Source: an uncultured Acidobacteriota bacterium
GTDB lineage: Bacteria; Acidobacteriota; Thermoanaerobaculia; UBA5066
Assembly: GCA_963779415.1 (NCBI GenBank)
Contig: CAVZYA010000001.1
Location: forward strand, 320,001 to 384,000
Direction of reading: 5' to 3'
Length of the DNA: 64,000 bases
Shown: positions 1 to 64,000 of the stretch, in pieces
Position numbering within the stretch: the first letter of the stretch is position 1
Layout of the letters: each line of letters begins with the position of its first letter
Program-made: the position numbers and the translations under genes
The notes under the pieces: generated by a model
The model's input: the letters and a program-made list of their open reading frames with translations, nothing else
What the model was told of the DNA's origin: nothing
The model's database searches: none

Positions 1-854
1 AGAACGGTAAGGTCTACGGCCGCGGAGCGAGCGACGACAAGGGGAACGTCGCGGCGATGCTGGAGATCGCCCGCCTCGCGAAGGGGCGCAACCTCGGCAA
101 GCGGCTCCTTTTCACCTTCACCACGGGAGAGGAATTCGGCACGAAACTGGAGGAGAAGGGGAGCTTTCTCCTTTCGAAGCACCTCCGGGCCGACAAGGCA
201 CTCGTCCTCGAGCCGCAGTTCGACGTGAAGGAGCGGCGCCTCAACATCATCCACGGCTGTCGCGGGATCGAGAACATCAAGGTGCAGATCATGGGGAAGG
301 GGGCCCACACCGGTTATCCGGAGCGCGGCGTCAACGCCGTCTCGCGCGCCGTCCGGATCCTTTCGAAGATCGAACAGATGGAGTTCCACTCGGTCACGGT
401 CCCGGGGCAGAAAGTCACGACCGTCTGCATGCCGATCCGGATCGAAGGGGGCGCCGACATGTTCCTCGTCCCGGCCACCTGCGAGATCCTCATCCACGCC
501 CGGACCGCTCCCGGGGACGGGAGGCTCGTCGTGGACGTCGAGCGTATCTGCCGGGAGGTCTGCGGCTCCGACTTCACGATGACGACCCCTTACAGCGCTC
601 CCGGGTACGTCGAGAGCCACGAGGACCCCCTCATCGACCTGATCCGGAAAGAATCGTCCGCAGCGGGCTGGGTCACCGAGACCCGGTTCGCCGGCGGCCG
701 GATCGACGCCGCGATCTTCAGGAACGTCGCCGGGATCCCGTCCTTCTGCACGGGGGTCGGCGACCGCGACCAGATGCACCTGATCGACGAGTTCATCACG
801 GTAGAAGACTTCGTCACCGGATCCGAGATCCTTAAGAAGATCGTCTTCGCCTGA
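1..854 (+). CDS. M20/ArgE-DapE family metallopeptidase or deacylase, 5'-truncated by the window edge
   Basis: Frame is open from position 3 and reads NGKVYGRGASDDKG (M20 signature); also GEE, GKGAH..P..GVNA and C-terminal H (QMHLIDE). Confidence 0.9.
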   Translation, partial: NGKVYGRGASDDKGNVAAMLEIARLAKGRNLGKRLLFTFTTGEEFGTKLEEKGSFLLSKHLRADKALVLEPQFDVKERRLNIIHGCRGIENIKVQIMGKGAHTGYPERGVNAVSRAVRILSKIEQMEFHSVTVPGQKVTTVCMPIRIEGGADMFLVPATCEILIHARTAPGDGRLVVDVERICREVCGSDFTMTTPYSAPGYVESHEDPLIDLIRKESSAAGWVTETRFAGGRIDAAIFRNVAGIPSFCTGVGDRDQMHLIDEFITVEDFVTGSEILKKIVFA

Positions 855-877
855 GACGATCCGAAGCCGAGGTACGC

Positions 878-2302
878 ATGTTCCATGACGTCGACGAAGC
901 GCTCCGTTACATCAGGGACCGGAAGGTCGCCATGGTGGATCTGAAGACGGCCGACCTCCTCGGCCGCTGGCGGCACATGGTCTACAAGACGGGCCACGAC
1001 GACGAGAAAATCTTCACGAAGGGGACCGGGACGAGTCTCAGCTCCTATCCGGGGTTCAAGACGATCGAGGCCGGCGACATGACGATCAAGCCGGATCCGA
1101 CGACCGGCTTCATGGATCCCTTCGCCGAAGTACCGACCCTCTGCTTCATCTGCGATATCTACAACAACGACGGGTCGCCGTTCGAGCTGGACCCGCGCTA
1201 CGTGGCGCGGAAGGCGGAGAAGTACCTCGGGAAGGTGATGCCCGGAGGCTCCACGCTCTGGGGGCCGGAGCTGGAGTTCTACCTCTTCGACGAGGTCCGG
1301 TACCAGAGCGACATCCAGCAGGCGTTCTACCGCGTCGATTCCGCCGAGTCCTACTGGAACGCCGGAAAGGAAGGGAGCCAGGGCTACAACCTCCCCTTCA
1401 CGAAAGGGAGCCAGGCCGACCTCCCGCGCGACCGGTTCTGCAACCTCCGGTCGCGGATGGTTCAGTACCTCGAAGAGGCCGGCGTCCCGATCAAGTACCA
1501 CCACCACGAGTCGGGCTCGCCCGGCCAGATGGAGATCGAGACTTACTTCACGCCCCTTCTTCAGGCCGGGGACAACGTCTTCAAGATGAAATACATCATC
1601 AAGAACGCCGCCGTTCAGGCCGGGAAGACCGCGACGTTCATGCCGATGCCGCTCTATGCCGAGTCGACGAACGGCATGCACTACCACCAGTACGTCACCG
1701 ACGGGAAGAAGTCGCTCTTCTGGGACGCCAAGGGGTACGGCGGGATGAACAGAGCGGGGCTCTCGTACATCGCCGGCATCCTGTCGCACGTCCAGGCGGT
1801 CCTCTCGCTCACGAACGGCAGCACGAACTCCTACCGCCGCCTGGGGGGCTATCGCGCGGCGCCGAACTACGTCTTCTTCTCCGTCGGAAACCGGACGGCG
1901 GCCATCCGGATCCCGGCATACGCCATCAACGAAAGGGAAGCCCGGGTGGAGTTCCGGATGCCGGACGCCACCGGGAACCCCTATCTCTCCCTCGCCGCGA
2001 TGCTGATGGCGGGGCTGGACGGCGTCGAGAAGGGCCTCGACCCGACGAAGGAGGGCTTCGGCCCCTTCGAGGAGAACTTCAACCTGCAGGAGGTCGTCGA
2101 CAAGCACAAGCTGTCGCGCGCTCCCGACAGCCTTCAGGAAGCGCTCCTCGCCCTCGAGAAGGACCACGCCTTCCTGACGAAGGAGAACGTCTTCCCGGAG
2201 GCGCTCGTCAAGGGATGGATCAATGTGAAGGAGACGCTCGAGATCGCGCCTCTCCTCAAGCGACCCCATCCGTACGAGTACGACCTCTACTACGACCTGT
2301 GA
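878..2302 (+). CDS. Glutamine synthetase type I family protein (GlnA-like, divergent ammonium site)
   Basis: GPELEFY, HHHES..QMEI, GMHYH, NSYRRL, NRTAAIRIP, VEFRMPD..NPYL, RPHPYEYDLYYD; GAGG Shine-Dalgarno upstream. Confidence 0.92.
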   Translation: MFHDVDEALRYIRDRKVAMVDLKTADLLGRWRHMVYKTGHDDEKIFTKGTGTSLSSYPGFKTIEAGDMTIKPDPTTGFMDPFAEVPTLCFICDIYNNDGSPFELDPRYVARKAEKYLGKVMPGGSTLWGPELEFYLFDEVRYQSDIQQAFYRVDSAESYWNAGKEGSQGYNLPFTKGSQADLPRDRFCNLRSRMVQYLEEAGVPIKYHHHESGSPGQMEIETYFTPLLQAGDNVFKMKYIIKNAAVQAGKTATFMPMPLYAESTNGMHYHQYVTDGKKSLFWDAKGYGGMNRAGLSYIAGILSHVQAVLSLTNGSTNSYRRLGGYRAAPNYVFFSVGNRTAAIRIPAYAINEREARVEFRMPDATGNPYLSLAAMLMAGLDGVEKGLDPTKEGFGPFEENFNLQEVVDKHKLSRAPDSLQEALLALEKDHAFLTKENVFPEALVKGWINVKETLEIAPLLKRPHPYEYDLYYDL

Positions 2303-2339
2303 GGCGCCAGGTCGGCCTCGATAAGTGTATGATCAGTGC

Positions 2340-2573
2340 ATGGCCGTCAAGACCATCACGATCGACGTTGAGGCCTACGAGATCCTGGCGCGCAGAAAGC
2401 GGCCCGGTCAGTCGTTCTCCGAGCTCGTCAAGATGGAGTTCGGACGAATCCGGACAGGCCGCGACCTCGCGGCGGCCCTGAACGGCATCCGCCTTTCAGA
2501 AGGGACGCTGGATGCCACGGACCGCCAGATCCGTCGGCGATCTCGGAGTCTCGCCAGAGCGCCGAAACGGTGA
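2340..2573 (+). CDS. vapB: Antitoxin, VapB/DUF217 type
   Basis: MAVKTITIDVEAYEILARRKRPGQSFSELV pattern; GTGA overlap with the downstream PIN gene. Confidence 0.8.
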   Translation: MAVKTITIDVEAYEILARRKRPGQSFSELVKMEFGRIRTGRDLAAALNGIRLSEGTLDATDRQIRRRSRSLARAPKR

Positions 2574-2974
2574 TCCACCTCGACACGTCCTTTCTCGTGG
2601 ACCTGATGAGGGAGGCCTCGCGCGGCCGCGTCGGGCCGGCAACGTCCCTCCTCCGGACGCTTCAGAACGAGGAACTGGCAATCAGCATCCACGTCGCGTG
2701 TGAACTCCGTGCGGGAGCCGAGCTTTCGAGCAACCCCGCGGAGGAGCACCTCAAGGTCGAGGCCCTCTGCCGGGGACTGGAGGTCGTCACCCCGGCCGAG
2801 ACGTTCCCGGGGATCTATGGGACTCTCCTCGCGCGTCTCGAACGGCGCGGGGAGAGGATCGCGACGATGGATCTCCTGATCGCCACGGCAGCGGTCGCTT
2901 CGGGAGCATCCCTCGTGACGCGCAATGCTCGGCACTTCGGGAGGATCTCCGAGCTTCGCCTGGCCGCTTACTGA
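2570..2974 (+). CDS. vapC: PIN-domain toxin VapC
   Basis: LDTSFLVD, conserved E, DLLIATAA, LVTRNARHF. Confidence 0.9.
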   Translation: MIHLDTSFLVDLMREASRGRVGPATSLLRTLQNEELAISIHVACELRAGAELSSNPAEEHLKVEALCRGLEVVTPAETFPGIYGTLLARLERRGERIATMDLLIATAAVASGASLVTRNARHFGRISELRLAAY

Positions 2975-2992
2975 CTCGTACGGGGGACATGC

Positions 2993-4024
2993 TCAGCGGA
3001 TGACGGCCGAAGGATCGATGGCGACGTTGAAGAGGGCGGGGTCGTACTTGTAGCTGTTCAGGGCATCGGCGGTCTGGGGCGAGACGGTCCGGAGGAGCTT
3101 TCCGAGCGAAGCCTGGACGTCGGCGCCGATCTTCACCTTCGAGACGACCTCGACGGTGACCGACGTCGCGTTGGCGCGCCTCGGTCCTCCTTCGCGTAGG
3201 ACGAGGCTGGCCATGAGCGGATTCGGGTCGATGACGGTGACGCCCGGATAGCCGAGCCCCGCGAAGGTCTTCTTCCAGAGGTCGAGAACGTAGCCGTAGT
3301 GCGTGCAGTTGAGGCTGACGACGAGCGGGCCGGGGTTCGAAGGGAGGCGCCGGATCGCCTCGGCGACGAACGCCCGGACGTACGTCGACGTCTCCTCGCT
3401 GTCGGCCCCGCGCTCGATCGACCCCGCGAGGCGGGGGCACGACTCGCCGACGATGTGGTCGGCCGGAATCCCTTTCTCGACGAGGAGCTTCGGATAGGCG
3501 CCCGATTCGATCGTCGTCTTCGTTCCGAAGATGACGGCGGTTCCCCCCGGATTCTCTTTCATCTTCTCGCCGATCAGGTCGGCGCCCATCCCGACGATCG
3601 GGACGACTTCCGTGCCGCCCGCTTTCGCGTGCTCCGTCTTGTCGTAGAGGACCGAGAGCGTGTTGCAGGCGATGAGGAGGATGTCGGGCCTGTAGCGGCT
3701 CTCCATGGCGTCGAGGGCCGCGTCGAAGACGCGCAGCTTGTCCTTCTCGAGCTTCATGTCGTTGTAGCCGATCGCGTCGTCGAGGAGAGCGTTCACGAAG
3801 ACGATCCGGGCCGACTTCGCGATCCCGCTCGCCGGCAGCTGCGCCGCGAGCTGGGCCACGACGGAGAGCCCGCCGAGCCCCGAGTCGGTCACGACGATGG
3901 TGACGTCGGGACGCTCGCGGACGGCCTCGGCGAAGGTGGCCGGCTTCTTCCCGGCGGTCTGGCATCCGGCAAGGACGAGTGCGGCTGCCGCAAGGAGTGA
4001 ACGGGACCTCGAAAGCCTTCTCAT
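2993..4024 (-). CDS. Glutamate/aspartate racemase family protein with a lipoprotein signal peptide
   Basis: DSGLGGLSV, IACNT and LNCTHY (both catalytic Cys present); N-terminal MRR..hydrophobic..LAGC lipobox. Confidence 0.8.
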   Translation of the reverse strand: MRRLSRSRSLLAAAALVLAGCQTAGKKPATFAEAVRERPDVTIVVTDSGLGGLSVVAQLAAQLPASGIAKSARIVFVNALLDDAIGYNDMKLEKDKLRVFDAALDAMESRYRPDILLIACNTLSVLYDKTEHAKAGGTEVVPIVGMGADLIGEKMKENPGGTAVIFGTKTTIESGAYPKLLVEKGIPADHIVGESCPRLAGSIERGADSEETSTYVRAFVAEAIRRLPSNPGPLVVSLNCTHYGYVLDLWKKTFAGLGYPGVTVIDPNPLMASLVLREGGPRRANATSVTVEVVSKVKIGADVQASLGKLLRTVSPQTADALNSYKYDPALFNVAIDPSAVIR

Positions 4025-4172
4025 CTCGCTCTCCGGAACGAAAGGATAGAGGATGGCAGAACGGGCCGCCCGACTGATACAGATAGACTAAGGTCGCTCG
4101 AGAAGGATGTATTGCTGATACCGTCGGATCCTCGAAACCGATGGGACCACGCACCCCACAGGGAGAGACCAG

Positions 4173-5939
4173 ATGATCCGTTCGAGGAATCGCATGGGCG
4201 GAAGCCTCGTCGGCCTGCCGGCAGGCGTATCCCTCGCCGTTCTCGTCCTGGCCGCATGGCCGGTCACGGTCTCGGCGCACGCCACGAACTCGAAGCTCCC
4301 GGCAAGCGTCCGTTTCCTGATCGGCGCTGCCGCGCCGCCGAGGTGGGTCGTGTCGGGCCTCGCCTATGCCGCAGGCGTACTGCCGGGATCGTTCTACGTC
4401 TCGGACGTCGTGATCGAGAACCCGAGCACGACGCAGCCGATGAGCCTTTCGCTCGCGCTCGCCGACGGGACGGCCCCCGCCTCCATGGCATGGAAGCCGA
4501 TCCAGCTCTCGCCGATGGAGAGCCGCAGCTTCTCGAACATCCTCCAGAGCTTCTTCGGAAAGGCCGCGGGAGGGCCGGCCACGACGCTCATCGTCAGGGG
4601 CGACTCCCTCCCGACGAACGCGACGCCGGTGATCTGGGCGTCGACGTACAACAACAACGGCGGCGACCCGACGAAGGGAACCTACGGGGTCGCGATTGCG
4701 GCCGTTCCCCTCTCGGCGGCCGTCTCGACCGCTTCGTCCAGGGCTCTCACGGAGATCCCGGGTCTGCGTGACGTTCCGGACTATTCCAGCCGGAGCTCGC
4801 TCGTCGCGTATCCGAACGTCTCCCCGGCCTACACGAACGTCGGGTTCGTGAACCCCGGCAGCGTCCCGGCGACTCTGAAAGTCGACTTCACCTCCTCCAG
4901 CCTCGCGACGATCTCCAAAGAGCTCGGCTCGGAGGTGACCCTGACGCTCAGCCCGAACGAGACGAGGCAGATCACGAAGGCGCTCACGAGACCCGTTCCG
5001 ACCGGAGCGGCGTGGAACGTCATCAGCCAACCGGAGGCAAACTACCTGATGACGGTGAGCGTGGCGGCCGGCGGTATGGTCGTTCCCTACGCTTCGGTCA
5101 AGGACATCGGCTCGTCCGACTCGGTCTTCATGACGAGCGACGGTGCGGTCTCGACGACCTACCGGGTCCCGGCCGTCGTCCGTGCGAACGGCCAGCACGG
5201 GACGGTCTTCCGGAGCCGTCTCGTCCTCTTCAACCCTTCGGGAGCGACGCGCGCCGTGCAGCTCTCCTTCTCATACCTGAAGTGCGTGCGCGGTACCTCC
5301 ACATGCGATCCGCGGAAGGTCGTCGCGGGAAACCTCACGCTCCTCTCCGGGCAGGCGGTCATCTTCGAGGACTTCGTGGGGGAGTGGCTGACCCAAAACG
5401 GCCTCGCCGTCGACGATGGAAGCGACTACACGACGTCGTTCATCGACATCTCGGGCGCCGACCCGAACACCGACCCTCTCCTCGTCCGGGCCGAGACTTA
5501 CAACGCCACGCCGACCGGAAACTTCGGGACGCAGATTCCGGGGTTCGTCGCGTCGATCCACGGGGCCTCGGCGGCGGCCGGAGGACCCGGCAGCCGTCTT
5601 CTGATCCCGCGCGCGGTTCCGAACGGCGGGACCAGCGGCTTCCGGACGAACGTGGCCCTCGTCCTCCTTGCCGGGGCGACCGGTACCGCGAAGGTGCGGC
5701 TCTACCCGAGCGCTGGCGGACTTCCTGCTCTGCCGGACGTCTCTCTCACCGTCACAGCTGCAGAGCCCTTTCTCCAGCGGTCGCTCGAAAACCTCTTTCC
5801 GGCGATCACGTCGTCAGGAGCTGGAAAGAAGTATTCCATCGAGATCGTGGTCACGAGCGGGACGATCGGCGGGTACACGTCGATCAACGACAACGTCACC
5901 GGCGACTCGTCGGTGATCGTGGCCCGCCCGCAGCAATAG
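4173..5939 (+). CDS. Secreted beta-rich protein with two related internal modules
   Basis: Signal peptide (..VLAAWPVTVSA); repeated module GSFYVSDVVIENPS..YTNVGFVN..YASVKD..SSD versus GTVFRSRLVLFNPS..FRTNVALV..YTSINDN.TGD. Confidence 0.75.
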   Translation: MIRSRNRMGGSLVGLPAGVSLAVLVLAAWPVTVSAHATNSKLPASVRFLIGAAAPPRWVVSGLAYAAGVLPGSFYVSDVVIENPSTTQPMSLSLALADGTAPASMAWKPIQLSPMESRSFSNILQSFFGKAAGGPATTLIVRGDSLPTNATPVIWASTYNNNGGDPTKGTYGVAIAAVPLSAAVSTASSRALTEIPGLRDVPDYSSRSSLVAYPNVSPAYTNVGFVNPGSVPATLKVDFTSSSLATISKELGSEVTLTLSPNETRQITKALTRPVPTGAAWNVISQPEANYLMTVSVAAGGMVVPYASVKDIGSSDSVFMTSDGAVSTTYRVPAVVRANGQHGTVFRSRLVLFNPSGATRAVQLSFSYLKCVRGTSTCDPRKVVAGNLTLLSGQAVIFEDFVGEWLTQNGLAVDDGSDYTTSFIDISGADPNTDPLLVRAETYNATPTGNFGTQIPGFVASIHGASAAAGGPGSRLLIPRAVPNGGTSGFRTNVALVLLAGATGTAKVRLYPSAGGLPALPDVSLTVTAAEPFLQRSLENLFPAITSSGAGKKYSIEIVVTSGTIGGYTSINDNVTGDSSVIVARPQQ

Positions 5940-5979
5940 TCGCTCATCCTCGCCAGGAGACCCGGCCCCGTATCGCGGG

Positions 5980-6480
5980 TCAGCGCCCCGGTGCCCGCGC
6001 CTCGGCCCGGGAAAGACGAGACTCCAGCTCCGACAGCCTTGCTCTCACGTCTTCGCTCTCTCGCACCCGGGTTTTGGGGGCATTGATCTCGGCTCGCTGT
6101 GCCTCGATGTCCTGCGCCACGAACCCCATGTCGATCCGTCCGTTGCCATCCCGAAGCCGGTACTCCACGGGCCGCAGCGCGAGGACGAAGTCGAGGCCGA
6201 GAAGGACGTCGCGCCGGTTCTGCGGCCAACGAACGCGTTGTAGGACGCCGTGTACTGCAGCGCCTCGAAGGCGAGGAGCGTGTAGTCCTTCTGTCCGAGC
6301 GTCATCCCGGAGTGGTCCTTGAGGGCGACGTGGACGGTGGCCGGACCGCCCACGATGTTGACCATCCCGAAGTGGTGGCGGAAGTTCTCGTTCGATCCCT
6401 GGGTGATCCCCTGAAGCTGGGAGGTCTCGCCGGGGCCGATGGCGAACGTGGCCGCCCTGCGCACGCGAGACGGCCCGCTT
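5980..6480 (-). pseudogene. Relic of a secreted protein with a C-terminal peptidase S74 (intramolecular chaperone)-like domain
   Basis: Two minus-strand frames: FAIGPGETSQLQG..NFRHHFGMVN..TVHVALKD.SG, then LGLDFVLALRPVEYRL..GFVAQDIE plus a coiled coil; no credible start. Confidence 0.55.
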
Positions 6481-6540
6481 CCGAGGAGGAAAAGGATCTC
6501 CGCGGGTAAGATGCCGCGCGCGAAGGATGAGACCGGCACC

Positions 6541-9500
6541 ATGAAAAACAGCTCTGCCGGCACTACCGCCCCCCGACGAACCTTCCTCGACCCCCATGGT
6601 CTCTCGGCGCGCGCTCTTTCCACGCCCGAGCCGCTCGTCCGCGCCTTCGCGCGGCGGGTCCAGCAGGAAGGGGCGCTGGACCTGACCCAGGGGGACTACA
6701 AGAACGCCGACTTCGCGCCGCACCCGGAAGTCGTCCGCGCGGCCCAGCGGATCACCCGGAACACCGTCCACAGCTACGGGCCGGCCGTCGGCCGGATGGA
6801 CGTGCGGGGGGAGATCGCCGACTTCTTCAACCGCGACGGGCTTCTCGACTACCCCTCCTCGAACGTCCGGTTCCTCCCGGACGAGGTTCTCTTCACCCCC
6901 GGGACGCGCTCGGGCCTCGCGATGGCGCTCGAGGTGCTCGGGGCGGACGGATCGGGCGTGGTGGTCCCGCGCCCGAGCTGGGAATACGACTGGTTCGTCG
7001 AGCGCGCCGGGAAGCGCCTCGTCGAGCTGCCGACGAGCTCTCCCGAGTTCCTTCCCGATCCGGACGAGCTGGAGCGGCTCCTCGAAAAGGGCGACATCTC
7101 GTCCGTCATCATCAACAACCCGCACAATCCGACGGGACGGGTCTACCCGCGGTCGCTCGTCGAGGCGCTCGTCCGGGTCGCGGTGAAGCACCGCGTCTTC
7201 GTCCTCTACGACTCCGTCTACCAGCGCCTCGACTATGTCGGCTCGTTCGTGAATCCCGCCTTTGCCGACCCCGAGTGGCGCGACTGGGTCGTCACCCTCT
7301 CGGGGCTTTCCAAGATGGACATGTTCGGCGCCTCGACGGGGGCCCGGGCATGCTGGCTCGTCCTCTCGGACCAGATCCGTTCGGGCGGGGTGCGCGCGAG
7401 GGAGATTCTCGCGAACCTCTCGGCATGGCTCGTTGCGACCCCCTCGACACTGGCGCAGGACTGGGCGCTCGCGGCGCTCCAGAGCCCCCTGGCGGCGCTC
7501 CGCCGGCCGTCTCCATACATGCGGGAACGGCGCGACTTCATGGCCGAAGGGGCGGACGCGCTCGCGCCTCTCGGGGTTACGCGGACCGACTTCGGCGGGA
7601 CGTTCTACGCCCCTCTCGCCTTCCCGGGCCTCGTCGGCGAGCCGTTCGACCGGCTTCGCAACGGCATCCACGAGCGGGCCGTCGTCCGGACGTCGGTCGA
7701 GGCCTTCGAGTTCCTTCTCGCGGGGGCCGTGGGAGGGATCCCGTTCGCTGCCTTCGCCGGCTCCGACCCGGACCGGTACGGGACGTGGCAGCGCCTTTCG
7801 TACGGCTCGAAGGACGTGAAGGAGCTGGCCGTCTTCATGGAGCGCGTCCGCGCCCGGATCGAGCGGCAGGGGCGCCTCGGGTCGAGCGCGAAGGCCGAAA
7901 CCGCCGTCCGGACCGTGGAGGACGAGGTCTGGGAGAGCACCTGCACCGACGCGGGATACCCGGCTCTCGACGGGCTCGACCCGATCGCGTTTGCCGAGGC
8001 GCACCGAAAATTCCGGGAGGGCTCCGCGCCGGAGACGCTCCGGTCGCTTCGTCTCACGGGGACGAAGCATCCGGATTCCACGGCGCATCGGGCCGAGCAG
8101 CTCGCGCGGGCGATCCGCTCGGTCGAAGCCGGAACGCCGAACCGCGCCGAGCGGGCGCTGACTCATCTCGAATGGAATCCGCTCGTCGAGGCCCGGCAGG
8201 AATACGAGGAGTCGATCGCCGACCTCCTCGGCCCCTGCACCGAAGTGCTCCTCGACTACGAGGGGCGCCAGATCAGCCCGGAGTGGCTGGACGTCCCGGA
8301 GAAGGTCGTCCTCGCCCTTCTCCGCCACGGAATCCTCCCGGGGGAGGACCGGCATCTCCTCTTCCGAGTCCCGAATCCCTGGCTCGAGCAGGACGAGGAG
8401 AAGGTCTCGAAGATCCTCGCCGCGGTCGCGCGGACGAACTTTCTCTTCCTCCTCGCCTGCGAGCGGCTCGGGATCGAGCCCGCGCGCAACGCCATCAACG
8501 AGCTGACCGTTCCCCAGGTGAACTCCGGGGCGGAGCTGGGGGCGGTGGTGAAGATCGGGACGCTCTACCTGCAGGCGGCCGAGGGGCTCTTTTCGGGCGC
8601 CCCGGAGCGCGTCGACGACTTCCTCCGGAGCCGCATTCCCGAATCGCGCCGTGCGGCCCTCACGGCGAAGGTCTCCCGCGTCCGGCTCGTCCCGCTCGTC
8701 GAGAACGTCGGCGCGCTCGCGCACCTTCCCGAGTTCCTCGAGATCTTCTACGAGACTCTGGAGCGGAACCGGGGGGCGGAAGGGCTCCCGACGCCGGCCT
8801 CGTTCCGGACGCGATTCGACGGCTCCGACGCCGTCGTCCGGATCTTCGTCGCGATGTCCGACACGGCCGAGCAGAGCGGGAAGATCGCCACCGACGCGGC
8901 CTTCACTCTCGCGGTGGCCGGGCGGGAGGAGGCGGAGAGACGTCTCGCCGGACACGCCCGGAAGGCGGGGGAGCCGCCGCCGCGCGTGACGTACCTGATC
9001 GGAGCGGGGGGCGCGGGCTTCCGCGGCGGCTTCGATCCGTCGCACGAAGGAGTCATCGCCCAGTTCGCCCGGGCCGACGGCGTCACGATGCAGGGGATCC
9101 GGGCCGACGCTCCCGAGAAAGCCGCTCGGCTCGCCGAGGCCTTCCGCCGCGTGGCGGAGGCCGGAAGCCCGGTGCCGCCGGTCTCCGCCGGGGACCGGGA
9201 GTCGCTCCTCAGGCTCCTCGAAACGGGAGTGAAGGCCCACACGGAGACGCTCCTCCGGATCGCACCGCTCATCGCCCCCTTCAGCGGCCTCGTGCCGCAG
9301 ACGCGCGTCCGGATCCGGGCGACCGGCTCGGTCAACTACGGCCGGTCGATCCCGACCTATCCGGAGGAATGGGGGGGCGGGAAAGACCTCCCCGACAACC
9401 GGGATCTCCGCGACGCGTGGCCGGAGGGGGTGACTCTGCCCCGTGCCATCAACTACAACCTCGGCTGCACGACGCTGGGCCTCCCCGCCGTGACGAGCGA

Positions 9501-10137
9501 CCTTCTGGCGCTCGACAAACGGGCCGCCGTCCTTTTCGGGCGGCAGGTCCCGGGGTACCGGGAGATCCTCGCGAGCGAGCTGCCTTACTTCGTCCGCGAG
9601 TCGGTCGCGCTCGTCTTCGGACGAAAGCTCGCGGAGGCGACGGCGCGGCGGTGCCTCCGGGCGACGGCGGCGCTCTGGATCGACGCGCGCGTCCGCGAGG
9701 AGATCGTCGCGCCGACCTGCCTCTTTTCGATGCTCTACCTCCGGTACGTCGCCGAGGAGTCGGAGAGCTGGGACGAGACGAAGGAGCACGAGAGCCGGAC
9801 GACCCGCGAGGAGGAGCTTCTGCGCGAGACGGCGAGCGGCGCTTTCGGCGCTCTCTCCGCGGAGCGCCCCGGTGACCGGTGGACGCTCCTCCAGTCGCTG
9901 ATCGACGTGGAGGAGGCCTCGCGCCTCCTTCTCGCGCGGGAGCTGACGATCGAGGAGAAGCGGGAGTTCGTCGATCTCCGGATCGAAGGGTGGCTCCGGA
10001 CGCTCCCCGAGAGCCTCTCGCGGGATCTGCGGCGCGACTGGTCCCCGCTTCGGGAGCTTCCGAAGGCCGACCTGACGCTGCGCACCATCGAGCAGATGAT
10101 CGAGCTCGAGAAGCTCCGCGGGAGCCGTGGCGCATGA
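6541..10137 (+). CDS. Fusion of a class I/II PLP aminotransferase (N-terminal) and an archaeal-type PEP carboxylase PpcA-like domain (C-terminal)
   Basis: Aminotransferase motifs NNPHNPTG, YDSVY, SGLSK, RLSY; PpcA motifs TKHPD, LDYEGR, RVPNP, LVPLVE, SDTA, IGAGGAGFRG, LPRAI, terminal KLRGS. Start may be 6511 or 6541. Confidence 0.85.
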   Translation: MKNSSAGTTAPRRTFLDPHGLSARALSTPEPLVRAFARRVQQEGALDLTQGDYKNADFAPHPEVVRAAQRITRNTVHSYGPAVGRMDVRGEIADFFNRDGLLDYPSSNVRFLPDEVLFTPGTRSGLAMALEVLGADGSGVVVPRPSWEYDWFVERAGKRLVELPTSSPEFLPDPDELERLLEKGDISSVIINNPHNPTGRVYPRSLVEALVRVAVKHRVFVLYDSVYQRLDYVGSFVNPAFADPEWRDWVVTLSGLSKMDMFGASTGARACWLVLSDQIRSGGVRAREILANLSAWLVATPSTLAQDWALAALQSPLAALRRPSPYMRERRDFMAEGADALAPLGVTRTDFGGTFYAPLAFPGLVGEPFDRLRNGIHERAVVRTSVEAFEFLLAGAVGGIPFAAFAGSDPDRYGTWQRLSYGSKDVKELAVFMERVRARIERQGRLGSSAKAETAVRTVEDEVWESTCTDAGYPALDGLDPIAFAEAHRKFREGSAPETLRSLRLTGTKHPDSTAHRAEQLARAIRSVEAGTPNRAERALTHLEWNPLVEARQEYEESIADLLGPCTEVLLDYEGRQISPEWLDVPEKVVLALLRHGILPGEDRHLLFRVPNPWLEQDEEKVSKILAAVARTNFLFLLACERLGIEPARNAINELTVPQVNSGAELGAVVKIGTLYLQAAEGLFSGAPERVDDFLRSRIPESRRAALTAKVSRVRLVPLVENVGALAHLPEFLEIFYETLERNRGAEGLPTPASFRTRFDGSDAVVRIFVAMSDTAEQSGKIATDAAFTLAVAGREEAERRLAGHARKAGEPPPRVTYLIGAGGAGFRGGFDPSHEGVIAQFARADGVTMQGIRADAPEKAARLAEAFRRVAEAGSPVPPVSAGDRESLLRLLETGVKAHTETLLRIAPLIAPFSGLVPQTRVRIRATGSVNYGRSIPTYPEEWGGGKDLPDNRDLRDAWPEGVTLPRAINYNLGCTTLGLPAVTSDLLALDKRAAVLFGRQVPGYREILASELPYFVRESVALVFGRKLAEATARRCLRATAALWIDARVREEIVAPTCLFSMLYLRYVAEESESWDETKEHESRTTREEELLRETASGAFGALSAERPGDRWTLLQSLIDVEEASRLLLARELTIEEKREFVDLRIEGWLRTLPESLSRDLRRDWSPLRELPKADLTLRTIEQMIELEKLRGSRGA

Positions 10138-10553
10138 ACCTCCCCGAGCCGCATCCGCACGAGGTCTTCGAGGCGCTTCGCCGGCGCGGGCCCGGGACGC
10201 GCATCGCCGTGGTCGGCGCGAGCAACAATCCGGCCAAGTACGGGAACATCATCGTCCGGAACCTCGCCGGAAAGGGGTACACGGTCCTCCCCGTGAACCT
10301 CCACGAGAAGGAGATTGCCGGGATCCCGGCGTGGCCGAGCCTCACGGCCGTCCCGAAGCCGATCGACATCGTCGACGTCGTCACGCCGCCGGCCGTCACG
10401 AAGGGGATCCTCGAAGAGGCCGCGCGGCTCGGCCTCCCGGCCGTCTGGCTGCAGGACGGAAGCTGGGACGCCGCGGCGCTCGCCCTCGCCGCGAAGGCCC
10501 CGTTCAAGACCGTCTACGAGGCCTGCATCATGGTCGCGTCGAACTTCGGCTGA
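10134..10553 (+). CDS. CoA-binding protein (YccU-like)
   Basis: IAVVGASNNPAKYG, PVN, IDIVDV, VWLQDG, C-terminal CIMV; ATGA overlap with the upstream fusion gene. Confidence 0.9.
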   Translation: MNLPEPHPHEVFEALRRRGPGTRIAVVGASNNPAKYGNIIVRNLAGKGYTVLPVNLHEKEIAGIPAWPSLTAVPKPIDIVDVVTPPAVTKGILEEAARLGLPAVWLQDGSWDAAALALAAKAPFKTVYEACIMVASNFG

Positions 10554-10663
10554 CGGGCGGTGCGTTCCGCGCCGCCGCACCGGTCGGTCGCCCGATTACC
10601 GCCCCGCGCGCAATTCTGGCCGGCAGACGTCTTGCAGGTCCTTCCGGTGAGGGAGGGCACGCG

Positions 10664-12169
10664 ATGCGCCTCAACTGCAAGGAGTCCCGATTTTTCCGCC
10701 CGGTGCGGCCCCTGTTCCGGTCCGCCTTCGCCGTTCCGGTCGTCGCCGTCTTACTCGTCGTCATGGCGGCGTGGTCCAGGCCGGGGAACGCGGTCGAGCC
10801 CGAGAAGGGGCTCGAGGGGGACGACGTCGCACTTCTCTCCCGCGAGAACGCCGCCGTCGAGAAGATCGCCCGGAACGTCACGCCGGCGATCGTCAACATC
10901 CAGACGACCCAGGTCGTCCGGCTCCAGCAGTCCCCCTACTACCAGGACCCGTTCTTCCGGCAGTTCTTCGGTGGCCCGTTCAACATTCCGCGCGAGCAGC
11001 GCGAACACGCGCTCGGCAGCGGCGTGATCGTCGCCCCCGACGGCCTCATCGTGACGAACAGCCACGTTGCGGCCCGGGCGACCGACGTCAGGGTGATGCT
11101 GGCCGACAAGAGGGTCTTCAAGGGAAAGGTGGTCGGCACCGACCCTGACACGGACGTGGCCGTCATCCGGATCGAGGCGAAGGGGCTTCCGACCGTCCCG
11201 TGGGGCGACTCCTCGGCGCTCCGGGTTGGCCACATGGTCCTCGCGTTCGGAAACCCGTTCGGCCTCAACCAGACGGTCACCCGTGGCATCGTGAGCGCGA
11301 TAGGCCGGGCCGGCCTCGGGATCGAGAGCTTCGAGGACTTCATCCAGACGGACGCGGCGATCAACCCCGGCAACTCGGGAGGCGCCCTCGTCGACGTGCA
11401 CGGGCGCCTCGTCGGCATCAACACGGCGATCGTCTCGAACACCTCCGGCATGGGGGGCGAAGGCGGGTCCGTCGGGATCGGGTTCGCCATCCCCTCCAAC
11501 ATCGTCCGGCACGTCGTCGAGAGCCTCCTCCGGACGGGGAAAGTCGAGCGGGGTTACCTCGGCGTGTCGGTCGGCGACCTCGAGGAGGGGCTCGCGAGGA
11601 AGTTCGGCGTCCCGGACACGGCGGGAGCCGTCGTCGAGGACGTGACGCCCGGCTCGCCCGCAGCGAAGGCCGGCCTCAAGGCGGGGGACGTGATCCGGAC
11701 GGTCGACGAGAAGGCGATCGGCTCGAAGGACCAGCTGACCTTCGCGGTCGCGACGGACGATCCCGGCACGGTCGTCCAGCTCGGCATCCTGAGGGATGGA
11801 AGGCCGCAGACGGTGTCCGTCACGCTCGGGTCCCGGCCGGCGAATCTCGGCGTGGCGGAAGGGACGGCGAAGGCGCCCGTGGGGAGCACGCTTCGGGGGA
11901 TCACCGTGCAGAGCCTCGACCCGAAGCTCCGGGAGCATTTCGGCCTCGGCCGGGAGACCTCGGGCGTCGTCATCTCTCGCCTCGATCCGGCGAGCCCGGC
12001 CGCGCAGGGGGGCCTCGCCCCGGGAGACGTCATCCAGGAGATTGACCGGCATCCGGTCCGGACTGTCGCCGACTTCGAGAGGCTGGCGGCCGCGACGACG
12101 GGCGAGGTGCTCCTCCGGATCGTCCGGCAGGGGGCCGGTCTCTTCATCGTGATCTCGCCGGCCGAGTGA
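10664..12169 (+). CDS. DegQ/DegP (Do) serine endoprotease with two PDZ domains
   Basis: LGSGVIV, TNSHV, DTDVAV, IQTDAAINPGNSGG, RGYLGV; N-terminal signal anchor. Confidence 0.95.
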   Translation: MRLNCKESRFFRPVRPLFRSAFAVPVVAVLLVVMAAWSRPGNAVEPEKGLEGDDVALLSRENAAVEKIARNVTPAIVNIQTTQVVRLQQSPYYQDPFFRQFFGGPFNIPREQREHALGSGVIVAPDGLIVTNSHVAARATDVRVMLADKRVFKGKVVGTDPDTDVAVIRIEAKGLPTVPWGDSSALRVGHMVLAFGNPFGLNQTVTRGIVSAIGRAGLGIESFEDFIQTDAAINPGNSGGALVDVHGRLVGINTAIVSNTSGMGGEGGSVGIGFAIPSNIVRHVVESLLRTGKVERGYLGVSVGDLEEGLARKFGVPDTAGAVVEDVTPGSPAAKAGLKAGDVIRTVDEKAIGSKDQLTFAVATDDPGTVVQLGILRDGRPQTVSVTLGSRPANLGVAEGTAKAPVGSTLRGITVQSLDPKLREHFGLGRETSGVVISRLDPASPAAQGGLAPGDVIQEIDRHPVRTVADFERLAAATTGEVLLRIVRQGAGLFIVISPAE

Positions 12170-12208
12170 CGGCCCGGTGCGGGGCCGCGCCGGATCGCCG
12201 TCCGGGAG

Positions 12209-13561
12209 CTACTTCACCCGCACCCCGTTCTTCACGACGACGTCGACGTGCTGGAGGAGCCCGATGTTCGCGAGGACGTCGCCGCGGACGGCGACGACGT
12301 CGGCGTAGCGTCCCGGGGCGAGCGTCCCGAGGTCGTTCTCCATCTTCAGAAAGCGGGCGGGCCAGCGGGTCGCCGCGGCGATCGCCTGCATCGGCGGGAC
12401 GCCGAGGCGCACCCACATCTCCAGCTCGCGCCACGTGGAGTCCGTGTGGAAGTTCCCCGGGATGCCGCTGTCGGTCCCGACGAGCATCGTGACGCCGGTG
12501 TCGCGCAGCTGCTGGAACTTGCGCGCGAGAGTGGGGAGCCGGCGGAACGTCAGGGTGAAGTAGTCGAGGTGCGTGATGTCCCGCAGGGAGGCGCGGATGT
12601 CCGCGGCCATTTCCTCCGGCATGTCGCGCTGCCACGTCGGATCGTCGAGCCGGTCGGGGAAGGTGCGTGCCGTGTAATCGGCGAGGAAGAGCCCTTCGAT
12701 CGTGGGGCACCAATAGAGCGTGCTGTTGCGCTTCCGGATCATCTCGAGGATGTCCTCCGGGTAGCCCGGCTCGGTCGCGAGGCCGGTGTGCTCGAAGGAG
12801 TCGATGCCGTACTTCAGGCCGATGCGGATCTCCTCCTCCCGGTGCGCGTGGGCGACGACCGGTTTCCCCCCCTTGTGGGCCGTCTCGACGACCGCTTTCA
12901 CCTCGTCGCCCGTGAGCTGGTCCTGGTCGATCAGCTTGATGAAGTCGACCCCGGCGTCCACGAGCTTCTGGACTTTCGCCCGCGCGTCTTCTGGTCCGTT
13001 CACGCCCCAGCGATACGACGCTTCCTGGGGCGCGTAGGGGGCCCGCTGGATGAACGGTCCCGAGACGAAGAGGCGCGGCCCGGGGATCTCTCCCGAGGCG
13101 ATCCTCTTCCGGACGTCGAGGCTGTCCTCCAGCGGGGCTCCGAGGTCCCGCACGGTCGTGATGCCGCTCATCAGAAGCTGGCGGGCCGCGATCGGCATGA
13201 TCTCGTCGCGGAATCGCCCGAGGTACTTCTTGTCCCAGTACTCATAGTCGCTGTGCCCGAGGATCATCAGGTGGACGTGCATGTCCATCAGGCCGGGCAT
13301 CACGCTCATCCCGCGGGTGTCGATGACGGTCACGCCGGCCGGAATCGGGATTTCGCCGCGGCGTCCGACGGCGACGATCCGCTCGCCGGCGACCAGAACG
13401 ACGCCGTCGTGGATCGGGGGCCCTTCGTATCCGTCGATCACCTGCCCGCCGACCAGGGCGAGCGTCGCCTTCGGCGGGGCCGGAGACTTTTCGGCGGCAA
13501 GGCACGCCGCCGGGAAAGAGATCGATCCTGCGAAAAGAAGAATCAGAAGGAGCCTTCTCAT
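12209..13561 (-). CDS. Secreted amidohydrolase family protein
   Basis: Signal peptide; PGLMDMHVH, GITTVRDLG, AHAH, FEH, GTDSG, GTLAPGRYAD. Confidence 0.9.
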   Translation of the reverse strand: MRRLLLILLFAGSISFPAACLAAEKSPAPPKATLALVGGQVIDGYEGPPIHDGVVLVAGERIVAVGRRGEIPIPAGVTVIDTRGMSVMPGLMDMHVHLMILGHSDYEYWDKKYLGRFRDEIMPIAARQLLMSGITTVRDLGAPLEDSLDVRKRIASGEIPGPRLFVSGPFIQRAPYAPQEASYRWGVNGPEDARAKVQKLVDAGVDFIKLIDQDQLTGDEVKAVVETAHKGGKPVVAHAHREEEIRIGLKYGIDSFEHTGLATEPGYPEDILEMIRKRNSTLYWCPTIEGLFLADYTARTFPDRLDDPTWQRDMPEEMAADIRASLRDITHLDYFTLTFRRLPTLARKFQQLRDTGVTMLVGTDSGIPGNFHTDSTWRELEMWVRLGVPPMQAIAAATRWPARFLKMENDLGTLAPGRYADVVAVRGDVLANIGLLQHVDVVVKNGVRVK

Positions 13562-13681
13562 GGGATGCGAGCCTCCTCGGGTCACGCGGCGTCTTCCGGA
13601 AACGACGCGGCGAGTATAGAGCGCCCGCTTCGGGACGGACCGGCTCAGGCGCCGATAGACTCCGGGCCGAAAGGAGCGCCG

Positions 13682-16096
13682 ATGAAACGCGCTCGCGTCG
13701 CCGTCTCCGTCGCCTCGCTCGGCCTCGTCTTCGTCTCCTCCTACGCTCTCGCCCTCGACGAGAGGGGCTACCGGCTCCCGCCGAAGGAGATCGTCGAGAT
13801 CGTGGATGCTCCCGCGCCGCCGCAGACGGTCCCGAGCCCGGCCGGCGACGTCGTCCTCCTCGTCGGCGTCGAGACGTATCCGCCCGTCTCCCTTCTCGCG
13901 CAGCCGATTCACCGGCTCGCGGGAGTCCGGATCTCCGCCGCCCTCGGCGCCCGGCAGCGGACGACGCGGTACACCGGGATCCGGATCCAGCCGATCGAGG
14001 GCGGCCCGGCCCGAACGGTCAAGCTCCCGGCCGGCTCGCGGATCGGCCTGCCTTCCTTCTCGGACGACGGAACGAGGTTCGCCTTCACGTGCGACCTTCC
14101 GGACGGCGTCGAGCTCTGGGTGGGGGACGCGAAGACGGGCGAAGCCCGCGCCGTCCCGCATGTCCGGCTGAACGACGTCCTCGGCTCGCCGTTCGAGTGG
14201 GGGAAGGGAAGCGGCACCCTCCTCGTCCGCGCGGTCCCCGCGGGCCGGGGAGGGCCCCCCGCCGCTCCGGAGGTCCCGGATGGGCCGGTCGTCCAGGAGA
14301 CCGCTGGCAAGACGTCGCAGATGGCGACGTTCCAGGACCTCCTGGCGAGCCCCCGGGACGAGGCTCTCTTCGCGTACTACGCGAGGACGCAAATCGTCCG
14401 CGTGGACGCTTCCTCGCTTCGTGCCGGGAGCGTGGGCATACCGGACTTCTGGCTCGGCGTCGAGCCTTCGCCCGACGGACGCTTCCTGCTTGCGACCCGT
14501 CTGAAGGCCCCCTTCTCATGGCGCGTCCCGTACCCGCTCTTCGCGCGCGACATCGAGGTGAGGGATGCATCGGGAAAGCTCGTCGCCACGGTGGCGGAGC
14601 TCCCCGTCTCCGACGAGGTGCCCCGTCAGGGCGTTCCGACGGGACCGCGCTCCGTGGGGTGGCAGCCCCTCGAGCCGGCTACGCTGATCTGGGCCGAAGC
14701 GCTCGACGGCGGGAACCCGGTGACGAGGGTGCCTCATCGCGACCGGTTGATGGCGCTCGCGGCTCCGTTCACGTCGCCCGCGCGAGAGCTCCTGAAGCTC
14801 AAGCAGCGCCTTTCAGGAGTCTGGTGGGGCGGAAAGCCGGACATGGCTCTTCTTCGCGAGTACGACCGGGACCGCCGGTGGACGTCGACGTGGCTCGTGA
14901 GCCTGGCGGCGCCGGAAGGGGCGAAGGTCCTCTTCGAACGATCGGTCAACGACGCTTACAAGGACCCGGGCGAACCCGTCCTCGAAGACCGCGCCGGGGG
15001 CGAGCGGGTGATGAGGATGGACGGCGACGCGATCTTCCTCGCGGGGGCCGGCGCCGGCGCCGAGGGAGACCGGCCTTTCCTGGACCGTTTCGACCTCGCG
15101 ACAGGGAAGTCGGAACGGCTCTTCCGGTCGGCGCCCGATGCCTTCGAGCGATTCGTCGCGTTCGCGGGGGGCGGGACCCATGAGGCCATCGTCCGGCGGG
15201 AGTCGCCGTCCGAGCCGCCGAACCTCTGGGTCGTCGACCTCTCGACGGGGAAAGGGAGAAAGCTGACCGACGAGAAGAACCCCCACCCGCAGCTCTCCGG
15301 GGTCCGCCGGGAGCGGCTCTCCTACAAGCGTGCCGACGGCGTCACGCTGACCGGTACTCTCTACCTTCCTCCCGGAGTCGCTCCCCGAGCGCCGGGGCCC
15401 GTCCTGATCTGGGCCTACCCGCTCGAGTTCTCCGACGCCGATACCGCGGGGCAGGTGCGCGGCTCGACGCAGACCTTCCTCCGGCTCGTCGCGCCGTCCC
15501 CGCTGTTTCTCGTTCTCGAGGGGTACGCCGTCCTGATGGATGCCACGATGCCGGTCCTCGGCGATCCGGAGACCGTCAACAACACCTACGTCGAGCAGGT
15601 CACCGCCTCGGCGAAGGCGGCCGTCGACGAGCTGGTCCGCCGCGGCGTGGCGGACCCCGCGAGGATCGTCGTGGGAGGACACAGCTACGGAGCGTTCATG
15701 ACGGCGAACCTCCTCGCCCATACGAGCCTCTTCGCGGCCGGGATCGCCCGGAGCGGCGCCTACAACCGGACGCTCACGCCGTTCGGGTTCCAGTCCGAGA
15801 GGCGCACCTACTGGGAGGCTCCGGAACTCTACGCGAGAGTGTCGCCGTTCACCTACGCGGACAGGATCAGGAAGCCGCTCCTCCTGATCCACGGGATGGC
15901 GGACAACAACAGCGGTACCTTCCCGGTCCAGTCCGAGCGGCTCTTCGAGGCGATCCGGGGGAACGGCGGCACGGCGCGCCTCGTGATGCTCCCGTTCGAG
16001 GCGCACGGCTACCGTGCCCGCGAATCGGTCCTCGATACCCTCGCCGAGATGATCGACTGGGCCGACCGGTGGACGAAGACCCCTCCGATCAGATGA
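13682..16096 (+). CDS. S9 family prolyl oligopeptidase-type serine peptidase, secreted
   Basis: Signal peptide; beta-propeller region; GGHSYG nucleophile, IHGMADNN, EAHGY. Confidence 0.92.
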   Translation: MKRARVAVSVASLGLVFVSSYALALDERGYRLPPKEIVEIVDAPAPPQTVPSPAGDVVLLVGVETYPPVSLLAQPIHRLAGVRISAALGARQRTTRYTGIRIQPIEGGPARTVKLPAGSRIGLPSFSDDGTRFAFTCDLPDGVELWVGDAKTGEARAVPHVRLNDVLGSPFEWGKGSGTLLVRAVPAGRGGPPAAPEVPDGPVVQETAGKTSQMATFQDLLASPRDEALFAYYARTQIVRVDASSLRAGSVGIPDFWLGVEPSPDGRFLLATRLKAPFSWRVPYPLFARDIEVRDASGKLVATVAELPVSDEVPRQGVPTGPRSVGWQPLEPATLIWAEALDGGNPVTRVPHRDRLMALAAPFTSPARELLKLKQRLSGVWWGGKPDMALLREYDRDRRWTSTWLVSLAAPEGAKVLFERSVNDAYKDPGEPVLEDRAGGERVMRMDGDAIFLAGAGAGAEGDRPFLDRFDLATGKSERLFRSAPDAFERFVAFAGGGTHEAIVRRESPSEPPNLWVVDLSTGKGRKLTDEKNPHPQLSGVRRERLSYKRADGVTLTGTLYLPPGVAPRAPGPVLIWAYPLEFSDADTAGQVRGSTQTFLRLVAPSPLFLVLEGYAVLMDATMPVLGDPETVNNTYVEQVTASAKAAVDELVRRGVADPARIVVGGHSYGAFMTANLLAHTSLFAAGIARSGAYNRTLTPFGFQSERRTYWEAPELYARVSPFTYADRIRKPLLLIHGMADNNSGTFPVQSERLFEAIRGNGGTARLVMLPFEAHGYRARESVLDTLAEMIDWADRWTKTPPIR

Positions 16097-16170
16097 TCCC
16101 TCTGACTCATGGACACTCCCCGCCGCCGGGGAGAGCCTGAAGGAGGCCCGTTCGGGCGTGAGGAGGGGCG

Positions 16171-18006
16171 ATGTCCGAATTCCGCTTTGATCTTCGCGAC
16201 GTGGAGTTCGTCCTTTTCGAGCAGATGAAGATCGGCGATCTCTGCGGCCTCGGGGCTTACAAGGACCAGGACGCCGAGAGCTACGCGAGCATTCTGGGGG
16301 CCGCCTACGACCTGACGAAGGAGCGGCTCTGGCCGATCAACGCCGAGTCCGACCGGATCGGCGCCCGGTTCGAGGCGGGGAAGGTCACCGTCCCCGAGTG
16401 CCAGAAGGAATTCCGGAAGACATTCGTCGAGAACGGCTTCTCGGCGATGTCGAACAGCGCCGAGTGGGGCGGGATGGGACTGCCGAACCTCCTCTCCGCG
16501 GCCTGCGGCGAGGTCTTCATCGCGGGCTGCCTCTCCTTCACCCTCACGCCGATGCTGACTCGCGGCGCCGCGCACATCATCGAGGTCCACGGCGCCGAGG
16601 AGATGAAGAAGCTCTACCTCGAGAAGATGTACTCGGGCGAGTGGAGTGGCACGATGTGCCTGACCGAGCCGCAGGCGGGCTCGGACCTCGCCGCCGTCAA
16701 GACGAAGGCGAAGCGGGACGGGGAGAGCTTTCTCATCGAGGGGACGAAGATCTTCATCTCCTCGGGCGACCACGACTTCACGAAGCAGATCGTCCACCCG
16801 GTCCTCGCCCGGATCGAGGGGGCGCCGGCCGGCATCAAGGGGATCTCGCTCTTCCTCGTCCCGAAGTACCTTCCGAACCCGGACGGAAGCCTCGGCGCTT
16901 TCAACGACGTCTCCACCGGGAACATCGAGCACAAGATGGGGATCAAGGCGAGCCCCACCTGCACGCTCAACTTCGGCGAGAACGGAAAGTGCCGCGGCTG
17001 GCTGATCGGCCAGGAGAACAGCGGCATCGTCTACATGTTCCAGCTGATGAACGAAGCCCGCCTCGAGGTGGGCCTTCAGGGGCTCGGGCAGGCCTCGAGC
17101 GCCTACGGGCAGGCCCTGGCGTTCTCCCAGGAGCGCGTTCAGGGGGTGAGCCTGAAAGGGGCGCGCGATCCGGGAGCGAAGGCGCAGCCCATCATTCACC
17201 ACCCGGACGTCCGAAGGATGCTCCTCGGGATGAAGGCGCAGGTGGAAGGGATCCGCGCCCTCATCTACGAGACGGCGCGGAACGAGGACCTCGCCCAGGT
17301 CCATCCGGACGAAGCCGTCCGGAAGCGCGCCGAGGGGATCGTCCAGCTCCTGACGCCGGTCTGCAAGGCATACGGCACCGACATGGCCTTCCGCGTCACC
17401 GAGGACGCCATGCAGGTGCACGGAGGGTACGGCTACTGCCAGGAGTACCCGATCGAGCAGCTCTGCCGCGACGTGAAGATCACGTCGATCTACGAGGGGA
17501 CGAACGGCATCCAGGCGCTCGACCTCGTCGGGCGGAAGCTGACGATGAACGGCGGGGTGCTCTTCAAGGAGTACGCCGCGGGCCTCAAGTCCTTCATCGA
17601 GGCGAACATCGGCCACGCCGTCGCCGGCCCGTGGGTCAAGGCGCTCGCGGCCGCGTCCGACCGGCTCGTCGCCTGCACGATGAGGATCGGGAAGGCGTAC
17701 GCGGACCAGGACCCGTACTTCGCCTTCCTCGTCGCGGTGCCGTACCTCCGGATGTTCGGCGACGTCGCTTCCGCGGCCCTTCTTCTCCAGCAGGCACTCA
17801 TCGCCGCCGAAAAGCTCGGGCCGGGCGACATGGCGGCGTACAAGGCGAAGGCCGGCGCCGACGAGTCGTCGCGCTTCTACTACGACAAGCTCTGCACGGC
17901 GCAGTTCTTCGTCTACAACCTCCTCCCGCGCGCCACGGCGTATGCCGAGACGATCCTCTCGGGCGACCGGAGCGCGCTGGAGGCGTCGCTCGCCGCGGAG
18001 GGCTGA
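16171..18006 (+). CDS. Acyl-CoA dehydrogenase
   Basis: MCLTEPQAGSD, GTKIFIS, EHKMGI, MNEARL, QVHGGYGY, IYEGTNGIQ; GAGGAGG Shine-Dalgarno. Confidence 0.95.
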   Translation: MSEFRFDLRDVEFVLFEQMKIGDLCGLGAYKDQDAESYASILGAAYDLTKERLWPINAESDRIGARFEAGKVTVPECQKEFRKTFVENGFSAMSNSAEWGGMGLPNLLSAACGEVFIAGCLSFTLTPMLTRGAAHIIEVHGAEEMKKLYLEKMYSGEWSGTMCLTEPQAGSDLAAVKTKAKRDGESFLIEGTKIFISSGDHDFTKQIVHPVLARIEGAPAGIKGISLFLVPKYLPNPDGSLGAFNDVSTGNIEHKMGIKASPTCTLNFGENGKCRGWLIGQENSGIVYMFQLMNEARLEVGLQGLGQASSAYGQALAFSQERVQGVSLKGARDPGAKAQPIIHHPDVRRMLLGMKAQVEGIRALIYETARNEDLAQVHPDEAVRKRAEGIVQLLTPVCKAYGTDMAFRVTEDAMQVHGGYGYCQEYPIEQLCRDVKITSIYEGTNGIQALDLVGRKLTMNGGVLFKEYAAGLKSFIEANIGHAVAGPWVKALAAASDRLVACTMRIGKAYADQDPYFAFLVAVPYLRMFGDVASAALLLQQALIAAEKLGPGDMAAYKAKAGADESSRFYYDKLCTAQFFVYNLLPRATAYAETILSGDRSALEASLAAEG

Positions 18007-18024
18007 ACGGGGGCGCGCACCGCG

Positions 18025-18044
18025 TAATTGAGAATCAATCGCGT
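18025..18044 (+). promoter_or_regulatory. Possible Fur-box-like site upstream of the cytochrome pair
   Basis: AT-rich TAATTGAGAATCAATCGC; one strong TGAGAAT half-site and a degenerate second half. Confidence 0.3.
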
Positions 18045-18076
18045 CTCTGGTCAAATCGGCCCCGATAGGAGGGCCG

Positions 18077-18640
18077 ATGAAACACAAAGGAGCGCTTCTT
18101 CTCGCCCTGGCGTCGCTCGGGGCGTGGTCTGCGATCGGCGCATCGCCCGATCCGAAGGGGGACGTCGCGCGCGGCGCCTACCTCGTCCGGACGATGGGGT
18201 GCAACGACTGCCACACGCCCTTGAAGATGGGGCCGAAGGGTCCCGAGCCGGACATGACGCGGATGCTGACGGGGCATCCCGCCGACCTGAAGATGCCGCC
18301 GGCGCCGGACCTCGGGAAGGGGCCGTGGATGATGTCCGCCGCGGCCACCATGACGGCCTTCGCGGGACCGTGGGGCGTGAGCTACGCGGCCAACCTCACG
18401 CCCGATCCCGAGACCGGCATCGGAAACTGGACCGAGAAGACGTTCGTCGACGCGTTGCGGACCGGGAAGCACATGGGGAAGGGGCGGCCCATCCTTCCCC
18501 CGATGCCCTTTGCGGGCATCGCCGGCGCGTCCGACAAGGACCTCCACGCGATCTTCGTCTACCTGAAGTCGCTCGCGCCGGTGAAGAACGCCGTTCCGCA
18601 GCCGGTCGAGTCGGCGGAGTCCCCCGCGCCCCCGCGCTGA
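18077..18640 (+). CDS. Periplasmic c-type cytochrome
   Basis: Signal peptide; CNDCH heme motif; ANLTPD.ETGIGNW; PPMP. Confidence 0.88.
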   Translation: MKHKGALLLALASLGAWSAIGASPDPKGDVARGAYLVRTMGCNDCHTPLKMGPKGPEPDMTRMLTGHPADLKMPPAPDLGKGPWMMSAAATMTAFAGPWGVSYAANLTPDPETGIGNWTEKTFVDALRTGKHMGKGRPILPPMPFAGIAGASDKDLHAIFVYLKSLAPVKNAVPQPVESAESPAPPR

Positions 18641-18656
18641 CGGGCAGACGCATCGA

Positions 18657-19694
18657 ATGCGATCGGCGGGAGCGCTTCTTCTCGCAGGGCTGAGTCTCCT
18701 CTCTGCGGGGGCGGCGGCCCCGGGGAGCGCTCCGAAGCCGCCGCGGCTCCTCTCGGAGACCGGGCTTTTCCGGGACCAGGCCCGGGAAGTCGATCCGCGC
18801 TTCCTCGCTTACTCGCCGCAATATCCGCTCTGGTCCGACGGGGCGGGGAAGAGCCGCTGGGTCTCGCTCCCCGCGGGAGCCCGGATCGACTCGCGGAGGA
18901 GCGACCGGTGGGTCTTCCCGGTCGGAACGAAGTTCTGGAAGGAGTTCGACTTCGCGGGAAAGAAGGTGGAGACCCGCCTCATCTGGAGGGCGACCTTGAA
19001 GAGCTGGGTCTTCGCGACGTACCTCTGGAACGAGGAGCAGACCGATGCCGAGCTGGCGCCCCGGGAGGGGGTGGCGAACTACGTCGAGATCGCTCCGGGG
19101 AAGCGGCACACGATCCCGGGGGTGTCGGACTGCAGGAACTGCCACGAGGACGCGCGGGCCCCGATACTGGGGTTCAACGCGCTGCAGCTCTCCGCCGACC
19201 GGGACCCCCTCGCCCCGCACGCCGAACCGCTGAAGCCGGGAATGGTGACCCTCACGGACCTCGTCCGGCGCGGACTTCTCGCGCCGGCCCGGCAGGAGTA
19301 CGTGACGAGCCCGCCGCGGATCCCGGCCGCCAGCCCCCGTGCCCGCGCCCTCCTCGGCTATTTCACGGCGAACTGCGGAAGCTGCCACCGGGCCGGCGGG
19401 TCGCTCGCCCCCCTCGGGCTCGACTTCGGGCACTCCGCGGCGGCGCGGAACGAGGCCTCGGAGCCGGGCTGGGCCACGACCGTGGGACGGCGCGGAAAGT
19501 GGGCGCTCCCCGGGCGAAACGCGGGCGAGTCAGAGCGGATCGAGCCCGGAAATCCGGCGGGGAGCACCGTTCTCTACCGGATGGCGTCGAGGCGCGCGCT
19601 CTCGCAGATGCCTCCTCTCGGAACCGTTGTCGTGGACGAAGAGGCCGTGAGGCTTCTCGAGAGGTTCATCGCCGAGGATCTTCCCCCGCGCTAG
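18657..19694 (+). CDS. Diheme c-type cytochrome (SO2930-like)
   Basis: LLSETGLF, PLWSDGAGKSRW, FPVGT, CRNCH, CGSCH, QMPPLG. Confidence 0.85.
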   Translation: MRSAGALLLAGLSLLSAGAAAPGSAPKPPRLLSETGLFRDQAREVDPRFLAYSPQYPLWSDGAGKSRWVSLPAGARIDSRRSDRWVFPVGTKFWKEFDFAGKKVETRLIWRATLKSWVFATYLWNEEQTDAELAPREGVANYVEIAPGKRHTIPGVSDCRNCHEDARAPILGFNALQLSADRDPLAPHAEPLKPGMVTLTDLVRRGLLAPARQEYVTSPPRIPAASPRARALLGYFTANCGSCHRAGGSLAPLGLDFGHSAAARNEASEPGWATTVGRRGKWALPGRNAGESERIEPGNPAGSTVLYRMASRRALSQMPPLGTVVVDEEAVRLLERFIAEDLPPR

Positions 19695-19714
19695 ACTCGG
19701 CTCCCGATCAATCC

Positions 19715-22102
19715 ATGAGTCTCGGCGCCGGCACCCGGCTGGGACCGTATGAAATCCTGTCGCCCCTGGGCGCGGGCGGGATGGGAGAGGTCTATCGGGC
19801 GCGGGACACGCGGCTGGAGCGGGAGGTGGCTCTCAAGATCCTCGGGCGCGAGCTCCTCTCGGACGAAGGCGCGCGTAAACGCTTCCGGAAGGAGGCGCAG
19901 TCCCTCGCGAAGCTGAACCACTCCCACATTGCGCAGATTCACGACTTCGCGACCGAGGGAGGGGTGGACTTTCTCGTCATGGAGCTGGTCCCCGGCGAGA
20001 CGCTGAGCGAGCGGCTCGGGCGCGGGCCTCTTGCGGAGGCCGACGTCCTGAAGGTCGGAAGGGAACTGGCGGAAGGGCTCTCCGCGGCGCACGCGGAAGG
20101 GGTTGTTCACTGCGACCTGAAGCCGGCCAACCTCCGCCTCTCGAGAGACGGCACTCTGAAGATCCTCGACTTCGGCCTCGCGAGGCTGAAACGGCCGATC
20201 GTCACGGGCGACGCGACGGCTTCGATGACGGCGTCCGAGATCGCGATCTCCGGAACTCTTCCGTATATGGCTCCGGAGCAGCTGCGGGCTGAGACGCTCG
20301 AAGCCCGGACGGACATCTGGGGCGCGGGAGCCGTCCTCTACGAGCTGGCCACAGGGACCCGCCCCTTCCGCGAAACGGTTCCCGCGAAGCTGACCGACGC
20401 CATCCTTCACGCCGATCCCGAGCCGCCGGCGTCGCGGAGGCCCGGAATCTCACCGGAGCTTTCGAAGGTCATCCTGAGGTGTCTGGAGAAGAACCCAGAC
20501 CGCCGATTCCAATCGGCTACCGAGCTGAAGCTCGACTTGGAGCGATCGGCAAGCCCGTCCATCCCAACGGCGACGATGGGACCCCCGAAGACGCTGTCTC
20601 GCGTGCTGCCGGCAGTCGCTGCGGTCGTTGTTGTCGCGGTCGCAGGAATCCTTCTCTATCTGAAGCCTTGGCGAGGGCCGGGACGGATCCTCTCTCCGGG
20701 CGGACCGATCGCCTCATTGGCCGTCCTGCCGCTCGACAACATGACGGGCGACCCGGGGCAGGAGTACTTCGCCGACGGGATGACCGAGGCGCTCATCACG
20801 GAGCTGGCGAAGATCCGATCGTTGAAGGTCATTTCGCGGACCTCCGTGATGCGGTTCAAGAAGACGGACAAGGCTCTTCCGGAGATCGCGAAGCAGCTGG
20901 GCGTCGAAGGAATCGTCGAGGGCTCCGTGGCGCGTGGAAGCGGGAGGGTGAAGATCACCGCGCAGCTGATCCAGGCGGCCAGCGATGTGCACCTCTGGGC
21001 CGACAGCTTCGAGCGCCCGGAGGCGGACGTTCTCGCTCTGCAGAGCGACGTGGCCCGGGCGATCGCCGGGCAGGTCCGCGCGGCGGTGACGCCGGACGAG
21101 CAGCAGAACCTCAAGCAGACCCGGAAGGTGAATCCCGAGGCGTACGACCTCGCGCTCCGCTCCCGGCACCTCTTCGACAACGCCTCCGGTCCCGAGGACG
21201 TTTCGCGAGCTCGCGAGCTGGCAGAGCGCGCCGTCAAGATCGACCCGGGCTCCGCCGAGGCGCAGGCGGCCCTCGCGAACGTTCTGACGGGCTTCTTCAA
21301 CCGGGAGCCGGGTCAGGTGCTCCAGCCTCTGATCTGTTCGGCGGCAGACCGCGCCCTCGAACTCGACCCGAAGCTGGCGAACGCGCACCTCGCGCGAGGG
21401 TGGGCTTCCACCCTGGCTTTCGACTGGGAGCGGGCAGGCCGGGAGTTCCGGACGGCAACGGAAGTCGCCCCCAGTGATGGCGGGGCCTTCGGCTGCTACG
21501 GCTACTGGCTGGCCATGATGGGGCAATTCGACGAGGGATTGAAGGCGATCCGGAAGGGGATCGAGCTGGAGCCGTTCAATCTGGCGAGCCGCTGCAACCT
21601 GACCAACATCCTCTACGCCGCACGTCGGGATGACGAGGCCGTCGTCGCGGCACATGCAATTCTCGAGATAGCGCCGAGCTGGTTCTGGGCCCACAACAAT
21701 CTCTCGAGCCTCGAATTCCTGAAAGGCCGTCGGGACGAGGCCCTCGCCCAGGCTGTCGCTTCCTGGAAAATTGCATGGGGCGACTTCCAGCTTCCTGCCG
21801 GGACGAGGTGGGACGCCTACGTCCGGTGGATTCCCGAGGAGCTGAAACGGCGGAATGAGAAGCCCTGGCTCGTCAACGGCTTCATCGCGGCCTCGTACGC
21901 GATGTACGGCCAGCCGGAGAAGGCCTTCCCCTATCTCGAGCGCTCCAGCGAGGTTCGGGACGCCTGGTACGTTCAGCTCTTCTGGCCCGAGTTCGATTCC
22001 CTGCGCCGCGACCCGCGCTTTCTCGCCCTGATTGAGCGGATGAACCTGCCGGTCCACGTCTACGACCGGCCGTATCGCGACGTGGTCGCCGCGGCACGCT
22101 GA
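19715..22102 (+). CDS. Ser/Thr protein kinase with transmembrane segment, TolB-N-like and TPR domains
   Basis: LGAGGMGEVY, VALK, HCDLKPAN, DFG, APE; SLAVLPLDN..EYFADGMTE; TPR helices. Confidence 0.93.
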   Translation: MSLGAGTRLGPYEILSPLGAGGMGEVYRARDTRLEREVALKILGRELLSDEGARKRFRKEAQSLAKLNHSHIAQIHDFATEGGVDFLVMELVPGETLSERLGRGPLAEADVLKVGRELAEGLSAAHAEGVVHCDLKPANLRLSRDGTLKILDFGLARLKRPIVTGDATASMTASEIAISGTLPYMAPEQLRAETLEARTDIWGAGAVLYELATGTRPFRETVPAKLTDAILHADPEPPASRRPGISPELSKVILRCLEKNPDRRFQSATELKLDLERSASPSIPTATMGPPKTLSRVLPAVAAVVVVAVAGILLYLKPWRGPGRILSPGGPIASLAVLPLDNMTGDPGQEYFADGMTEALITELAKIRSLKVISRTSVMRFKKTDKALPEIAKQLGVEGIVEGSVARGSGRVKITAQLIQAASDVHLWADSFERPEADVLALQSDVARAIAGQVRAAVTPDEQQNLKQTRKVNPEAYDLALRSRHLFDNASGPEDVSRARELAERAVKIDPGSAEAQAALANVLTGFFNREPGQVLQPLICSAADRALELDPKLANAHLARGWASTLAFDWERAGREFRTATEVAPSDGGAFGCYGYWLAMMGQFDEGLKAIRKGIELEPFNLASRCNLTNILYAARRDDEAVVAAHAILEIAPSWFWAHNNLSSLEFLKGRRDEALAQAVASWKIAWGDFQLPAGTRWDAYVRWIPEELKRRNEKPWLVNGFIAASYAMYGQPEKAFPYLERSSEVRDAWYVQLFWPEFDSLRRDPRFLALIERMNLPVHVYDRPYRDVVAAAR

Positions 22103-22198
22103 CCAGAGCCGCGGCGGTCCGCGGGCCGTCTCGTCACTATGGGCTGCTCTAAGATGTCGGACGTCTCCCGCGATGCCCGCGGAAGAAAAGGGGGAGCC

Positions 22199-22693
22199 AT
22201 GATCAGCAAGAAGATGAAGGCCGCGCTCGACGGACATATCGGCGCGGAGCTGGAGTCGGCCTACCTCTACCTCGCCATGTCGGCCTGGTGCGAGGCGAAT
22301 GCATTCAAGGGATTCGGCCGTTGGATGCGCGTCCAGTTCGAGGAGGAGCTCGCCCACGCCACGAAGATGCTCGACTACCTCCTGTCGCGCGGCAGCGCCG
22401 TGTCGTTCGGTCCCCTGGGAAAGCCGCCCGCCGAGTTCGGGTCGATTCTCGACGTGTTCGAGAAGACGCTCGATCACGAGCGGCAGGTCACCGGGAGGGT
22501 CCACCGCCTCCACGATCTGGCCGGCGCGGAAAAGGACACGGCGACGCAGATTTTCCTCCAATGGTTCGTCTCCGAGCAGGTCGAGGAGGAAGCGAGGGTC
22601 TCCGAGATCGTCGACAAGCTGCGGATGGTCTCCGACCGGCCGGGTGGGGCGCTCTATCTCGACAAGGAGTACGGCAAGCGGGCCAAAGCCTGA
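22199..22693 (+). CDS. ftnA: Non-heme ferritin
   Basis: ELESAYLY, EEELAHA, HER, WFVSEQVEEE ferroxidase residues; GGAG Shine-Dalgarno. Confidence 0.92.
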   Translation: MISKKMKAALDGHIGAELESAYLYLAMSAWCEANAFKGFGRWMRVQFEEELAHATKMLDYLLSRGSAVSFGPLGKPPAEFGSILDVFEKTLDHERQVTGRVHRLHDLAGAEKDTATQIFLQWFVSEQVEEEARVSEIVDKLRMVSDRPGGALYLDKEYGKRAKA

Positions 22694-22726
22694 CCGCAAA
22701 GCAGGGTCGCTACCGTACTGATGTCG

Positions 22727-23662
22727 TCATGGACGTCGCCTTCGGACGTCGAGACGGTTGAGCCCGAAGCTCTCCGCAAGGTAGAGGGCTTCCTTCCATT
22801 CCTCGCGCGTGATCCGGCGGGATAGCCTCTCGATGCCGCTCGCCCTGTAGTCGGGGTGGTACTGGTCCATCAGGTTCAGGTAGGTGTTCGTCGAGATCTC
22901 GCGGGCGAGGAACTCGAGGACCTTCTCCGTCCCCGCGAGGTCTCCGGGCATCACGAGGTGGCGGACGAGGAGACCCCGAACGGCGATTCCGCTCCCGTCG
23001 AGGAGGAGATCGCCCACCTGCCGGTGCATCTCCTTCACGACCACCTGGTTCACTTCCGGGTAGTCGGGAACGTGCGAATGACTGCGGGCGACGTCGGAGT
23101 CGGCGTACTTCATGTCGGGCATGTAGATGTCGACGACGCCGTCGAGAAGCCGGAGGGCTTCGATGCTGTCGTACCCGCCGGTGTTCCAGACGATCGGGAG
23201 CGCGAGGCCGCGTCCCGCCGCGATCTCCAGGGCGGCGAGGAACTGGGCCACGACGTGGCTCGGGGAGACGAGGTTCACGTTGTGGCAGCCGGCATCCTGA
23301 AGCTCCAGCATCTGGTCAGCCAGCTCTTCGGGCGTCACCTCGACCCCGTCCCCCCGCTGGCTGATCGTCCAGTTCTGACAGAAGTCGCACCGGAGGTTGC
23401 ACCACGAGAAGAAGATGGTTCCCGACCCGCGCGTCCCCCGGAGCGGATCTTCCTCTCCGAAGTGCGGAGCGAAGCCGTGGACGCGGGCCTTCTCGCCGGT
23501 CCGGCAGACGGCCCCGGAGATTCCGAGGAGCCGGTTGCAGTGGCAGTACCGGGCGCAGAGGTCGCAGTCGGAAAGACGCTCCCGGGCGCGGGCGGCGCGA
23601 GACCTCAACTCGCCGGCGCGATGGAGATCGAAATACGAGGGCTCCCGGAAGGCCGTGGCCAT
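22727..23662 (-). CDS. Radical SAM protein, PflX family
   Basis: CDLCARYC, HFGEE..GSGTIFF, CNLRCDFC, DIYMPDMKY, VRHLVMPG. Confidence 0.92.
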   Translation of the reverse strand: MATAFREPSYFDLHRAGELRSRAARARERLSDCDLCARYCHCNRLLGISGAVCRTGEKARVHGFAPHFGEEDPLRGTRGSGTIFFSWCNLRCDFCQNWTISQRGDGVEVTPEELADQMLELQDAGCHNVNLVSPSHVVAQFLAALEIAAGRGLALPIVWNTGGYDSIEALRLLDGVVDIYMPDMKYADSDVARSHSHVPDYPEVNQVVVKEMHRQVGDLLLDGSGIAVRGLLVRHLVMPGDLAGTEKVLEFLAREISTNTYLNLMDQYHPDYRASGIERLSRRITREEWKEALYLAESFGLNRLDVRRRRP

Positions 23663-23781
23663 CGGAGAGGAAATCTTAGTCCCCGACGCCTCCCGTGACT
23701 GGCCCTCGCGAGCCTCGCCGACAAGCTCCGTCTTCTTCCGCGAGCCTACCGGATGGACGCGCCGCCGGGTAGCATTCGGCG

Positions 23782-25053
23782 ATGCTCGGGGAGCTGCTTT
23801 CGATCGTGCCTCGTGACGCGCTCAACATCGCGCTCGTCCTCGCTCTGGCTTTCTTCATCGGCCTCGAGCGCGAGGAGCACAAGCAGCACGAGGCGAAGTA
23901 CGGGTTCGGAGGCGTCCGGACCTTTCCGCTGATCGGGCTCCTGAGCTACGCGCTCGCGCTCCTCTCGGGCACGGGGATTCTGCCGTGGGTGATCGGATTC
24001 GCCGTCGTCGGCGGTTTCATGCTGCTCTCCTATTACCACAAGCTCACCGAGGAGCCGCCGGCGGGGCTGACGACCGAGATTTCCGCCCTCTCCACGTATG
24101 CCGTGGGCGGGCTCATTCAGCGCGAGAACTACTGGATGGCTTTGGCCATCGGCGTCCTCAGCGTTCTCCTTCTCGAGCTGAAGAAAGGCCTCGAAGGCCT
24201 TACGAAATACGTCGCGTCGGGGGAGATCGTCACCGTCGCGAAGTTTCTCCTCCTGACGGTGGTCATCCTCCCCCTCGTCCCGGACGAGCAGCTGACCCGT
24301 TTTCAGATCAATCCGTTCAAGACGTGGCTCGTCGTCGTCGCGGTGAGCGGGGTCTCTTTCGCGAGCTACGTCCTGCAACGGCTCTTCAAGGAGCGCGGGG
24401 GCGTGATGCTCTCGGCCGTCCTCGGCGGCGCGTACTCCTCGACCATGACCACCGTGGTGCTGGCTCGGGAGGCCAGGGGGGCCCCGGAGCCGCGTCCGAA
24501 CCTGTTCGCCGGGAGCATCCTCACCGCCTCGGGCGTGATGTACGTGAGGCTCGTGGTTCTGGTGGCGTTCTTCAACGCGACGCTGGCGGCCCGGCTCGCG
24601 CCTGCGTTCGGCGCTCTTGCGTTCGTCGCCTGCCTCGCGGGATTCGTCGTCTCCCGCCGGTCTCCGGGGGCCGCGGCGAGCCCGAGGCCCGCACGCCCAT
24701 CCCGGAACCCGCTCGAGCTCGGAGCGGCGCTGCTCTTCGCCATCGCCTTCGTTCTGATCCTGGTCCTGACGACCCTCGCCCGGGAGTTTCTGGGACGGTC
24801 CGGACTCTACTCGCTGGCGGCGATCATGGGCATCACCGACATCGATCCCTTCATCCTCGGGCTCGCGCAGAGCGGCCCCGCGGCAACGCCCGTCGCGGTC
24901 GCCGCCCCGGCGATCGTGATCGCCGCCGCGAGCAACAGCCTCATCAAGGCAATCTACGCGTACGCGTTCGCCGACGGGGCGACCGGGCGGAGGAGCCTCG
25001 TTCTCCTTCTCGCGCTCGCACTGCTCGGGATCATTCCCCTCGCCTGGCTGTGA
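23782..25053 (+). CDS. MgtC/SapB plus DUF4010 membrane protein
   Basis: IGLERE, GGVRTF, GLTTE, GGAYSST, GITDID; many transmembrane helices. Confidence 0.88.
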   Translation: MLGELLSIVPRDALNIALVLALAFFIGLEREEHKQHEAKYGFGGVRTFPLIGLLSYALALLSGTGILPWVIGFAVVGGFMLLSYYHKLTEEPPAGLTTEISALSTYAVGGLIQRENYWMALAIGVLSVLLLELKKGLEGLTKYVASGEIVTVAKFLLLTVVILPLVPDEQLTRFQINPFKTWLVVVAVSGVSFASYVLQRLFKERGGVMLSAVLGGAYSSTMTTVVLAREARGAPEPRPNLFAGSILTASGVMYVRLVVLVAFFNATLAARLAPAFGALAFVACLAGFVVSRRSPGAAASPRPARPSRNPLELGAALLFAIAFVLILVLTTLAREFLGRSGLYSLAAIMGITDIDPFILGLAQSGPAATPVAVAAPAIVIAAASNSLIKAIYAYAFADGATGRRSLVLLLALALLGIIPLAWL

Positions 25054-25133
25054 GTCCTCCCACCCGGTCTTCCGCGCTCCCGGCTTGGCGGGAGGGCGCC
25101 GCCGGCTCTAAAGTCGAGGCAAAGGAGACGACG

Positions 25134-25415
25134 ATGGCGACGAAGAAGGAGAAACCGCGGGGAGAGGCGTTCAAGGAGGCGGTATCTCGCGTGGAGAAGC
25201 TGTCGAAGAGGCCGTCGAACGAGCAGCTCCTCGACCTGTATGGCCTCTACAAACAGGCTACGGAAGGGGACGTCTCGGGCTCTCGCCCGGGGATGTTCGA
25301 CCTGAAGGGGCGGGCGAAGTTCGACGCCTGGTCGGGCCGGAAGGGAACGTCGAAGGACGACGCGATGAAGAGGTACGTCGCCCTCGTCGACAGGCTCGCC
25401 GCCGAGCTGGCCTGA
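25134..25415 (+). CDS. Acyl-CoA-binding protein (ACBP)
   Basis: LYGLYKQATEGD..RPGMFD.KGRAKFDAW..AMKRYV; AAGGAG Shine-Dalgarno. Confidence 0.93.
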   Translation: MATKKEKPRGEAFKEAVSRVEKLSKRPSNEQLLDLYGLYKQATEGDVSGSRPGMFDLKGRAKFDAWSGRKGTSKDDAMKRYVALVDRLAAELA

Positions 25416-25444
25416 CGCGGACCCCTGTTTGATAATCTTTCGCA

Positions 25445-25981
25445 ATGAAGAAGCGGCACCCGGCCCCCCTCCTCATCCTCCTCGCGAGCGTTCTCTCGCT
25501 GCCGACTCTCGCGGCGGACCCTCCGGCCGTCGGGGAGAAGGCGCCCGCCGTCTCCCTGCCGAGCCAGGACGGCTCGACGGTCACGCTCGGGCAGTTCCAC
25601 GGGAAATGGGTCGTCCTCTACTTCTACCCGAAGGACTTCACGTCGGGATGCACGCTGGAGGCACATAACTTCCAGCGCGACATCGCGAAGTACGAGAAGG
25701 CGGATGCCGTCATCCTCGGCGTGAGCCTCGACCCGGTCGGCTCTCACAAGGACTTCTGCACGAAGGAAGGGCTGAGCTTCAAGCTCCTCTCCGATCCCGA
25801 GACGGCCGTCACGAAGAGCTACGGCTCGCTGACGAAGTACCAGGACAAGGATTACGCCGCGCGAAATACGTTCCTCATCGGCCCGGACGGGGTCATCCGG
25901 AAGGTCTTCCTGAAGGTGAACCCCTCGGTCCACAGCGAAGAGGTACTGGCCGCGCTCGCCCAGCTTCAAGCCGCGAAATGA
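25445..25981 (+). CDS. Peroxiredoxin, BCP/PrxQ type, with signal peptide
   Basis: VLYFYPKDFTSGCTLEA, RNTFLI; N-terminal signal peptide. Confidence 0.92.
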   Translation: MKKRHPAPLLILLASVLSLPTLAADPPAVGEKAPAVSLPSQDGSTVTLGQFHGKWVVLYFYPKDFTSGCTLEAHNFQRDIAKYEKADAVILGVSLDPVGSHKDFCTKEGLSFKLLSDPETAVTKSYGSLTKYQDKDYAARNTFLIGPDGVIRKVFLKVNPSVHSEEVLAALAQLQAAK

Positions 25982-26000
25982 AGCCGGAGGCCGGAATCCG

Positions 26001-26660
26001 GTGCGCCTGATCGACGACCTCCGGGCCGAGCACGAGGTCATCGAGCGGGTTCTCGGATCGCTCGGGACCTACGTGGATCGGCGTGCCCGCGACGAAGCGG
26101 CGCCGGGCGACGGCGAGGCGTTCGTCCGCTTCTTCCGGATCTTCGCCGGGACGTGGCACCACGCCCGGGAGGAAGACACGCTCTTCCCGGCGCTGGAGAA
26201 GCATCTCGAGCTGCCGCCCGACTCCGGGCCGATCTTCTCCATCGTCGACCAGCACCACCGGATGGCGGCGGTCTTCGACGAGATGGCGCCTCTCCTTTCG
26301 GCCGGCGGAACGACCCCGGCGGAGACGGAGAAGCTCCGTGAGCTCTGGACGAAGTACGCCCGGGACCTCCTCGCCCACATCGACGCCGAGAACTCGGTCC
26401 TCCTGCCGGAGAGCGACGAGCGACTCCGGCAGGCGGGGGTCCACGAGCTCGCGATGCGCGAGGCGACGGCGGAGGAGCTTTCCGCGAGAGCCGGCGGGGA
26501 GCGCCTCGCCGGGCTCTACACCCCTCCGCTCGACCCGGGCGCGGTCCGCGGCGAAGGGTGCGTCATCTGTCCCTCGTACGGCATCACGTGCGGCGGCCTC
26601 GAGCGCGAATGGTGGACGGACGACGAGTGGGAGGAGTTCGGACGAATCTCGGAACGGTAG
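26001..26660 (+). CDS. Hemerythrin-like (HHE) domain protein with a C-terminal Cys motif
   Basis: EH, HHAREEDTLF, QH, HIDAENSVL; tail CVICPSYGITC. Confidence 0.82.
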   Translation: MRLIDDLRAEHEVIERVLGSLGTYVDRRARDEAAPGDGEAFVRFFRIFAGTWHHAREEDTLFPALEKHLELPPDSGPIFSIVDQHHRMAAVFDEMAPLLSAGGTTPAETEKLRELWTKYARDLLAHIDAENSVLLPESDERLRQAGVHELAMREATAEELSARAGGERLAGLYTPPLDPGAVRGEGCVICPSYGITCGGLEREWWTDDEWEEFGRISER

Positions 26661-26673
26661 GCGAGCCGGTCCG

Positions 26674-27834
26674 TCAGCCCCAGACCTCGGAGAAAAGCCG
26701 CGCGAAGTTGCCGCCGAGGATCTTCTCGAGGCGGGAGGCGGAATGCCCGCGCTTCTCGAGAAGAACGGCGAGCGTTTCGAGCCGCCGCGGCGAGTTGAGG
26801 TCGGGGACGAAGGTGGTGACCTCCTCGATCTCTCCGGGGGCCCCGATGCCGGCCTTCTTCCGCGCCGCGAGCTGCTTTCGGAACTCCTCGAGGTACTTCG
26901 GCGTCAGCTCCACGCCGGAGATCGTCCCGTCCGTCCCGATCCCGACGTGGTCCTCTCCGGCGACGTCGAGGGCGTGCTCGAGGTGGCGGATCACGTCCGC
27001 CGCCATCGGTTGGCCGTTCGTCCGGAGGTAGGGCATGAAGTAGATGCCGGCGACCCCACCCCTGGCGGCCAGCGCTCTCAGTTCCTCGTCCGTCTTGTTC
27101 CGCGGGTGGTCCGCGACGGCCGCGCAGCCGGTGTGCGTGAAGGCGACCGGGCGCTTCGACGCCGTCAGGGCGTCCCGCGTCGTGGCTCGGCCGCAGTGCG
27201 AGAGGTCGATCAGGATCCGAAGGGAGTCCATCCGCTCGACGGCCTCGTGCCCCCGCTTCGAGAGGCCCGCGTTGCCCGGCTCGAGGCAGCCGTCGCCGAT
27301 GAGGTTCCGGAGGTTGTACGTCGGCTGGATGATCCGGACCCCGAGGGCGTGGAGCGTCTCGAGGCGGGAGAAATCTTCCTCGAAAGCGACGCCGTCCTGC
27401 AGGCCGTACGCGAGGCCGAGGCGGCCGTTCCCCTTGGCCGCCCTGAGGTCGCTCGTCGTCTTCACCTTCATGAAGACGTCGGGGTGCGCTTCGATCTCGC
27501 GCTCCCAGTAGCCGATCTCCCGGACGATCCCCTCGAAGGCCTCGGCCGCCGGTCGGCTGCCGACCGGGCCGACCGTGACGTTCACGCTGGTGACGCCGGA
27601 GGCTTTCGAGTCCGCGACGGCGCGGGGGGTGAGCCGGGCGCCCTTCTCGGCGTCGCTGTCGTTGTCCCCGGGCCCGCCGCAGCCGTCGAAGACGATGGCG
27701 CGCCCGTAAGGGTCCGCGGCCGGTCCCGGCGTCGCGGCCTTTGCGTCCGGCTCCGGACCGGCAATGAGACGTGATTCGAGGGCGATCCCCGAGAGCGCCC
27801 CGAGGACGAGAAGCTCTCTTCGGTCGAGGGACAT
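26674..27834 (-). CDS. Membrane dipeptidase (M19) family protein, probable Tat substrate
   Basis: DRRELL twin-arginine-like signal; IDLSH, FTH, HPRNKTD, HVGIGTD, KILGGNFAR. Confidence 0.88.
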   Translation of the reverse strand: MSLDRRELLVLGALSGIALESRLIAGPEPDAKAATPGPAADPYGRAIVFDGCGGPGDNDSDAEKGARLTPRAVADSKASGVTSVNVTVGPVGSRPAAEAFEGIVREIGYWEREIEAHPDVFMKVKTTSDLRAAKGNGRLGLAYGLQDGVAFEEDFSRLETLHALGVRIIQPTYNLRNLIGDGCLEPGNAGLSKRGHEAVERMDSLRILIDLSHCGRATTRDALTASKRPVAFTHTGCAAVADHPRNKTDEELRALAARGGVAGIYFMPYLRTNGQPMAADVIRHLEHALDVAGEDHVGIGTDGTISGVELTPKYLEEFRKQLAARKKAGIGAPGEIEEVTTFVPDLNSPRRLETLAVLLEKRGHSASRLEKILGGNFARLFSEVWG

Positions 27835-27932
27835 GGCAATACCTCCTCTGGGGGACGGACACGTGATCCTACGTCTCTGGCCCGAGACGTGATGCGAAGG
27901 GACCATGACAGCGCCGTTTCGGAAGCCGAAAT

Positions 27933-27948
27933 TACCTACCGGTAGGTA
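27933..27948. promoter_or_regulatory. Perfect 16-bp palindrome TACCTACCGGTAGGTA, probable TetR operator
   Basis: Exact inverted repeat 10 bp upstream of the tetR start, in a divergent intergenic region. Confidence 0.75.
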
Positions 27949-27958
27949 GGAAAGCGCC

Positions 27959-28603
27959 GTGCGGACGGAAACTGAAAGCAGAGCCGGTCGGAGCCTCCGG
28001 CATCACGACCCGAACATCCGCGAGCATCTCGTCGACGTCGCGATCGAACTCTTCGCGAGCCGCGGCTACGCCGCGACGTCGGTCCGCGAGATCGTCGAAC
28101 GCGCGAGGGTCTCCAAGCCGGTCCTCTACTACCACTTCGGAAGCAAGGAAGGGCTCTACCTCGAGATCATGCGCCGCCTCGAACGGACCCTCGAGGAGAC
28201 GGTCGCGAGCCGCGACGCGGGAGGCGGGACGGCGCGGCACCGGATCCGCCGCCTTTGCCTCGACATCTACGACGCCTTCTCGGAGAACACCGCGGCCGTC
28301 CGTTTCCTGAACGCGGTCTTCTGGGGCCCGCCGCAGGGAACGCCGGACTTCGACGTGGACTCCCTGTACGAGCCGCTCGTCGCCGCGTTCCGGACGCTCG
28401 TCGACGAAGGGGTCGCGCGGGGCGAATTCCGTCAGGGGGCCGCTCCGGACCTCTCGTTCGCCCTTCTCGGCGCCCTCAGCTTCGCGATGGACTTTCACCT
28501 CGCGCATCCCGACCAGTCCCCGGCCCGCGACGGCCTCGCGCGGGTTCTCGACCTGATCCTGTCCGGGGCCTCGGCGCCCCGCCGCGGAGGAACCTCCCGA
28601 TGA
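27959..28603 (+). CDS. TetR/AcrR family transcriptional regulator
   Basis: AIELFASRGYAATSVREIVERARVSKPVLYYHFGSKEGL helix-turn-helix. Confidence 0.95.
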   Translation: MRTETESRAGRSLRHHDPNIREHLVDVAIELFASRGYAATSVREIVERARVSKPVLYYHFGSKEGLYLEIMRRLERTLEETVASRDAGGGTARHRIRRLCLDIYDAFSENTAAVRFLNAVFWGPPQGTPDFDVDSLYEPLVAAFRTLVDEGVARGEFRQGAAPDLSFALLGALSFAMDFHLAHPDQSPARDGLARVLDLILSGASAPRRGGTSR

Positions 28604-29722
28604 AACGGACCGTCCGGCATCCGATCCTCGTCGCTCTCGTCCTCCTTCTCCCGGCCGCCGGCTGCTCGCGGGCGAACGGGAAGGAAGGGGCGGCCGCGCG
28701 CCCGGCCGTCGCGGTCGAGGTCGCCCCGGCCGTATCGGGCGATCTCAAGGAGTCGATCGAGGTCGTCGGGACGCTTGCCCCGAAGTTCCAGGCCGAGGTG
28801 AAGACGGAGTACAGCGGGACGGTGACCGAGGTCCTCGTCACCGAATGGGTGCGCGTCTCGAAAGGAACGATCCTCCTCCGCTTCGACGCCCGCGAGGCGG
28901 AGGCGGCCGCCGCGGCCGCACGGGCGAGCCTCCTCTCGGCCGAGGTCGGGATGAACCGGGCGCGGCGCGAGCTGGACCGGACGATGAAGCTCAAGGAGGC
29001 CGGCCTCGCCACGCCGCAGAACCTCGACGACGCGAAGACCTCCTCCGAGGCCGCCGAGGCGCAGATGGCCGCCGCGAAGGCGCAGAAGCAGATGGCGGAG
29101 ACGAAGCTCGAAAAGACGGTGATCCGGTCGCCCCTGGACGGCGTCGTCGCGAGCCGGACCGTCAACCCGGGCGACTTCATCGAGAACATGGGGTCGCCAA
29201 AGCCGATGTTCCGGATCGTCGACAACCGCCGGCTCGAGCTGACGGCGACGGTCCCCTCGTCGCGGATCTCGGGCGTACGCCTCGGACAGCCCCTCTCCTT
29301 CACGACGGACGCGGTCCCGGGCCGGACCTTCGTCGGGAAGGTCGCCTTCATCAATCCCGCGGCCGACGAGTCGAGCCGGACCGTCAAAGTCGTGGCCCTC
29401 GTCGACAACCGGGACGAGAGCGCTGAAGTCCGGTCTCTTCGCGAAAGGCGAGATCGTGACCGGCGAACGGAAGAACGTCCTCCGGGTCCCCCGGAGCGCC
29501 TTCGTGACGTGGGACCTCGCGGCCCGGTCGGCGGTCGTCTTCGTCGTGGAGGGGGAGAAGGCGGTCCGGAGGAGCGTCGAGACGGGAGCCAACGCCGGGG
29601 ACGAGGTCGAGGTGACGAAAGGCCTCTCGCCCGGCGAGAAGGTCGTGACGCGAGGCGGCTTCAATCTCTCGGACGGGGACCGGGTCACCGTCGTCTCGCC
29701 GAAGAAGGCGAATAAGGCTTAG
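28600..29722 (+). CDS. RND efflux periplasmic adaptor (MFP), with an apparent +1 frameshift near 29420
   Basis: Lipobox AAGC; lipoyl and hairpin motifs IRSPLDGVV; reading continues in another frame as LKSGLFAKGEIVTG..VTKGLSPGEKVV. Confidence 0.88.
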
Positions 29723-29727
29723 ATCCG

Positions 29728-32700
29728 ATGTTCCTCTCGAACCTCTCCATCAAGAAGCCGGTCTTCGCGACCGTCCTGATGCTCGCCCTCCTGACGCTCG
29801 GGCTCTTCTCGTACCGGCGGCTCGCCATCGAGCTGATGCCCGACGTCGAGCTGCCGATCCTGACGATCACGACGGAGTTCCCCGGCGCCTCGCCCGAGGC
29901 CGTGGAGCGCGAGCTGACGAAGAAGATCGAGGAAGCCGTGAACCCGATCTCCGGCGTGAGGCACGTCTACTCGACGTCGCGCGAGAGCCTCTCCTCGGTC
30001 ATGGTGGAGTTCCAGCTCCAGGTCCGGATCAACGAGGCCTCGCAGGAGGTCCGCGCCAAGATCAACGCGGTCCGGCGCGAGCTGCCCGAGCAGATCAAGG
30101 AGCCGGTCATCCAGAAGATGGACATCGGCGGGATGCCGGTCGTGGCGCTGGCGGTCCGCTCCGGAACATTGACGCCGCGCGATCTGACGACCCTCGTCGA
30201 CCGGAAGGTGAAGCGGCGCCTCGAGAACATTCCGGGCGTCGGGAAGGTCCGGCTCGTCGGAGCGTCCCGGCGGGAGGTGAACGTCCTCGTCGACCCGGCG
30301 CGGATCGAGGCGATGGGGCTCGGCGTCGACGAGGTGATCGCGGGCCTCGCCGCCGAGAACGTCAACACGCCGCTCGGGCGGCTGAACCGGCTGGGGAGCG
30401 AGATCCCGCTCCGGATCTCCGGGAAGCCGACGCTGGTGCCGGGCTTCGAGTCGATGGTCATCGGCCGCCGCGGCAGCCACCCGGTCACCCTCGGCGAGGT
30501 GGCGACGGTCGTGGACGGGATCGAGGAACTGCGCTCGCTCGCCCTCGTCAACGGGGTCCCCGCCGTGGCGCTCGAGGTCCTGAAGCAGTCGAAGGCGAAC
30601 ACCGTCGGCGTCGTCGACGCCGTCAAGCGCGAGGTCGACCGGCTGAAGCCGGAGCTTCCGCCCGGAACCCAGATCGAGATCGTCCGGGACGCCTCCGTGA
30701 TGATCCGCGAGTCCGTTTCCGACGTGCAGACGACGCTCGTCATCGGCGGCCTCCTGACGATCCTGATCGTCTTCTGCTTCCTCAACTCGTGGCGCTCGAC
30801 GGTCATCACGGGGCTGACGCTCCCGATCTCCGTCATCTCGTCGTTCATCGCCATGTACTTCTTCGGGATGACGCTGAACGTCATGACTCTGATGGCGCTT
30901 TCGCTCGCCATCGGTCTCCTGATCGACGACGCGATCGTCGTCCGCGAGAACATCGTCCGGCACCTCGAGCACGGCGAGGACCACATGGCCGCGGCCCGGA
31001 ACGGGACGGCCGAGATCGGCCTCGCCGTCCTCGCGACGTCCCTCTCGATCATGTCGGTCTTCGTCCCGGTCGCCTTCATGAAGGGGATCGTCGGGCGCTT
31101 CTTCTTCCAGTTCGGGATCACGGTGGCGTTCGCGGTCATGGTCTCCCTCTTCGTCTCCTTCACCCTCGACCCGATGCTCTCCTCTCGCTGGGTCGACCCG
31201 GACGTCGAGCGGAAGGGGAAGAGGCACGCCGTGGCGCGCGTCCTCGACCGGTTCAACTCCTGGTTCGACCGGACCGCGGACCGATACAAGACGCTCGTCG
31301 GCTGGGCGCTCGACCGGCGCAAGCTCGTCCTCGGCGTCGCCACGGCGGCCTTCGTCGCCGGCCTCGGCCTCTTCGCCTTCCTCGAGGCGGAGTTCTTCCC
31401 GGCGTTCGACCAGGGCGAGTTCATGGTCCGGTTCAAGACGGCGCCGGACGCCTCGATCGAGGAGACGAAAGGGCGTCTGAGCGTCGTCCTCGGCGAGCTG
31501 AAGGCGATTCCGGAGATCGAGCACACCTACGCGGCGATCGCCGCCGGCGAGTCGGACACCGTCCGGAACGCGACGGTCTACGTGAAGCTGAAGGAGACGT
31601 CGGAACGGAAAAGGAACCAGTACGCCGTGATGCGCGACGTCCGCTCCAGGCTCGCGGGAATCCCGGGGCTGATCCCCTCCGTGGAAGAGGATCCGGACAA
31701 CTTCCAGAAGCCGTTCATCGTCCTCGTCCGGGGCGAGGAGATCCCGAAGCTGAAGGAGTACGCGGCGGCCCTGAAGAAGTCTCTCTACGGCATCACGGGG
31801 ATCGTCGACCTCGAGGCGACGCTCGAGCAGGACCTTCCGGAGTACCGCCTCACCGTGGACCGCCAGCGGGCGCGGGACGCGGGCCTCGGCACCGACGCGC
31901 TCGTGAGGACCGTCGGCGCCCTCGTCGGAGGGCAGATCGTCTCGACGTACGAGGACGACGCCGGCGAAGCGGTCAACGTCCGGATCCGCCTTCCGGAAGG
32001 GCTCCGGGAAGACGTCCGCCAGGTCGGGCAGCTCCGGATCGCCGTCTCCGGCCCGTCCGGCGACGCGCTCGTGCCGATCGCCGACCTCGTCAAGGCGGAG
32101 CGGACCGTCTCTCCTTCGGAGATCAGCCGGCAGGACCTCTCCCGACAGGTCGTCCTTTCGGGGAACCTCGACCGTCTCCCTCTCGGCACGGCGGCGGAGA
32201 CGGCCCTCCGGGAGGCCGCGAAGATCCCGATGTCGCCCGGCTACCGCGTCGTCATGTCGGGCGACACGGAGATCATGGAAGAGTCGTTCGGCTACCTCGC
32301 CGAGGCGCTCGTCCTCGCCATCGTCTTCGTCTACCTGATCCTCGCGGCGCAGTTCGAGTCGTTCATCGACCCGCTCGCCATCATGCTGTCGCTCCCGCTC
32401 TCGATCGTCGGGATGGCCGGGATGCTCGTCCTGACGCGCGACACCGTCAGCATCATGTCGCTCATCGGGCTCATTCTCCTGATGGGGCTCGTCACGAAGA
32501 ACGCGATCCTCCTCGTCGACTACACGAAGGTCCTGAGACGGCGGGGAATGGACCGCCGGAGCGCGCTGATCACGGCCGGCCGGACGCGGCTCCGTCCGAT
32601 CCTGATGACGACCCTCGCGATGATCTTCGGGATGCTGCCGCTGGCCCTCGCGATCGGGCAGGGGGCGGAGATGCGGGCGCCGATGGCGCGAGCGGTCATC

Positions 32701-34140
32701 GGCGGGCTCGTCACGTCGACCCTCCTGACGCTCGTCGTCGTGCCGGTCGTCTACACCCTCCTCGACGACTTCGCCGAGTGGCTCCACAGGCGCTGGTCGA
32801 AGGCGAATGCCCTCGCCGCGGACTCGACGGGCCCCGTACCGGCTCTCCCGCCCGTCGCCAGGTCTATCGTTCTTCTGGCCCTCCTTCTCCCGTCGCTCGC
32901 CGCGCGCGCGGAGAGTCCCGTGGTCCCGATCACCCTCGACGAGGCGGTGCGGCTCGTGCAGGAGAAGAACCGGGACATCCAGAAGGCGAGGGCGTACCAG
33001 GAGTGGGTGCGCGGGAAGTACGTCGAGGAGCGCGCCGCGGCCCTCCCGAGCCTCGCGCTCCTCGGCGGCGGCGTCCGTTCCTGGGACGAGAGCTACCGGG
33101 TCATCTTCGGCGACTTCTACCCTCCGGGCCAGAACCTCGCGACCGCCGACGTGAACCTGACGCAGGCGCTCTTCACCTGGGGGCAGGTGGGCGCGGGGAT
33201 CCGGGCCGCGAAGCGAGGGATGGCCGCCGCGGACGAGCAGCTCGACTCGGCCCGGCAGGCGGCGATCCGGGACGTCACGGCCGCGTTCTACGACGTCCTT
33301 CTGGCCCGCCGGATCGAGAAGATCGCCCGCGAAAACCTCGCCCAGCGGGAGCGGCATCTTGCCGAGGCGAGAAACCGGCAGCTCCTCGGAACGGCGACCG
33401 ACTACGACGTCCTGGCGGCCGAGGTCGCCGTGGAAAACGCCCGCCCGGCGGTCATCAGGTCCGTGAACCTCGTCCTGACGGCCCGCGAGAGGCTCCGCCT
33501 CGTCCTCGCGGACGAGCGCCGCGAGCTGGACGCCGAGGGAACGCTCGACACGGAGGTCACGGACCCGCCGCCTTACGAGGACGCCCTCCGGACTGCGATC
33601 GAGCGAAGGCCCGACCTGAAGGCCCTCCGGCAGCGGGTCGAGGTCTTCCGCGAGTTCGTGAAGATCCAGGCCGCGGGGAACAAGCCGCGCCTCGACCTCC
33701 GAGCCGGTGCGGGCTGGAAGTGGCTCGATGCGAGCGGGCTGACCGGAGACGGCAAGACCTGGAACGCCGGCCTCTACATGTCGTTCCCCTTCTTCGACGG
33801 CCTCGCGACGCAGGGAAAGGTGATCGAGGCGAAGAGCGACGTCTCGACGTCGCAGATCGACCTCGCCAAGGCCGAGGACGGCGTCCGTCTCGAAGTCCGG
33901 ACGGCCGTCGACTCGGTCCGCGAGAGCGCGCTCATCGTCCGCGCGCTGACCGGAACGGTGAGCCAGGCGCGGCGGCTCCTTCAGATGTCCGAGAAGGGAT
34001 TCGAATTCGGCGTGAAGACCCGGCTGGAGGTGGACGACGCGCAGCTGGCGGTCGTCCAGGCCGAGGGGAACCTCGCGACCGCCACGCGCGATCACCTCGT
34101 GGCGTGGGTGACGCTCCGGTACGTACAGGGCCTGCTCTGA
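29728..34140 (+). CDS. RND efflux permease (AcrB-like) fused to a TolC-family outer membrane factor
   Basis: GLLIDDAIVVREN, KNAILLVD, RLRPILMT; after ~aa 1050, ITLDEAV..N..I and TolC-type repeats ending EFGVKTRLEVDDAQ. Confidence 0.9.
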   Translation: MFLSNLSIKKPVFATVLMLALLTLGLFSYRRLAIELMPDVELPILTITTEFPGASPEAVERELTKKIEEAVNPISGVRHVYSTSRESLSSVMVEFQLQVRINEASQEVRAKINAVRRELPEQIKEPVIQKMDIGGMPVVALAVRSGTLTPRDLTTLVDRKVKRRLENIPGVGKVRLVGASRREVNVLVDPARIEAMGLGVDEVIAGLAAENVNTPLGRLNRLGSEIPLRISGKPTLVPGFESMVIGRRGSHPVTLGEVATVVDGIEELRSLALVNGVPAVALEVLKQSKANTVGVVDAVKREVDRLKPELPPGTQIEIVRDASVMIRESVSDVQTTLVIGGLLTILIVFCFLNSWRSTVITGLTLPISVISSFIAMYFFGMTLNVMTLMALSLAIGLLIDDAIVVRENIVRHLEHGEDHMAAARNGTAEIGLAVLATSLSIMSVFVPVAFMKGIVGRFFFQFGITVAFAVMVSLFVSFTLDPMLSSRWVDPDVERKGKRHAVARVLDRFNSWFDRTADRYKTLVGWALDRRKLVLGVATAAFVAGLGLFAFLEAEFFPAFDQGEFMVRFKTAPDASIEETKGRLSVVLGELKAIPEIEHTYAAIAAGESDTVRNATVYVKLKETSERKRNQYAVMRDVRSRLAGIPGLIPSVEEDPDNFQKPFIVLVRGEEIPKLKEYAAALKKSLYGITGIVDLEATLEQDLPEYRLTVDRQRARDAGLGTDALVRTVGALVGGQIVSTYEDDAGEAVNVRIRLPEGLREDVRQVGQLRIAVSGPSGDALVPIADLVKAERTVSPSEISRQDLSRQVVLSGNLDRLPLGTAAETALREAAKIPMSPGYRVVMSGDTEIMEESFGYLAEALVLAIVFVYLILAAQFESFIDPLAIMLSLPLSIVGMAGMLVLTRDTVSIMSLIGLILLMGLVTKNAILLVDYTKVLRRRGMDRRSALITAGRTRLRPILMTTLAMIFGMLPLALAIGQGAEMRAPMARAVIGGLVTSTLLTLVVVPVVYTLLDDFAEWLHRRWSKANALAADSTGPVPALPPVARSIVLLALLLPSLAARAESPVVPITLDEAVRLVQEKNRDIQKARAYQEWVRGKYVEERAAALPSLALLGGGVRSWDESYRVIFGDFYPPGQNLATADVNLTQALFTWGQVGAGIRAAKRGMAAADEQLDSARQAAIRDVTAAFYDVLLARRIEKIARENLAQRERHLAEARNRQLLGTATDYDVLAAEVAVENARPAVIRSVNLVLTARERLRLVLADERRELDAEGTLDTEVTDPPPYEDALRTAIERRPDLKALRQRVEVFREFVKIQAAGNKPRLDLRAGAGWKWLDASGLTGDGKTWNAGLYMSFPFFDGLATQGKVIEAKSDVSTSQIDLAKAEDGVRLEVRTAVDSVRESALIVRALTGTVSQARRLLQMSEKGFEFGVKTRLEVDDAQLAVVQAEGNLATATRDHLVAWVTLRYVQGLL

Positions 34141-34273
34141 CCGGATCCGGGGTCTCGTGAGGGGGGTTCGCCGATGCAATTCGAGACAGGACCCGTTCGT
34201 GATTAAATGAGAAGTTACGGCGAGCGTCTCCCCCGGCCTCCCGGGGCGCCGGACACGCCGACGGACGAGCCGA

Positions 34274-35698
34274 ATGAGCGAGTCGAATTCGAAACCGGAA
34301 GAGACACCCCGGCTCGCCGACGAGACGCGGTGGTACACGGAGCACACGGCGCTTCTCATCAGCACGCTGAAGTGGTCGTTCCTGGGCGCCGCCGCCGGGC
34401 TCTGCGTCGGGTTCGGAACTCGCTTCTTTCTCTGGTGCCTCCGGGAATCCACGCTGCAGGTACGCCGGCTCGGCGACGGGTTTCTCTCTCCCTACTGGCT
34501 TCTGCCGGTGGTCTTACCGGCCTGCGTCCTGATCATCAGGCGCTTCGCCCCCGACGCCCGCGGCCATGGGACCGAGGCGGTGATCGCCGCCGTCCACCAG
34601 AGGTCCGGAAAGGTCGACTGGGCGGTCGCGCCGGTGAAGCTGCTCGCGACGATCATGACCCTCGCGTTCGGCGGCTCGGTCGGAAAGGAAGGCCCATGCG
34701 CCCAGATCGGGGCCTCCATCACGAGCCTTTTCGCCGACATCCTCCGTTTGAGGGACGAGGACCGCCGCCGCCTCGTGATCTGCGGGATCGGGGCGGGGTT
34801 CTCCGCCGTTTTCGGGACTCCCATCTCCGGGGCCCTCTTCGGCATCGAGGTCCTCTACCTCGGACGGATCGAGTACGCCGTCCTTTTCCCGTGCCTCGTT
34901 TCGGGGATCGTCGCGCACCTCGTCTGCGGCGTGACGCCGCCGGTCGCCGCCATTCACGCGAGCCTCGGGGCGTTCGGCCGGATCGAGATCGTCCTCCTCT
35001 CGATTCTCTTCGGTGCCTTTTTCGGCCTCGTCGCGCTCCTCCTGATCGAGTCGATGCGGGGCGTCGAGCGGGAGCTTCGCCGTTTCGAGCGCTATCCTTA
35101 TCTCGTTGCAGCGTGCGGTGGCCTCGGGCTCGCCGTCCTCTACCACTTCGCCGGCAGCGTCTATTCGGGACTCGGCGTCGAAACGATCGAAGGGACCCTG
35201 GCCGGAACGGCGAAGATCGCCTTCCTCGCGTTCCTTTTCAAGATCGTCGCCACGTCGGTGACCCTGGAGACCGGCGGGAGCGGAGGGATCGTCACCCCCC
35301 TCTTCTTCATCGGCGTGACGAGCGGTGCCGCGCTGGCCCGCCTGATGCACCTTCCTACGGAAATCTTCGCGGGCTTTGGTTTCGTGAGCGTCCTCGCCGC
35401 CGCCGCGAACACGCCCATCGCCGCCGCGGTGATGGGGATCGAGCTTCTCCCCTCGCCGATCGGGGTCTACGCGGCGCTCTCGGCGGGAACGGCTTTTCTC
35501 ATCGTCGGGCACCGGAGCGTCTACGCCAGCCAGAAGATCGGCCTCTCGAAGTCGGCGGGCCTGGAACTCGAGCTCGGCCAGCCTGTGGGAGAGCTTTCCC
35601 GCGGCGATCTCCACCTTCGTCCGGGGAGTCTCGCGGATCGTTTTCAGAAGTTCGGAAGCCGACGTCAAGAAAAAGAGCCTTCGAAGCGAGAGCCCTGA
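34274..35698 (+). CDS. CLC family chloride channel/antiporter
   Basis: GHGTE, GGSVGKEGP, FGTPISGALFGIE, GGIVTP. Confidence 0.92.
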   Translation: MSESNSKPEETPRLADETRWYTEHTALLISTLKWSFLGAAAGLCVGFGTRFFLWCLRESTLQVRRLGDGFLSPYWLLPVVLPACVLIIRRFAPDARGHGTEAVIAAVHQRSGKVDWAVAPVKLLATIMTLAFGGSVGKEGPCAQIGASITSLFADILRLRDEDRRRLVICGIGAGFSAVFGTPISGALFGIEVLYLGRIEYAVLFPCLVSGIVAHLVCGVTPPVAAIHASLGAFGRIEIVLLSILFGAFFGLVALLLIESMRGVERELRRFERYPYLVAACGGLGLAVLYHFAGSVYSGLGVETIEGTLAGTAKIAFLAFLFKIVATSVTLETGGSGGIVTPLFFIGVTSGAALARLMHLPTEIFAGFGFVSVLAAAANTPIAAAVMGIELLPSPIGVYAALSAGTAFLIVGHRSVYASQKIGLSKSAGLELELGQPVGELSRGDLHLRPGSLADRFQKFGSRRQEKEPSKREP

Positions 35699-35756
35699 CT
35701 TTCAGGCGCCTGCGGAAGAAGGCCCACCTGCCGGAACGCCTCTAGAATCCGTCGCC

Positions 35757-36842
35757 ATGGTCGCTCATCGCAGATCGTTTCCGGCTCTCCTCCTCGCCCT
35801 CGGACTCCTCGCGCCACTTACCGCTTTCGGATCGCCGCCGGCCGCGGCCACGCGGTGGCCGGAGACGGTCGAAGCGGGGGAGGCGACGTTCACACTCCAC
35901 CAGCTCCAGGTCGACCTCTACTCGGGCGCCGGGCTGGAAGGGCGCGCCGCCGTGACGGTTCGGCGGAAAGGGGAGAAGGAGCCGAACTACGGCGTCGTCT
36001 TCTTCCGGGCCCGGACGGCGGTCGACGGGGCGACCCTCGATCTGGAAGGGCTCGAGATCACCAAGGGGAGCTTTCCGTGGGAGCGGGACGGAGGGGCCGC
36101 GCTTCTCGCGCTCCTTCGCCCGGCCGCGCCTCATACGGCGACTCTGCCCCTCGTCTCGGTGACAGCGAGCCCGGCGGTCGCTCTCTCGGCGCGCGCCATG
36201 CCGGCGCCTCCCCCGAAGCCCCGGCCGCGCGTCTTCCCGTCGTCGGGGCCGGCGATCCTCGTCCTCGTGGACGGCGACTACGTCATCCGGCCGGTTCCCG
36301 ACTCGAAGGTCCTCCGGGTGGTCAACACCCGGTCTCTTCTCCTCCAGGATCCCGCGACGAGCCGCTTCTACCTCCCGATGGGGAGCGAGTGGCTGGTGGC
36401 CCCGGCTCCGAACGCGAAGTGGAGCGTCGCGAGGAAGGTCCCGGCCGGCTTCGACGCCGTCCGGAAAGCCGCGGCTTCCGAGGCCGGCGTGGAGACCTAC
36501 AGCCATCCGGGCGAGGCGATCACCGGCCTCCTCAGGGCCGGGAAGGCCCCCGCGGTCTTCGTCTCGACGACGCCGGCCGTGCTCGGGGGAAAAGGCGAAA
36601 AGTCCGCGTCCTCTCCTGTGCGAGAGGCCTCCGGTTCCGCTCCGGCGCGCCCCGGAGACATCTATGCGGGTCCGGATGGAAATGCTTACCGGCCGGCCGG
36701 TTCGGGGCGGTGGGAGAAGACGAACGGCCGCGACTGGTATCCGGTCGCGGTGGCGCACGGAAAGGGGATCCCGAAGGCCTCGGGACTCGACCTCGTCGGC
36801 CGCCTCGACGCCGAGCGCCGGGCGCGCGACGCCGGACGCTGA
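35757..36842 (+). CDS. Secreted hypothetical protein
   Basis: Signal peptide; PAILVLVDG..VVNT and DIYAGPDGNAYR..WEK segments; GC-rich codon usage; TAGAAT box upstream. Confidence 0.7.
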   Translation: MVAHRRSFPALLLALGLLAPLTAFGSPPAAATRWPETVEAGEATFTLHQLQVDLYSGAGLEGRAAVTVRRKGEKEPNYGVVFFRARTAVDGATLDLEGLEITKGSFPWERDGGAALLALLRPAAPHTATLPLVSVTASPAVALSARAMPAPPPKPRPRVFPSSGPAILVLVDGDYVIRPVPDSKVLRVVNTRSLLLQDPATSRFYLPMGSEWLVAPAPNAKWSVARKVPAGFDAVRKAAASEAGVETYSHPGEAITGLLRAGKAPAVFVSTTPAVLGGKGEKSASSPVREASGSAPARPGDIYAGPDGNAYRPAGSGRWEKTNGRDWYPVAVAHGKGIPKASGLDLVGRLDAERRARDAGR

Positions 36843-36912
36843 GGCCCGGTCCGGAACTCTCCGGGTTCATTTTTCGGCCATTGGGGTCAAAATAGGCGCG
36901 GAGCCAACAGTC

Positions 36913-38304
36913 GTGGAAGGGCCGAAGACGCATGACCGGTTCAACGCCGAGCGGATCCGGAAGTCCGTCGGCGTGGACGATTTCGTCCAGATCCTCGAGG
37001 CGCTCGGGGCTTCGGTGGACCGCGAGGCCCGCCACTCCACCTGCCCGGTCCACAAGGGAACGGGCCGTGACGCCGTTCACTACGAGGAGCGGGAGGGAAT
37101 CGTTCACTACCGCTGCGTCACGGGATGCGGCGGGCAGGGAGGCGACGTTCTGACTCTCGTCCAGCGCTCGCTCGGCGTCACGCTTCCGCTCGCGGCGACG
37201 TGGCTGAAGGACACGTGCGGGATCCCGAAGGAGCGCCGGAGAAAGGACCGCCGCTCGGGCTGGGCTCCTCTGGTCTCTGCCGGAGAGGCCTCCGCCGCCG
37301 CGGAGCCGGCCTCCGTCCCGCGTCCCGTCTCCGGCATCGCGGCTCTGCCGCGCAATCCGGCTCTCGAATGGGAACGCGGCCTCGCCGAGTGGCGCTCCGC
37401 GTTCGAGAGGCGCCCCATCTCGACCGGCCTGCGCTCGATCGACGAGCTTCTGGGCGGGGGCCTCCGGGAGCGGCGGGTCTTCGTTCTCGCGGGGTCACCG
37501 GGCTCGGGGCGGACCTCCCTCGCTCTCCGGATCGCGCACGCCGCCGCGTCGGCGGGCTGTCCGGTCCTCTACGTGTCGTACGAGTGCGAGGACGTGGAGC
37601 TGCGCGCACGGCTCGTCGCCTCGGTCGTCAAGACTCCTTACGGACAGATGCTCGCGCCGGAAGGGCTCCTGCAGGTGGAGCGGGAGCAGGTCGCGTCGGC
37701 GTGGAAGCGGTACGCCGAAGGCGGGCCCGGGGCGAGGATGCTCATCACGGTGCCCGGGGCGCGCGACGTCGGCGAGCCGGGGCACCCGGCGGGGTCGATG
37801 ACGTGGCTCCGGGCCGAGGCCGAGAGGCGGGGACGCGATTTCGGCCGTCCACCGCTCGTCATCGTGGACGACCTGAAGGGGGCGGTCGCCTTCTCGGAGG
37901 ACGTGGATCCCTACCACGGAGGGCTCGAGTTCGCCGCGACGCGGACGAGCCTCGCCCTCCGTCTCGTGGCGCGGAGCGCGGGGAGCCCCGTCCTGATTCT
38001 CGCGGGGATCGCGCCGAACTCGATTCTCGGACCGCACGATCCGTGGCGTCTCCCGGAGCTTCCGGACATCGAGAACGTCTCGGGGCTCGGAGCCAATGCC
38101 GACGCGGTCCTCACCCTCTGGCCGGACGGGGAGGACTGGGAGACGTTCGAAGGGAAAGGGATCGCGCGCGACGCCACGTCGCGCCGCCCGGTCGTCGTGA
38201 GGGCCGTCAAGGGGCGGCAGAACGGCTCCGGCCTCGCGCGGCTCGTCTGGTACCCCGTCGTCGGCACGTTCGAGGATGTCGCCAGAACGCCCGTGCACGC
38301 CTGA
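36913..38304 (+). CDS. CHC2 zinc-finger domain fused to a DnaB-like (RecA-fold) ATPase domain
   Basis: CPVH..YRCVTGCGGQGGDV; STGLRSIDELLGGG, GSPGSGRT, SYE, VIVDD, ADAVL, KGR. Start codon uncertain. Confidence 0.75.
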   Translation: MEGPKTHDRFNAERIRKSVGVDDFVQILEALGASVDREARHSTCPVHKGTGRDAVHYEEREGIVHYRCVTGCGGQGGDVLTLVQRSLGVTLPLAATWLKDTCGIPKERRRKDRRSGWAPLVSAGEASAAAEPASVPRPVSGIAALPRNPALEWERGLAEWRSAFERRPISTGLRSIDELLGGGLRERRVFVLAGSPGSGRTSLALRIAHAAASAGCPVLYVSYECEDVELRARLVASVVKTPYGQMLAPEGLLQVEREQVASAWKRYAEGGPGARMLITVPGARDVGEPGHPAGSMTWLRAEAERRGRDFGRPPLVIVDDLKGAVAFSEDVDPYHGGLEFAATRTSLALRLVARSAGSPVLILAGIAPNSILGPHDPWRLPELPDIENVSGLGANADAVLTLWPDGEDWETFEGKGIARDATSRRPVVVRAVKGRQNGSGLARLVWYPVVGTFEDVARTPVHA

Positions 38305-38349
38305 GGCGCCGGCCGCCGGAAGCGCCGCTTCGGTATCATCCGGCCGCCG

Positions 38350-38799
38350 ATGATTCCCGCCCCGGGGACGGCCGGCGCCGAGCCCGTCGTCCGCATCACC
38401 ACGAGCGCCCACTTCAGCGCCGCCCACCGCCTTCACAACGAGGCGCGCGACGCGGAGTGGAACCGCGCGGTCTTCGGGAAGTGCAACAACCCGTTCAGCC
38501 ACGGGCACACCTACGGGCTGGAGGTGACGGTGGAGGGACCGGTCGACCCGGAGAAGGGATGGGTCCTCGACTTCGCGGTGCTCCGGCGGATCGTCGCGGA
38601 GAAGATCGTCCGCCGGTGCGATCTGAAGAACCTCAACACGGACGTCCCGTTCCTCTCCGGCGTCAACCCGACGGCCGAGAACATCGCGGTGAGGATCTGG
38701 GAGGAGCTCAAGCGGGAGGTCGCTCCGGCGCGCCTCGCCCGGATCGTCCTTCACGAGACCGAACGAAACAAGGTCGTCTATACGGGGCCGGAATCGTGA
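38350..38799 (+). CDS. queD: 6-carboxytetrahydropterin / 6-pyruvoyl-tetrahydropterin synthase
   Basis: FSAAHRL, GKCNNPFSHGHTY, PTAENIA, LHET. Confidence 0.92.
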   Translation: MIPAPGTAGAEPVVRITTSAHFSAAHRLHNEARDAEWNRAVFGKCNNPFSHGHTYGLEVTVEGPVDPEKGWVLDFAVLRRIVAEKIVRRCDLKNLNTDVPFLSGVNPTAENIAVRIWEELKREVAPARLARIVLHETERNKVVYTGPES

Positions 38800-38803
38800 C
38801 GAC

Positions 38804-39580
38804 GTGCGCGTCCTGATCTCGAACGACGACGGGGTGCACAGCCCGGGCCTCGCCGCGCTGGAAGGGGCGGCGCGAGCGATGGGCTTCGAGACCTTCGTCG
38901 TCGCGCCCGACCGCGAGCAGAGCGCCTCGTCCCATGCCCTGACGATGCACCGGCCTCTCCGGGTGAGGACGCTCTCGGAACGCTCGTGGGCCGTGGACGG
39001 GACGCCGACGGACTGCGTGAACCTCGCCCTCTGCAGCATCCTGAAGGCGAACCCTCCCGACCTCGTTCTGGCGGGGATCAACGCCGGTCCGAACCTCGGG
39101 GACGACGTGACGTACTCCGGAACGGTGGCGTGCGCCTTCGAGGGGACGCTTCTCGGCGTGCCGTCCATCGCCTTCTCGCTCGACACATGGCAGGACCGGG
39201 CGCGGGGCGAGCCCGACTTCGCGGCGACGGAGCCGGCGGTCCGGGCCATTCTCTCTCTCGCCCTCGAGAAGCCCCCGTCGGGCGACACGCTCTGGAACGT
39301 CAACCTCCCTCCGGGAACGCCGAAGGGATACCGCGTGACGCGAATGGGCCGGCGGCGATACGGCGAGAACATCGTCGAGAAGATCGATCCGCGGGGCCGC
39401 CCCTACTTCTGGATCGGCGGCGCTCACATCGACACGCACGCCGACGGGACCGACCTGACCGCCGTGTCGAAGGGATGGGTCTCGATCACGCCGCTTCACC
39501 TCGACCTGACGGATTACCGTGCGCTCGAGGAGCTGGAGCGGCGCTTTCGCGCCCTCCCGGCGCCGGAACCGTCACGATAG
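38804..39580 (+). CDS. surE: 5'/3'-nucleotidase SurE
   Basis: ISNDDG, GTPTDCV, GINAGPN, YSGTV, SITPL. Confidence 0.96.
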   Translation: MRVLISNDDGVHSPGLAALEGAARAMGFETFVVAPDREQSASSHALTMHRPLRVRTLSERSWAVDGTPTDCVNLALCSILKANPPDLVLAGINAGPNLGDDVTYSGTVACAFEGTLLGVPSIAFSLDTWQDRARGEPDFAATEPAVRAILSLALEKPPSGDTLWNVNLPPGTPKGYRVTRMGRRRYGENIVEKIDPRGRPYFWIGGAHIDTHADGTDLTAVSKGWVSITPLHLDLTDYRALEELERRFRALPAPEPSR

Positions 39581-39590
39581 AATTCCCCGC

Positions 39591-40298
39591 GTGAAGCCTG
39601 CGGATCCCGGGACGCGGCGCGCCGCCGAGGGCGCGCTCGCGCGCCACGCGATGGTTTCGCGGCTACATTCGGCGGGGGTCGTGACGGACCCCCGGGTCGT
39701 CGCCGCCCTCGAGGCCGTGCCGCGGCACCTCTTCGTCCCGAAGCCTCTGGCGGGCGAGGCCTACGGCGACCACGCGCTCCCGATCGGCCATGGCCAGACG
39801 ATCACGCAGGCGGCGAACGTGGCCCGGTCGGTGGAGCTTCTCGCCCTCGCGCCGGCCGCGAGGGTCCTCGAGATCGGCACGGGATCGGGCTACCAGACGG
39901 CCGTCCTCGCCATGCTCTGCCACCATGTCTTCTCTCTGGAGCGGATTCCGGAGCTGGCGGCGACAGCGCGCGAGCGCCTCGGATCGCTCGGCATCCGGAA
40001 CGTCTCGATCCGCGTCTTCGACGGCTCGTACGGCTGGAGCGACCACGCTCCTTACGATGGAATCGTCGTCGCGGCCGCCGCTCCCGAGGTGCCGGAGCCT
40101 CTCGTGACACAGCTGAAGTCGGGGGGGCGTCTCGTCGTCCCGGTCGGAAGCGCGGTGCGCCAGCGCCTTCTCGTCGTGAGCCGGCTTCCCAGCGGCCGCA
40201 CGAGGCGTGAGGACGCGGGAGAGGTCGCTTTCGTCCCCCTCGTCGGGCGCTTCGGCTTCGCGTCCCCCGCCGCGAAAGTGGGGCCGGCCGGTGGCTGA
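39591..40298 (+). CDS. pcm: Protein-L-isoaspartate O-methyltransferase
   Basis: [37 protein letters not shown]; conserved surE-pcm gene order. Confidence 0.95.
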
Positions 40299-40593
40299 CG
40301 AGGAGACGGGGGGCTGGACGATCGTCCGGAGGCGATACGTCGTCTCCGGCCGGGTGCAGGGGGTCGGATACCGGGCGTTCGCGGCGCGGGCGGCGCGGGG
40401 GCTGCGCCTCTCCGGCGGTGCGCTGAACCTCGAGGACGGACGGGTCGAGGTGGTGGCCGAGGGCCCCGCTCACGCTCTCGACCGGCTCGAGTCGGTGCTC
40501 GCCGAAGGGCCCCGGTTCTCGCGCGTCGACGGTGTCGCCGTCGAACCGGTCGCCAAAGGCGAAGGGACTCCGGCGTTCGACGTCGACTTCTGA
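40291..40593 (+). CDS. acyP: Acylphosphatase
   Basis: [25 protein letters not shown]. Confidence 0.93.
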
Positions 40594-40606
40594 AGGAGCC
40601 GGCGCG

Positions 40607-41542
40607 TCACGTGCCGCGCGGGGACGCCCGGCCGGCGGGCCTCGAGAACGCCGTGGCGGTCGCGAGCGCGACCCCCGCGAAGATCAGGAGCGCGCCGAGT
40701 CCCGTGCGGGGTCCGGGGCGCTCGCCGAGGACGGCCGCGGCGAGAGCGGCCGCGAAGAGAGGCTGCAGGTAGAAGAAGATCGCCGTCGTGGAGGGCCCCG
40801 TCCGGGCGAGCGCCCACGTGTTGAGCGAGTAAGCGACGACGGTGGGGAAGGCGACGATGGCGGCCAGGGCCGCCCAGCCACCGGCCGTAATCTCCGCCGG
40901 TCGCACGCGTGAAAGGCTCTGGAGCGCGAGGACGAGAATCGGGACGGCTCCCCAGCGAAAGAGCCACGCCGTGACCGCGAGAGGGTGGCGGCGCCGGAGG
41001 ATGCCGCGGGCCGCGACGAGAAAACCGGCGTACGAGAGGCAGTTCAGAACGAGCATCAGGTCGCCCGGTAGCGTCCGGCCGGAGAGGTCGAAACTCTCGA
41101 CGTTCATCAGGACGAGCGCTCCGCAGAGGGCGAGCGGGACCCCGATGAGACGGCGTCTCGAGAGACGGTCGGCCCCCGCGAGGAAGGCGAGCGCGACGGT
41201 GAAGACCGGGATGGTGGCGCTCAGGAGGGCGGCGTTCGTGGCGGTCGACCGGGAGAGTCCCGAGATGAAGAGGACCTGGTTCCCGACGATCCCGAGGAGC
41301 GCGAGGAAGGCCAGCTCGAGGTGCTCGCGCGGGGAGAGAGGCGGCTCCTCCCGGAGCTTCTCCCGCGCGAGCAGGCCGAGAAGGAAGACTCCCGCGAGCA
41401 CACGGACCGCCGCGATGGCGAGCGGAGGGATCTCGCGCATCGCGATCTTCCCGAGGACCGGAAAGGAGCCGAAGCAGAGCTGGACGGCGACGAGCGCGAG
41501 GACGGCCCGGACGTCGGGACGCCCGGGCGGCTCAGGGAGCAA
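40607..41542 (-). CDS. DMT/EamA family transporter
   Basis: Ten hydrophobic helices in two EamA-like halves. Confidence 0.88.
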   Translation of the reverse strand: MLPEPPGRPDVRAVLALVAVQLCFGSFPVLGKIAMREIPPLAIAAVRVLAGVFLLGLLAREKLREEPPLSPREHLELAFLALLGIVGNQVLFISGLSRSTATNAALLSATIPVFTVALAFLAGADRLSRRRLIGVPLALCGALVLMNVESFDLSGRTLPGDLMLVLNCLSYAGFLVAARGILRRRHPLAVTAWLFRWGAVPILVLALQSLSRVRPAEITAGGWAALAAIVAFPTVVAYSLNTWALARTGPSTTAIFFYLQPLFAAALAAAVLGERPGPRTGLGALLIFAGVALATATAFSRPAGRASPRGT

Positions 41543-42521
41543 GGGGGAGGGAGGTCACGACGGCCTCGGCCGGGCCGCCGGAGAGGGGAACCGAGAGTCG
41601 GCTCCCTGGCCCGGAGTGATCGAGATGGACGAATGCGAGCGCCACGGTCTTCGAGAGGCGGAGCGACCGGACGGCGCTCGTCACGATGCCCGCCTTCTTC
41701 TCCGCGTGGCGGACCTCCGAGCCGGGGGGCGGCAGGACGGCGAAGGAAAGGAGAAGGCCGACGAGCCGGCGGTTGACGTGTCCGTAGGTCCGGATCCTCG
41801 CCACCGTCTCCTGTCCGATGTAGCACCCCTTCGTGTACGAGACGTAGCCGCGCGCCGGAAGGCCCGCCTCGTCGGGCAGAACCTCCTCGGTCAGCTCGGC
41901 TCCCCAGCGGGGAATTCCCGCCTCGATCCTCGCGGCTTCGAGGATCGCGCTCTCCACGGGAGCCGCGCCGGCCGCGACGAGCGAGTCGCGGAGGGATTCG
42001 AGCTCGCCACGCGCGACGCGGAGGTCGAATCCCTCGAAGCCCCCTCGCGACTCCCGGACGACGAGCGCACCCGACGCGAGGAGGCTGGAGTGCGGCTCCG
42101 GAGGCCCCTCCTGACCGATGACCATTTCGAGAATCTTTCCGGCTCCCGTTCCCTCGACGTGCAGAACGCCCATGACGCCCGTCTGGTTCTCGGCCGCGAC
42201 CTGCTGGAAGAAGATGTACTTGCGGAGGAGCGCGTCGAGCGTCCGGACCAGGCCGGGGTCGGCATCGACGATCAGCTCTTCGGGGGCGCAGAGGACGGCG
42301 AGCTCGGCGAGCATCCGTCCCTTGGGGGTCAGGAAGGCCGCGGCGCATCCCTCGCCCGGGCGGAGCTTCTTGACGTCGTTCGTCACGAGGCCGTGGAGGA
42401 ACTCCGCCCGGTCGCGGCCGCGGACGGCGATCGAGCAGCGCCCCGAGAGATCGAAAAGGAGCGGCTTTGCCCGAAATGCGGACGTGTCGAAGGCGGCTTC
42501 GGACGGGGCTTCTGGCGTCAT
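41532..42521 (-). CDS. ygfZ: YgfZ/GcvT family folate-binding protein
   Basis: KGCYIGQE signature; GRDRAEFLHGLVTN. Confidence 0.9.
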   Translation of the reverse strand: MTPEAPSEAAFDTSAFRAKPLLFDLSGRCSIAVRGRDRAEFLHGLVTNDVKKLRPGEGCAAAFLTPKGRMLAELAVLCAPEELIVDADPGLVRTLDALLRKYIFFQQVAAENQTGVMGVLHVEGTGAGKILEMVIGQEGPPEPHSSLLASGALVVRESRGGFEGFDLRVARGELESLRDSLVAAGAAPVESAILEAARIEAGIPRWGAELTEEVLPDEAGLPARGYVSYTKGCYIGQETVARIRTYGHVNRRLVGLLLSFAVLPPPGSEVRHAEKKAGIVTSAVRSLRLSKTVALAFVHLDHSGPGSRLSVPLSGGPAEAVVTSLPLAP

Positions 42522-42568
42522 CGGCCGATTCTCTCAGAGGGCTGCGGGGCCGCACGTTACAATGAATC

Positions 42569-43519
42569 GTGAACGCAATCGCCAGCACCAGCCCGCCGCC
42601 CGCCGGGAGCGGGCGCCGTCGTCGCCGTCGCGGCCGGTCGGGGGGGCTGCGTCCGGGCGAAGAACCGACCGACCTCCCGTTCCCCGAGGCGGAGCCGCCG
42701 ACCCTGGCCCTCCCGTCGTCCTTCGAGGCCGTCGTCGCGGCGGCCCCCTCCAGCATGAACCAGGAAGAACAGAGACTCGCCCTCTTCATCGACATCGACA
42801 ACGTCGTCATCGGCCTGCGCGAGACGGGACATCCGAAGTTCGACGTCAAGCTCCTCATCTCGCGACTCCTCGAAAAGGGGAAGATCGTCATCAAGCGCGC
42901 CTACGCGGACTGGAACCGCTATGCCGAGTACAAGCGCGCCTTCCACGAGTCCGCCTTCGAGCTGATCGACATTCCCCAGCACCGGCTGACCGGGAAGAAC
43001 TCGGCCGACATCCGGATGGTCGTCGACGCGATGGACCTCGCCTCCAACAAGGAGCACATCAACGTCTTCGTCATCGGCTCGGGCGACTCGGACTTCTCGC
43101 CGCTCGTCTCGAAGCTGAAGGAGAACGACAAGACGGTCCTCGGCTTCGGCGTGAAGGGGTCGACGTCGGAGCTCCTGATCGACAACTGCGACGAGTTCAT
43201 CTACTACGAAGACCTCGTCCGGGAGCAGGTCAAGGTCCCGGTGGCCTACGGCGTCTCCGAGAGGACCGCCGAGAGCTTCGCCCTCCTCGTCGACTCCATC
43301 CTCGCGCTCAAGCGCGAGAACAAGGAAGTCCTCTGGGGCTCGATGGTCAAGCAGACGATGCAGCGGAAGTATCCGAGCTTCAACGAGTCGTACTACGGAT
43401 TCCGGACCTTCTCCGAGCTTCTCGAGGCGGCCGAAAAGGCGAAGATCATCGTCCTCAAGCAAGACAGCAAGAGCGGCTCGTACATCATCACGGGCTTCGG
43501 CCCCGGCGGAGCGGCCTGA
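42569..43519 (+). CDS. NYN (LabA/DUF88) domain protein with a C-terminal OST-HTH/LOTUS domain
   Basis: LFIDIDN, KRAYADW, KNSADI, SGDSDF, CDEFI; FNESYYGFRTFSELL. Alternative start at 42755. Confidence 0.9.
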   Translation: MNAIASTSPPPAGSGRRRRRRGRSGGLRPGEEPTDLPFPEAEPPTLALPSSFEAVVAAAPSSMNQEEQRLALFIDIDNVVIGLRETGHPKFDVKLLISRLLEKGKIVIKRAYADWNRYAEYKRAFHESAFELIDIPQHRLTGKNSADIRMVVDAMDLASNKEHINVFVIGSGDSDFSPLVSKLKENDKTVLGFGVKGSTSELLIDNCDEFIYYEDLVREQVKVPVAYGVSERTAESFALLVDSILALKRENKEVLWGSMVKQTMQRKYPSFNESYYGFRTFSELLEAAEKAKIIVLKQDSKSGSYIITGFGPGGAA

Positions 43520-44117
43520 GAAGAGGGGGCGCCCCCCGCGTCTCCGCCGCTGGGAACATCTCGAAAAGGGGAGCCCGGTCGACTTCAGGGTCTTCCGGAT
43601 CCGGGAAGATCGGGTCCGGTCGCCCCGGACGGGGCGGGATCACCGGGTCGTGGTTCTCGAGGCGCCGAACTGGGCGAACGTCGTCGCCGTGACGAATGAC
43701 CGGAAAGTAGTCCTCGTCCGGCAGTTCCGGCACGGGACCGAAACCGTGACGCTCGAAATCCCCGGCGGAGCCGTCGACCCCGAGGACGCCTCGCCCCTCG
43801 CGGCCGCGAAGCGCGAGCTGCGCGAGGAGACGGGCTACGTCGCCCGACGCTGGAAGCAGCTCGGCATCGTGGAGCCGAATCCGGCGATCCAGTTGAACCG
43901 GTGCTGGACGTTCCTTGCCGAAGGAGCGCACCTCGCGTGCGAGACCGACCCCGATCCGGGCGAGGAGATCGAGGTCGTCCTCGTCCCGGAAAAGAGCCTC
44001 GAATCCCTCGCCCGCAAAGGCGTCATCCGCCACGCCCTCGTCATCGCGGCCTTCTACTGGAAGGGGCTCGGCGAAAAGAAGAGCCCGGTCAGATCTCGCG
44101 GAACACGAAGCGCTTGA
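43516..44117 (+). CDS. NUDIX hydrolase (ADP-ribose pyrophosphatase-like); true start uncertain
   Basis: LEIPGG..AAKRELREETGY Nudix box; plausible coding frame extends upstream of 43650 (WEHLEKG..FRIREDRVRSPRTG). Confidence 0.85.
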
Positions 44118-45147
44118 GAACCTGGATCCGGTCGTTGTAGCGCGCCGGGTCCATCAGCCAGATCGCTCCCGCCACCGAGGAGAGGAGCGAGTTGCCGTCC
44201 TGCGGGGTGAAGCAGAAGCCGACGACCTCCTTCCCGCCGTCGGCCACGGCGAGGGTCGGCGTCGATATGACGGTCTGGGAGAGGATCCGGCCGTAGTAGC
44301 CGTGGTCGCGACCGAACGAGAAGACCTCGTTCGCGCTCTTCCGATCCGTGAGGGCGACGAGGGCGTTTTCCTTCAGCTTCTCGACGAGCCGCTTCTTCTC
44401 GATCGGCCTCGGGAGCCGGAAGTCGAACCAGACGGCGTGCATGTACTGCGTATTCAGCTTCACGGCCGATGAGAAGACCTTGGGTGCGAGGCCCAGCGTT
44501 TCGTAGAGGTGGAAGACGTCGTGCGCGTGGTGCGTGCCGAACTCGTCGTCGTCATGCTTGCCGACGTAGGGGGCCGGAATGTAATCACTCGTCTGCGAGA
44601 CGTCGTTCGCCCGCCGCATGCAGACGAAGGTGGCGCGGTCCATCGCCAGCGCGTCGCCCTCCATCCCGATCGTCTTGATCAGGATCGCGAGGTTGTGCGT
44701 GTTGCAGGAGACGACCTGCAGGAAGCGGTCCTCTCCGGGGACGAGCGCGCTGTCGTTGATCCCCCGCGCGTACATCTTTCCGAACCCGAACTCCGAGCCC
44801 TGGGCGACGAAGCCCTTAGGCCCCTTGAGGGTCCTGTAGAGACGCTCCTTGTTGTCGTTTCCCGCCGGCGTGCAGTCGATGACGACGGTGGCCCGCTCGA
44901 GCGCTTCCTGCGCGCTGTGGGAGACCTTGTGGCCGAGCGACTCGAATTCGGCGATCTTCTCCTCGTCCGCGGCGAGATGGGCGCCGCGCGCCATCAGGTG
45001 GTTCACCTTGGCCCGCTCGGTCTTGATCGGGGTCCGCTTGTGGAAGGTGACCTCGTCGATTCCGAGATGGTGGTGGAAATCGGTGAAGAGCCCGATCAGC
45101 GGCTCGCCGATGGTCCCGGTGCCGACGATGTGGACGATGTTCTTCAT
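44089..45147 (-). CDS. Type II (archaeal-like) glyceraldehyde-3-phosphate dehydrogenase homolog
   Basis: HIVGTGTIG, IDCTPAG, QG.E, VVSCNT catalytic Cys, RRAND, THHAHDV, MH. Confidence 0.75.
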   Translation of the reverse strand: MKNIVHIVGTGTIGEPLIGLFTDFHHHLGIDEVTFHKRTPIKTERAKVNHLMARGAHLAADEEKIAEFESLGHKVSHSAQEALERATVVIDCTPAGNDNKERLYRTLKGPKGFVAQGSEFGFGKMYARGINDSALVPGEDRFLQVVSCNTHNLAILIKTIGMEGDALAMDRATFVCMRRANDVSQTSDYIPAPYVGKHDDDEFGTHHAHDVFHLYETLGLAPKVFSSAVKLNTQYMHAVWFDFRLPRPIEKKRLVEKLKENALVALTDRKSANEVFSFGRDHGYYGRILSQTVISTPTLAVADGGKEVVGFCFTPQDGNSLLSSVAGAIWLMDPARYNDRIQVLKRFVFREI

Positions 45148-45191
45148 GGAACGATTCTAATCGCCGCCAGGCCCTGCTAACGTCTCCCCGG

Positions 45192-45842
45192 ATGGCCTCC
45201 CGCGATCACGTCCGGCTCGCTCCGGTCACCATCCCGGGCCCGGTGGGCCCCCTGGAGGGGCTTCTCAGAAACCCCGCCGACCCGGCCGGCGCGGCCGTCA
45301 TCGCCCACCCGCATCCAGAGCACGGGGGGACGATGCTCACGAAGGTCGTCCATCGGGCGGCCCGGATCCTCTCGGACCGATTCGGTCTCTGCGCGCTCCG
45401 GTTCAACTTCCGGGGCGTCGGAAGGTCCGCGGGCTTCTACGACAGCGGAGCGGGGGAGACCGAGGATCTCGTGGCCGCGGGCCGGTGGCTCCGGCAGCAG
45501 CATCCAGGCGGCCCGTTCGTTCTCGGAGGGTTCTCGTTCGGGTCCGTCTGTGCACTGCACGCGGCCCCGGTCCTCGCGCCGGACGTCCTCTTCCTGATCG
45601 GCGTCCCGACGAGACGCTACCGCTCGGTGCCGTCGGCGCCGGCAGGGACGAGCGTCTTCTGGATTCAGGGGAGTCTGGACGAGTACAGTCGCCCCGCGAA
45701 AGCCAGGGCGCTGGCGGAAGCGCGAATGTGGGACTTCGTGGAGGTCCCGGAGGCCGACCACCTCTTCACCGGCCGTCTCGACGCCTTCGAGGAGGCGGCG
45801 ACCGAAGGGCTGTCGGTCGCTCTCGAAGGGAGGTTGGCGTGA
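45192..45842 (+). CDS. Alpha/beta hydrolase
   Basis: HPHPEHGGTM, RFNFRGVG, GFSFG, QG.LDE, ADHLF. Confidence 0.92.
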   Translation: MASRDHVRLAPVTIPGPVGPLEGLLRNPADPAGAAVIAHPHPEHGGTMLTKVVHRAARILSDRFGLCALRFNFRGVGRSAGFYDSGAGETEDLVAAGRWLRQQHPGGPFVLGGFSFGSVCALHAAPVLAPDVLFLIGVPTRRYRSVPSAPAGTSVFWIQGSLDEYSRPAKARALAEARMWDFVEVPEADHLFTGRLDAFEEAATEGLSVALEGRLA

Positions 45843-46408
45843 GCACGAAACTTCTGACCCCCCCCGAACGCTCGCAGCTCCTCTCCCGGGCCCGACGAGC
45901 CGGCGCCTCGGCCCTCGGGATTCCGGTCGCGGGGCCGGACCCGGCGGAGCCGTCCGGGCGGCTTTCCGAGCCGGGAATGTGCTTCGTCACGTGGAAGCGC
46001 GACGGGCGGCTCCGGGGGTGCATCGGAACTGTCGAGCCGGTCCGGCCGCTCTGGGCCGACGTCGAGGCGAACGCCGTCCACGCCCTCCTTCACGATCCCC
46101 GCTTTCCTCCCGCCACGCCGAAGGAGTTTCCGCGCTACCGGGCCGACGTTTCGGTCCTCTCGCCCTTCGTCGCGGCGCCGGATCCGCTCTCGGCCATCGT
46201 CATCGGCGTCCACGGTCTTCTCGTCGAAAAGGGGAGCAGACGGGGCCTTCTCCTGCCACAGGTCGCGGTGGAGTGGGGATGGGACGTTCCGACGTTTCTC
46301 CGCCAGGCATGTCTCAAGGCGGGCCTTCCGGAAGAAGCGTGGCGGGAGGGAAACCCTCCGGCGACCGTCTATACCTTCTCCGCGGAGGTCTTCGGCGAGC
46401 CGCTCTGA
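45839..46408 (+). CDS. amrA: AmmeMemoRadiSam system protein A (AMMECR1 domain)
   Basis: FVTW, LRGCIG, DPRF, SVLS, GLLLPQV, KAGL. Confidence 0.92.
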   Translation: MSTKLLTPPERSQLLSRARRAGASALGIPVAGPDPAEPSGRLSEPGMCFVTWKRDGRLRGCIGTVEPVRPLWADVEANAVHALLHDPRFPPATPKEFPRYRADVSVLSPFVAAPDPLSAIVIGVHGLLVEKGSRRGLLLPQVAVEWGWDVPTFLRQACLKAGLPEEAWREGNPPATVYTFSAEVFGEPL

Positions 46409-47262
46409 CTCGGGGATCCCGCGGCGGCGCCCGCCGCGAAGGCGAGGAGGATCCCGGCCGCGACGGCGGCGTTGAGGGAGTCGACCCGTCCCGAGAGGGG
46501 AATCGTCACCCGTCGGGAGAGGCGGGACTCGAGGGCCGGCGAGATCCCGCGCCCCTCGGAGCCGAGAACGAGAACCAGCGGTCGAAGTCCCGAAAGCGAT
46601 GAAGGGGGATCACCGCCTCGCGTTTCGGCTCCTGCCAGCGTCGCCCCGACTCCATCGGCCCATGCGGCGGCTTCATCGGGAGTCACCCCTGTCGCAATCG
46701 GTATCCGGAGGGCGGAGAGGGCCGAGGCCCGGACCGCTTTCGGCGAGAAGGGAGAGGCGCAGTCGGGCGTCAGGAGGACGCCGGCGACTCCGAAAGCCTC
46801 CGCCGACCTGAGGATCGCCCCGACGTTGGCCGGGTCCTGAATGCCATCGAGGAGGACGAAGAGCGAAGACGAAAAGGGAGACGAAGACGGGGGCGAAGAG
46901 GAAGAAGGAAAGGAAGAAGGGAGGGGGGCCGACGGGGGATGCTTCGAAGCAAAGAGCTCCGGAAGCGATCGGCGGGGCGGAGCGGCCAGCGCGACGACTC
47001 CCCGAGCGGAGGGGAGATCCGAGAGTTTCGAGAGGACCTTCGAAGTGACAAAGTAAAGCGAGGCCCCGCGCTCGGCCGCATTCCGAATTGCTGCGTCCTC
47101 GCCGGCGCCCTCTTCACCTTCTAAGAAGATTTCTCTTGGGACGATCCCCGCCGCGAGGGCCTCGCCTACGGCACGCGCCCCCTCGAGAAGCAGGCTCTCG
47201 CCGCTCTCGACGGCCCGGAGGGCCGCCTGAATCCGCGGGTTCGACGTCGCGGTGATCCGCAT
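46369..47262 (-). CDS. TrmH/SpoU family RNA methyltransferase
   Basis: LDGIQDPANVGAILRSA, LGSEGRG, SLNAAVA; Ser/Pro low-complexity linker. Confidence 0.92.
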   Translation of the reverse strand: MRITATSNPRIQAALRAVESGESLLLEGARAVGEALAAGIVPREIFLEGEEGAGEDAAIRNAAERGASLYFVTSKVLSKLSDLPSARGVVALAAPPRRSLPELFASKHPPSAPLPSSFPSSSSPPSSSPFSSSLFVLLDGIQDPANVGAILRSAEAFGVAGVLLTPDCASPFSPKAVRASALSALRIPIATGVTPDEAAAWADGVGATLAGAETRGGDPPSSLSGLRPLVLVLGSEGRGISPALESRLSRRVTIPLSGRVDSLNAAVAAGILLAFAAGAAAGSPSQSGSPKTSAEKV

Positions 47263-47311
47263 CGGCAGCCCCGAGCGTAGCCCACCTTCCTCACCGTGCT
47301 AAAACGTCGCG

Positions 47312-48529
47312 GTGAAATCGGAGACGGCGGCGGCAGCGACGGCGGCGGGGGCGGCTGCAGCCAAGGCCGTGCCCCTCTCGGCTCTCTGGACCTTCCCTTC
47401 GATCCTTTTCTCCGCGTTCATCATCGGCTGGGCGGCCGAGGCGGCGCAGTTCCTCGTCTCCCAGGGATTGGCCCTCGCGATCCTCGCGTGGCTCCAGACG
47501 CTTCCCGAGTTCTCCGTGGAAGCCGTCATCGCGTGGCAGGCCGGGAAGGATCCGGCGAAGGTCCATCTCGCGATCGCGAACTTCACCGGTTCCATCCGGC
47601 TTCTCGTCGGCCTCGGTTGGCCGCTCGTCTACTTCGTGGCGGCTTTTTTCGCGGCCCGGACGGGAAAGCGGAAGACCTGGGTGGAGATCCGGCTCGAGGA
47701 CGAGCACGCGGTGCAGGTGATGAGTCTCTTCCCGGTGCTTCTCTGGTTCACGGTGATCTGGTGGAAGGGGACGCTCGGCCTCCTGGATGCCGCGGTCCTC
47801 GTATTTCTCTACGTCGTTTACCTCTGGCTTTTGTCGCGCGTCCCGCCCCGGGAAGAGGACGAGGAAGAGATCGACGATCTCCCGCGCGTCTCCCGGTGGG
47901 CGCTCTCTTTCGGGCCGGGAAAGCGGGCGATTGCCATCGCCGCCCTCTTTCTCGCGGGAGGCGCCATCCTTTATTTCGCGGCGGAAGCCTTCGTCGGGTC
48001 GATGCTCGCGCTCGCCGTCTCGATGGGGGTGGCCCCGTTCTTCTTTGTCCAGTGGGTCGCCCCGTTCCTCTCGGAGTTCCCCGAGAAGCTCTCGGCCTTC
48101 AACTGGGCGCGGCAGATCTCGAAGGCCCCGATGGCGCTGATGAATCTCCTTTCGTCGACGATCAACCAGTGGTCCGTCCTCTCCGGCCTGATTCCCGTCA
48201 TCTACTCGATATCGAGGGGCGAGCCGTCGGCCATCGTCTTCGACACCCACCAGAGGGCGGAGATCCTCCTGACGATTCTCCAGAGCGCTCTCGGATTTCT
48301 CCTGCTCCTGAACCTCAAGTTAGAGGCCTACGAGGCCGGAATTCTCTTCGTCTTCTGGCTGGTGCAGTTTCTTTTCCCCTCGACGCGCGATGCGATGGTC
48401 TGGGTCTACGCCGGCTGGTGCGGGATCGAGCTGATCCGGATCGTCACGGGCGGCCGGAAACCCGTCGCCGTCGAGGCGGCGTGGCGCGTCGTCCGCCAGC
48501 GCGGGGGAGTTCCCGCGGGAGTGGAATGA
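47312..48529 (+). CDS. Sodium:calcium (CaCA family) antiporter
   Basis: Alpha-repeats LQTLPEF..ANFTGS and FLSEFPEK..NLLSSTINQ; about 10 transmembrane helices. Confidence 0.85.
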   Translation: MKSETAAAATAAGAAAAKAVPLSALWTFPSILFSAFIIGWAAEAAQFLVSQGLALAILAWLQTLPEFSVEAVIAWQAGKDPAKVHLAIANFTGSIRLLVGLGWPLVYFVAAFFAARTGKRKTWVEIRLEDEHAVQVMSLFPVLLWFTVIWWKGTLGLLDAAVLVFLYVVYLWLLSRVPPREEDEEEIDDLPRVSRWALSFGPGKRAIAIAALFLAGGAILYFAAEAFVGSMLALAVSMGVAPFFFVQWVAPFLSEFPEKLSAFNWARQISKAPMALMNLLSSTINQWSVLSGLIPVIYSISRGEPSAIVFDTHQRAEILLTILQSALGFLLLLNLKLEAYEAGILFVFWLVQFLFPSTRDAMVWVYAGWCGIELIRIVTGGRKPVAVEAAWRVVRQRGGVPAGVE

Positions 48530-48588
48530 CGGATGGATGATGCGTTCGCGTCAGGCCCGGCGAAGGAACCCTCCTCTAGACTCGTGAC

Positions 48589-49813
48589 ATGAGCATCAGC
48601 CATCTCGCAAGGTCCATCGCTGAGTCGCCGACGCTCCGCCTGAACGAGGAGGCGCGGCTTCTTCGGGAGAGGGGCGAGCCCGTCATCCACCTCGGAATCG
48701 GCGAGCCGAAGAACAAAGCCCCGATCAGCGCGATCCTCGGCGCCGCGGGGAAGCTCTTCGCCGGCGACGTGAAATACACGCCGACGGACGGCCTCCCGTC
48801 GCTCAAGAAGGCGATCCTCCGGTACACGGAGGAGAACTACGACCGGGTGATCGCCCCGGAGAACGTCATCGTCTCCGAGGGGGCGAAGCAGTCGCTCTTC
48901 AACGTCCTCTACTCGATCCTGAACCCGCAGGACGAGGTGATCGTCCTCGCCCCGTACTGGGTCAGCTATCCCGAGATCGTGAAGATGGTGCAGGGGGTGC
49001 CGGTCGTCGTGACGCCGGAGGACGGCAGCTTCGTCCCGCAGTTCTCCGAGATCGAACGGGCGGTCTCTTCCTCCACGAGGGCGATCCTCCTGAACAGCCC
49101 GAACAACCCTTCGGGCGCCGTCTTCCCCGAGGCGCTGGTCTCGAAGCTCGTGGAGTTCTGCGAGAGGAAGGGGATCTGGCTGATCACCGACGACATCTAC
49201 CACAAGCTCGTCTTCGACGGGAAGGTCGCCGTCCCCGCGTGGCGATACACGCCGAAGGACGTCGAGACGTCGAAAGTGATCGTCGTCAACGGCGTCTCGA
49301 AGATCTACGGGATGACCGGATTCCGGATCGGCTGGGTGGTCGCGAACCGGGAGCTGGTCCGGATCATGACGAACGTGCAGGCGCAGACGACCTCTTGCGT
49401 GGCAACGGTCTCGCAGGCGGCGGCGGAGGGGGCGCTGACGGGCCTCCAGAGCTACGTCGAGATCTCTCCGCCTCACGCATCCAGAACAACCGCGACGTCC
49501 TGCTGCAGGAGATCCGGACCTTCACGGGACGTGAAGACGGTCGAAGCCCGAGGGAACGTTCTACGCGCTCCCCGACTTCCGCGCCTACGCGAATGGGATC
49601 CGTCGCGATGTCGGAGCTTCTTCTCAAGAAGGCGATGGTCGTCACGGTGCCGGGCAAGCGAATTCGGGATGGAAGGGCACCTCCGCCTCTCGTTCTCGGG
49701 CTCGGTGAAGGAGATCACCGGAGGGGATCGCCCGGATGAAGTGGGCGCTCGATCCCTCGTCCCCGAACGAGATCTACATCGGGGAACGGAAGCTCGTGAG
49801 GGACTGGCTGTGA
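48589..49813 (+). CDS. Class I/II (aspartate-type) aminotransferase; several apparent frameshifts after ~49460
   Basis: GIGEP, NSPNNPSG, DDIY, NGVSKIYGMTGFRIG; C-terminus (FGMEGHLRLSF..KLVRDWL stop) recoverable across frames. Confidence 0.9.
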
Positions 49814-51460
49814 ACAACATCCTCGACATCAGGACCCCGGCCGAAGGGCGAGGCCCAGGCGCGGAAGGCCGACTACGGCCTCGCCTACCTCGGCCTCTCG
49901 AACCTCCGGAAGGTCTACTGGAACCTTCCGACCGAGGCCCTCTACGAGGAGATCATCTTCCGGCGCGAAGGGCGGATCGCCCGTCGGGCGGCCCGGTCGT
50001 CGTCGACACGGGGAAGCACACGGCCCGCGCCGCGAACGACAAGTTCGTCGTCCGCGAGGAGGACTCGGAGGGGCACATCTGGTGGGGCGTCGTACAACCG
50101 CCCGCTCGCCCCGGAGAAGTTCGACGAGCTCTTCGGCCGGCTGCAGGGGTACCTGCAGGGGCGCGACCTCTTCGTCCAGGACTGCTTCGGCGGTGCCGAC
50201 CCCGACTACCGGCTCCCGGTCCGGATCGTCACCGAGCAGGCGTGGCATCGCCTCTTCGCCCGGAACATGTTCCTGAAGCCCCGGACCGCACGACGAATAC
50301 CGGCGCCACGTCCCGGAGTTCACGGTCCTCTGCGTCCCCGGCTTCAAGGCCTTCCCGCCCGTCGACCAGACACCCTCGGAGACCTTCATCGTCCTCAACT
50401 TCGCCCGCCGGATCTGCCTCATCGGGAACACCGGCTACGCGGGGGAGGTCAAGAAGTCGGTCTTCACGATCCTGAACTACCTCCTCCCGCTCGAGGGGGT
50501 CATGACGATGCACTGCTCGGCGAACGTCGGGAAGGACGGGGCCACCGCGCTCTTCTTCGGCCTTTCCGGGACCGGGAAGACGACGCTCTCGGCGGACCCG
50601 AACCGGGGCCTGATCGGCGACGACGAGGCGGGGTGGAGCGACAAGGGGATCTTCAACTTCGAGGACGGCTGCTACGCGAAGGTCATCGCTCTTTCCGCCG
50701 CGGCCGAGCCGCAGATCTGGGCGACGACGCGCCGCTTCGGGACGATCCTCGAGAACGTGATGTTCGATCCGGTCACGAGGCTGATCGACCTCGACGACGA
50801 CCGCCGGACGCGAAAACACGCGCGCTTCGTACCCTCTCGACTTCATCGAGAACGCCGTCCGAGAGCCGGATGGGCGGGCATCCCCGAAGAACATCATCTT
50901 CCTGACGTGCGACGCCTCCGGGGTGATGCCGCCGATCGCGAAGCTGTCGCCGGACCAGGCGCTCTACCACTTCATCTCGGGCTACACGTCGAAGATCGCC
51001 GGGACCGAGATCGGCCTCGGCAAGGAGCCCGAGATCACCTTCAGCGCCTGCTTCGGCGGGCCGTTCATGGTCCACACCCCGTACACCTACGCGAAGCTCC
51101 TCCGCGGAGAAGATCGAACGGCACGGCGTCGACTGCTGGCTGGTGAACACCGGATGGGTCGGCGGGCCGTACGGCATCGGAAAGCGGATCAGCATCCGGT
51201 ATACGCGGGACCTTCTGAACGCGGCGCTGGACGGAAAGCTGAAGGACGTGGAATACCAGGCCGACCCGGTTTTCGGCTTCGCGGTCCCGAAGAGCTGTCC
51301 GGGGGTCCCCGACCACGTCCTGAAGCCGGCCGACGCGTGGCACGACAAGGCCGAGTACATGAAGAAATACAGGCAGCTCGCCGCGCGCTTCATCGAGAAC
51401 TTCCGGAAGTTCGAGGGAGAGACGCCGGCCGAAATCGTGGCGGCGGGTCCGAAGATCTGA
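49810..51460 (+). CDS. pckA: Phosphoenolpyruvate carboxykinase (ATP); multiple apparent frameshifts
   Basis: [71 protein letters not shown] spread over the three frames. Confidence 0.93.
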
Positions 51461-52665
51461 TGGGGTTTCGCTTCTCCCGCCGTGCCTCTTCCGTCGCCCC
51501 CTCGGCCACGCTCGAGGTCCTGCAGGCCGCGGCGTCGCTCCGCGAGCGGGGCGTCGACGTCGTCGATCTCGGCCCCGGCGAGCCCGACTTCCACACGCCG
51601 GAGTTCGTCAAGGAAGCGGCCATCGCGGCGATCCGCGCGAACTTTACGAGGTACACGGACGTCTTCGGCATTCCCGAGCTTCGCTTCGCGGTCTCGGACC
51701 ACTACCGCAGGGCGTGGGGGAGCCCGTGGGGCCCGCGGAACGTTCTCGTCACCGCCGGTGGGAAGCAGGCCCTCCACACGGCGTGTCTCGCCCTCTTCGA
51801 GGAGGGGGACGACGTGCTGGTTCCCCGTCCCTACTGGGTCTCGTTCCCCGAGATGGTGAAGCTGGCCGGGGCGAGGCCCGTCTTCGTCCCGACGAGCCCG
51901 GAGAACGGCCACCGGCTCCGGGCCTCCGACGTCGAGCGGAGCGCGACCGACGCGACGCGGGGCGTCATCCTCAACTCACCGAACAACCCGACGGGCGCCG
52001 TCATGGAGGCGGGGGAGATCGAGAAGATCGTCCGCCTCGCTGCGGACCGGGGGTGGGTCGTTATCTCGGACGAGTGCTACGACCGGCTCGTCTACGAGGG
52101 AAAGCACTTTTCGGCGGCCGCGCTTGGCGATCGGTACCCGAAGACGGTCCTCGTCTGCGGGTCGCTCTCGAAGACGTTCGCCCTGACGGGCTGGCGGATC
52201 GGCTTCGCCCTCGGCCACGAGGAGCTGGTCGCGATGATGGGGCGGCTCGTCTCGCACGCCACGACGAACGTCTGCTCGATCACCCAGCGGGCTGCGCTCG
52301 CGGCCCTCACCAGCCCGGACGAGGCGGAGGCCGCCACGCACGCGATGTTCCGCGAGTACGCGAGGCGGCGGGACTTCCTGATCCCGGCTCTCGCCTCCCT
52401 CCCCGGAGTCCGCTGCGCCCCCCCGGGGGGCGCCCTCTACGCCTTCCCCGACGTCTCCGCGCACTTCGGAAAGCGGCTCGGAGGGATCGACCTGACCGGC
52501 TCGGCCCCCTTCGCGAGGGCGCTTCTCGATACCGTCGCCGTCGCCGTCACCCCCGGCATCGCCTTCGGCGACGACCGCGGCGTCAGGCTCTCCTTCGCCA
52601 CCTCGATGGAGCGGCTCGAGGAAGGGATCGCCCGGATCCGGAAGGCGCTGGGGGAGATCGGTTGA
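51460..52665 (+). CDS. Class I/II (aspartate-type) aminotransferase
   Basis: [44 protein letters not shown]; TGATG coupling with pckA. Confidence 0.93.
52580..52665 (+). repeat. Direct repeat copy 1 (3' end of the aminotransferase gene)
   Basis: GCGTCAGGCTCTCCTTCGCCACCTCGATGGAGCGGCTCGAGGAAGGGATCGCC-CGGATCCGGAAGG matches 53438-53524. Confidence 0.85.
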
Positions 52666-52698
52666 ACGACCGATCGGCTCTTCAGCCCGAAAACACCC

Positions 52699-53118
52699 TC
52701 AGGCCACGCCGACGACGGGAATCCCGTGTGCCCGGGCGGCGCGGGCAAGGGCAGCGTCGTGCGTGGCGAAGGTGAGCGGCTCGCGAACGGCTTCCTGGTA
52801 GAGGAGTGCGGTCGCCAGGTGGATGGCGTCCAGCGTTCCGAGAACGGTCGGAAGCGGCTGTGCCGCCCGCTCGAGGATCTCGCGGCTCGGATCGACGAGC
52901 GTCAGGCTGTCGAGGAGGGCGATGAGACACTCCCGACGACGGGCGGTCTCCTCGTCGCTCAAGCTCTCCTCGAGTCTCAGGCGGTCCAGAGTTCGAAGGC
53001 ATTCGACCTCCGCAAGGCCGCTCGAAACGCCCCGGCGGATCCGTCTCCAGCTCCGAAGTCGCCGCGGCTGGTCCAGAGCGACCCGCAGGAGCACGGACGA
53101 ATCAATGTAGACGATCAA
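52699..53118 (-). CDS. vapC: PIN-domain toxin VapC
   Basis: IVYIDSSVLL, EVE, LGTLDAIHLATA, FATHD; TTG start overlapping the antitoxin stop. Confidence 0.9.
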   Translation of the reverse strand: MIVYIDSSVLLRVALDQPRRLRSWRRIRRGVSSGLAEVECLRTLDRLRLEESLSDEETARRRECLIALLDSLTLVDPSREILERAAQPLPTVLGTLDAIHLATALLYQEAVREPLTFATHDAALARAARAHGIPVVGVA

Positions 53119-53378
53119 CGGGCGCTCTGCCGCTCCTCGAGCAGGAGCTCCACGACGTCTCGCCGGGTCTTGAGCCGGCGCGGAAGGCGGACGCGCCCGG
53201 GCACCGGCGCTCCGGCTTTCGGCGGCCGAAGGCTCAGACTCGTCGCCGTCGGGCCGACGGGCACCAGCCGGGCGACAGGCTCTGTGCGGTTCAGGACCGT
53301 CACGCTTCCGCCCCTTCGGGCGATACGGACATAGTGCGAAAGGCGCGCCTTGAGTGCCGCGATCGAAACCGTGCTCAT
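53115..53378 (-). CDS. Phd/YefM family antitoxin
   Basis: MSTVSIAALKARLSHYV..GGSVTVLNRTEPVARLVP. Confidence 0.9.
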   Translation of the reverse strand: MSTVSIAALKARLSHYVRIARRGGSVTVLNRTEPVARLVPVGPTATSLSLRPPKAGAPVPGRVRLPRRLKTRRDVVELLLEERQSAR

Positions 53379-53405
53379 GACCAGATGATAGCCCTTTCTG
53401 GTCAT
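53377..53405 (-). promoter_or_regulatory. TA operator: 9-bp inverted repeat ATGACCAGA-N11-TCTGGTCAT enclosing a -10 box (TATCAT)
   Basis: Perfect inverted repeat overlapping the antitoxin start codon and promoter. Confidence 0.7.
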
Positions 53406-53437
53406 CCACGGAATGGCGTGGCCAGCGAAAGAGCGAT

Positions 53438-53524
53438 GCGTCCGGATCTGCTTCCCCACTTGTATGGAGCGACTCGAGGAAGGGATCGCCACGGGTCCGG
53501 AAGGAGCTTTCCGAAATGCGGTAG
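53438..53524 (+). repeat. Direct repeat copy 2 (degenerate duplicate of the aminotransferase 3' end)
   Basis: Translates [17 protein letters not shown] versus [17 protein letters not shown] in the intact gene; 26 of 27 nt identical in the core. Confidence 0.85.
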
Positions 53525-53536
53525 GCCTGCGTCAAC

Positions 53537-56225
53537 TCACTTCGCCCCCGGGACCCGCCGCTTCACCTCCTCGAACCAATTCAGGACGACTTTGACGTGC
53601 GCCGGGCCCGATTCGGCGGGGTCTGGTTTGATCATGAGGAAGCGCGTCCCGTCGGGCGCGACGTCGTAGCTCCCGCGAAAACGCCCCTCGAAGAGCGTCC
53701 GCGGGCGCCCGGGACGAAACGTCGGCTTCGTCTCGACGTCTGCGGCCATCATCTTGTCCCCGTTCCGGTAGAAAAGTTCGCGGCCGCTCTTGGACCAGCG
53801 CGGCCCGTACCCCCCTTCGGTCGAGATCTGCCACCTGGGGCCCGGGAACGGCCGGACGAAGACCTCCCCGTGCCCCGACTCGTTCGAGAAGTACGCGACC
53901 CATCGGCCGTCGGGTGAAAACTGAGCGGCTCCTTCCATGAACTTTGTCTGGAAGAAGGGACGCGACGTTCTCTCACCGCTGAGCGGCAGAACGTAGATGT
54001 GCTGTTTGATGTCTAGGAGGCCGCGGGGGTCATGAAGTATTCCCGTGAAAATCACAACACTTCCATCGGGTGACACAGAGGAAGGGAGTTCTTGCAGGTT
54101 GTTCTGGGTGCCCATTGTGGCAAGCTCGGGCGGGGTGCTCCCATCGGCGCTCAGCCAATGGACTTTTTCCGGGTAGAACGCCGACGTCGAAATGCCGAGG
54201 GCAATCCGTTTCCCTTCCGGCGCCCAGGCCGGACCCCGGAGAATCCCCTCTACCGGCGACCGCGTCAGTGTCCCCCGGGCGAGTTCTCCGATAAGCAGTG
54301 CCGTCGTTTCGGCTTCCTCGAAGACAATCGCTGCAATGCGCCCTCCGTCCGCCGAGAGGGCCACCTCCTTGTAGTCCCGGGGCGGAAAAGGAACCGTTTC
54401 CACCGTGCCTTTCCGGTCCACCCAGACCAAGCTTCGCTGCAATCGCCCTCGTGAGCGGTAGACAAGCGTCCCATGGGACGAGAGGGCCATTTGGGCCGAA
54501 TTCGTGAAGATGCGATTCGTAACGAGGTCGTCGAGCACCGGTACGGCGAGACCGGACACTTCGAGCCGCTTCAGACTGAACGGCACTGCTAGAAGAGAGC
54601 CGCTCCGTGTGAAGACAAGGTGGCCCGTCTGTAAGAACCGGGGATTCGCCGCGTTCTCCGCAACGGCCCTGCGCTCCCCCGTCCGGAGCGAGACAACGGC
54701 GGCGCGGGGTACCGCATTCGGGGCCACGCTTCCGATCTGGAAGAGGACATGTTCACCGTCCGGAAGGATCTCTGCGAACTCGTGTACTTCCGAGCTTGAG
54801 GCATCGACTTTAGTCAGCGCCTGGGATTCGCCGCCCGACGCCGGGATGCGGTAGAGACCCGACATGGCGCTGGGCGCGAAGACGATCGTTCCGTCCGCCC
54901 CCCAGCTTCCATGGCTACCGTAAGTCGGAGCGTCGCAGAGAATGATCGGCGAGCCGCCGGCGAGTGACACCTTCTTCAGCTTTCCTTCGGAAAAGAAGCC
55001 GACCCAGAGTCCGTCCGGAGAAAAGAAGGGGCTGACTCCGCCCTCGGACCCCGCGATCGACTTGATCTCCTCCCGGTCGAGCGAACGGACGAAAAGCCTG
55101 CTTCCGACGTAGACGAGGGTCTTCCCGTCGGGGGACAGAGCGAGCGAGTGGAAATCCGCAGAGAATCGAGGCGGGGCATCGATCGGAAAAGAGAGCGAAA
55201 GGCTGATGGGCGAAGCGAGAGGAGATCCAGATCGCAGAAACCGATTACCGAGGAGGAGACCAATCACGGCGGTGAGCGCGGCGACAGCCGCCAGCGCCCA
55301 GAAGGGGACCCTGCGGCGAAGACGCGGCACGCCAGCGAGAGAGACATCCGCCGTGCTGACCGCCTCCGAGAGGTGAACCCGGAGGTTCTGCAGCTCCTTC
55401 GCGAGGTCCTTGGTCGAGGAGTAACGCTCCTCCCTGTCCTTCGAGAGACATCGTTGGACGATCCAACTAACGAGCGCCGGGAGCTTCGGGTCGAGCTTTG
55501 ATAGCGGCTCGGGTTCCTCGCGGATGATGGCGACCATTGTCTCGGCCGCGGAGTCGCGGACGAACGGCCGCTTTCCCGTCAGCATCTCGTAAAGAACCGT
55601 TCCGAGCGAGAACTGGTCGCTCCGGAAGTCGACAGTCTCCCCTCGTGCCTGCTCCGGCGACATGTAGGCCACCGTCCCGAGGACGACCCCTTTCTCGCTC
55701 ACGGCTGCCAGCGTGGGAGACCGGGTGTCGGAGGGGTCGTGGCGCGTGACGTCGTGCCGGGCGAGGCCGAAGTCGAGGAGCTTGGCGTGGCCGTCCTTCG
55801 TCAGGAAGATGTTCTCGGGCTTGACGTCCCGGTGGACGATTCCTTTCCCGTGCGCCGCCGCCAGCCCTTCCGCTACCTTCAGCCCGACGTCGAGGGCCTT
55901 CTTGAGCGGCAGCGGCCCCTTGCCCAGCGTCTCGCGCAGCGTCCCGCCTTCGAGAAGCTCCTGAACTAGGAGGAGCCGACCGGAGATTTCTTCGAATGAG
56001 TAGATCGCGGCGATGTTCGGGTGGTTCAGCGCCGCCAGCGCGCGAGCCTCTCTCTCGAAGCGCGCCTTCCCGTCTTCACTTTCTAAGAAATCTCCCGGCA
56101 GGACCTTCATCGCCACTTCCCGGCCGAGCCTCGTGTCCTTCGCCCGGTAAACCTCGCCCATTCCGCCCGCGCCGAGGGGCGAGGATCTCGTATGGGCCCA
56201 GCTTGGTGCCAACGGCCAGAGTCAT
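53537..56225 (-). CDS. Ser/Thr kinase with transmembrane segment and TolB/WD40-like beta-propeller; frameshift near 56180
   Basis: MTLAVGTKLGPYEIL from 56225, then a frame change into PLGAGGMGEVY; HRDVKPEN, DFG, SPE; FSPDG repeats. Confidence 0.9.
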
Positions 56226-56323
56226 TGCACACCGCAGCAGGGGGTCCGGGGGACGCCCGTAGGCGAGTCCCCGGGAAGCAGCCGAGGCGGGTCCCTGCGG
56301 CGATCATGCCGGTCAGTGACTCC

Positions 56324-58894
56324 CTATTTCAGGCCTTCCACGAGATAGAGTTCGTCGAGAATTCGCAGATAGCCGTACGCGTAACTCCGTGCATCCCGCG
56401 TGACGACGAATTTCGCCACACGGACGCCGGCAGGATCCGGAACCTCGAACGTCTTCCACAACCGCCTCTCTCCGGACTGGACGTCGATACCAAACACATC
56501 GAGGCGGGTTCCCTCGTGGCTGACGAAGAGTGTCCGGCCATCCGCGCTCCACTGGCTGACCCATTCTCTGGGGACGAGCTTCGCCACCGGCTTGGGCTCC
56601 CCGCCCTGCAGCTGAAAGAGCACGACCGTGGAATCCTGAGTGACCGCGGCCACCCACTGTCCATCGGGAGATGTCACGACACCCACGGCGCCCTCGGGCG
56701 TCACCGCGCGTGGCACGCCGCCGGGTAGCTCCTGAACCCAGGTTCGCTGCGGACGCTCACGCTCGGCTCCCACAAACACAATCTGGCGGCCGCCCGGAAG
56801 GAAACTCCCGTTCTGGTAGGTCTCCACCTTGGCGGGCGGCAAGGAGAGCGTCTCCCCGGGGCCGGTCGGGATGAGAACCAGTCGATGCGGGGGGCCGTAG
56901 CGAATCGCGAGGGCCCACCGACCATCCGGCGAGAGCGCGCACCCCGAGCCTTCCCCGAGCCGCACCGGGGGAGATCCGTCCATGCTCCTCAGATAGGCCG
57001 TGTAGGTAGGGCCGGCGGTCTCGCCGATATCGTTAAGGAGCAGCAGCCTGCCGTCAGACGAAAGAGCCCGCGGCCATGGAAAGTCGAGCCAGCCAAGCTC
57101 TTTCTCCTTGTCCTCCGCGGATGACCTGCCCCGGATGCCCGACTGTTCTCTCTCGGAGGCGAGCAGGGCGCGGCCATCCGGGGCCACGTCAAAGAGGACG
57201 ACGTTCGACGGGAATCGAGCGACGGTGCGCTGCCGGCCGTCCAGATTCACGCTGAAAAGATCGCGCCGCGACGCGGAAGGGCTGGCCGTGAACCAGACCT
57301 CACGCCCGTTCGCCGACCACGCAAGGCCCGCGACACTATTGAACTCGCTCGTGAGCGTCGTCTTTCGGCCCACCAACTCCACGACCGCTACGCTGCCTCT
57401 GTCGTCATCCACGACGGAATGCTCGGTGAAAGCAATCCGGCGGCCGTCCGGTGAGACGCGGGCGTCGCCAAACCAGCCCGACGTCCTGGCGAGAACGTGC
57501 CCCGGGGGCATTTCGAGCCGGTCCTCGCCACCGATGCGCCTCACGACGGCCAGGGTCGTTCCGTCAGGCGACCAGTCGGCGCAGGAGACATCCTCCAACA
57601 GATCACGCGGCGCGCTCCCGGAACCAGGGACGACCGCCAGCGAGCCATACCCCCAGGCGAACCCTTCCGCCTGCCTCCTCAAGGCGAGCTCCCCTGTGCG
57701 CGAAATGGCTTGCAGGGCGATGTCTGGCAGGCCAAGTGAACGGGTCGTGGAAAGATCCGTTCGCGTCTCGAAAACTTCGTGGGAACGTCCGTCCCACGCG
57801 GCGCTGTAGAGCACGCCCTTCCCGTCCGGAGTGAATCGGGCGTTCGCGATGGAGCCCCGCTGGAACGAAAGACGCCTGAATGTCGGAGGCTCGGGCCCAC
57901 GTTTCGTCAGACGACCCGCAAGGAAGAAACCGGCGACAAGGAGGGCGGCACCGAGTCCGATCCCCGCGATCGTCTTTACGGCGAGCCGTCTTCTGAAAGG
58001 TGCCTTACCGCCTTCGATTGCGGGCGCAACCGCGCCGGCTCCAGTCATCCCCTCCAGATCGAAAGCCAGGTCCCGAGCCGACTGGAAGCGTTCGTCCGGG
58101 TCCTTCGCCAGGCAGCGCTTTACGATCCGATCCAGCGCCGGCGGAGTGAGGGGCCGTAGCTCCACCATCGACCGCGGCACCTCCTTGAGAATCGCCGCGA
58201 TCAGGCTCGCCTGGCTCGCCCCCTCGAAGGCACGCTTGCCCGTCGCCATCTCGTACATCACGCACCCAAGTGCCCAGAGGTCCGTCCGCGCGTCCGCTTC
58301 CTTCCCCTCCAGTTGCTCGGGCGCCATGTACTGGAACGTTCCGACGATCGTCCCCTCGGCCGTCAGCGACCGGCTCACCGTCGGCGATTCGGTCAGGGCG
58401 CCGGCCCCCGGCGCCAACCCGGTGGCGCGAGCGAGACCGAAGTCCATGAGCTTCGCCCCGCTCTTCGTCAGCATGACGTTACCGGGCTTCAGGTCCCGGT
58501 GGACGATCCAGCCGCGGTGGGCGCGATCCAGCGCGCTCGCGATTTCGGTTCCGATGCGAAAAACGTCCGTGAGCGGCAGCGCCTCTTTCTCCAGCCGGTG
58601 GGCGAGGGTCTCTCCCTCGAGCAGCTCCATCACCAGATAGTCGATCCCCTCGTGGCGACCGATGTCATGGAGGGTGCAGATGTGAGGGTCGTTGAGCTGC
58701 GAGATCGCCCGCGCTTCGCGCTCGAATCGCGCGCGGACTTCCGAGTTCGCCGAGAGGTGCGTCGGCAGCACTTTGATCGCCACGTCGCGCCCGAGCCGCG
58801 TGTCCCTCGCCCGGTAGACCTCGCCCATCCCCCCCGCGCCGAGAGGGGCAACGATCTCGTAGGGCCCGAGGCGCGTGCCCGCGGAGAGGCCCAT
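56324..58894 (-). CDS. Ser/Thr kinase with transmembrane segment and beta-propeller domain
   Basis: LGAGGMGEVY, VAIK, HRDLKPGN, DFG, APE; SPDG repeats. Confidence 0.94.
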   Translation of the reverse strand: MGLSAGTRLGPYEIVAPLGAGGMGEVYRARDTRLGRDVAIKVLPTHLSANSEVRARFEREARAISQLNDPHICTLHDIGRHEGIDYLVMELLEGETLAHRLEKEALPLTDVFRIGTEIASALDRAHRGWIVHRDLKPGNVMLTKSGAKLMDFGLARATGLAPGAGALTESPTVSRSLTAEGTIVGTFQYMAPEQLEGKEADARTDLWALGCVMYEMATGKRAFEGASQASLIAAILKEVPRSMVELRPLTPPALDRIVKRCLAKDPDERFQSARDLAFDLEGMTGAGAVAPAIEGGKAPFRRRLAVKTIAGIGLGAALLVAGFFLAGRLTKRGPEPPTFRRLSFQRGSIANARFTPDGKGVLYSAAWDGRSHEVFETRTDLSTTRSLGLPDIALQAISRTGELALRRQAEGFAWGYGSLAVVPGSGSAPRDLLEDVSCADWSPDGTTLAVVRRIGGEDRLEMPPGHVLARTSGWFGDARVSPDGRRIAFTEHSVVDDDRGSVAVVELVGRKTTLTSEFNSVAGLAWSANGREVWFTASPSASRRDLFSVNLDGRQRTVARFPSNVVLFDVAPDGRALLASEREQSGIRGRSSAEDKEKELGWLDFPWPRALSSDGRLLLLNDIGETAGPTYTAYLRSMDGSPPVRLGEGSGCALSPDGRWALAIRYGPPHRLVLIPTGPGETLSLPPAKVETYQNGSFLPGGRQIVFVGAERERPQRTWVQELPGGVPRAVTPEGAVGVVTSPDGQWVAAVTQDSTVVLFQLQGGEPKPVAKLVPREWVSQWSADGRTLFVSHEGTRLDVFGIDVQSGERRLWKTFEVPDPAGVRVAKFVVTRDARSYAYGYLRILDELYLVEGLK

Positions 58895-59061
58895 GGAACC
58901 GCCTCCCCGGGTCGGAGGAAGGTGCGGGTCGTGCCCCCCGCGCGGCGGCGCTCGTTCCGGCGGCCCGTCAGGTTCGTGTTACTGCGGAGATTCTAAACCC
59001 GCCCCGTTTGTCGGAATTCCTCCCTCTGTTACATTGGCCGGCGGAAGGAGCCGAAAGCGCC

Positions 59062-59352
59062 ATGAACGAAGAGCGACGCGAGAACGCCGACGCCGGCAAG
59101 GCTCCCGAAAAGCACGACGAGCGGGTCCGGACGGCGTTCGACGGCCTGCACGAGTCGCTCGGCGAGCGGGCGACGCCCGAAGCGCGCGAGTCGGTCGAGA
59201 AGCTGCGGGAGGCGGCTCTCGGCCGCGACGGCGCCCGCGTCAGAACCCTCCTCGAGGAGGTCCGGGAGCGCCATGGCTGGCTCTACGAGGAGCTGGCCCG
59301 CCACCCGAAGGTCGCCGAGCTGATCAACGAGCTGGCGTTGATGGGGCTCTGA
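59062..59352 (+). CDS. Small helical hypothetical protein
   Basis: AAGGAG Shine-Dalgarno; GC-rich codon usage; ends LINELALMGL. Confidence 0.65.
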   Translation: MNEERRENADAGKAPEKHDERVRTAFDGLHESLGERATPEARESVEKLREAALGRDGARVRTLLEEVRERHGWLYEELARHPKVAELINELALMGL

Positions 59353-59375
59353 GAGCCGGGAGGTTTGAAAGAAGA

Positions 59376-59624
59376 TCAGGCCGCAGCCTGGCTGCCGCCG
59401 GCGTTTCGCACGAGAACGGTCGGTTCGGCGTCGGGTGGCGGGACCGGGAGTTTCTGCTCGCGAAGAATGGACACGTGCTCGGCCATGCCGAAGCGCGCCT
59501 TGTAGACACAATCCTCGATCGAGCTGCCGACCCCCGTGAAGCCTTCGAGAGTAGGCGAGAAGAAGCTGAAAAAGAGGGGATCGGCGGTCGCCTCGATCAC
59601 GAGCGAGTACTTCAGGTCGATCAT
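59376..59624 (-). CDS. hicB: HicB family antitoxin
   Basis: YSLVIE..FSPTLEGFTGVGSSIEDC..PVP RNase-H-like pattern; downstream of hicA. Confidence 0.85.
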   Translation of the reverse strand: MIDLKYSLVIEATADPLFFSFFSPTLEGFTGVGSSIEDCVYKARFGMAEHVSILREQKLPVPPPDAEPTVLVRNAGGSQAAA

Positions 59625-59628
59625 GTCG

Positions 59629-59823
59629 TCACCGCTCCTTCCGGATCCCCGCCGCCTTCAGTATTGCGTGGCAGGTTCCCGATGGGATCTCCTTCGCCCC
59701 ATGAAAGTCTACGCGAACGATTCGTTCATGGCCCGTTTTCGCGTAGTACCGGACCGAGCCCTTCTCCCGGATCACGCGAAAGCCGTTCGCCTCCAGCAGC
59801 TGAACCAGCTCGCTGAATCTCAC
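59629..59823 (-). CDS. hicA: HicA family toxin
   Basis: ELVQLLEANGF..REKGS..VDFHGAKEIPSGT..ILKAAG. Confidence 0.85.
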   Translation of the reverse strand: MRFSELVQLLEANGFRVIREKGSVRYYAKTGHERIVRVDFHGAKEIPSGTCHAILKAAGIRKER

Positions 59824-59872
59824 CGCCTGATTATCGAGGAGCCTAAGTCCCGAGGAGAAGGATCACGAAAGA

Positions 59873-60817
59873 TCACACCGGGGCTGGCACCACCGCATCC
59901 GCCGGCGGGACTTCCCACGGGACGGGGACGTAGATGGGCGGCGTCAGCTCGTCCCGCCGGACCTCATCGAACCGGATGAGGCTGGCCCAGAACCCGATGC
60001 GCGCCATTGCCGAGATGACGAACCCGATCTGCCGGACAAGGACGAGCCAGAGGACCCCGGCTCCCGTCTGCGGATTCATCCTCACACCGATGTTCGTGAA
60101 GAGCGCCTGGACGGCGACGGCGACGACGGTCCAGACGAGGGCGATCATGAGGACACGTCCCCGGGCCCCCCTCATCCGCTTCTTCGCGAGCTTGTATGCG
60201 CCGCGGGCGTTCCGGGCTTCGCTCCGTGCGAGAGCGATCCGGGCGAGATCGAATTTCAGCGAGACGAGGTAGAGAACGAGGATCCCCGCCACGAGGACCC
60301 ACAGCTCCCGCGTCGAGGCCCAGAAGGCGTTCGGCGGCTGGTTCTCGGCCAGCTTCTTGAAGAGCCGCGCCGGTGCCGCGACGAGAAGGCCCATCCAGAA
60401 CGCGAGCCCGATCAGGTAGCGGGCGCCGGCCCAGAGATTCGGCTTGAAGAGCGCCGCGGACTCGGCCACGACGCGCCGGAAGACCGGCCTCGGAATCCCC
60501 GTCATGAGGGTCCTGAAAACGCCCCCCGTCAGGAAGAACTGGATCAGGAGGGACGCCGTGAGGGTCGCGACGAGGAGCGCGTGGAGGAGTCCCCACTCCC
60601 CGGGATGGAGGAGATACCACGACAGCATCCCCCACGAGTCCCACCCCTTCAGGAGACCCTCCCGAAACGGACTCTCGTCGAAGAGCCGCGTGAGCCTGCC
60701 GAGCGGGGTGCAGACGAGGCCGGCCGGCACGGCGATGGCGAGCCAGAGGACGATCGCGAGCCGGCGGTGCGCGAAGGCGGCGTGGACGCCGGCGGCGAGA
60801 GGGCGTTCGTTCTTCAC
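59873..60817 (-). CDS. Multi-pass membrane hypothetical protein, translationally coupled to the M1 peptidase
   Basis: GTGA overlap with the upstream stop; about six hydrophobic segments. Confidence 0.7.
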   Translation of the reverse strand: MKNERPLAAGVHAAFAHRRLAIVLWLAIAVPAGLVCTPLGRLTRLFDESPFREGLLKGWDSWGMLSWYLLHPGEWGLLHALLVATLTASLLIQFFLTGGVFRTLMTGIPRPVFRRVVAESAALFKPNLWAGARYLIGLAFWMGLLVAAPARLFKKLAENQPPNAFWASTRELWVLVAGILVLYLVSLKFDLARIALARSEARNARGAYKLAKKRMRGARGRVLMIALVWTVVAVAVQALFTNIGVRMNPQTGAGVLWLVLVRQIGFVISAMARIGFWASLIRFDEVRRDELTPPIYVPVPWEVPPADAVVPAPV

Positions 60818-62889
60818 GGCAGGCTCCAAAGGCTCGAGAAGAGGATCTCGACGAGGTTCATCGCGTAGGCGCGGACCTTGGCGGAGGCCGAAGGCTCCTT
60901 CACCTTTCCGACGTTCCGGACGTTGTTGAAGGGGTCGCGGTCGAGGACGATCTTTCCTTCGGGATCGACGACGACCTGCGAGAGCTTTGAGACATACGTG
61001 GTCTTCAGCCGCAGCCACTTCGTCGTGCCGTCCCACGTCGTCCGGTACGTCTCGCCGTTCTCGAACCGGAGGAGGACGTCGACCGGGAGCGGGAGGTTTC
61101 CGGCGCGGCCGACGACGACGGTCGTCTCGTACGGTCGCTTGTCGTCCTTCTCCTTCGGCTCTTTTCTCTTCTTCTGTCCGGGCTCGAAGTCGACCGGCTT
61201 TTCGGCATCGTCGAAGCCGATGAAGCCGTCGTGTCGCTCGCTGACGGCCCGGAGGATGCGAAAATCGACCTCACCCGTGCCGTAGAACGTCTTGCGGACG
61301 AACTCCTCGAATTCCGGGATCCCGAGCGGGCGCATCTCGTCGATGAAGTCCTCGCTCGCCGGATGGTCGAACCGCCATCTCTCGGCGTATTTCCGGAAGG
61401 CGCGCCAGAACTTCTCTTCGCCGGCGAGGCGCCGGATCTGCTCCACGACGGTCGCGGCACGCGGGTAGGAGTTCCGGCCGTACGAGCCCGGGGTCGAGTA
61501 CTGCCAGGCCTTCGTGACGATCGGGTCGAAGTCGGGGGCGGAGACGATGGTCCGTTGCGTCTCTTCGTCCGTGATGCCGACGCCGAAGGGAGCCTCGAGG
61601 ACGTACCGGTATCTCCTGTCCATCATCACGGCTTCCGTGAACGAGTTGATCCCCTCGTCCATCCAGCTCTCCTCGAATTCGTTGGAGGCGAGGAGGCCGT
61701 ACCAGTAGCCGTGCCCGAACTCGTGGATGACGACCCCCTCCTGCGCGCGGACGCCCGTCAGCGGCCACCGCCCGAGCCACTTCGAGGTTCCCGCCGTATA
61801 GATCGTCTGGTACTCCATCCCGCCCGCCCCGAGGCCGTCTTCGGGGGGATCTACGATCGAGACCTGCTCGTAGGGGTAGGGGAAGGCCCAGAGGCCGAAC
61901 CACGCCAGCGCCCACTTCTGAGCGTCCTCGTACCGGGTCCACTGCGAGAGGTGGTCGGGCTGCATGTAGAAAGAGAGCTTCACCGGGTGGAAGCCCTTCA
62001 TCAGCTCCTCGCTCGTCCGGCCGAGGATCTTCGAGGCCCGCTCGATCTCTTCCTTCGGAACGTCCTTCGCGGGGTCGAAGAGCGACGTCTTGACGACGTA
62101 GCGCGGATCGGCCGTCCAGGCGAAGTCGTGAATCCGGCTCTGGACGAAGGTGAGCGTCTTCTTCCCGTTCGCCTTCTTCTCGGCGACCAGCGCACCCGCC
62201 GATCCGACGACGAACCGCTCGGGGAGGGTGATATCCACTTTGTAGTCGCCCCAGTCGGCGTAGAACTCGGAATTGGCGTGGTACTGGTGGCAGTTCCAGC
62301 CGGCCTCCGCGCGGCGGCGGGTCCCCTTCGGCTCGAGGACGCCGATCTTCGGGAACCACTGGCCGACGAAGTAGAACTCACGGACGTAGCCGGAACGGGC
62401 GAAGACCTTCGGAGCCTTCGCCTTCCAGGCGATCTCGAGCGTGATCGTCTCGCCGGGAGCGACGGGCCTCGGGAGCGTGACGGAGAGGACGGTCCGGTCG
62501 TCCGGATTCCCGTCGTCGGGGCTCTCGAACCGGAACCCTTTCGCGAGGTCCTGCCCATCCAGGGTCATCGAGGTGACATCGATGTAGCCCCAGCCGTCGG
62601 CAAGGTTCGCCCGGTCCCCACGGAGCTGACCGCCGGATTCCCTGAAGAAGGTCGACTCGTCGTTCCGAAAGGCATTCCAGTAGAGGTGGAACTTCAGCTC
62701 GGAGACCGGTATGTCGGCCGGGTTCGTCCACTTCAGCGTCTCCCGCCCGTCGAAGAGCTTCGTCTCGGGATCGAGGGAGACCCTGATGTCGTAGTCGACG
62801 ACCTTCCGGGGCGCTTCGAGAGCGAGGAGCCGGCCGGCCTGGAGAAGAACAGCGGCCGGAAGGATTGCCGCGAGGATGAAGCGTTTCAT
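60814..62889 (-). CDS. M1 family zinc metallopeptidase, secreted
   Basis: Signal peptide; GGMEY; HEFGH-x18-E (WMDEG). Confidence 0.93.
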   Translation of the reverse strand: MKRFILAAILPAAVLLQAGRLLALEAPRKVVDYDIRVSLDPETKLFDGRETLKWTNPADIPVSELKFHLYWNAFRNDESTFFRESGGQLRGDRANLADGWGYIDVTSMTLDGQDLAKGFRFESPDDGNPDDRTVLSVTLPRPVAPGETITLEIAWKAKAPKVFARSGYVREFYFVGQWFPKIGVLEPKGTRRRAEAGWNCHQYHANSEFYADWGDYKVDITLPERFVVGSAGALVAEKKANGKKTLTFVQSRIHDFAWTADPRYVVKTSLFDPAKDVPKEEIERASKILGRTSEELMKGFHPVKLSFYMQPDHLSQWTRYEDAQKWALAWFGLWAFPYPYEQVSIVDPPEDGLGAGGMEYQTIYTAGTSKWLGRWPLTGVRAQEGVVIHEFGHGYWYGLLASNEFEESWMDEGINSFTEAVMMDRRYRYVLEAPFGVGITDEETQRTIVSAPDFDPIVTKAWQYSTPGSYGRNSYPRAATVVEQIRRLAGEEKFWRAFRKYAERWRFDHPASEDFIDEMRPLGIPEFEEFVRKTFYGTGEVDFRILRAVSERHDGFIGFDDAEKPVDFEPGQKKRKEPKEKDDKRPYETTVVVGRAGNLPLPVDVLLRFENGETYRTTWDGTTKWLRLKTTYVSKLSQVVVDPEGKIVLDRDPFNNVRNVGKVKEPSASAKVRAYAMNLVEILFSSLWSLP

Positions 62890-63055
62890 GCGCAATTTCA
62901 GAGCCAGGGCCGGCCGACTATACGCTGGCCCCGACGTGGCGCCGCGAAGGATCCGCTTGAACGTCGCCCTCCGTGGCGGATACGCTAGGCGATTCGTGGA
63001 CCGTGATGAAGCCGATCCGGGACCGCCCGTGCGCGAGCGAGACGCGTCTCGCGAG

Positions 63056-64000
63056 GTGATTCCCGGGCGAATCTTCGTTACGGGCGGCTCAGGCTTCATC
63101 GGCGAGCGGCTGCTGGAGGCTCTCCTGAGGGAAGGGCGTTCTGTCCGGGCACTCTCGCACTCCGCCCGAAACCGAGGCCTCGCCGGCGGCCGACGGTTGG
63201 ATTGGGTGTCTGGCGACATCCTCGACCGCGAATCCCTTCGCCGTGGAATGGCGGGCTGCACGGAGGTCTTCCATCTGGCCGCCTATGCGAGGAACTGGGC
63301 GAAGGACCCGGCGGTCTACTCGCGGGTAAACGTCGACGGCGCCCGGAACGTCTTCGAGACGGCACGGGAGGCCGGCGTCCGGCGGATCGTCCATACCTCC
63401 ACCGTCGTCGTCTGCGGCCCGACGCCTCCCGGAGTGGTCGGCACCGAGGAGACGCCCCGGGCGACTCCCCGCTTCCTCACGAAGTACGAGGAGAGCAAGG
63501 CCGTCGCCGAGAAGGAAGCCCTGGGGCTGGCGTCGCGCGGTCTCCCGATCGTCGTCGTCGAGCCGACGCGCGTCTACGGACCAGGGAAACTGACAGAGGG
63601 CAACTCGGTCTCCATGATGATCGGCCAGTACGGCCGCGGCCGGTTTCCCTTCCTGCTCGACCGGGGCCGGAACGTCGGAAACTATGCCTTCGTGGACGAC
63701 CTCGTCGAGGGACACATCCTGGCGATGAAGAAGGGGGTCGTGGGGGAGCGTTACATTCTCGGAGGAGAGAACGCGTCCCTCGAACGGCTCTTCCGGATGG
63801 TGGACGAGCTGACGGACCGGAGGCACCGGCAGCTGAGCCTGACCCCCACTCTGGCGAGGCTCTTCGCCCGCCTCGAAGAGCGGAAGGCCGAGTGGCTCGG
63901 CCTCTACCCCAGCATCACGCCCGGGTGGGTGGAGACGTTCCTGAACGACTGGGCCTTCTCGAGCGCGAAGGCGGAACGCGACCTCGGCTACCGGGTCACG
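63056..64000 (+). CDS. NAD-dependent epimerase/dehydratase (extended SDR), 3'-truncated by the window edge
   Basis: IFVTGGSGFIG, FHLAA, HTST, YEESK, VYGPG; not in the ORF track because no stop falls in the window. Alternative start at 62996. Confidence 0.92.
   Translation, partial: MIPGRIFVTGGSGFIGERLLEALLREGRSVRALSHSARNRGLAGGRRLDWVSGDILDRESLRRGMAGCTEVFHLAAYARNWAKDPAVYSRVNVDGARNVFETAREAGVRRIVHTSTVVVCGPTPPGVVGTEETPRATPRFLTKYEESKAVAEKEALGLASRGLPIVVVEPTRVYGPGKLTEGNSVSMMIGQYGRGRFPFLLDRGRNVGNYAFVDDLVEGHILAMKKGVVGERYILGGENASLERLFRMVDELTDRRHRQLSLTPTLARLFARLEERKAEWLGLYPSITPGWVETFLNDWAFSSAKAERDLGYRVT

What the first reader, a model, noticed from the sequence alone, without database searches (positions are those of the whole stretch)
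6541..10137. Aminotransferase fused to an archaeal-type PEP carboxylase: a possible one-polypeptide PEP + HCO3- to aspartate enzyme
Seen: one uninterrupted ORF. The first ~440 aa are a fold-type I PLP aminotransferase with the expected catalytic motifs (NNPHNPTG, DxxY, SxSK lysine, terminal RLSY). From ~8050 the protein follows the motif order of archaeal/Clostridium-type PpcA as I recall it: TKHPD (cf. TQHPD, catalytic His), LDYEGR (cf. DFEGK), GILPGED..RVPN, AINELTVP, VRLVPLVE, FVAMSDTA (cf. ARSDTA), IGAGGAGFRG (cf. LGCGSLPFRG), LPRAI..TLGLP and terminal KLRGS (cf. KVRGSIG). Established: PEPC makes labile oxaloacetate, aspartate aminotransferase consumes it, and aspartate inhibits this PEPC type. 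Inference: a channeling, carbon-fixing aspartate synthase. I know of no described fusion of this kind. Substitutions (R to M in ARSD, K to R in EGK) leave room for a different substrate.
Basis: partly seen in the sequence, partly recalled or inferred. Interest (0 to 1): 0.93.

Follow-up and report, generated by a model that had tools for sequence, protein, structure and literature searches.

The report
Aminotransferase–PEP carboxylase fusion enzyme
One 1198-residue gene joins an aspartate-aminotransferase-like domain to a divergent archaeal-type PEP carboxylase domain, a conserved but untested architecture of uncultured bacteria that could make aspartate from PEP, bicarbonate and glutamate on one polypeptide.

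Summary
Window 6541-10137 (+) is one open frame of 1198 aa. Residues 46-340 match Pfam Aminotran_1_2 and residues 548-1031 match PEPcase_2.

The fusion is not an assembly artefact. All 120 best database relatives carry both domains at 77-100% identity. A scan of 185,579 species genomes found 140 relatives. The 80 listed are all near-full-length copies in MAGs of several phyla.

Both halves look catalytically intact:
- The PLP residues Y79, N196, D224, Y227, K258, R269 and R418 are conserved.
- Of 20 charged columns conserved in canonical PpcA, 19 are identical and one is K to R.
- The equivalents of E. coli PEPC E506, D543, R587 and R713 are kept.
- Both halves are under purifying selection.

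Neither half is a canonical family member. The PEPC half is below NCBIfam's equivalog cut-off. It branches outside all 27 canonical PpcA representatives, next to uncharacterised long forms. The aminotransferase half has no stand-alone relative above about 29% identity.

PEP + HCO3- + Glu to Asp is the best reading, at about 0.55. Channelling is pure inference. I found no paper describing the fusion.

Verdict: a real, uncharacterised new variant of known kinds, of moderately high interest.

The parts
6541..10137 (+). Whole fusion gene: 1198 codons plus a TGA stop. In-frame ATGs at 6439 and 6511 are alternative starts.
   Evidence: GC3 is 0.90. The identical 1198-aa protein is on record in the protein collection.
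6598..7881 (+). Fold-type I, class I aminotransferase-like domain (residues about 20-447). PLP and catalytic residues: Y79, W147, N196, D224, Y227, K258 (Schiff-base lysine), R269, R418. R123 sits where class Ib enzymes have Lys. Family-specific insertions lie at 100-106, 259-261 (MDM, directly after K258), 281-287 and 374-389.
   Evidence: Pfam PF00155, 114.9 bits. T. thermophilus AspAT 1bkg at 2.5e-28. Alignment A3. AF2 model pLDDT 73.2 and pTM 0.76. Foldseek TM 0.77-0.83 to T. thermophilus AspAT. dN/dS 0.06-0.17.
7882..7920 (+). Short variable connector (residues about 448-460), the only low-confidence stretch between the two folds.
   Evidence: pLDDT is below 50 at 448-454 in the full-length model, and the 461-490 blocks score 90-95. 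The wider window 446-505 is 50-63% identical in the 20 cross-genus pairs and 96% in the within-genus pair G154-G417, with dN/dS 0.07-0.82.
7921..10134 (+). PEPcase_2-type (archaeal-type PEP carboxylase-like) domain, long form (residues about 461-1198). It keeps H510, D512, E574, R609, E721, R767, D774, R828, R922, R924, R935, R968, R1193 and G1197. It has insertions relative to 500-545-aa canonical PpcA and an expanded C-terminal helical region, 1031-1198.
   Evidence: Pfam PF14010, 115.4 bits. TIGR02751 108.7 bits, below the 146.05 cut-off. 3odm at 4e-13. Conservation table. hhalign to E. coli Ppc at 91.7% probability. AF2 pLDDT mostly above 90. Foldseek TM 0.74-0.78 to 3odm. dN/dS 0.15-0.30.

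Best explanation
The gene encodes a bifunctional enzyme of about 130 kDa.

The C-terminal long-form PEPcase_2 domain carboxylates PEP with bicarbonate to oxaloacetate plus phosphate. It would use the usual metal- and arginine-lined PEPC active site.

The N-terminal PLP domain transaminates that oxaloacetate with glutamate to give aspartate and 2-oxoglutarate. It is built like a class Ib aspartate aminotransferase.

Net reaction: PEP + HCO3- + Glu gives Asp + 2-OG + Pi.

Shown: the fusion is real, it is conserved, and both halves keep their catalytic residues under purifying selection.

Inferred: the two substrates, the order of reactions and the product.

Further inferred (my odds about 0.3-0.4, given that both activities exist): the fusion hands labile oxaloacetate directly from one site to the other. 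Aspartate, which competes with PEP in archaeal-type PEPC, would then give built-in feedback.
For: (1) One uninterrupted frame, with both Pfam families well above their cut-offs.

(2) The fusion is widespread. 427 database proteins have E<=1e-3. The 120 best listed all carry PF00155 and PF14010 and are 77-100% identical over 94-100% of the query. Fused copies were found in 6 of 401 sampled genomes of the phylum. They were found in 8 of 61 genomes of the class, including all 7 searched genomes of the window's own family. Of 140 relatives in 185,579 species genomes, the 80 listed match query residues from no later than 256 to at least 859. In 76 of them a single unbroken match spans more than 1000 residues.

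(3) PEPC half. 59 columns are >=90% conserved in 27 canonical PpcA representatives. The 120 fused proteins keep the same residue in 45 of them. Of the 20 columns holding H, D, E, K or R, 19 are identical and one is K to R. A profile alignment to E. coli Ppc (probability 91.7%) puts E721, D774, R828 and R968 on E506, D543, R587 and R713. The roles of those E. coli residues are recalled from the PEPC structural literature, not fetched. The fold matches C. perfringens PEPC 3odm, TM 0.74-0.78.

(4) Aminotransferase half. Y79, D224, Y227 and K258 are invariant, and N196, R269 and R418 are >=90% conserved, in an alignment with stand-alone aminotransferases. The best sequence and fold matches are T. 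thermophilus AspAT and class Ib Asp/prephenate aminotransferases. R123 aligns with the Lys of 'GGKQA'. By offset this is K169 of Arabidopsis prephenate aminotransferase, a residue mutated in PDB entry 5wmk. Its role in binding the distal carboxylate is recalled.

(5) Selection. dN/dS is 0.06-0.17 for the aminotransferase half and 0.15-0.30 for the PEPC half, over 21 pairs of 7 genomes.

(6) Metabolic need. The own genome (92.4% complete) showed no PF00311, PYC_OADA or PEPCK_GTP match, and its only PF14010 match is this gene. Carrier G154 (99% complete) showed none of PF00311, PEPCK_ATP, PEPCK_GTP or PYC_OADA.

(7) Chemistry. PEPC is irreversible and archaeal-type PEPC is inhibited by aspartate competitively with PEP (review PMC8100219, passages read).
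Against: No activity has been measured for any member. All 80 listed carriers are MAGs.

The PEPC half fails NCBIfam's PEPC equivalog cut-off. It lies on a long stem (1.33 changes per column) outside all 27 canonical PpcA, beside uncharacterised long forms. It differs at 14 of 59 conserved PpcA columns, including Q509K and K576R next to catalytic motifs.

The aminotransferase half scores 69-80 bits on the three NCBIfam models named aspartate aminotransferase or transaminase with full-length matches (NF041091, NF004769, TIGR-free PRK set; a fourth, NF006229, gave 48.4 bits on a partial match). Their cut-offs are 550-624 bits. Its top NCBIfam hit is GntC, not an AspAT. It has a 3-residue insertion directly after the catalytic lysine, plus other insertions. 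It has no stand-alone relative above about 29% identity. Its substrate pair is therefore open.

The fusion is not simply 'the' PEPC of its hosts. 2 of 14 carriers searched also have a canonical PF00311 PEPC. 3 of 5 carriers searched have an intact ATP-PEPCK.

The complementary pattern in the class (PF00311 in 0 of 8 carriers and 9 of 53 non-carriers) is too small, and too confounded by kinship, to count as support.

The own genome also has stand-alone AspAT-like genes, so the fused aminotransferase is not needed for aspartate synthesis as such.

There is no conserved gene neighbourhood to lean on.
Confidence: 0.55

Rival explanations
1. Both domains are catalytic, but at least one uses other substrates than supposed. 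The long-form PEPcase_2 branch might do PEP chemistry other than bicarbonate carboxylation. One possibility is PEP hydrolysis to pyruvate followed by alanine formation. Another is a different enol-phosphate or electrophile. Alternatively, the aminotransferase domain might act on a different keto acid.
For: The C-half is outside the canonical PpcA clade and groups with uncharacterised 905-1037-aa proteins. It is below the TIGR02751 cut-off. It has family-wide changes at 14 of 59 conserved PpcA columns. The aminotransferase half is below every NCBIfam equivalog cut-off and its top hit is GntC, a non-transaminase PLP enzyme. It has insertions around the active site. It coexists with canonical PEPC in 2 of 5 further carriers, which fits a specialised role.
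Against: All 20 charged columns conserved in canonical PpcA are kept, 19 identical and one K to R. The equivalents of four E. coli active-site residues are kept. The histidine of T(Q/K)HPD is invariant. No gene neighbourhood suggests a secondary-metabolite or other pathway. A basic residue, R123, sits where class Ib enzymes have the Lys that is recalled to bind dicarboxylic substrates.
Confidence: 0.2
2. The C-half is a working PEP carboxylase, and the aminotransferase-like domain is a PLP-binding sensor or scaffold rather than an enzyme. It would read aspartate or glutamate levels to tune PEPC. The analogy is the non-catalytic PTA domain fused to some malic enzymes, or the aminotransferase-like domains of MocR/GabR regulators.
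For: [quoted passage not shown] An added sensor domain would fill a gap. The ME-PTA precedent is described in review PMC8100219 (passages read). One NCBIfam match of the N-half is a MocR-like model (YczR, 59.6 bits). The own genome already has stand-alone AspAT-like genes.
Against: Every residue needed for transamination is conserved, not only those for PLP binding: K258, D224, N196, Y227, R269, R418 and Y79. The aminotransferase half is the most strongly constrained part of the protein, with dN/dS 0.06-0.17. This does not exclude a sensor: it is recalled that GabR also keeps its lysine.
Confidence: 0.12
3. The long frame is an artefact: an assembly chimera, or a lost stop or frameshift that joins two neighbouring genes.
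For: This assembly does contain frameshifted genes. The ATP-PEPCK at window about 49910-51313 is split over several frames, yet it is intact in the same-genus genome. A few database relatives are split or truncated. No sequencing run held the stretch well enough to check reads across the junction.
Against: The same fused frame, with the same junction, occurs in 120 of the 120 best database relatives from NCBI, JGI, ENA and Logan assemblies. It occurs as a single unbroken match in 76 of 80 listed species genomes and in 7 other genomes examined at the DNA level without stops. The apparent stand-alone halves start or end inside the domains, or carry out-of-frame tails.
Confidence: 0.01

Closest known systems
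Archaeal-type PEP carboxylase (PpcA/PepcA, atPEPC; Pfam PF14010, TIGR02751; structure 3odm of Clostridium perfringens)
   Same: Same Pfam family and same fold, TM 0.74-0.78. The motif order is the same. All conserved charged residues are kept, and the equivalents of E. coli E506, D543, R587 and R713 are kept.
   Different: The domain has about 738 residues. The known enzymes are 55-60 kDa (review), and the representatives here are 452-548 aa. It has insertions and an expanded C-terminal region. It scores below the TIGR02751 cut-off. It branches outside all 27 canonical representatives. It has TKHPD for TQHPD and EGR for EGK. It is fused to an aminotransferase. Its activity is untested.
Class Ib aspartate / prephenate aminotransferases (Thermus thermophilus AspAT 1bkg/1gck; Arabidopsis PAT 5wmh/6f5v)
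   Same: These are the best sequence and fold matches: 2.5e-28 and TM 0.77-0.83. The full set of PLP and catalytic residues is kept.
   Different: Identity is only about 26-30%. Arg replaces Lys in the GGK motif. There is a 3-residue insertion after the catalytic Lys and three further insertions. The domain is far below NCBIfam's AspAT cut-offs and never occurs alone. Its substrate is untested.
Long unfused PEPcase_2-like proteins (P0163 905 aa, P0168 930 aa, P0234 1037 aa; the last is labelled Candidatus Micrarchaeota PEPC)
   Same: These are the nearest branch to the fusion's C-half: the two groups together have SH-aLRT 99 against the canonical PpcA. P0163 and P0168 share TKHPD, DYEGR and the P-Q-(I/V)-N motif with the fusion. 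Their PF14010 scores are similarly low, 85-120 bits.
   Different: They are only 27-31% identical to the fusion's C-half. They have no aminotransferase domain. They are uncharacterised.
PEPC plus aspartate aminotransferase as separate enzymes (anaplerosis and aspartate synthesis; first two steps of aspartate-forming C4 photosynthesis)
   Same: The proposed net chemistry is the same: PEP + HCO3- to oxaloacetate to aspartate. This is established biochemistry, recalled.
   Different: Those are two separate proteins, and the PEPC is of the unrelated-in-sequence bacterial/plant type (PF00311). Here there is one polypeptide.
Malic enzyme fused to a non-catalytic PTA domain
   Same: It is an enzyme of the PEP-pyruvate-oxaloacetate node that carries a whole second enzyme-like domain (review PMC8100219).
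   Different: There the extra domain has lost activity and serves allosteric control. Here the extra domain keeps all its catalytic residues.

Membership tests
PEPcase_2 (Pfam PF14010) | Score above Pfam's gathering threshold | tested here: met
   115.4 bits against a cut-off of 25, covering residues 548-1031 and profile positions 23-440 of 493.
Archaeal-type PEP carboxylase, equivalog (NCBIfam TIGR02751) | Score above the curated equivalog cut-off | tested here: not met
   108.7 bits against a cut-off of 146.05. Canonical representatives score 360-381 bits on PF14010, where the fusion scores about 110-115.
Archaeal-type PEP carboxylase | Conserved catalytic, metal-binding and arginine residues | tested here: met
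   19 of 20 conserved charged columns are identical and one is K to R. E721, D774, R828 and R968 align with E. coli E506, D543, R587 and R713. The roles of the E. coli residues are recalled.
Archaeal-type PEP carboxylase | Fold of the solved enzyme (3odm) | tested here: met
   Foldseek E 1.5e-19, TM (target) 0.74-0.78. The model's pLDDT is mostly above 90 in this half.
Archaeal-type PEP carboxylase | Placement inside the clade of canonical (characterised-type) PpcA | tested here: not met
   The 27 canonical representatives form one side of a branch (SH-aLRT 99). The fused clade sits with the long forms on the other side.
Archaeal-type PEP carboxylase | Monomer of 55-60 kDa forming a homotetramer | tested here: not met
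   The size criterion fails: the domain is about 738 aa and the protein is 1198 aa. The oligomeric state is not testable with these tools.
Archaeal-type PEP carboxylase | PEP + HCO3- to oxaloacetate + Pi activity; competitive inhibition by aspartate | not testable with these tools
   This needs purified protein.
Class I/II aminotransferases (Pfam PF00155) | Score above the gathering threshold, and the fold-type I fold | tested here: met
   114.9 bits against a cut-off of 19.7. Foldseek TM 0.77-0.83 to T. thermophilus AspAT.
Class I aminotransferases | PLP and catalytic residues: Schiff-base Lys, Asp to the pyridine N, Asn, Tyr, phosphate Arg, alpha-carboxylate Arg | tested here: met
   K258, D224, Y227 and Y79 are invariant. 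N196, R269 and R418 are >=90% conserved in A3.
Aspartate aminotransferase, NCBIfam equivalogs (NF041091, NF004769, NF006229) | Score above the curated cut-off | tested here: not met
   79.5 against 550, 68.7 against 617 and 48.4 against 624.
Class Ib aspartate aminotransferase | Basic residue (Lys of GGK) for the distal carboxylate of Asp/Glu | tested here: inconclusive
   Arg123 occupies the column. The role of the Lys is recalled, and whether Arg works the same way is unknown.
Aspartate aminotransferase | Glu + oxaloacetate to Asp + 2-oxoglutarate activity | not testable with these tools
   This needs purified protein.

The most novel reading that the evidence does not exclude
The family is a dedicated 'aspartate synthase' machine. 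Aminotransferase dimers and PEPC oligomers would be built into one assembly, so that oxaloacetate never leaves the protein and the aspartate produced throttles the PEPC site. The machine would rest on a deep, so far uncharacterised long branch of the PEPcase_2 superfamily. It would have spread by horizontal transfer among uncultured soil and sediment bacteria of several phyla. In some of them it runs beside an ordinary PEPC. A bolder variant is that this long branch does not carboxylate PEP with bicarbonate at all.
Probability: 0.2. Interest if true: 0.8.

Novelty: new variant of a known kind. Interest (0 to 1): 0.62.

Why it matters
If both activities are confirmed, this would be a natural single-polypeptide route from PEP, bicarbonate and glutamate to aspartate. 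It would couple an irreversible CO2-fixing step to the step that removes its unstable product.

That would add a fifth architectural type of PEPC to the four in the current review of the PEP-pyruvate-oxaloacetate node.

It would give a natural test case for oxaloacetate channelling.

It would offer a compact part for engineering aspartate-family production or C4-like modules.

It would correct genome annotation: these proteins are now called either 'PEP carboxylase' or 'aminotransferase'.

It would change how anaplerosis is reconstructed in uncultured Acidobacteriota, Steroidobacteraceae-like Gammaproteobacteria and Myxococcota.

It also flags an uncharacterised long-form branch of PEPcase_2.

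Tried and rejected
Gene neighbourhood. The window's neighbours are an M20 peptidase, GlnA, a PIN protein, an Asp/Glu-racemase-like gene, an unknown 588-aa ORF, HtrA, an S9 peptidase and an ACAD. None recurs beside the fusion in 7 other genomes. Only two genomes of one genus share neighbours with each other. Context therefore gives no functional clue.

Reads across the junction. No listed run held more than 0.17 of the sampled words, and no RNA holder was listed. Contigs of four runs were laid at >=85% likeness. Only short pieces of relatives aligned, and none covered 7981-8100. One contig aligned on both sides, with an unknown stretch between them. This neither supports nor weakens the junction, and nothing can be said on expression.

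First dN/dS script. It picked spurious longest ORFs for 4 of 7 genomes, so its rows for those genomes are void. One search, with explicit coordinates, replaces it. One search, an ORF picker for the other aminotransferases, was flawed in the same way and was replaced.

Full-length AF2 model. The aminotransferase half was poorly modelled because the alignment is shallow there. The inter-domain geometry could not be read, since no coordinates or PAE are returned. Nothing on channelling follows from it.

Complex prediction was not run. The two domains together exceed 1000 residues, and truncating the PEPC domain would have removed an integral C-terminal region.

Complementarity with canonical PEPC. 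In the class sample PF00311 was found in 0 of 8 carriers and 9 of 53 non-carriers. The sample is too small and is confounded by kinship. Two further carriers do have PF00311. I rejected it as an argument.

Apparent stand-alone halves. I judged these to be contig-end fragments or frameshift products. They begin or end inside domains, or they have Arg/Ser-rich out-of-frame tails, as P0251 does. P0305 and P0317 give only scraps of PF00155. A genuine split form in some lineage is not excluded.

Papers. The primary papers on atPEPC structure and discovery, and on class Ib aminotransferase specificity, are not held. Residue roles taken from them are recalled. 'Lys109' searches found nothing. PMC4927141 was read in passages and PMC9309667 in passages. 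Neither settles the role of the GGK lysine. Supplementary files were not consulted.

Full report
**What is there**

The window has 67.8% G+C. ORF 6439..10137 on the + strand has GC3 0.90. From the ATG at 6541 it reads 1198 residues without a stop and ends in TGA.

Pfam finds two families. Aminotran_1_2 matches residues 46-340 (114.9 bits, cut-off 19.7). PEPcase_2 matches residues 548-1031 (115.4 bits, cut-off 25). One slip: the lysine motif is SGLSK, not SxSK.

**Is the fusion real?**

A full-length search of the 5.8-billion-protein collection gave 427 proteins with E<=1e-3 among 8000 scored. The 120 best listed all carry both Pfam domains. They are 1122-1230 aa long and 77-100% identical to the query over 94-100% of it. 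They come from NCBI, JGI, ENA and Logan assemblies.

In whole genomes, the fused frame was found:
- in 6 of 401 sampled genomes of the phylum, one of them cut by contig ends;
- in 8 of 61 sampled genomes of the class, including all 7 searched genomes of the window's own family.

A scan of one genome for each of 185,579 prokaryote species matched 169 stretches, of which 140 encode a relative. The 80 kept are 69-83% identical. In 76 of them a single unbroken match spans more than 1000 residues.

Seven other genomic copies translate without stops through the junction. An assembly artefact can be set aside.

I could not check raw reads. No listed run held more than 0.17 of the sampled words, no RNA holder was listed, and the contigs laid were short pieces of relatives.

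**Who has it**

All 80 listed records are MAGs. By the submitters' labels they are:
- Acidobacteriota, 45 (Thermoanaerobaculia, Holophagae, Vicinamibacteria);
- Pseudomonadota, 20 (mostly Steroidobacteraceae-like Gammaproteobacteria);
- Myxococcota, 6, plus one Bradymonadales;
- Chloroflexota, 4;
- Eisenbacteria, 2;
- Actinomycetota, 1;
- Methylomirabilota, 1.

I built a tree of 77 full-length rows. Four loci were left out: two cut by contig ends and two with 2-3 separate matches. On this tree, 17 Gammaproteobacteria rows form one clade (support 95) nested among Acidobacteriota rows, and the Myxococcota rows cluster.

This looks like horizontal spread followed by vertical retention. Labels of bins can be wrong, and the tree is a FastTree.

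The absence of any cultured carrier among the 80 fits the absence of literature.

**The PEPC half**

An exhaustive HMMER search of 1.84 billion representatives with the C-half gave only 130 hits. They fall into four groups:
- one full-length fused representative (P0121, 64% identity) and many fragments;
- three long unfused proteins (P0163 905 aa, P0168 930 aa, P0234 1037 aa; 27-31% identity);
- 27 canonical PpcA of 452-548 aa (25-33% identity);
- no complete stand-alone copy of the C-half.

Canonical PpcA score 360-381 bits on PF14010. The fusion scores about 110-115 and the long forms 85-120. The NCBIfam PEPC equivalog TIGR02751 gives 108.7 bits, below its cut-off of 146.05.

I built a tree of 10 fused C-halves (chosen by me out of 121 available), the 3 long forms and the 27 canonical proteins. 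The canonical proteins fall on one side of a branch (SH-aLRT 99). The fused clade (100, stem 1.33 changes per column) falls on the other side with the long forms. The domain is therefore a PEPcase_2 family member but not a canonical PpcA.

Its active site nevertheless looks intact:
- 59 columns are >=90% conserved in the 27 canonical proteins. The 120 fused proteins keep the same residue in 45 of them.
- Of the 20 columns holding H, D, E, K or R, 19 are identical: H510, D512, E554, E557, E568, D572, E574, R609, E721, R767, D774, R828, R854, D856, R922, R924, R935, R968 and R1193. One is K576R.
- The other changes are M506T, Q509K, M570L, T607L, I819L, P826G, G844R, T847G, a one-residue deletion, Y900H, Y977T, P983A and L1196R.
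- A profile-profile alignment with E. coli Ppc (probability 91.7%, E. coli residues 467-813) places E721 on E506, D774 on D543, R828 on R587 and R968 on R713. That those four are metal ligands and essential arginines is recalled from the PEPC structural literature, which I could not fetch.

The AF2 model of the whole protein (81-row alignment, pLDDT 76.7, pTM 0.70) is confident over most of 461-1198, with dips below 50 at 926-934 and 1075-1085. Its best PDB matches are the chains of C. perfringens PEPC 3odm (E 1.5e-19, TM 0.74-0.78). Sequence search of the PDB also finds only 3odm (4e-13).

**The aminotransferase half**

Its best solved relatives are T. thermophilus AspAT (2.5e-28) and other class Ib aspartate/prephenate aminotransferases.

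A second AF2 model of residues 1-460, made with a broader alignment (pLDDT 73.2, pTM 0.76), matches the same enzymes at TM 0.77-0.83.

In an alignment with 18 stand-alone aminotransferases, Y79, D224, Y227 and K258 are invariant. N196, R269 and R418 are >=90% conserved. This is the full set expected for a working class I transaminase.

R123 (TPGTRSG) lies in the column where class Ib enzymes have the Lys of GGKQA. By offset from the match reported, that Lys is K169 of Arabidopsis prephenate aminotransferase, one of the two residues mutated in PDB entry 5wmk. Its role in holding the distal carboxylate of dicarboxylic substrates is recalled, not fetched.

The domain is nevertheless unusual:
- It reaches only profile positions 4-285 of 361 on PF00155.
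- It scores 48-80 bits on the four NCBIfam models named aspartate aminotransferase or transaminase, whose cut-offs are 550-624. Its top NCBIfam hit is GntC.
- It has family-wide insertions at 100-106, 259-261 (directly after the catalytic lysine), 281-287 and 374-389.
- It has no stand-alone relative above about 29% identity in a word-indexed search. Everything closer is a fragment of the fused family.

**Selection**

Across 21 pairs of 7 genomes, by the Nei-Gojobori method, dN/dS is as follows.

| Region | dN/dS |
|---|---|
| Aminotransferase half (20-445) | 0.06-0.17 |
| PEPC core (506-1030) | 0.15-0.30 |
| C-terminal region (1031-1198) | 0.06-0.35 |
| Window 446-505 | 0.07-0.82 |

The window 446-505 is only 50-63% identical in the 20 cross-genus pairs, and 96% in the within-genus pair G154-G417. 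Both halves are thus maintained by selection, the aminotransferase half most strongly. In the model only about 448-460 is disordered. Residues 461-500 pack confidently with the PEPC domain.

**Metabolic setting**

The own genome has 4.36 Mb in 3 contigs and is 92.4% complete. Its only PF14010 match is this gene. It has no PF00311, no PYC_OADA and no PEPCK_GTP.

An ATP-PEPCK lies in the same window but is split over several frames. It is intact in the same-genus genome.

Carrier G154 (99% complete) showed none of PF00311, PEPCK_ATP, PEPCK_GTP or PYC_OADA. There the fusion is the only C3-C4 link that I found. Malic enzyme was not searched.

Against a simple 'replacement' story:
- 2 of 14 carriers searched also have canonical PF00311 PEPC. 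Both carry Gammaproteobacteria/Steroidobacteraceae labels.
- 3 of 5 carriers searched have an intact ATP-PEPCK.
- The own genome has stand-alone AspAT-like genes.

Coexistence with an ordinary PEPC fits a dedicated aspartate-forming role. It equally fits a different chemistry.

The gene has no conserved neighbours.

**Mechanism**

The best-supported reading is a bifunctional enzyme. The C-half makes oxaloacetate from PEP and bicarbonate by the three-step mechanism summarised in review PMC8100219. The N-half transaminates it with glutamate to aspartate.

I give this 0.55. Direct hand-over of oxaloacetate is plausible but rests on nothing computed here. So is feedback by aspartate, which inhibits archaeal-type PEPC competitively with PEP according to the same review.

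Rivals:
- other substrates for one or both halves, 0.2;
- a PEPC with a PLP-binding sensor domain, by analogy with the ME-PTA fusion in the same review, 0.12;
- an artefact, 0.01.

The remainder is unassigned.

**Novelty**

The architecture is already recorded in databases and auto-named 'phosphoenolpyruvate carboxylase' or 'aminotransferase/phosphoenolpyruvate carboxylase'.

I found no paper that describes it:
- Full-text searches for the fusion returned nothing relevant.
- The family-wide PEPC phylogeny paper PMC3521007 contains neither 'aminotransferase' nor 'fusion'.
- The 2020 review of the node names four PEPC types, and its only fused enzymes are ME-PTA and PTS components.

The library lacks most subscription journals, and supplements were closed, so this is not proof of absence.

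I rate it a new variant of known kinds. Both chemistries are textbook, but the one-polypeptide arrangement and the long PEPcase_2 branch it is built on are uncharacterised.

Noticed in passing
window 48589-52662 (+); L130 (G420), L132 (G056): An AspAT-like gene, an ATP-PEPCK gene and a second AspAT-like gene lie in a row. The AspAT-like genes score best on NCBIfam asp_aminotase_Arch (260 and 348 bits), below its cut-off. In this assembly the PEPCK is spread over frames 3, 1, 2, 3 and the first aminotransferase stops matching at profile position 266. In the same-genus genome G420 all three genes are intact. The aminotransferase-PEPCK pair also occurs in G056. It looks like a separate Asp to oxaloacetate to PEP module, the mirror image of the fusion. 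The frameshifts may be assembly indels (this genome scores 92.4% complete, G420 scores 99%) or a decaying copy.
   Followed up: partly
proteins P0163, P0168, P0234 (not in the window): A small group of long (905-1037 aa) unfused PEPcase_2-like proteins is the nearest branch to the fusion's C-half. One is labelled Candidatus Micrarchaeota. They appear uncharacterised. What they do bears directly on what the fusion does.
   Followed up: partly
L082 and L090 genomes (handles G427, G428): Two Gammaproteobacteria-labelled carriers of the fusion also encode canonical bacterial PEPC (PF00311). One of them has two copies. In these hosts the fusion is an addition, not a replacement.
   Followed up: partly
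window 4173-5939 (+) and 5940-6540: The upstream 588-aa ORF has good coding statistics (GC3 0.86) but no Pfam match. A 600-bp gap follows. It holds an antisense ORF (6045-6623, 192 aa, GC3 0.83) that overlaps the start of the fusion gene. Neither was examined further.
   Followed up: no
window 2570-4024: A PIN-domain gene (2570-2974, +) abuts a 343-aa Asp/Glu/hydantoin-racemase family gene on the other strand (2993-4024, -). Upstream lie a glutamine synthetase (878-2302) and an M20 peptidase. This nitrogen-metabolism neighbourhood is not conserved beside the fusion in other genomes.
   Followed up: partly
window 29728-34140 (+): A 1470-aa ORF has the highest GC3 in the window (0.95). It was not examined.
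   Followed up: no
window 10127-10137: The first possible start (GTG 10127) of the downstream HtrA-like protease ORF overlaps the fusion's last codons by 11 bases. The true start may lie further down. Co-transcription was not examined.
   Followed up: no
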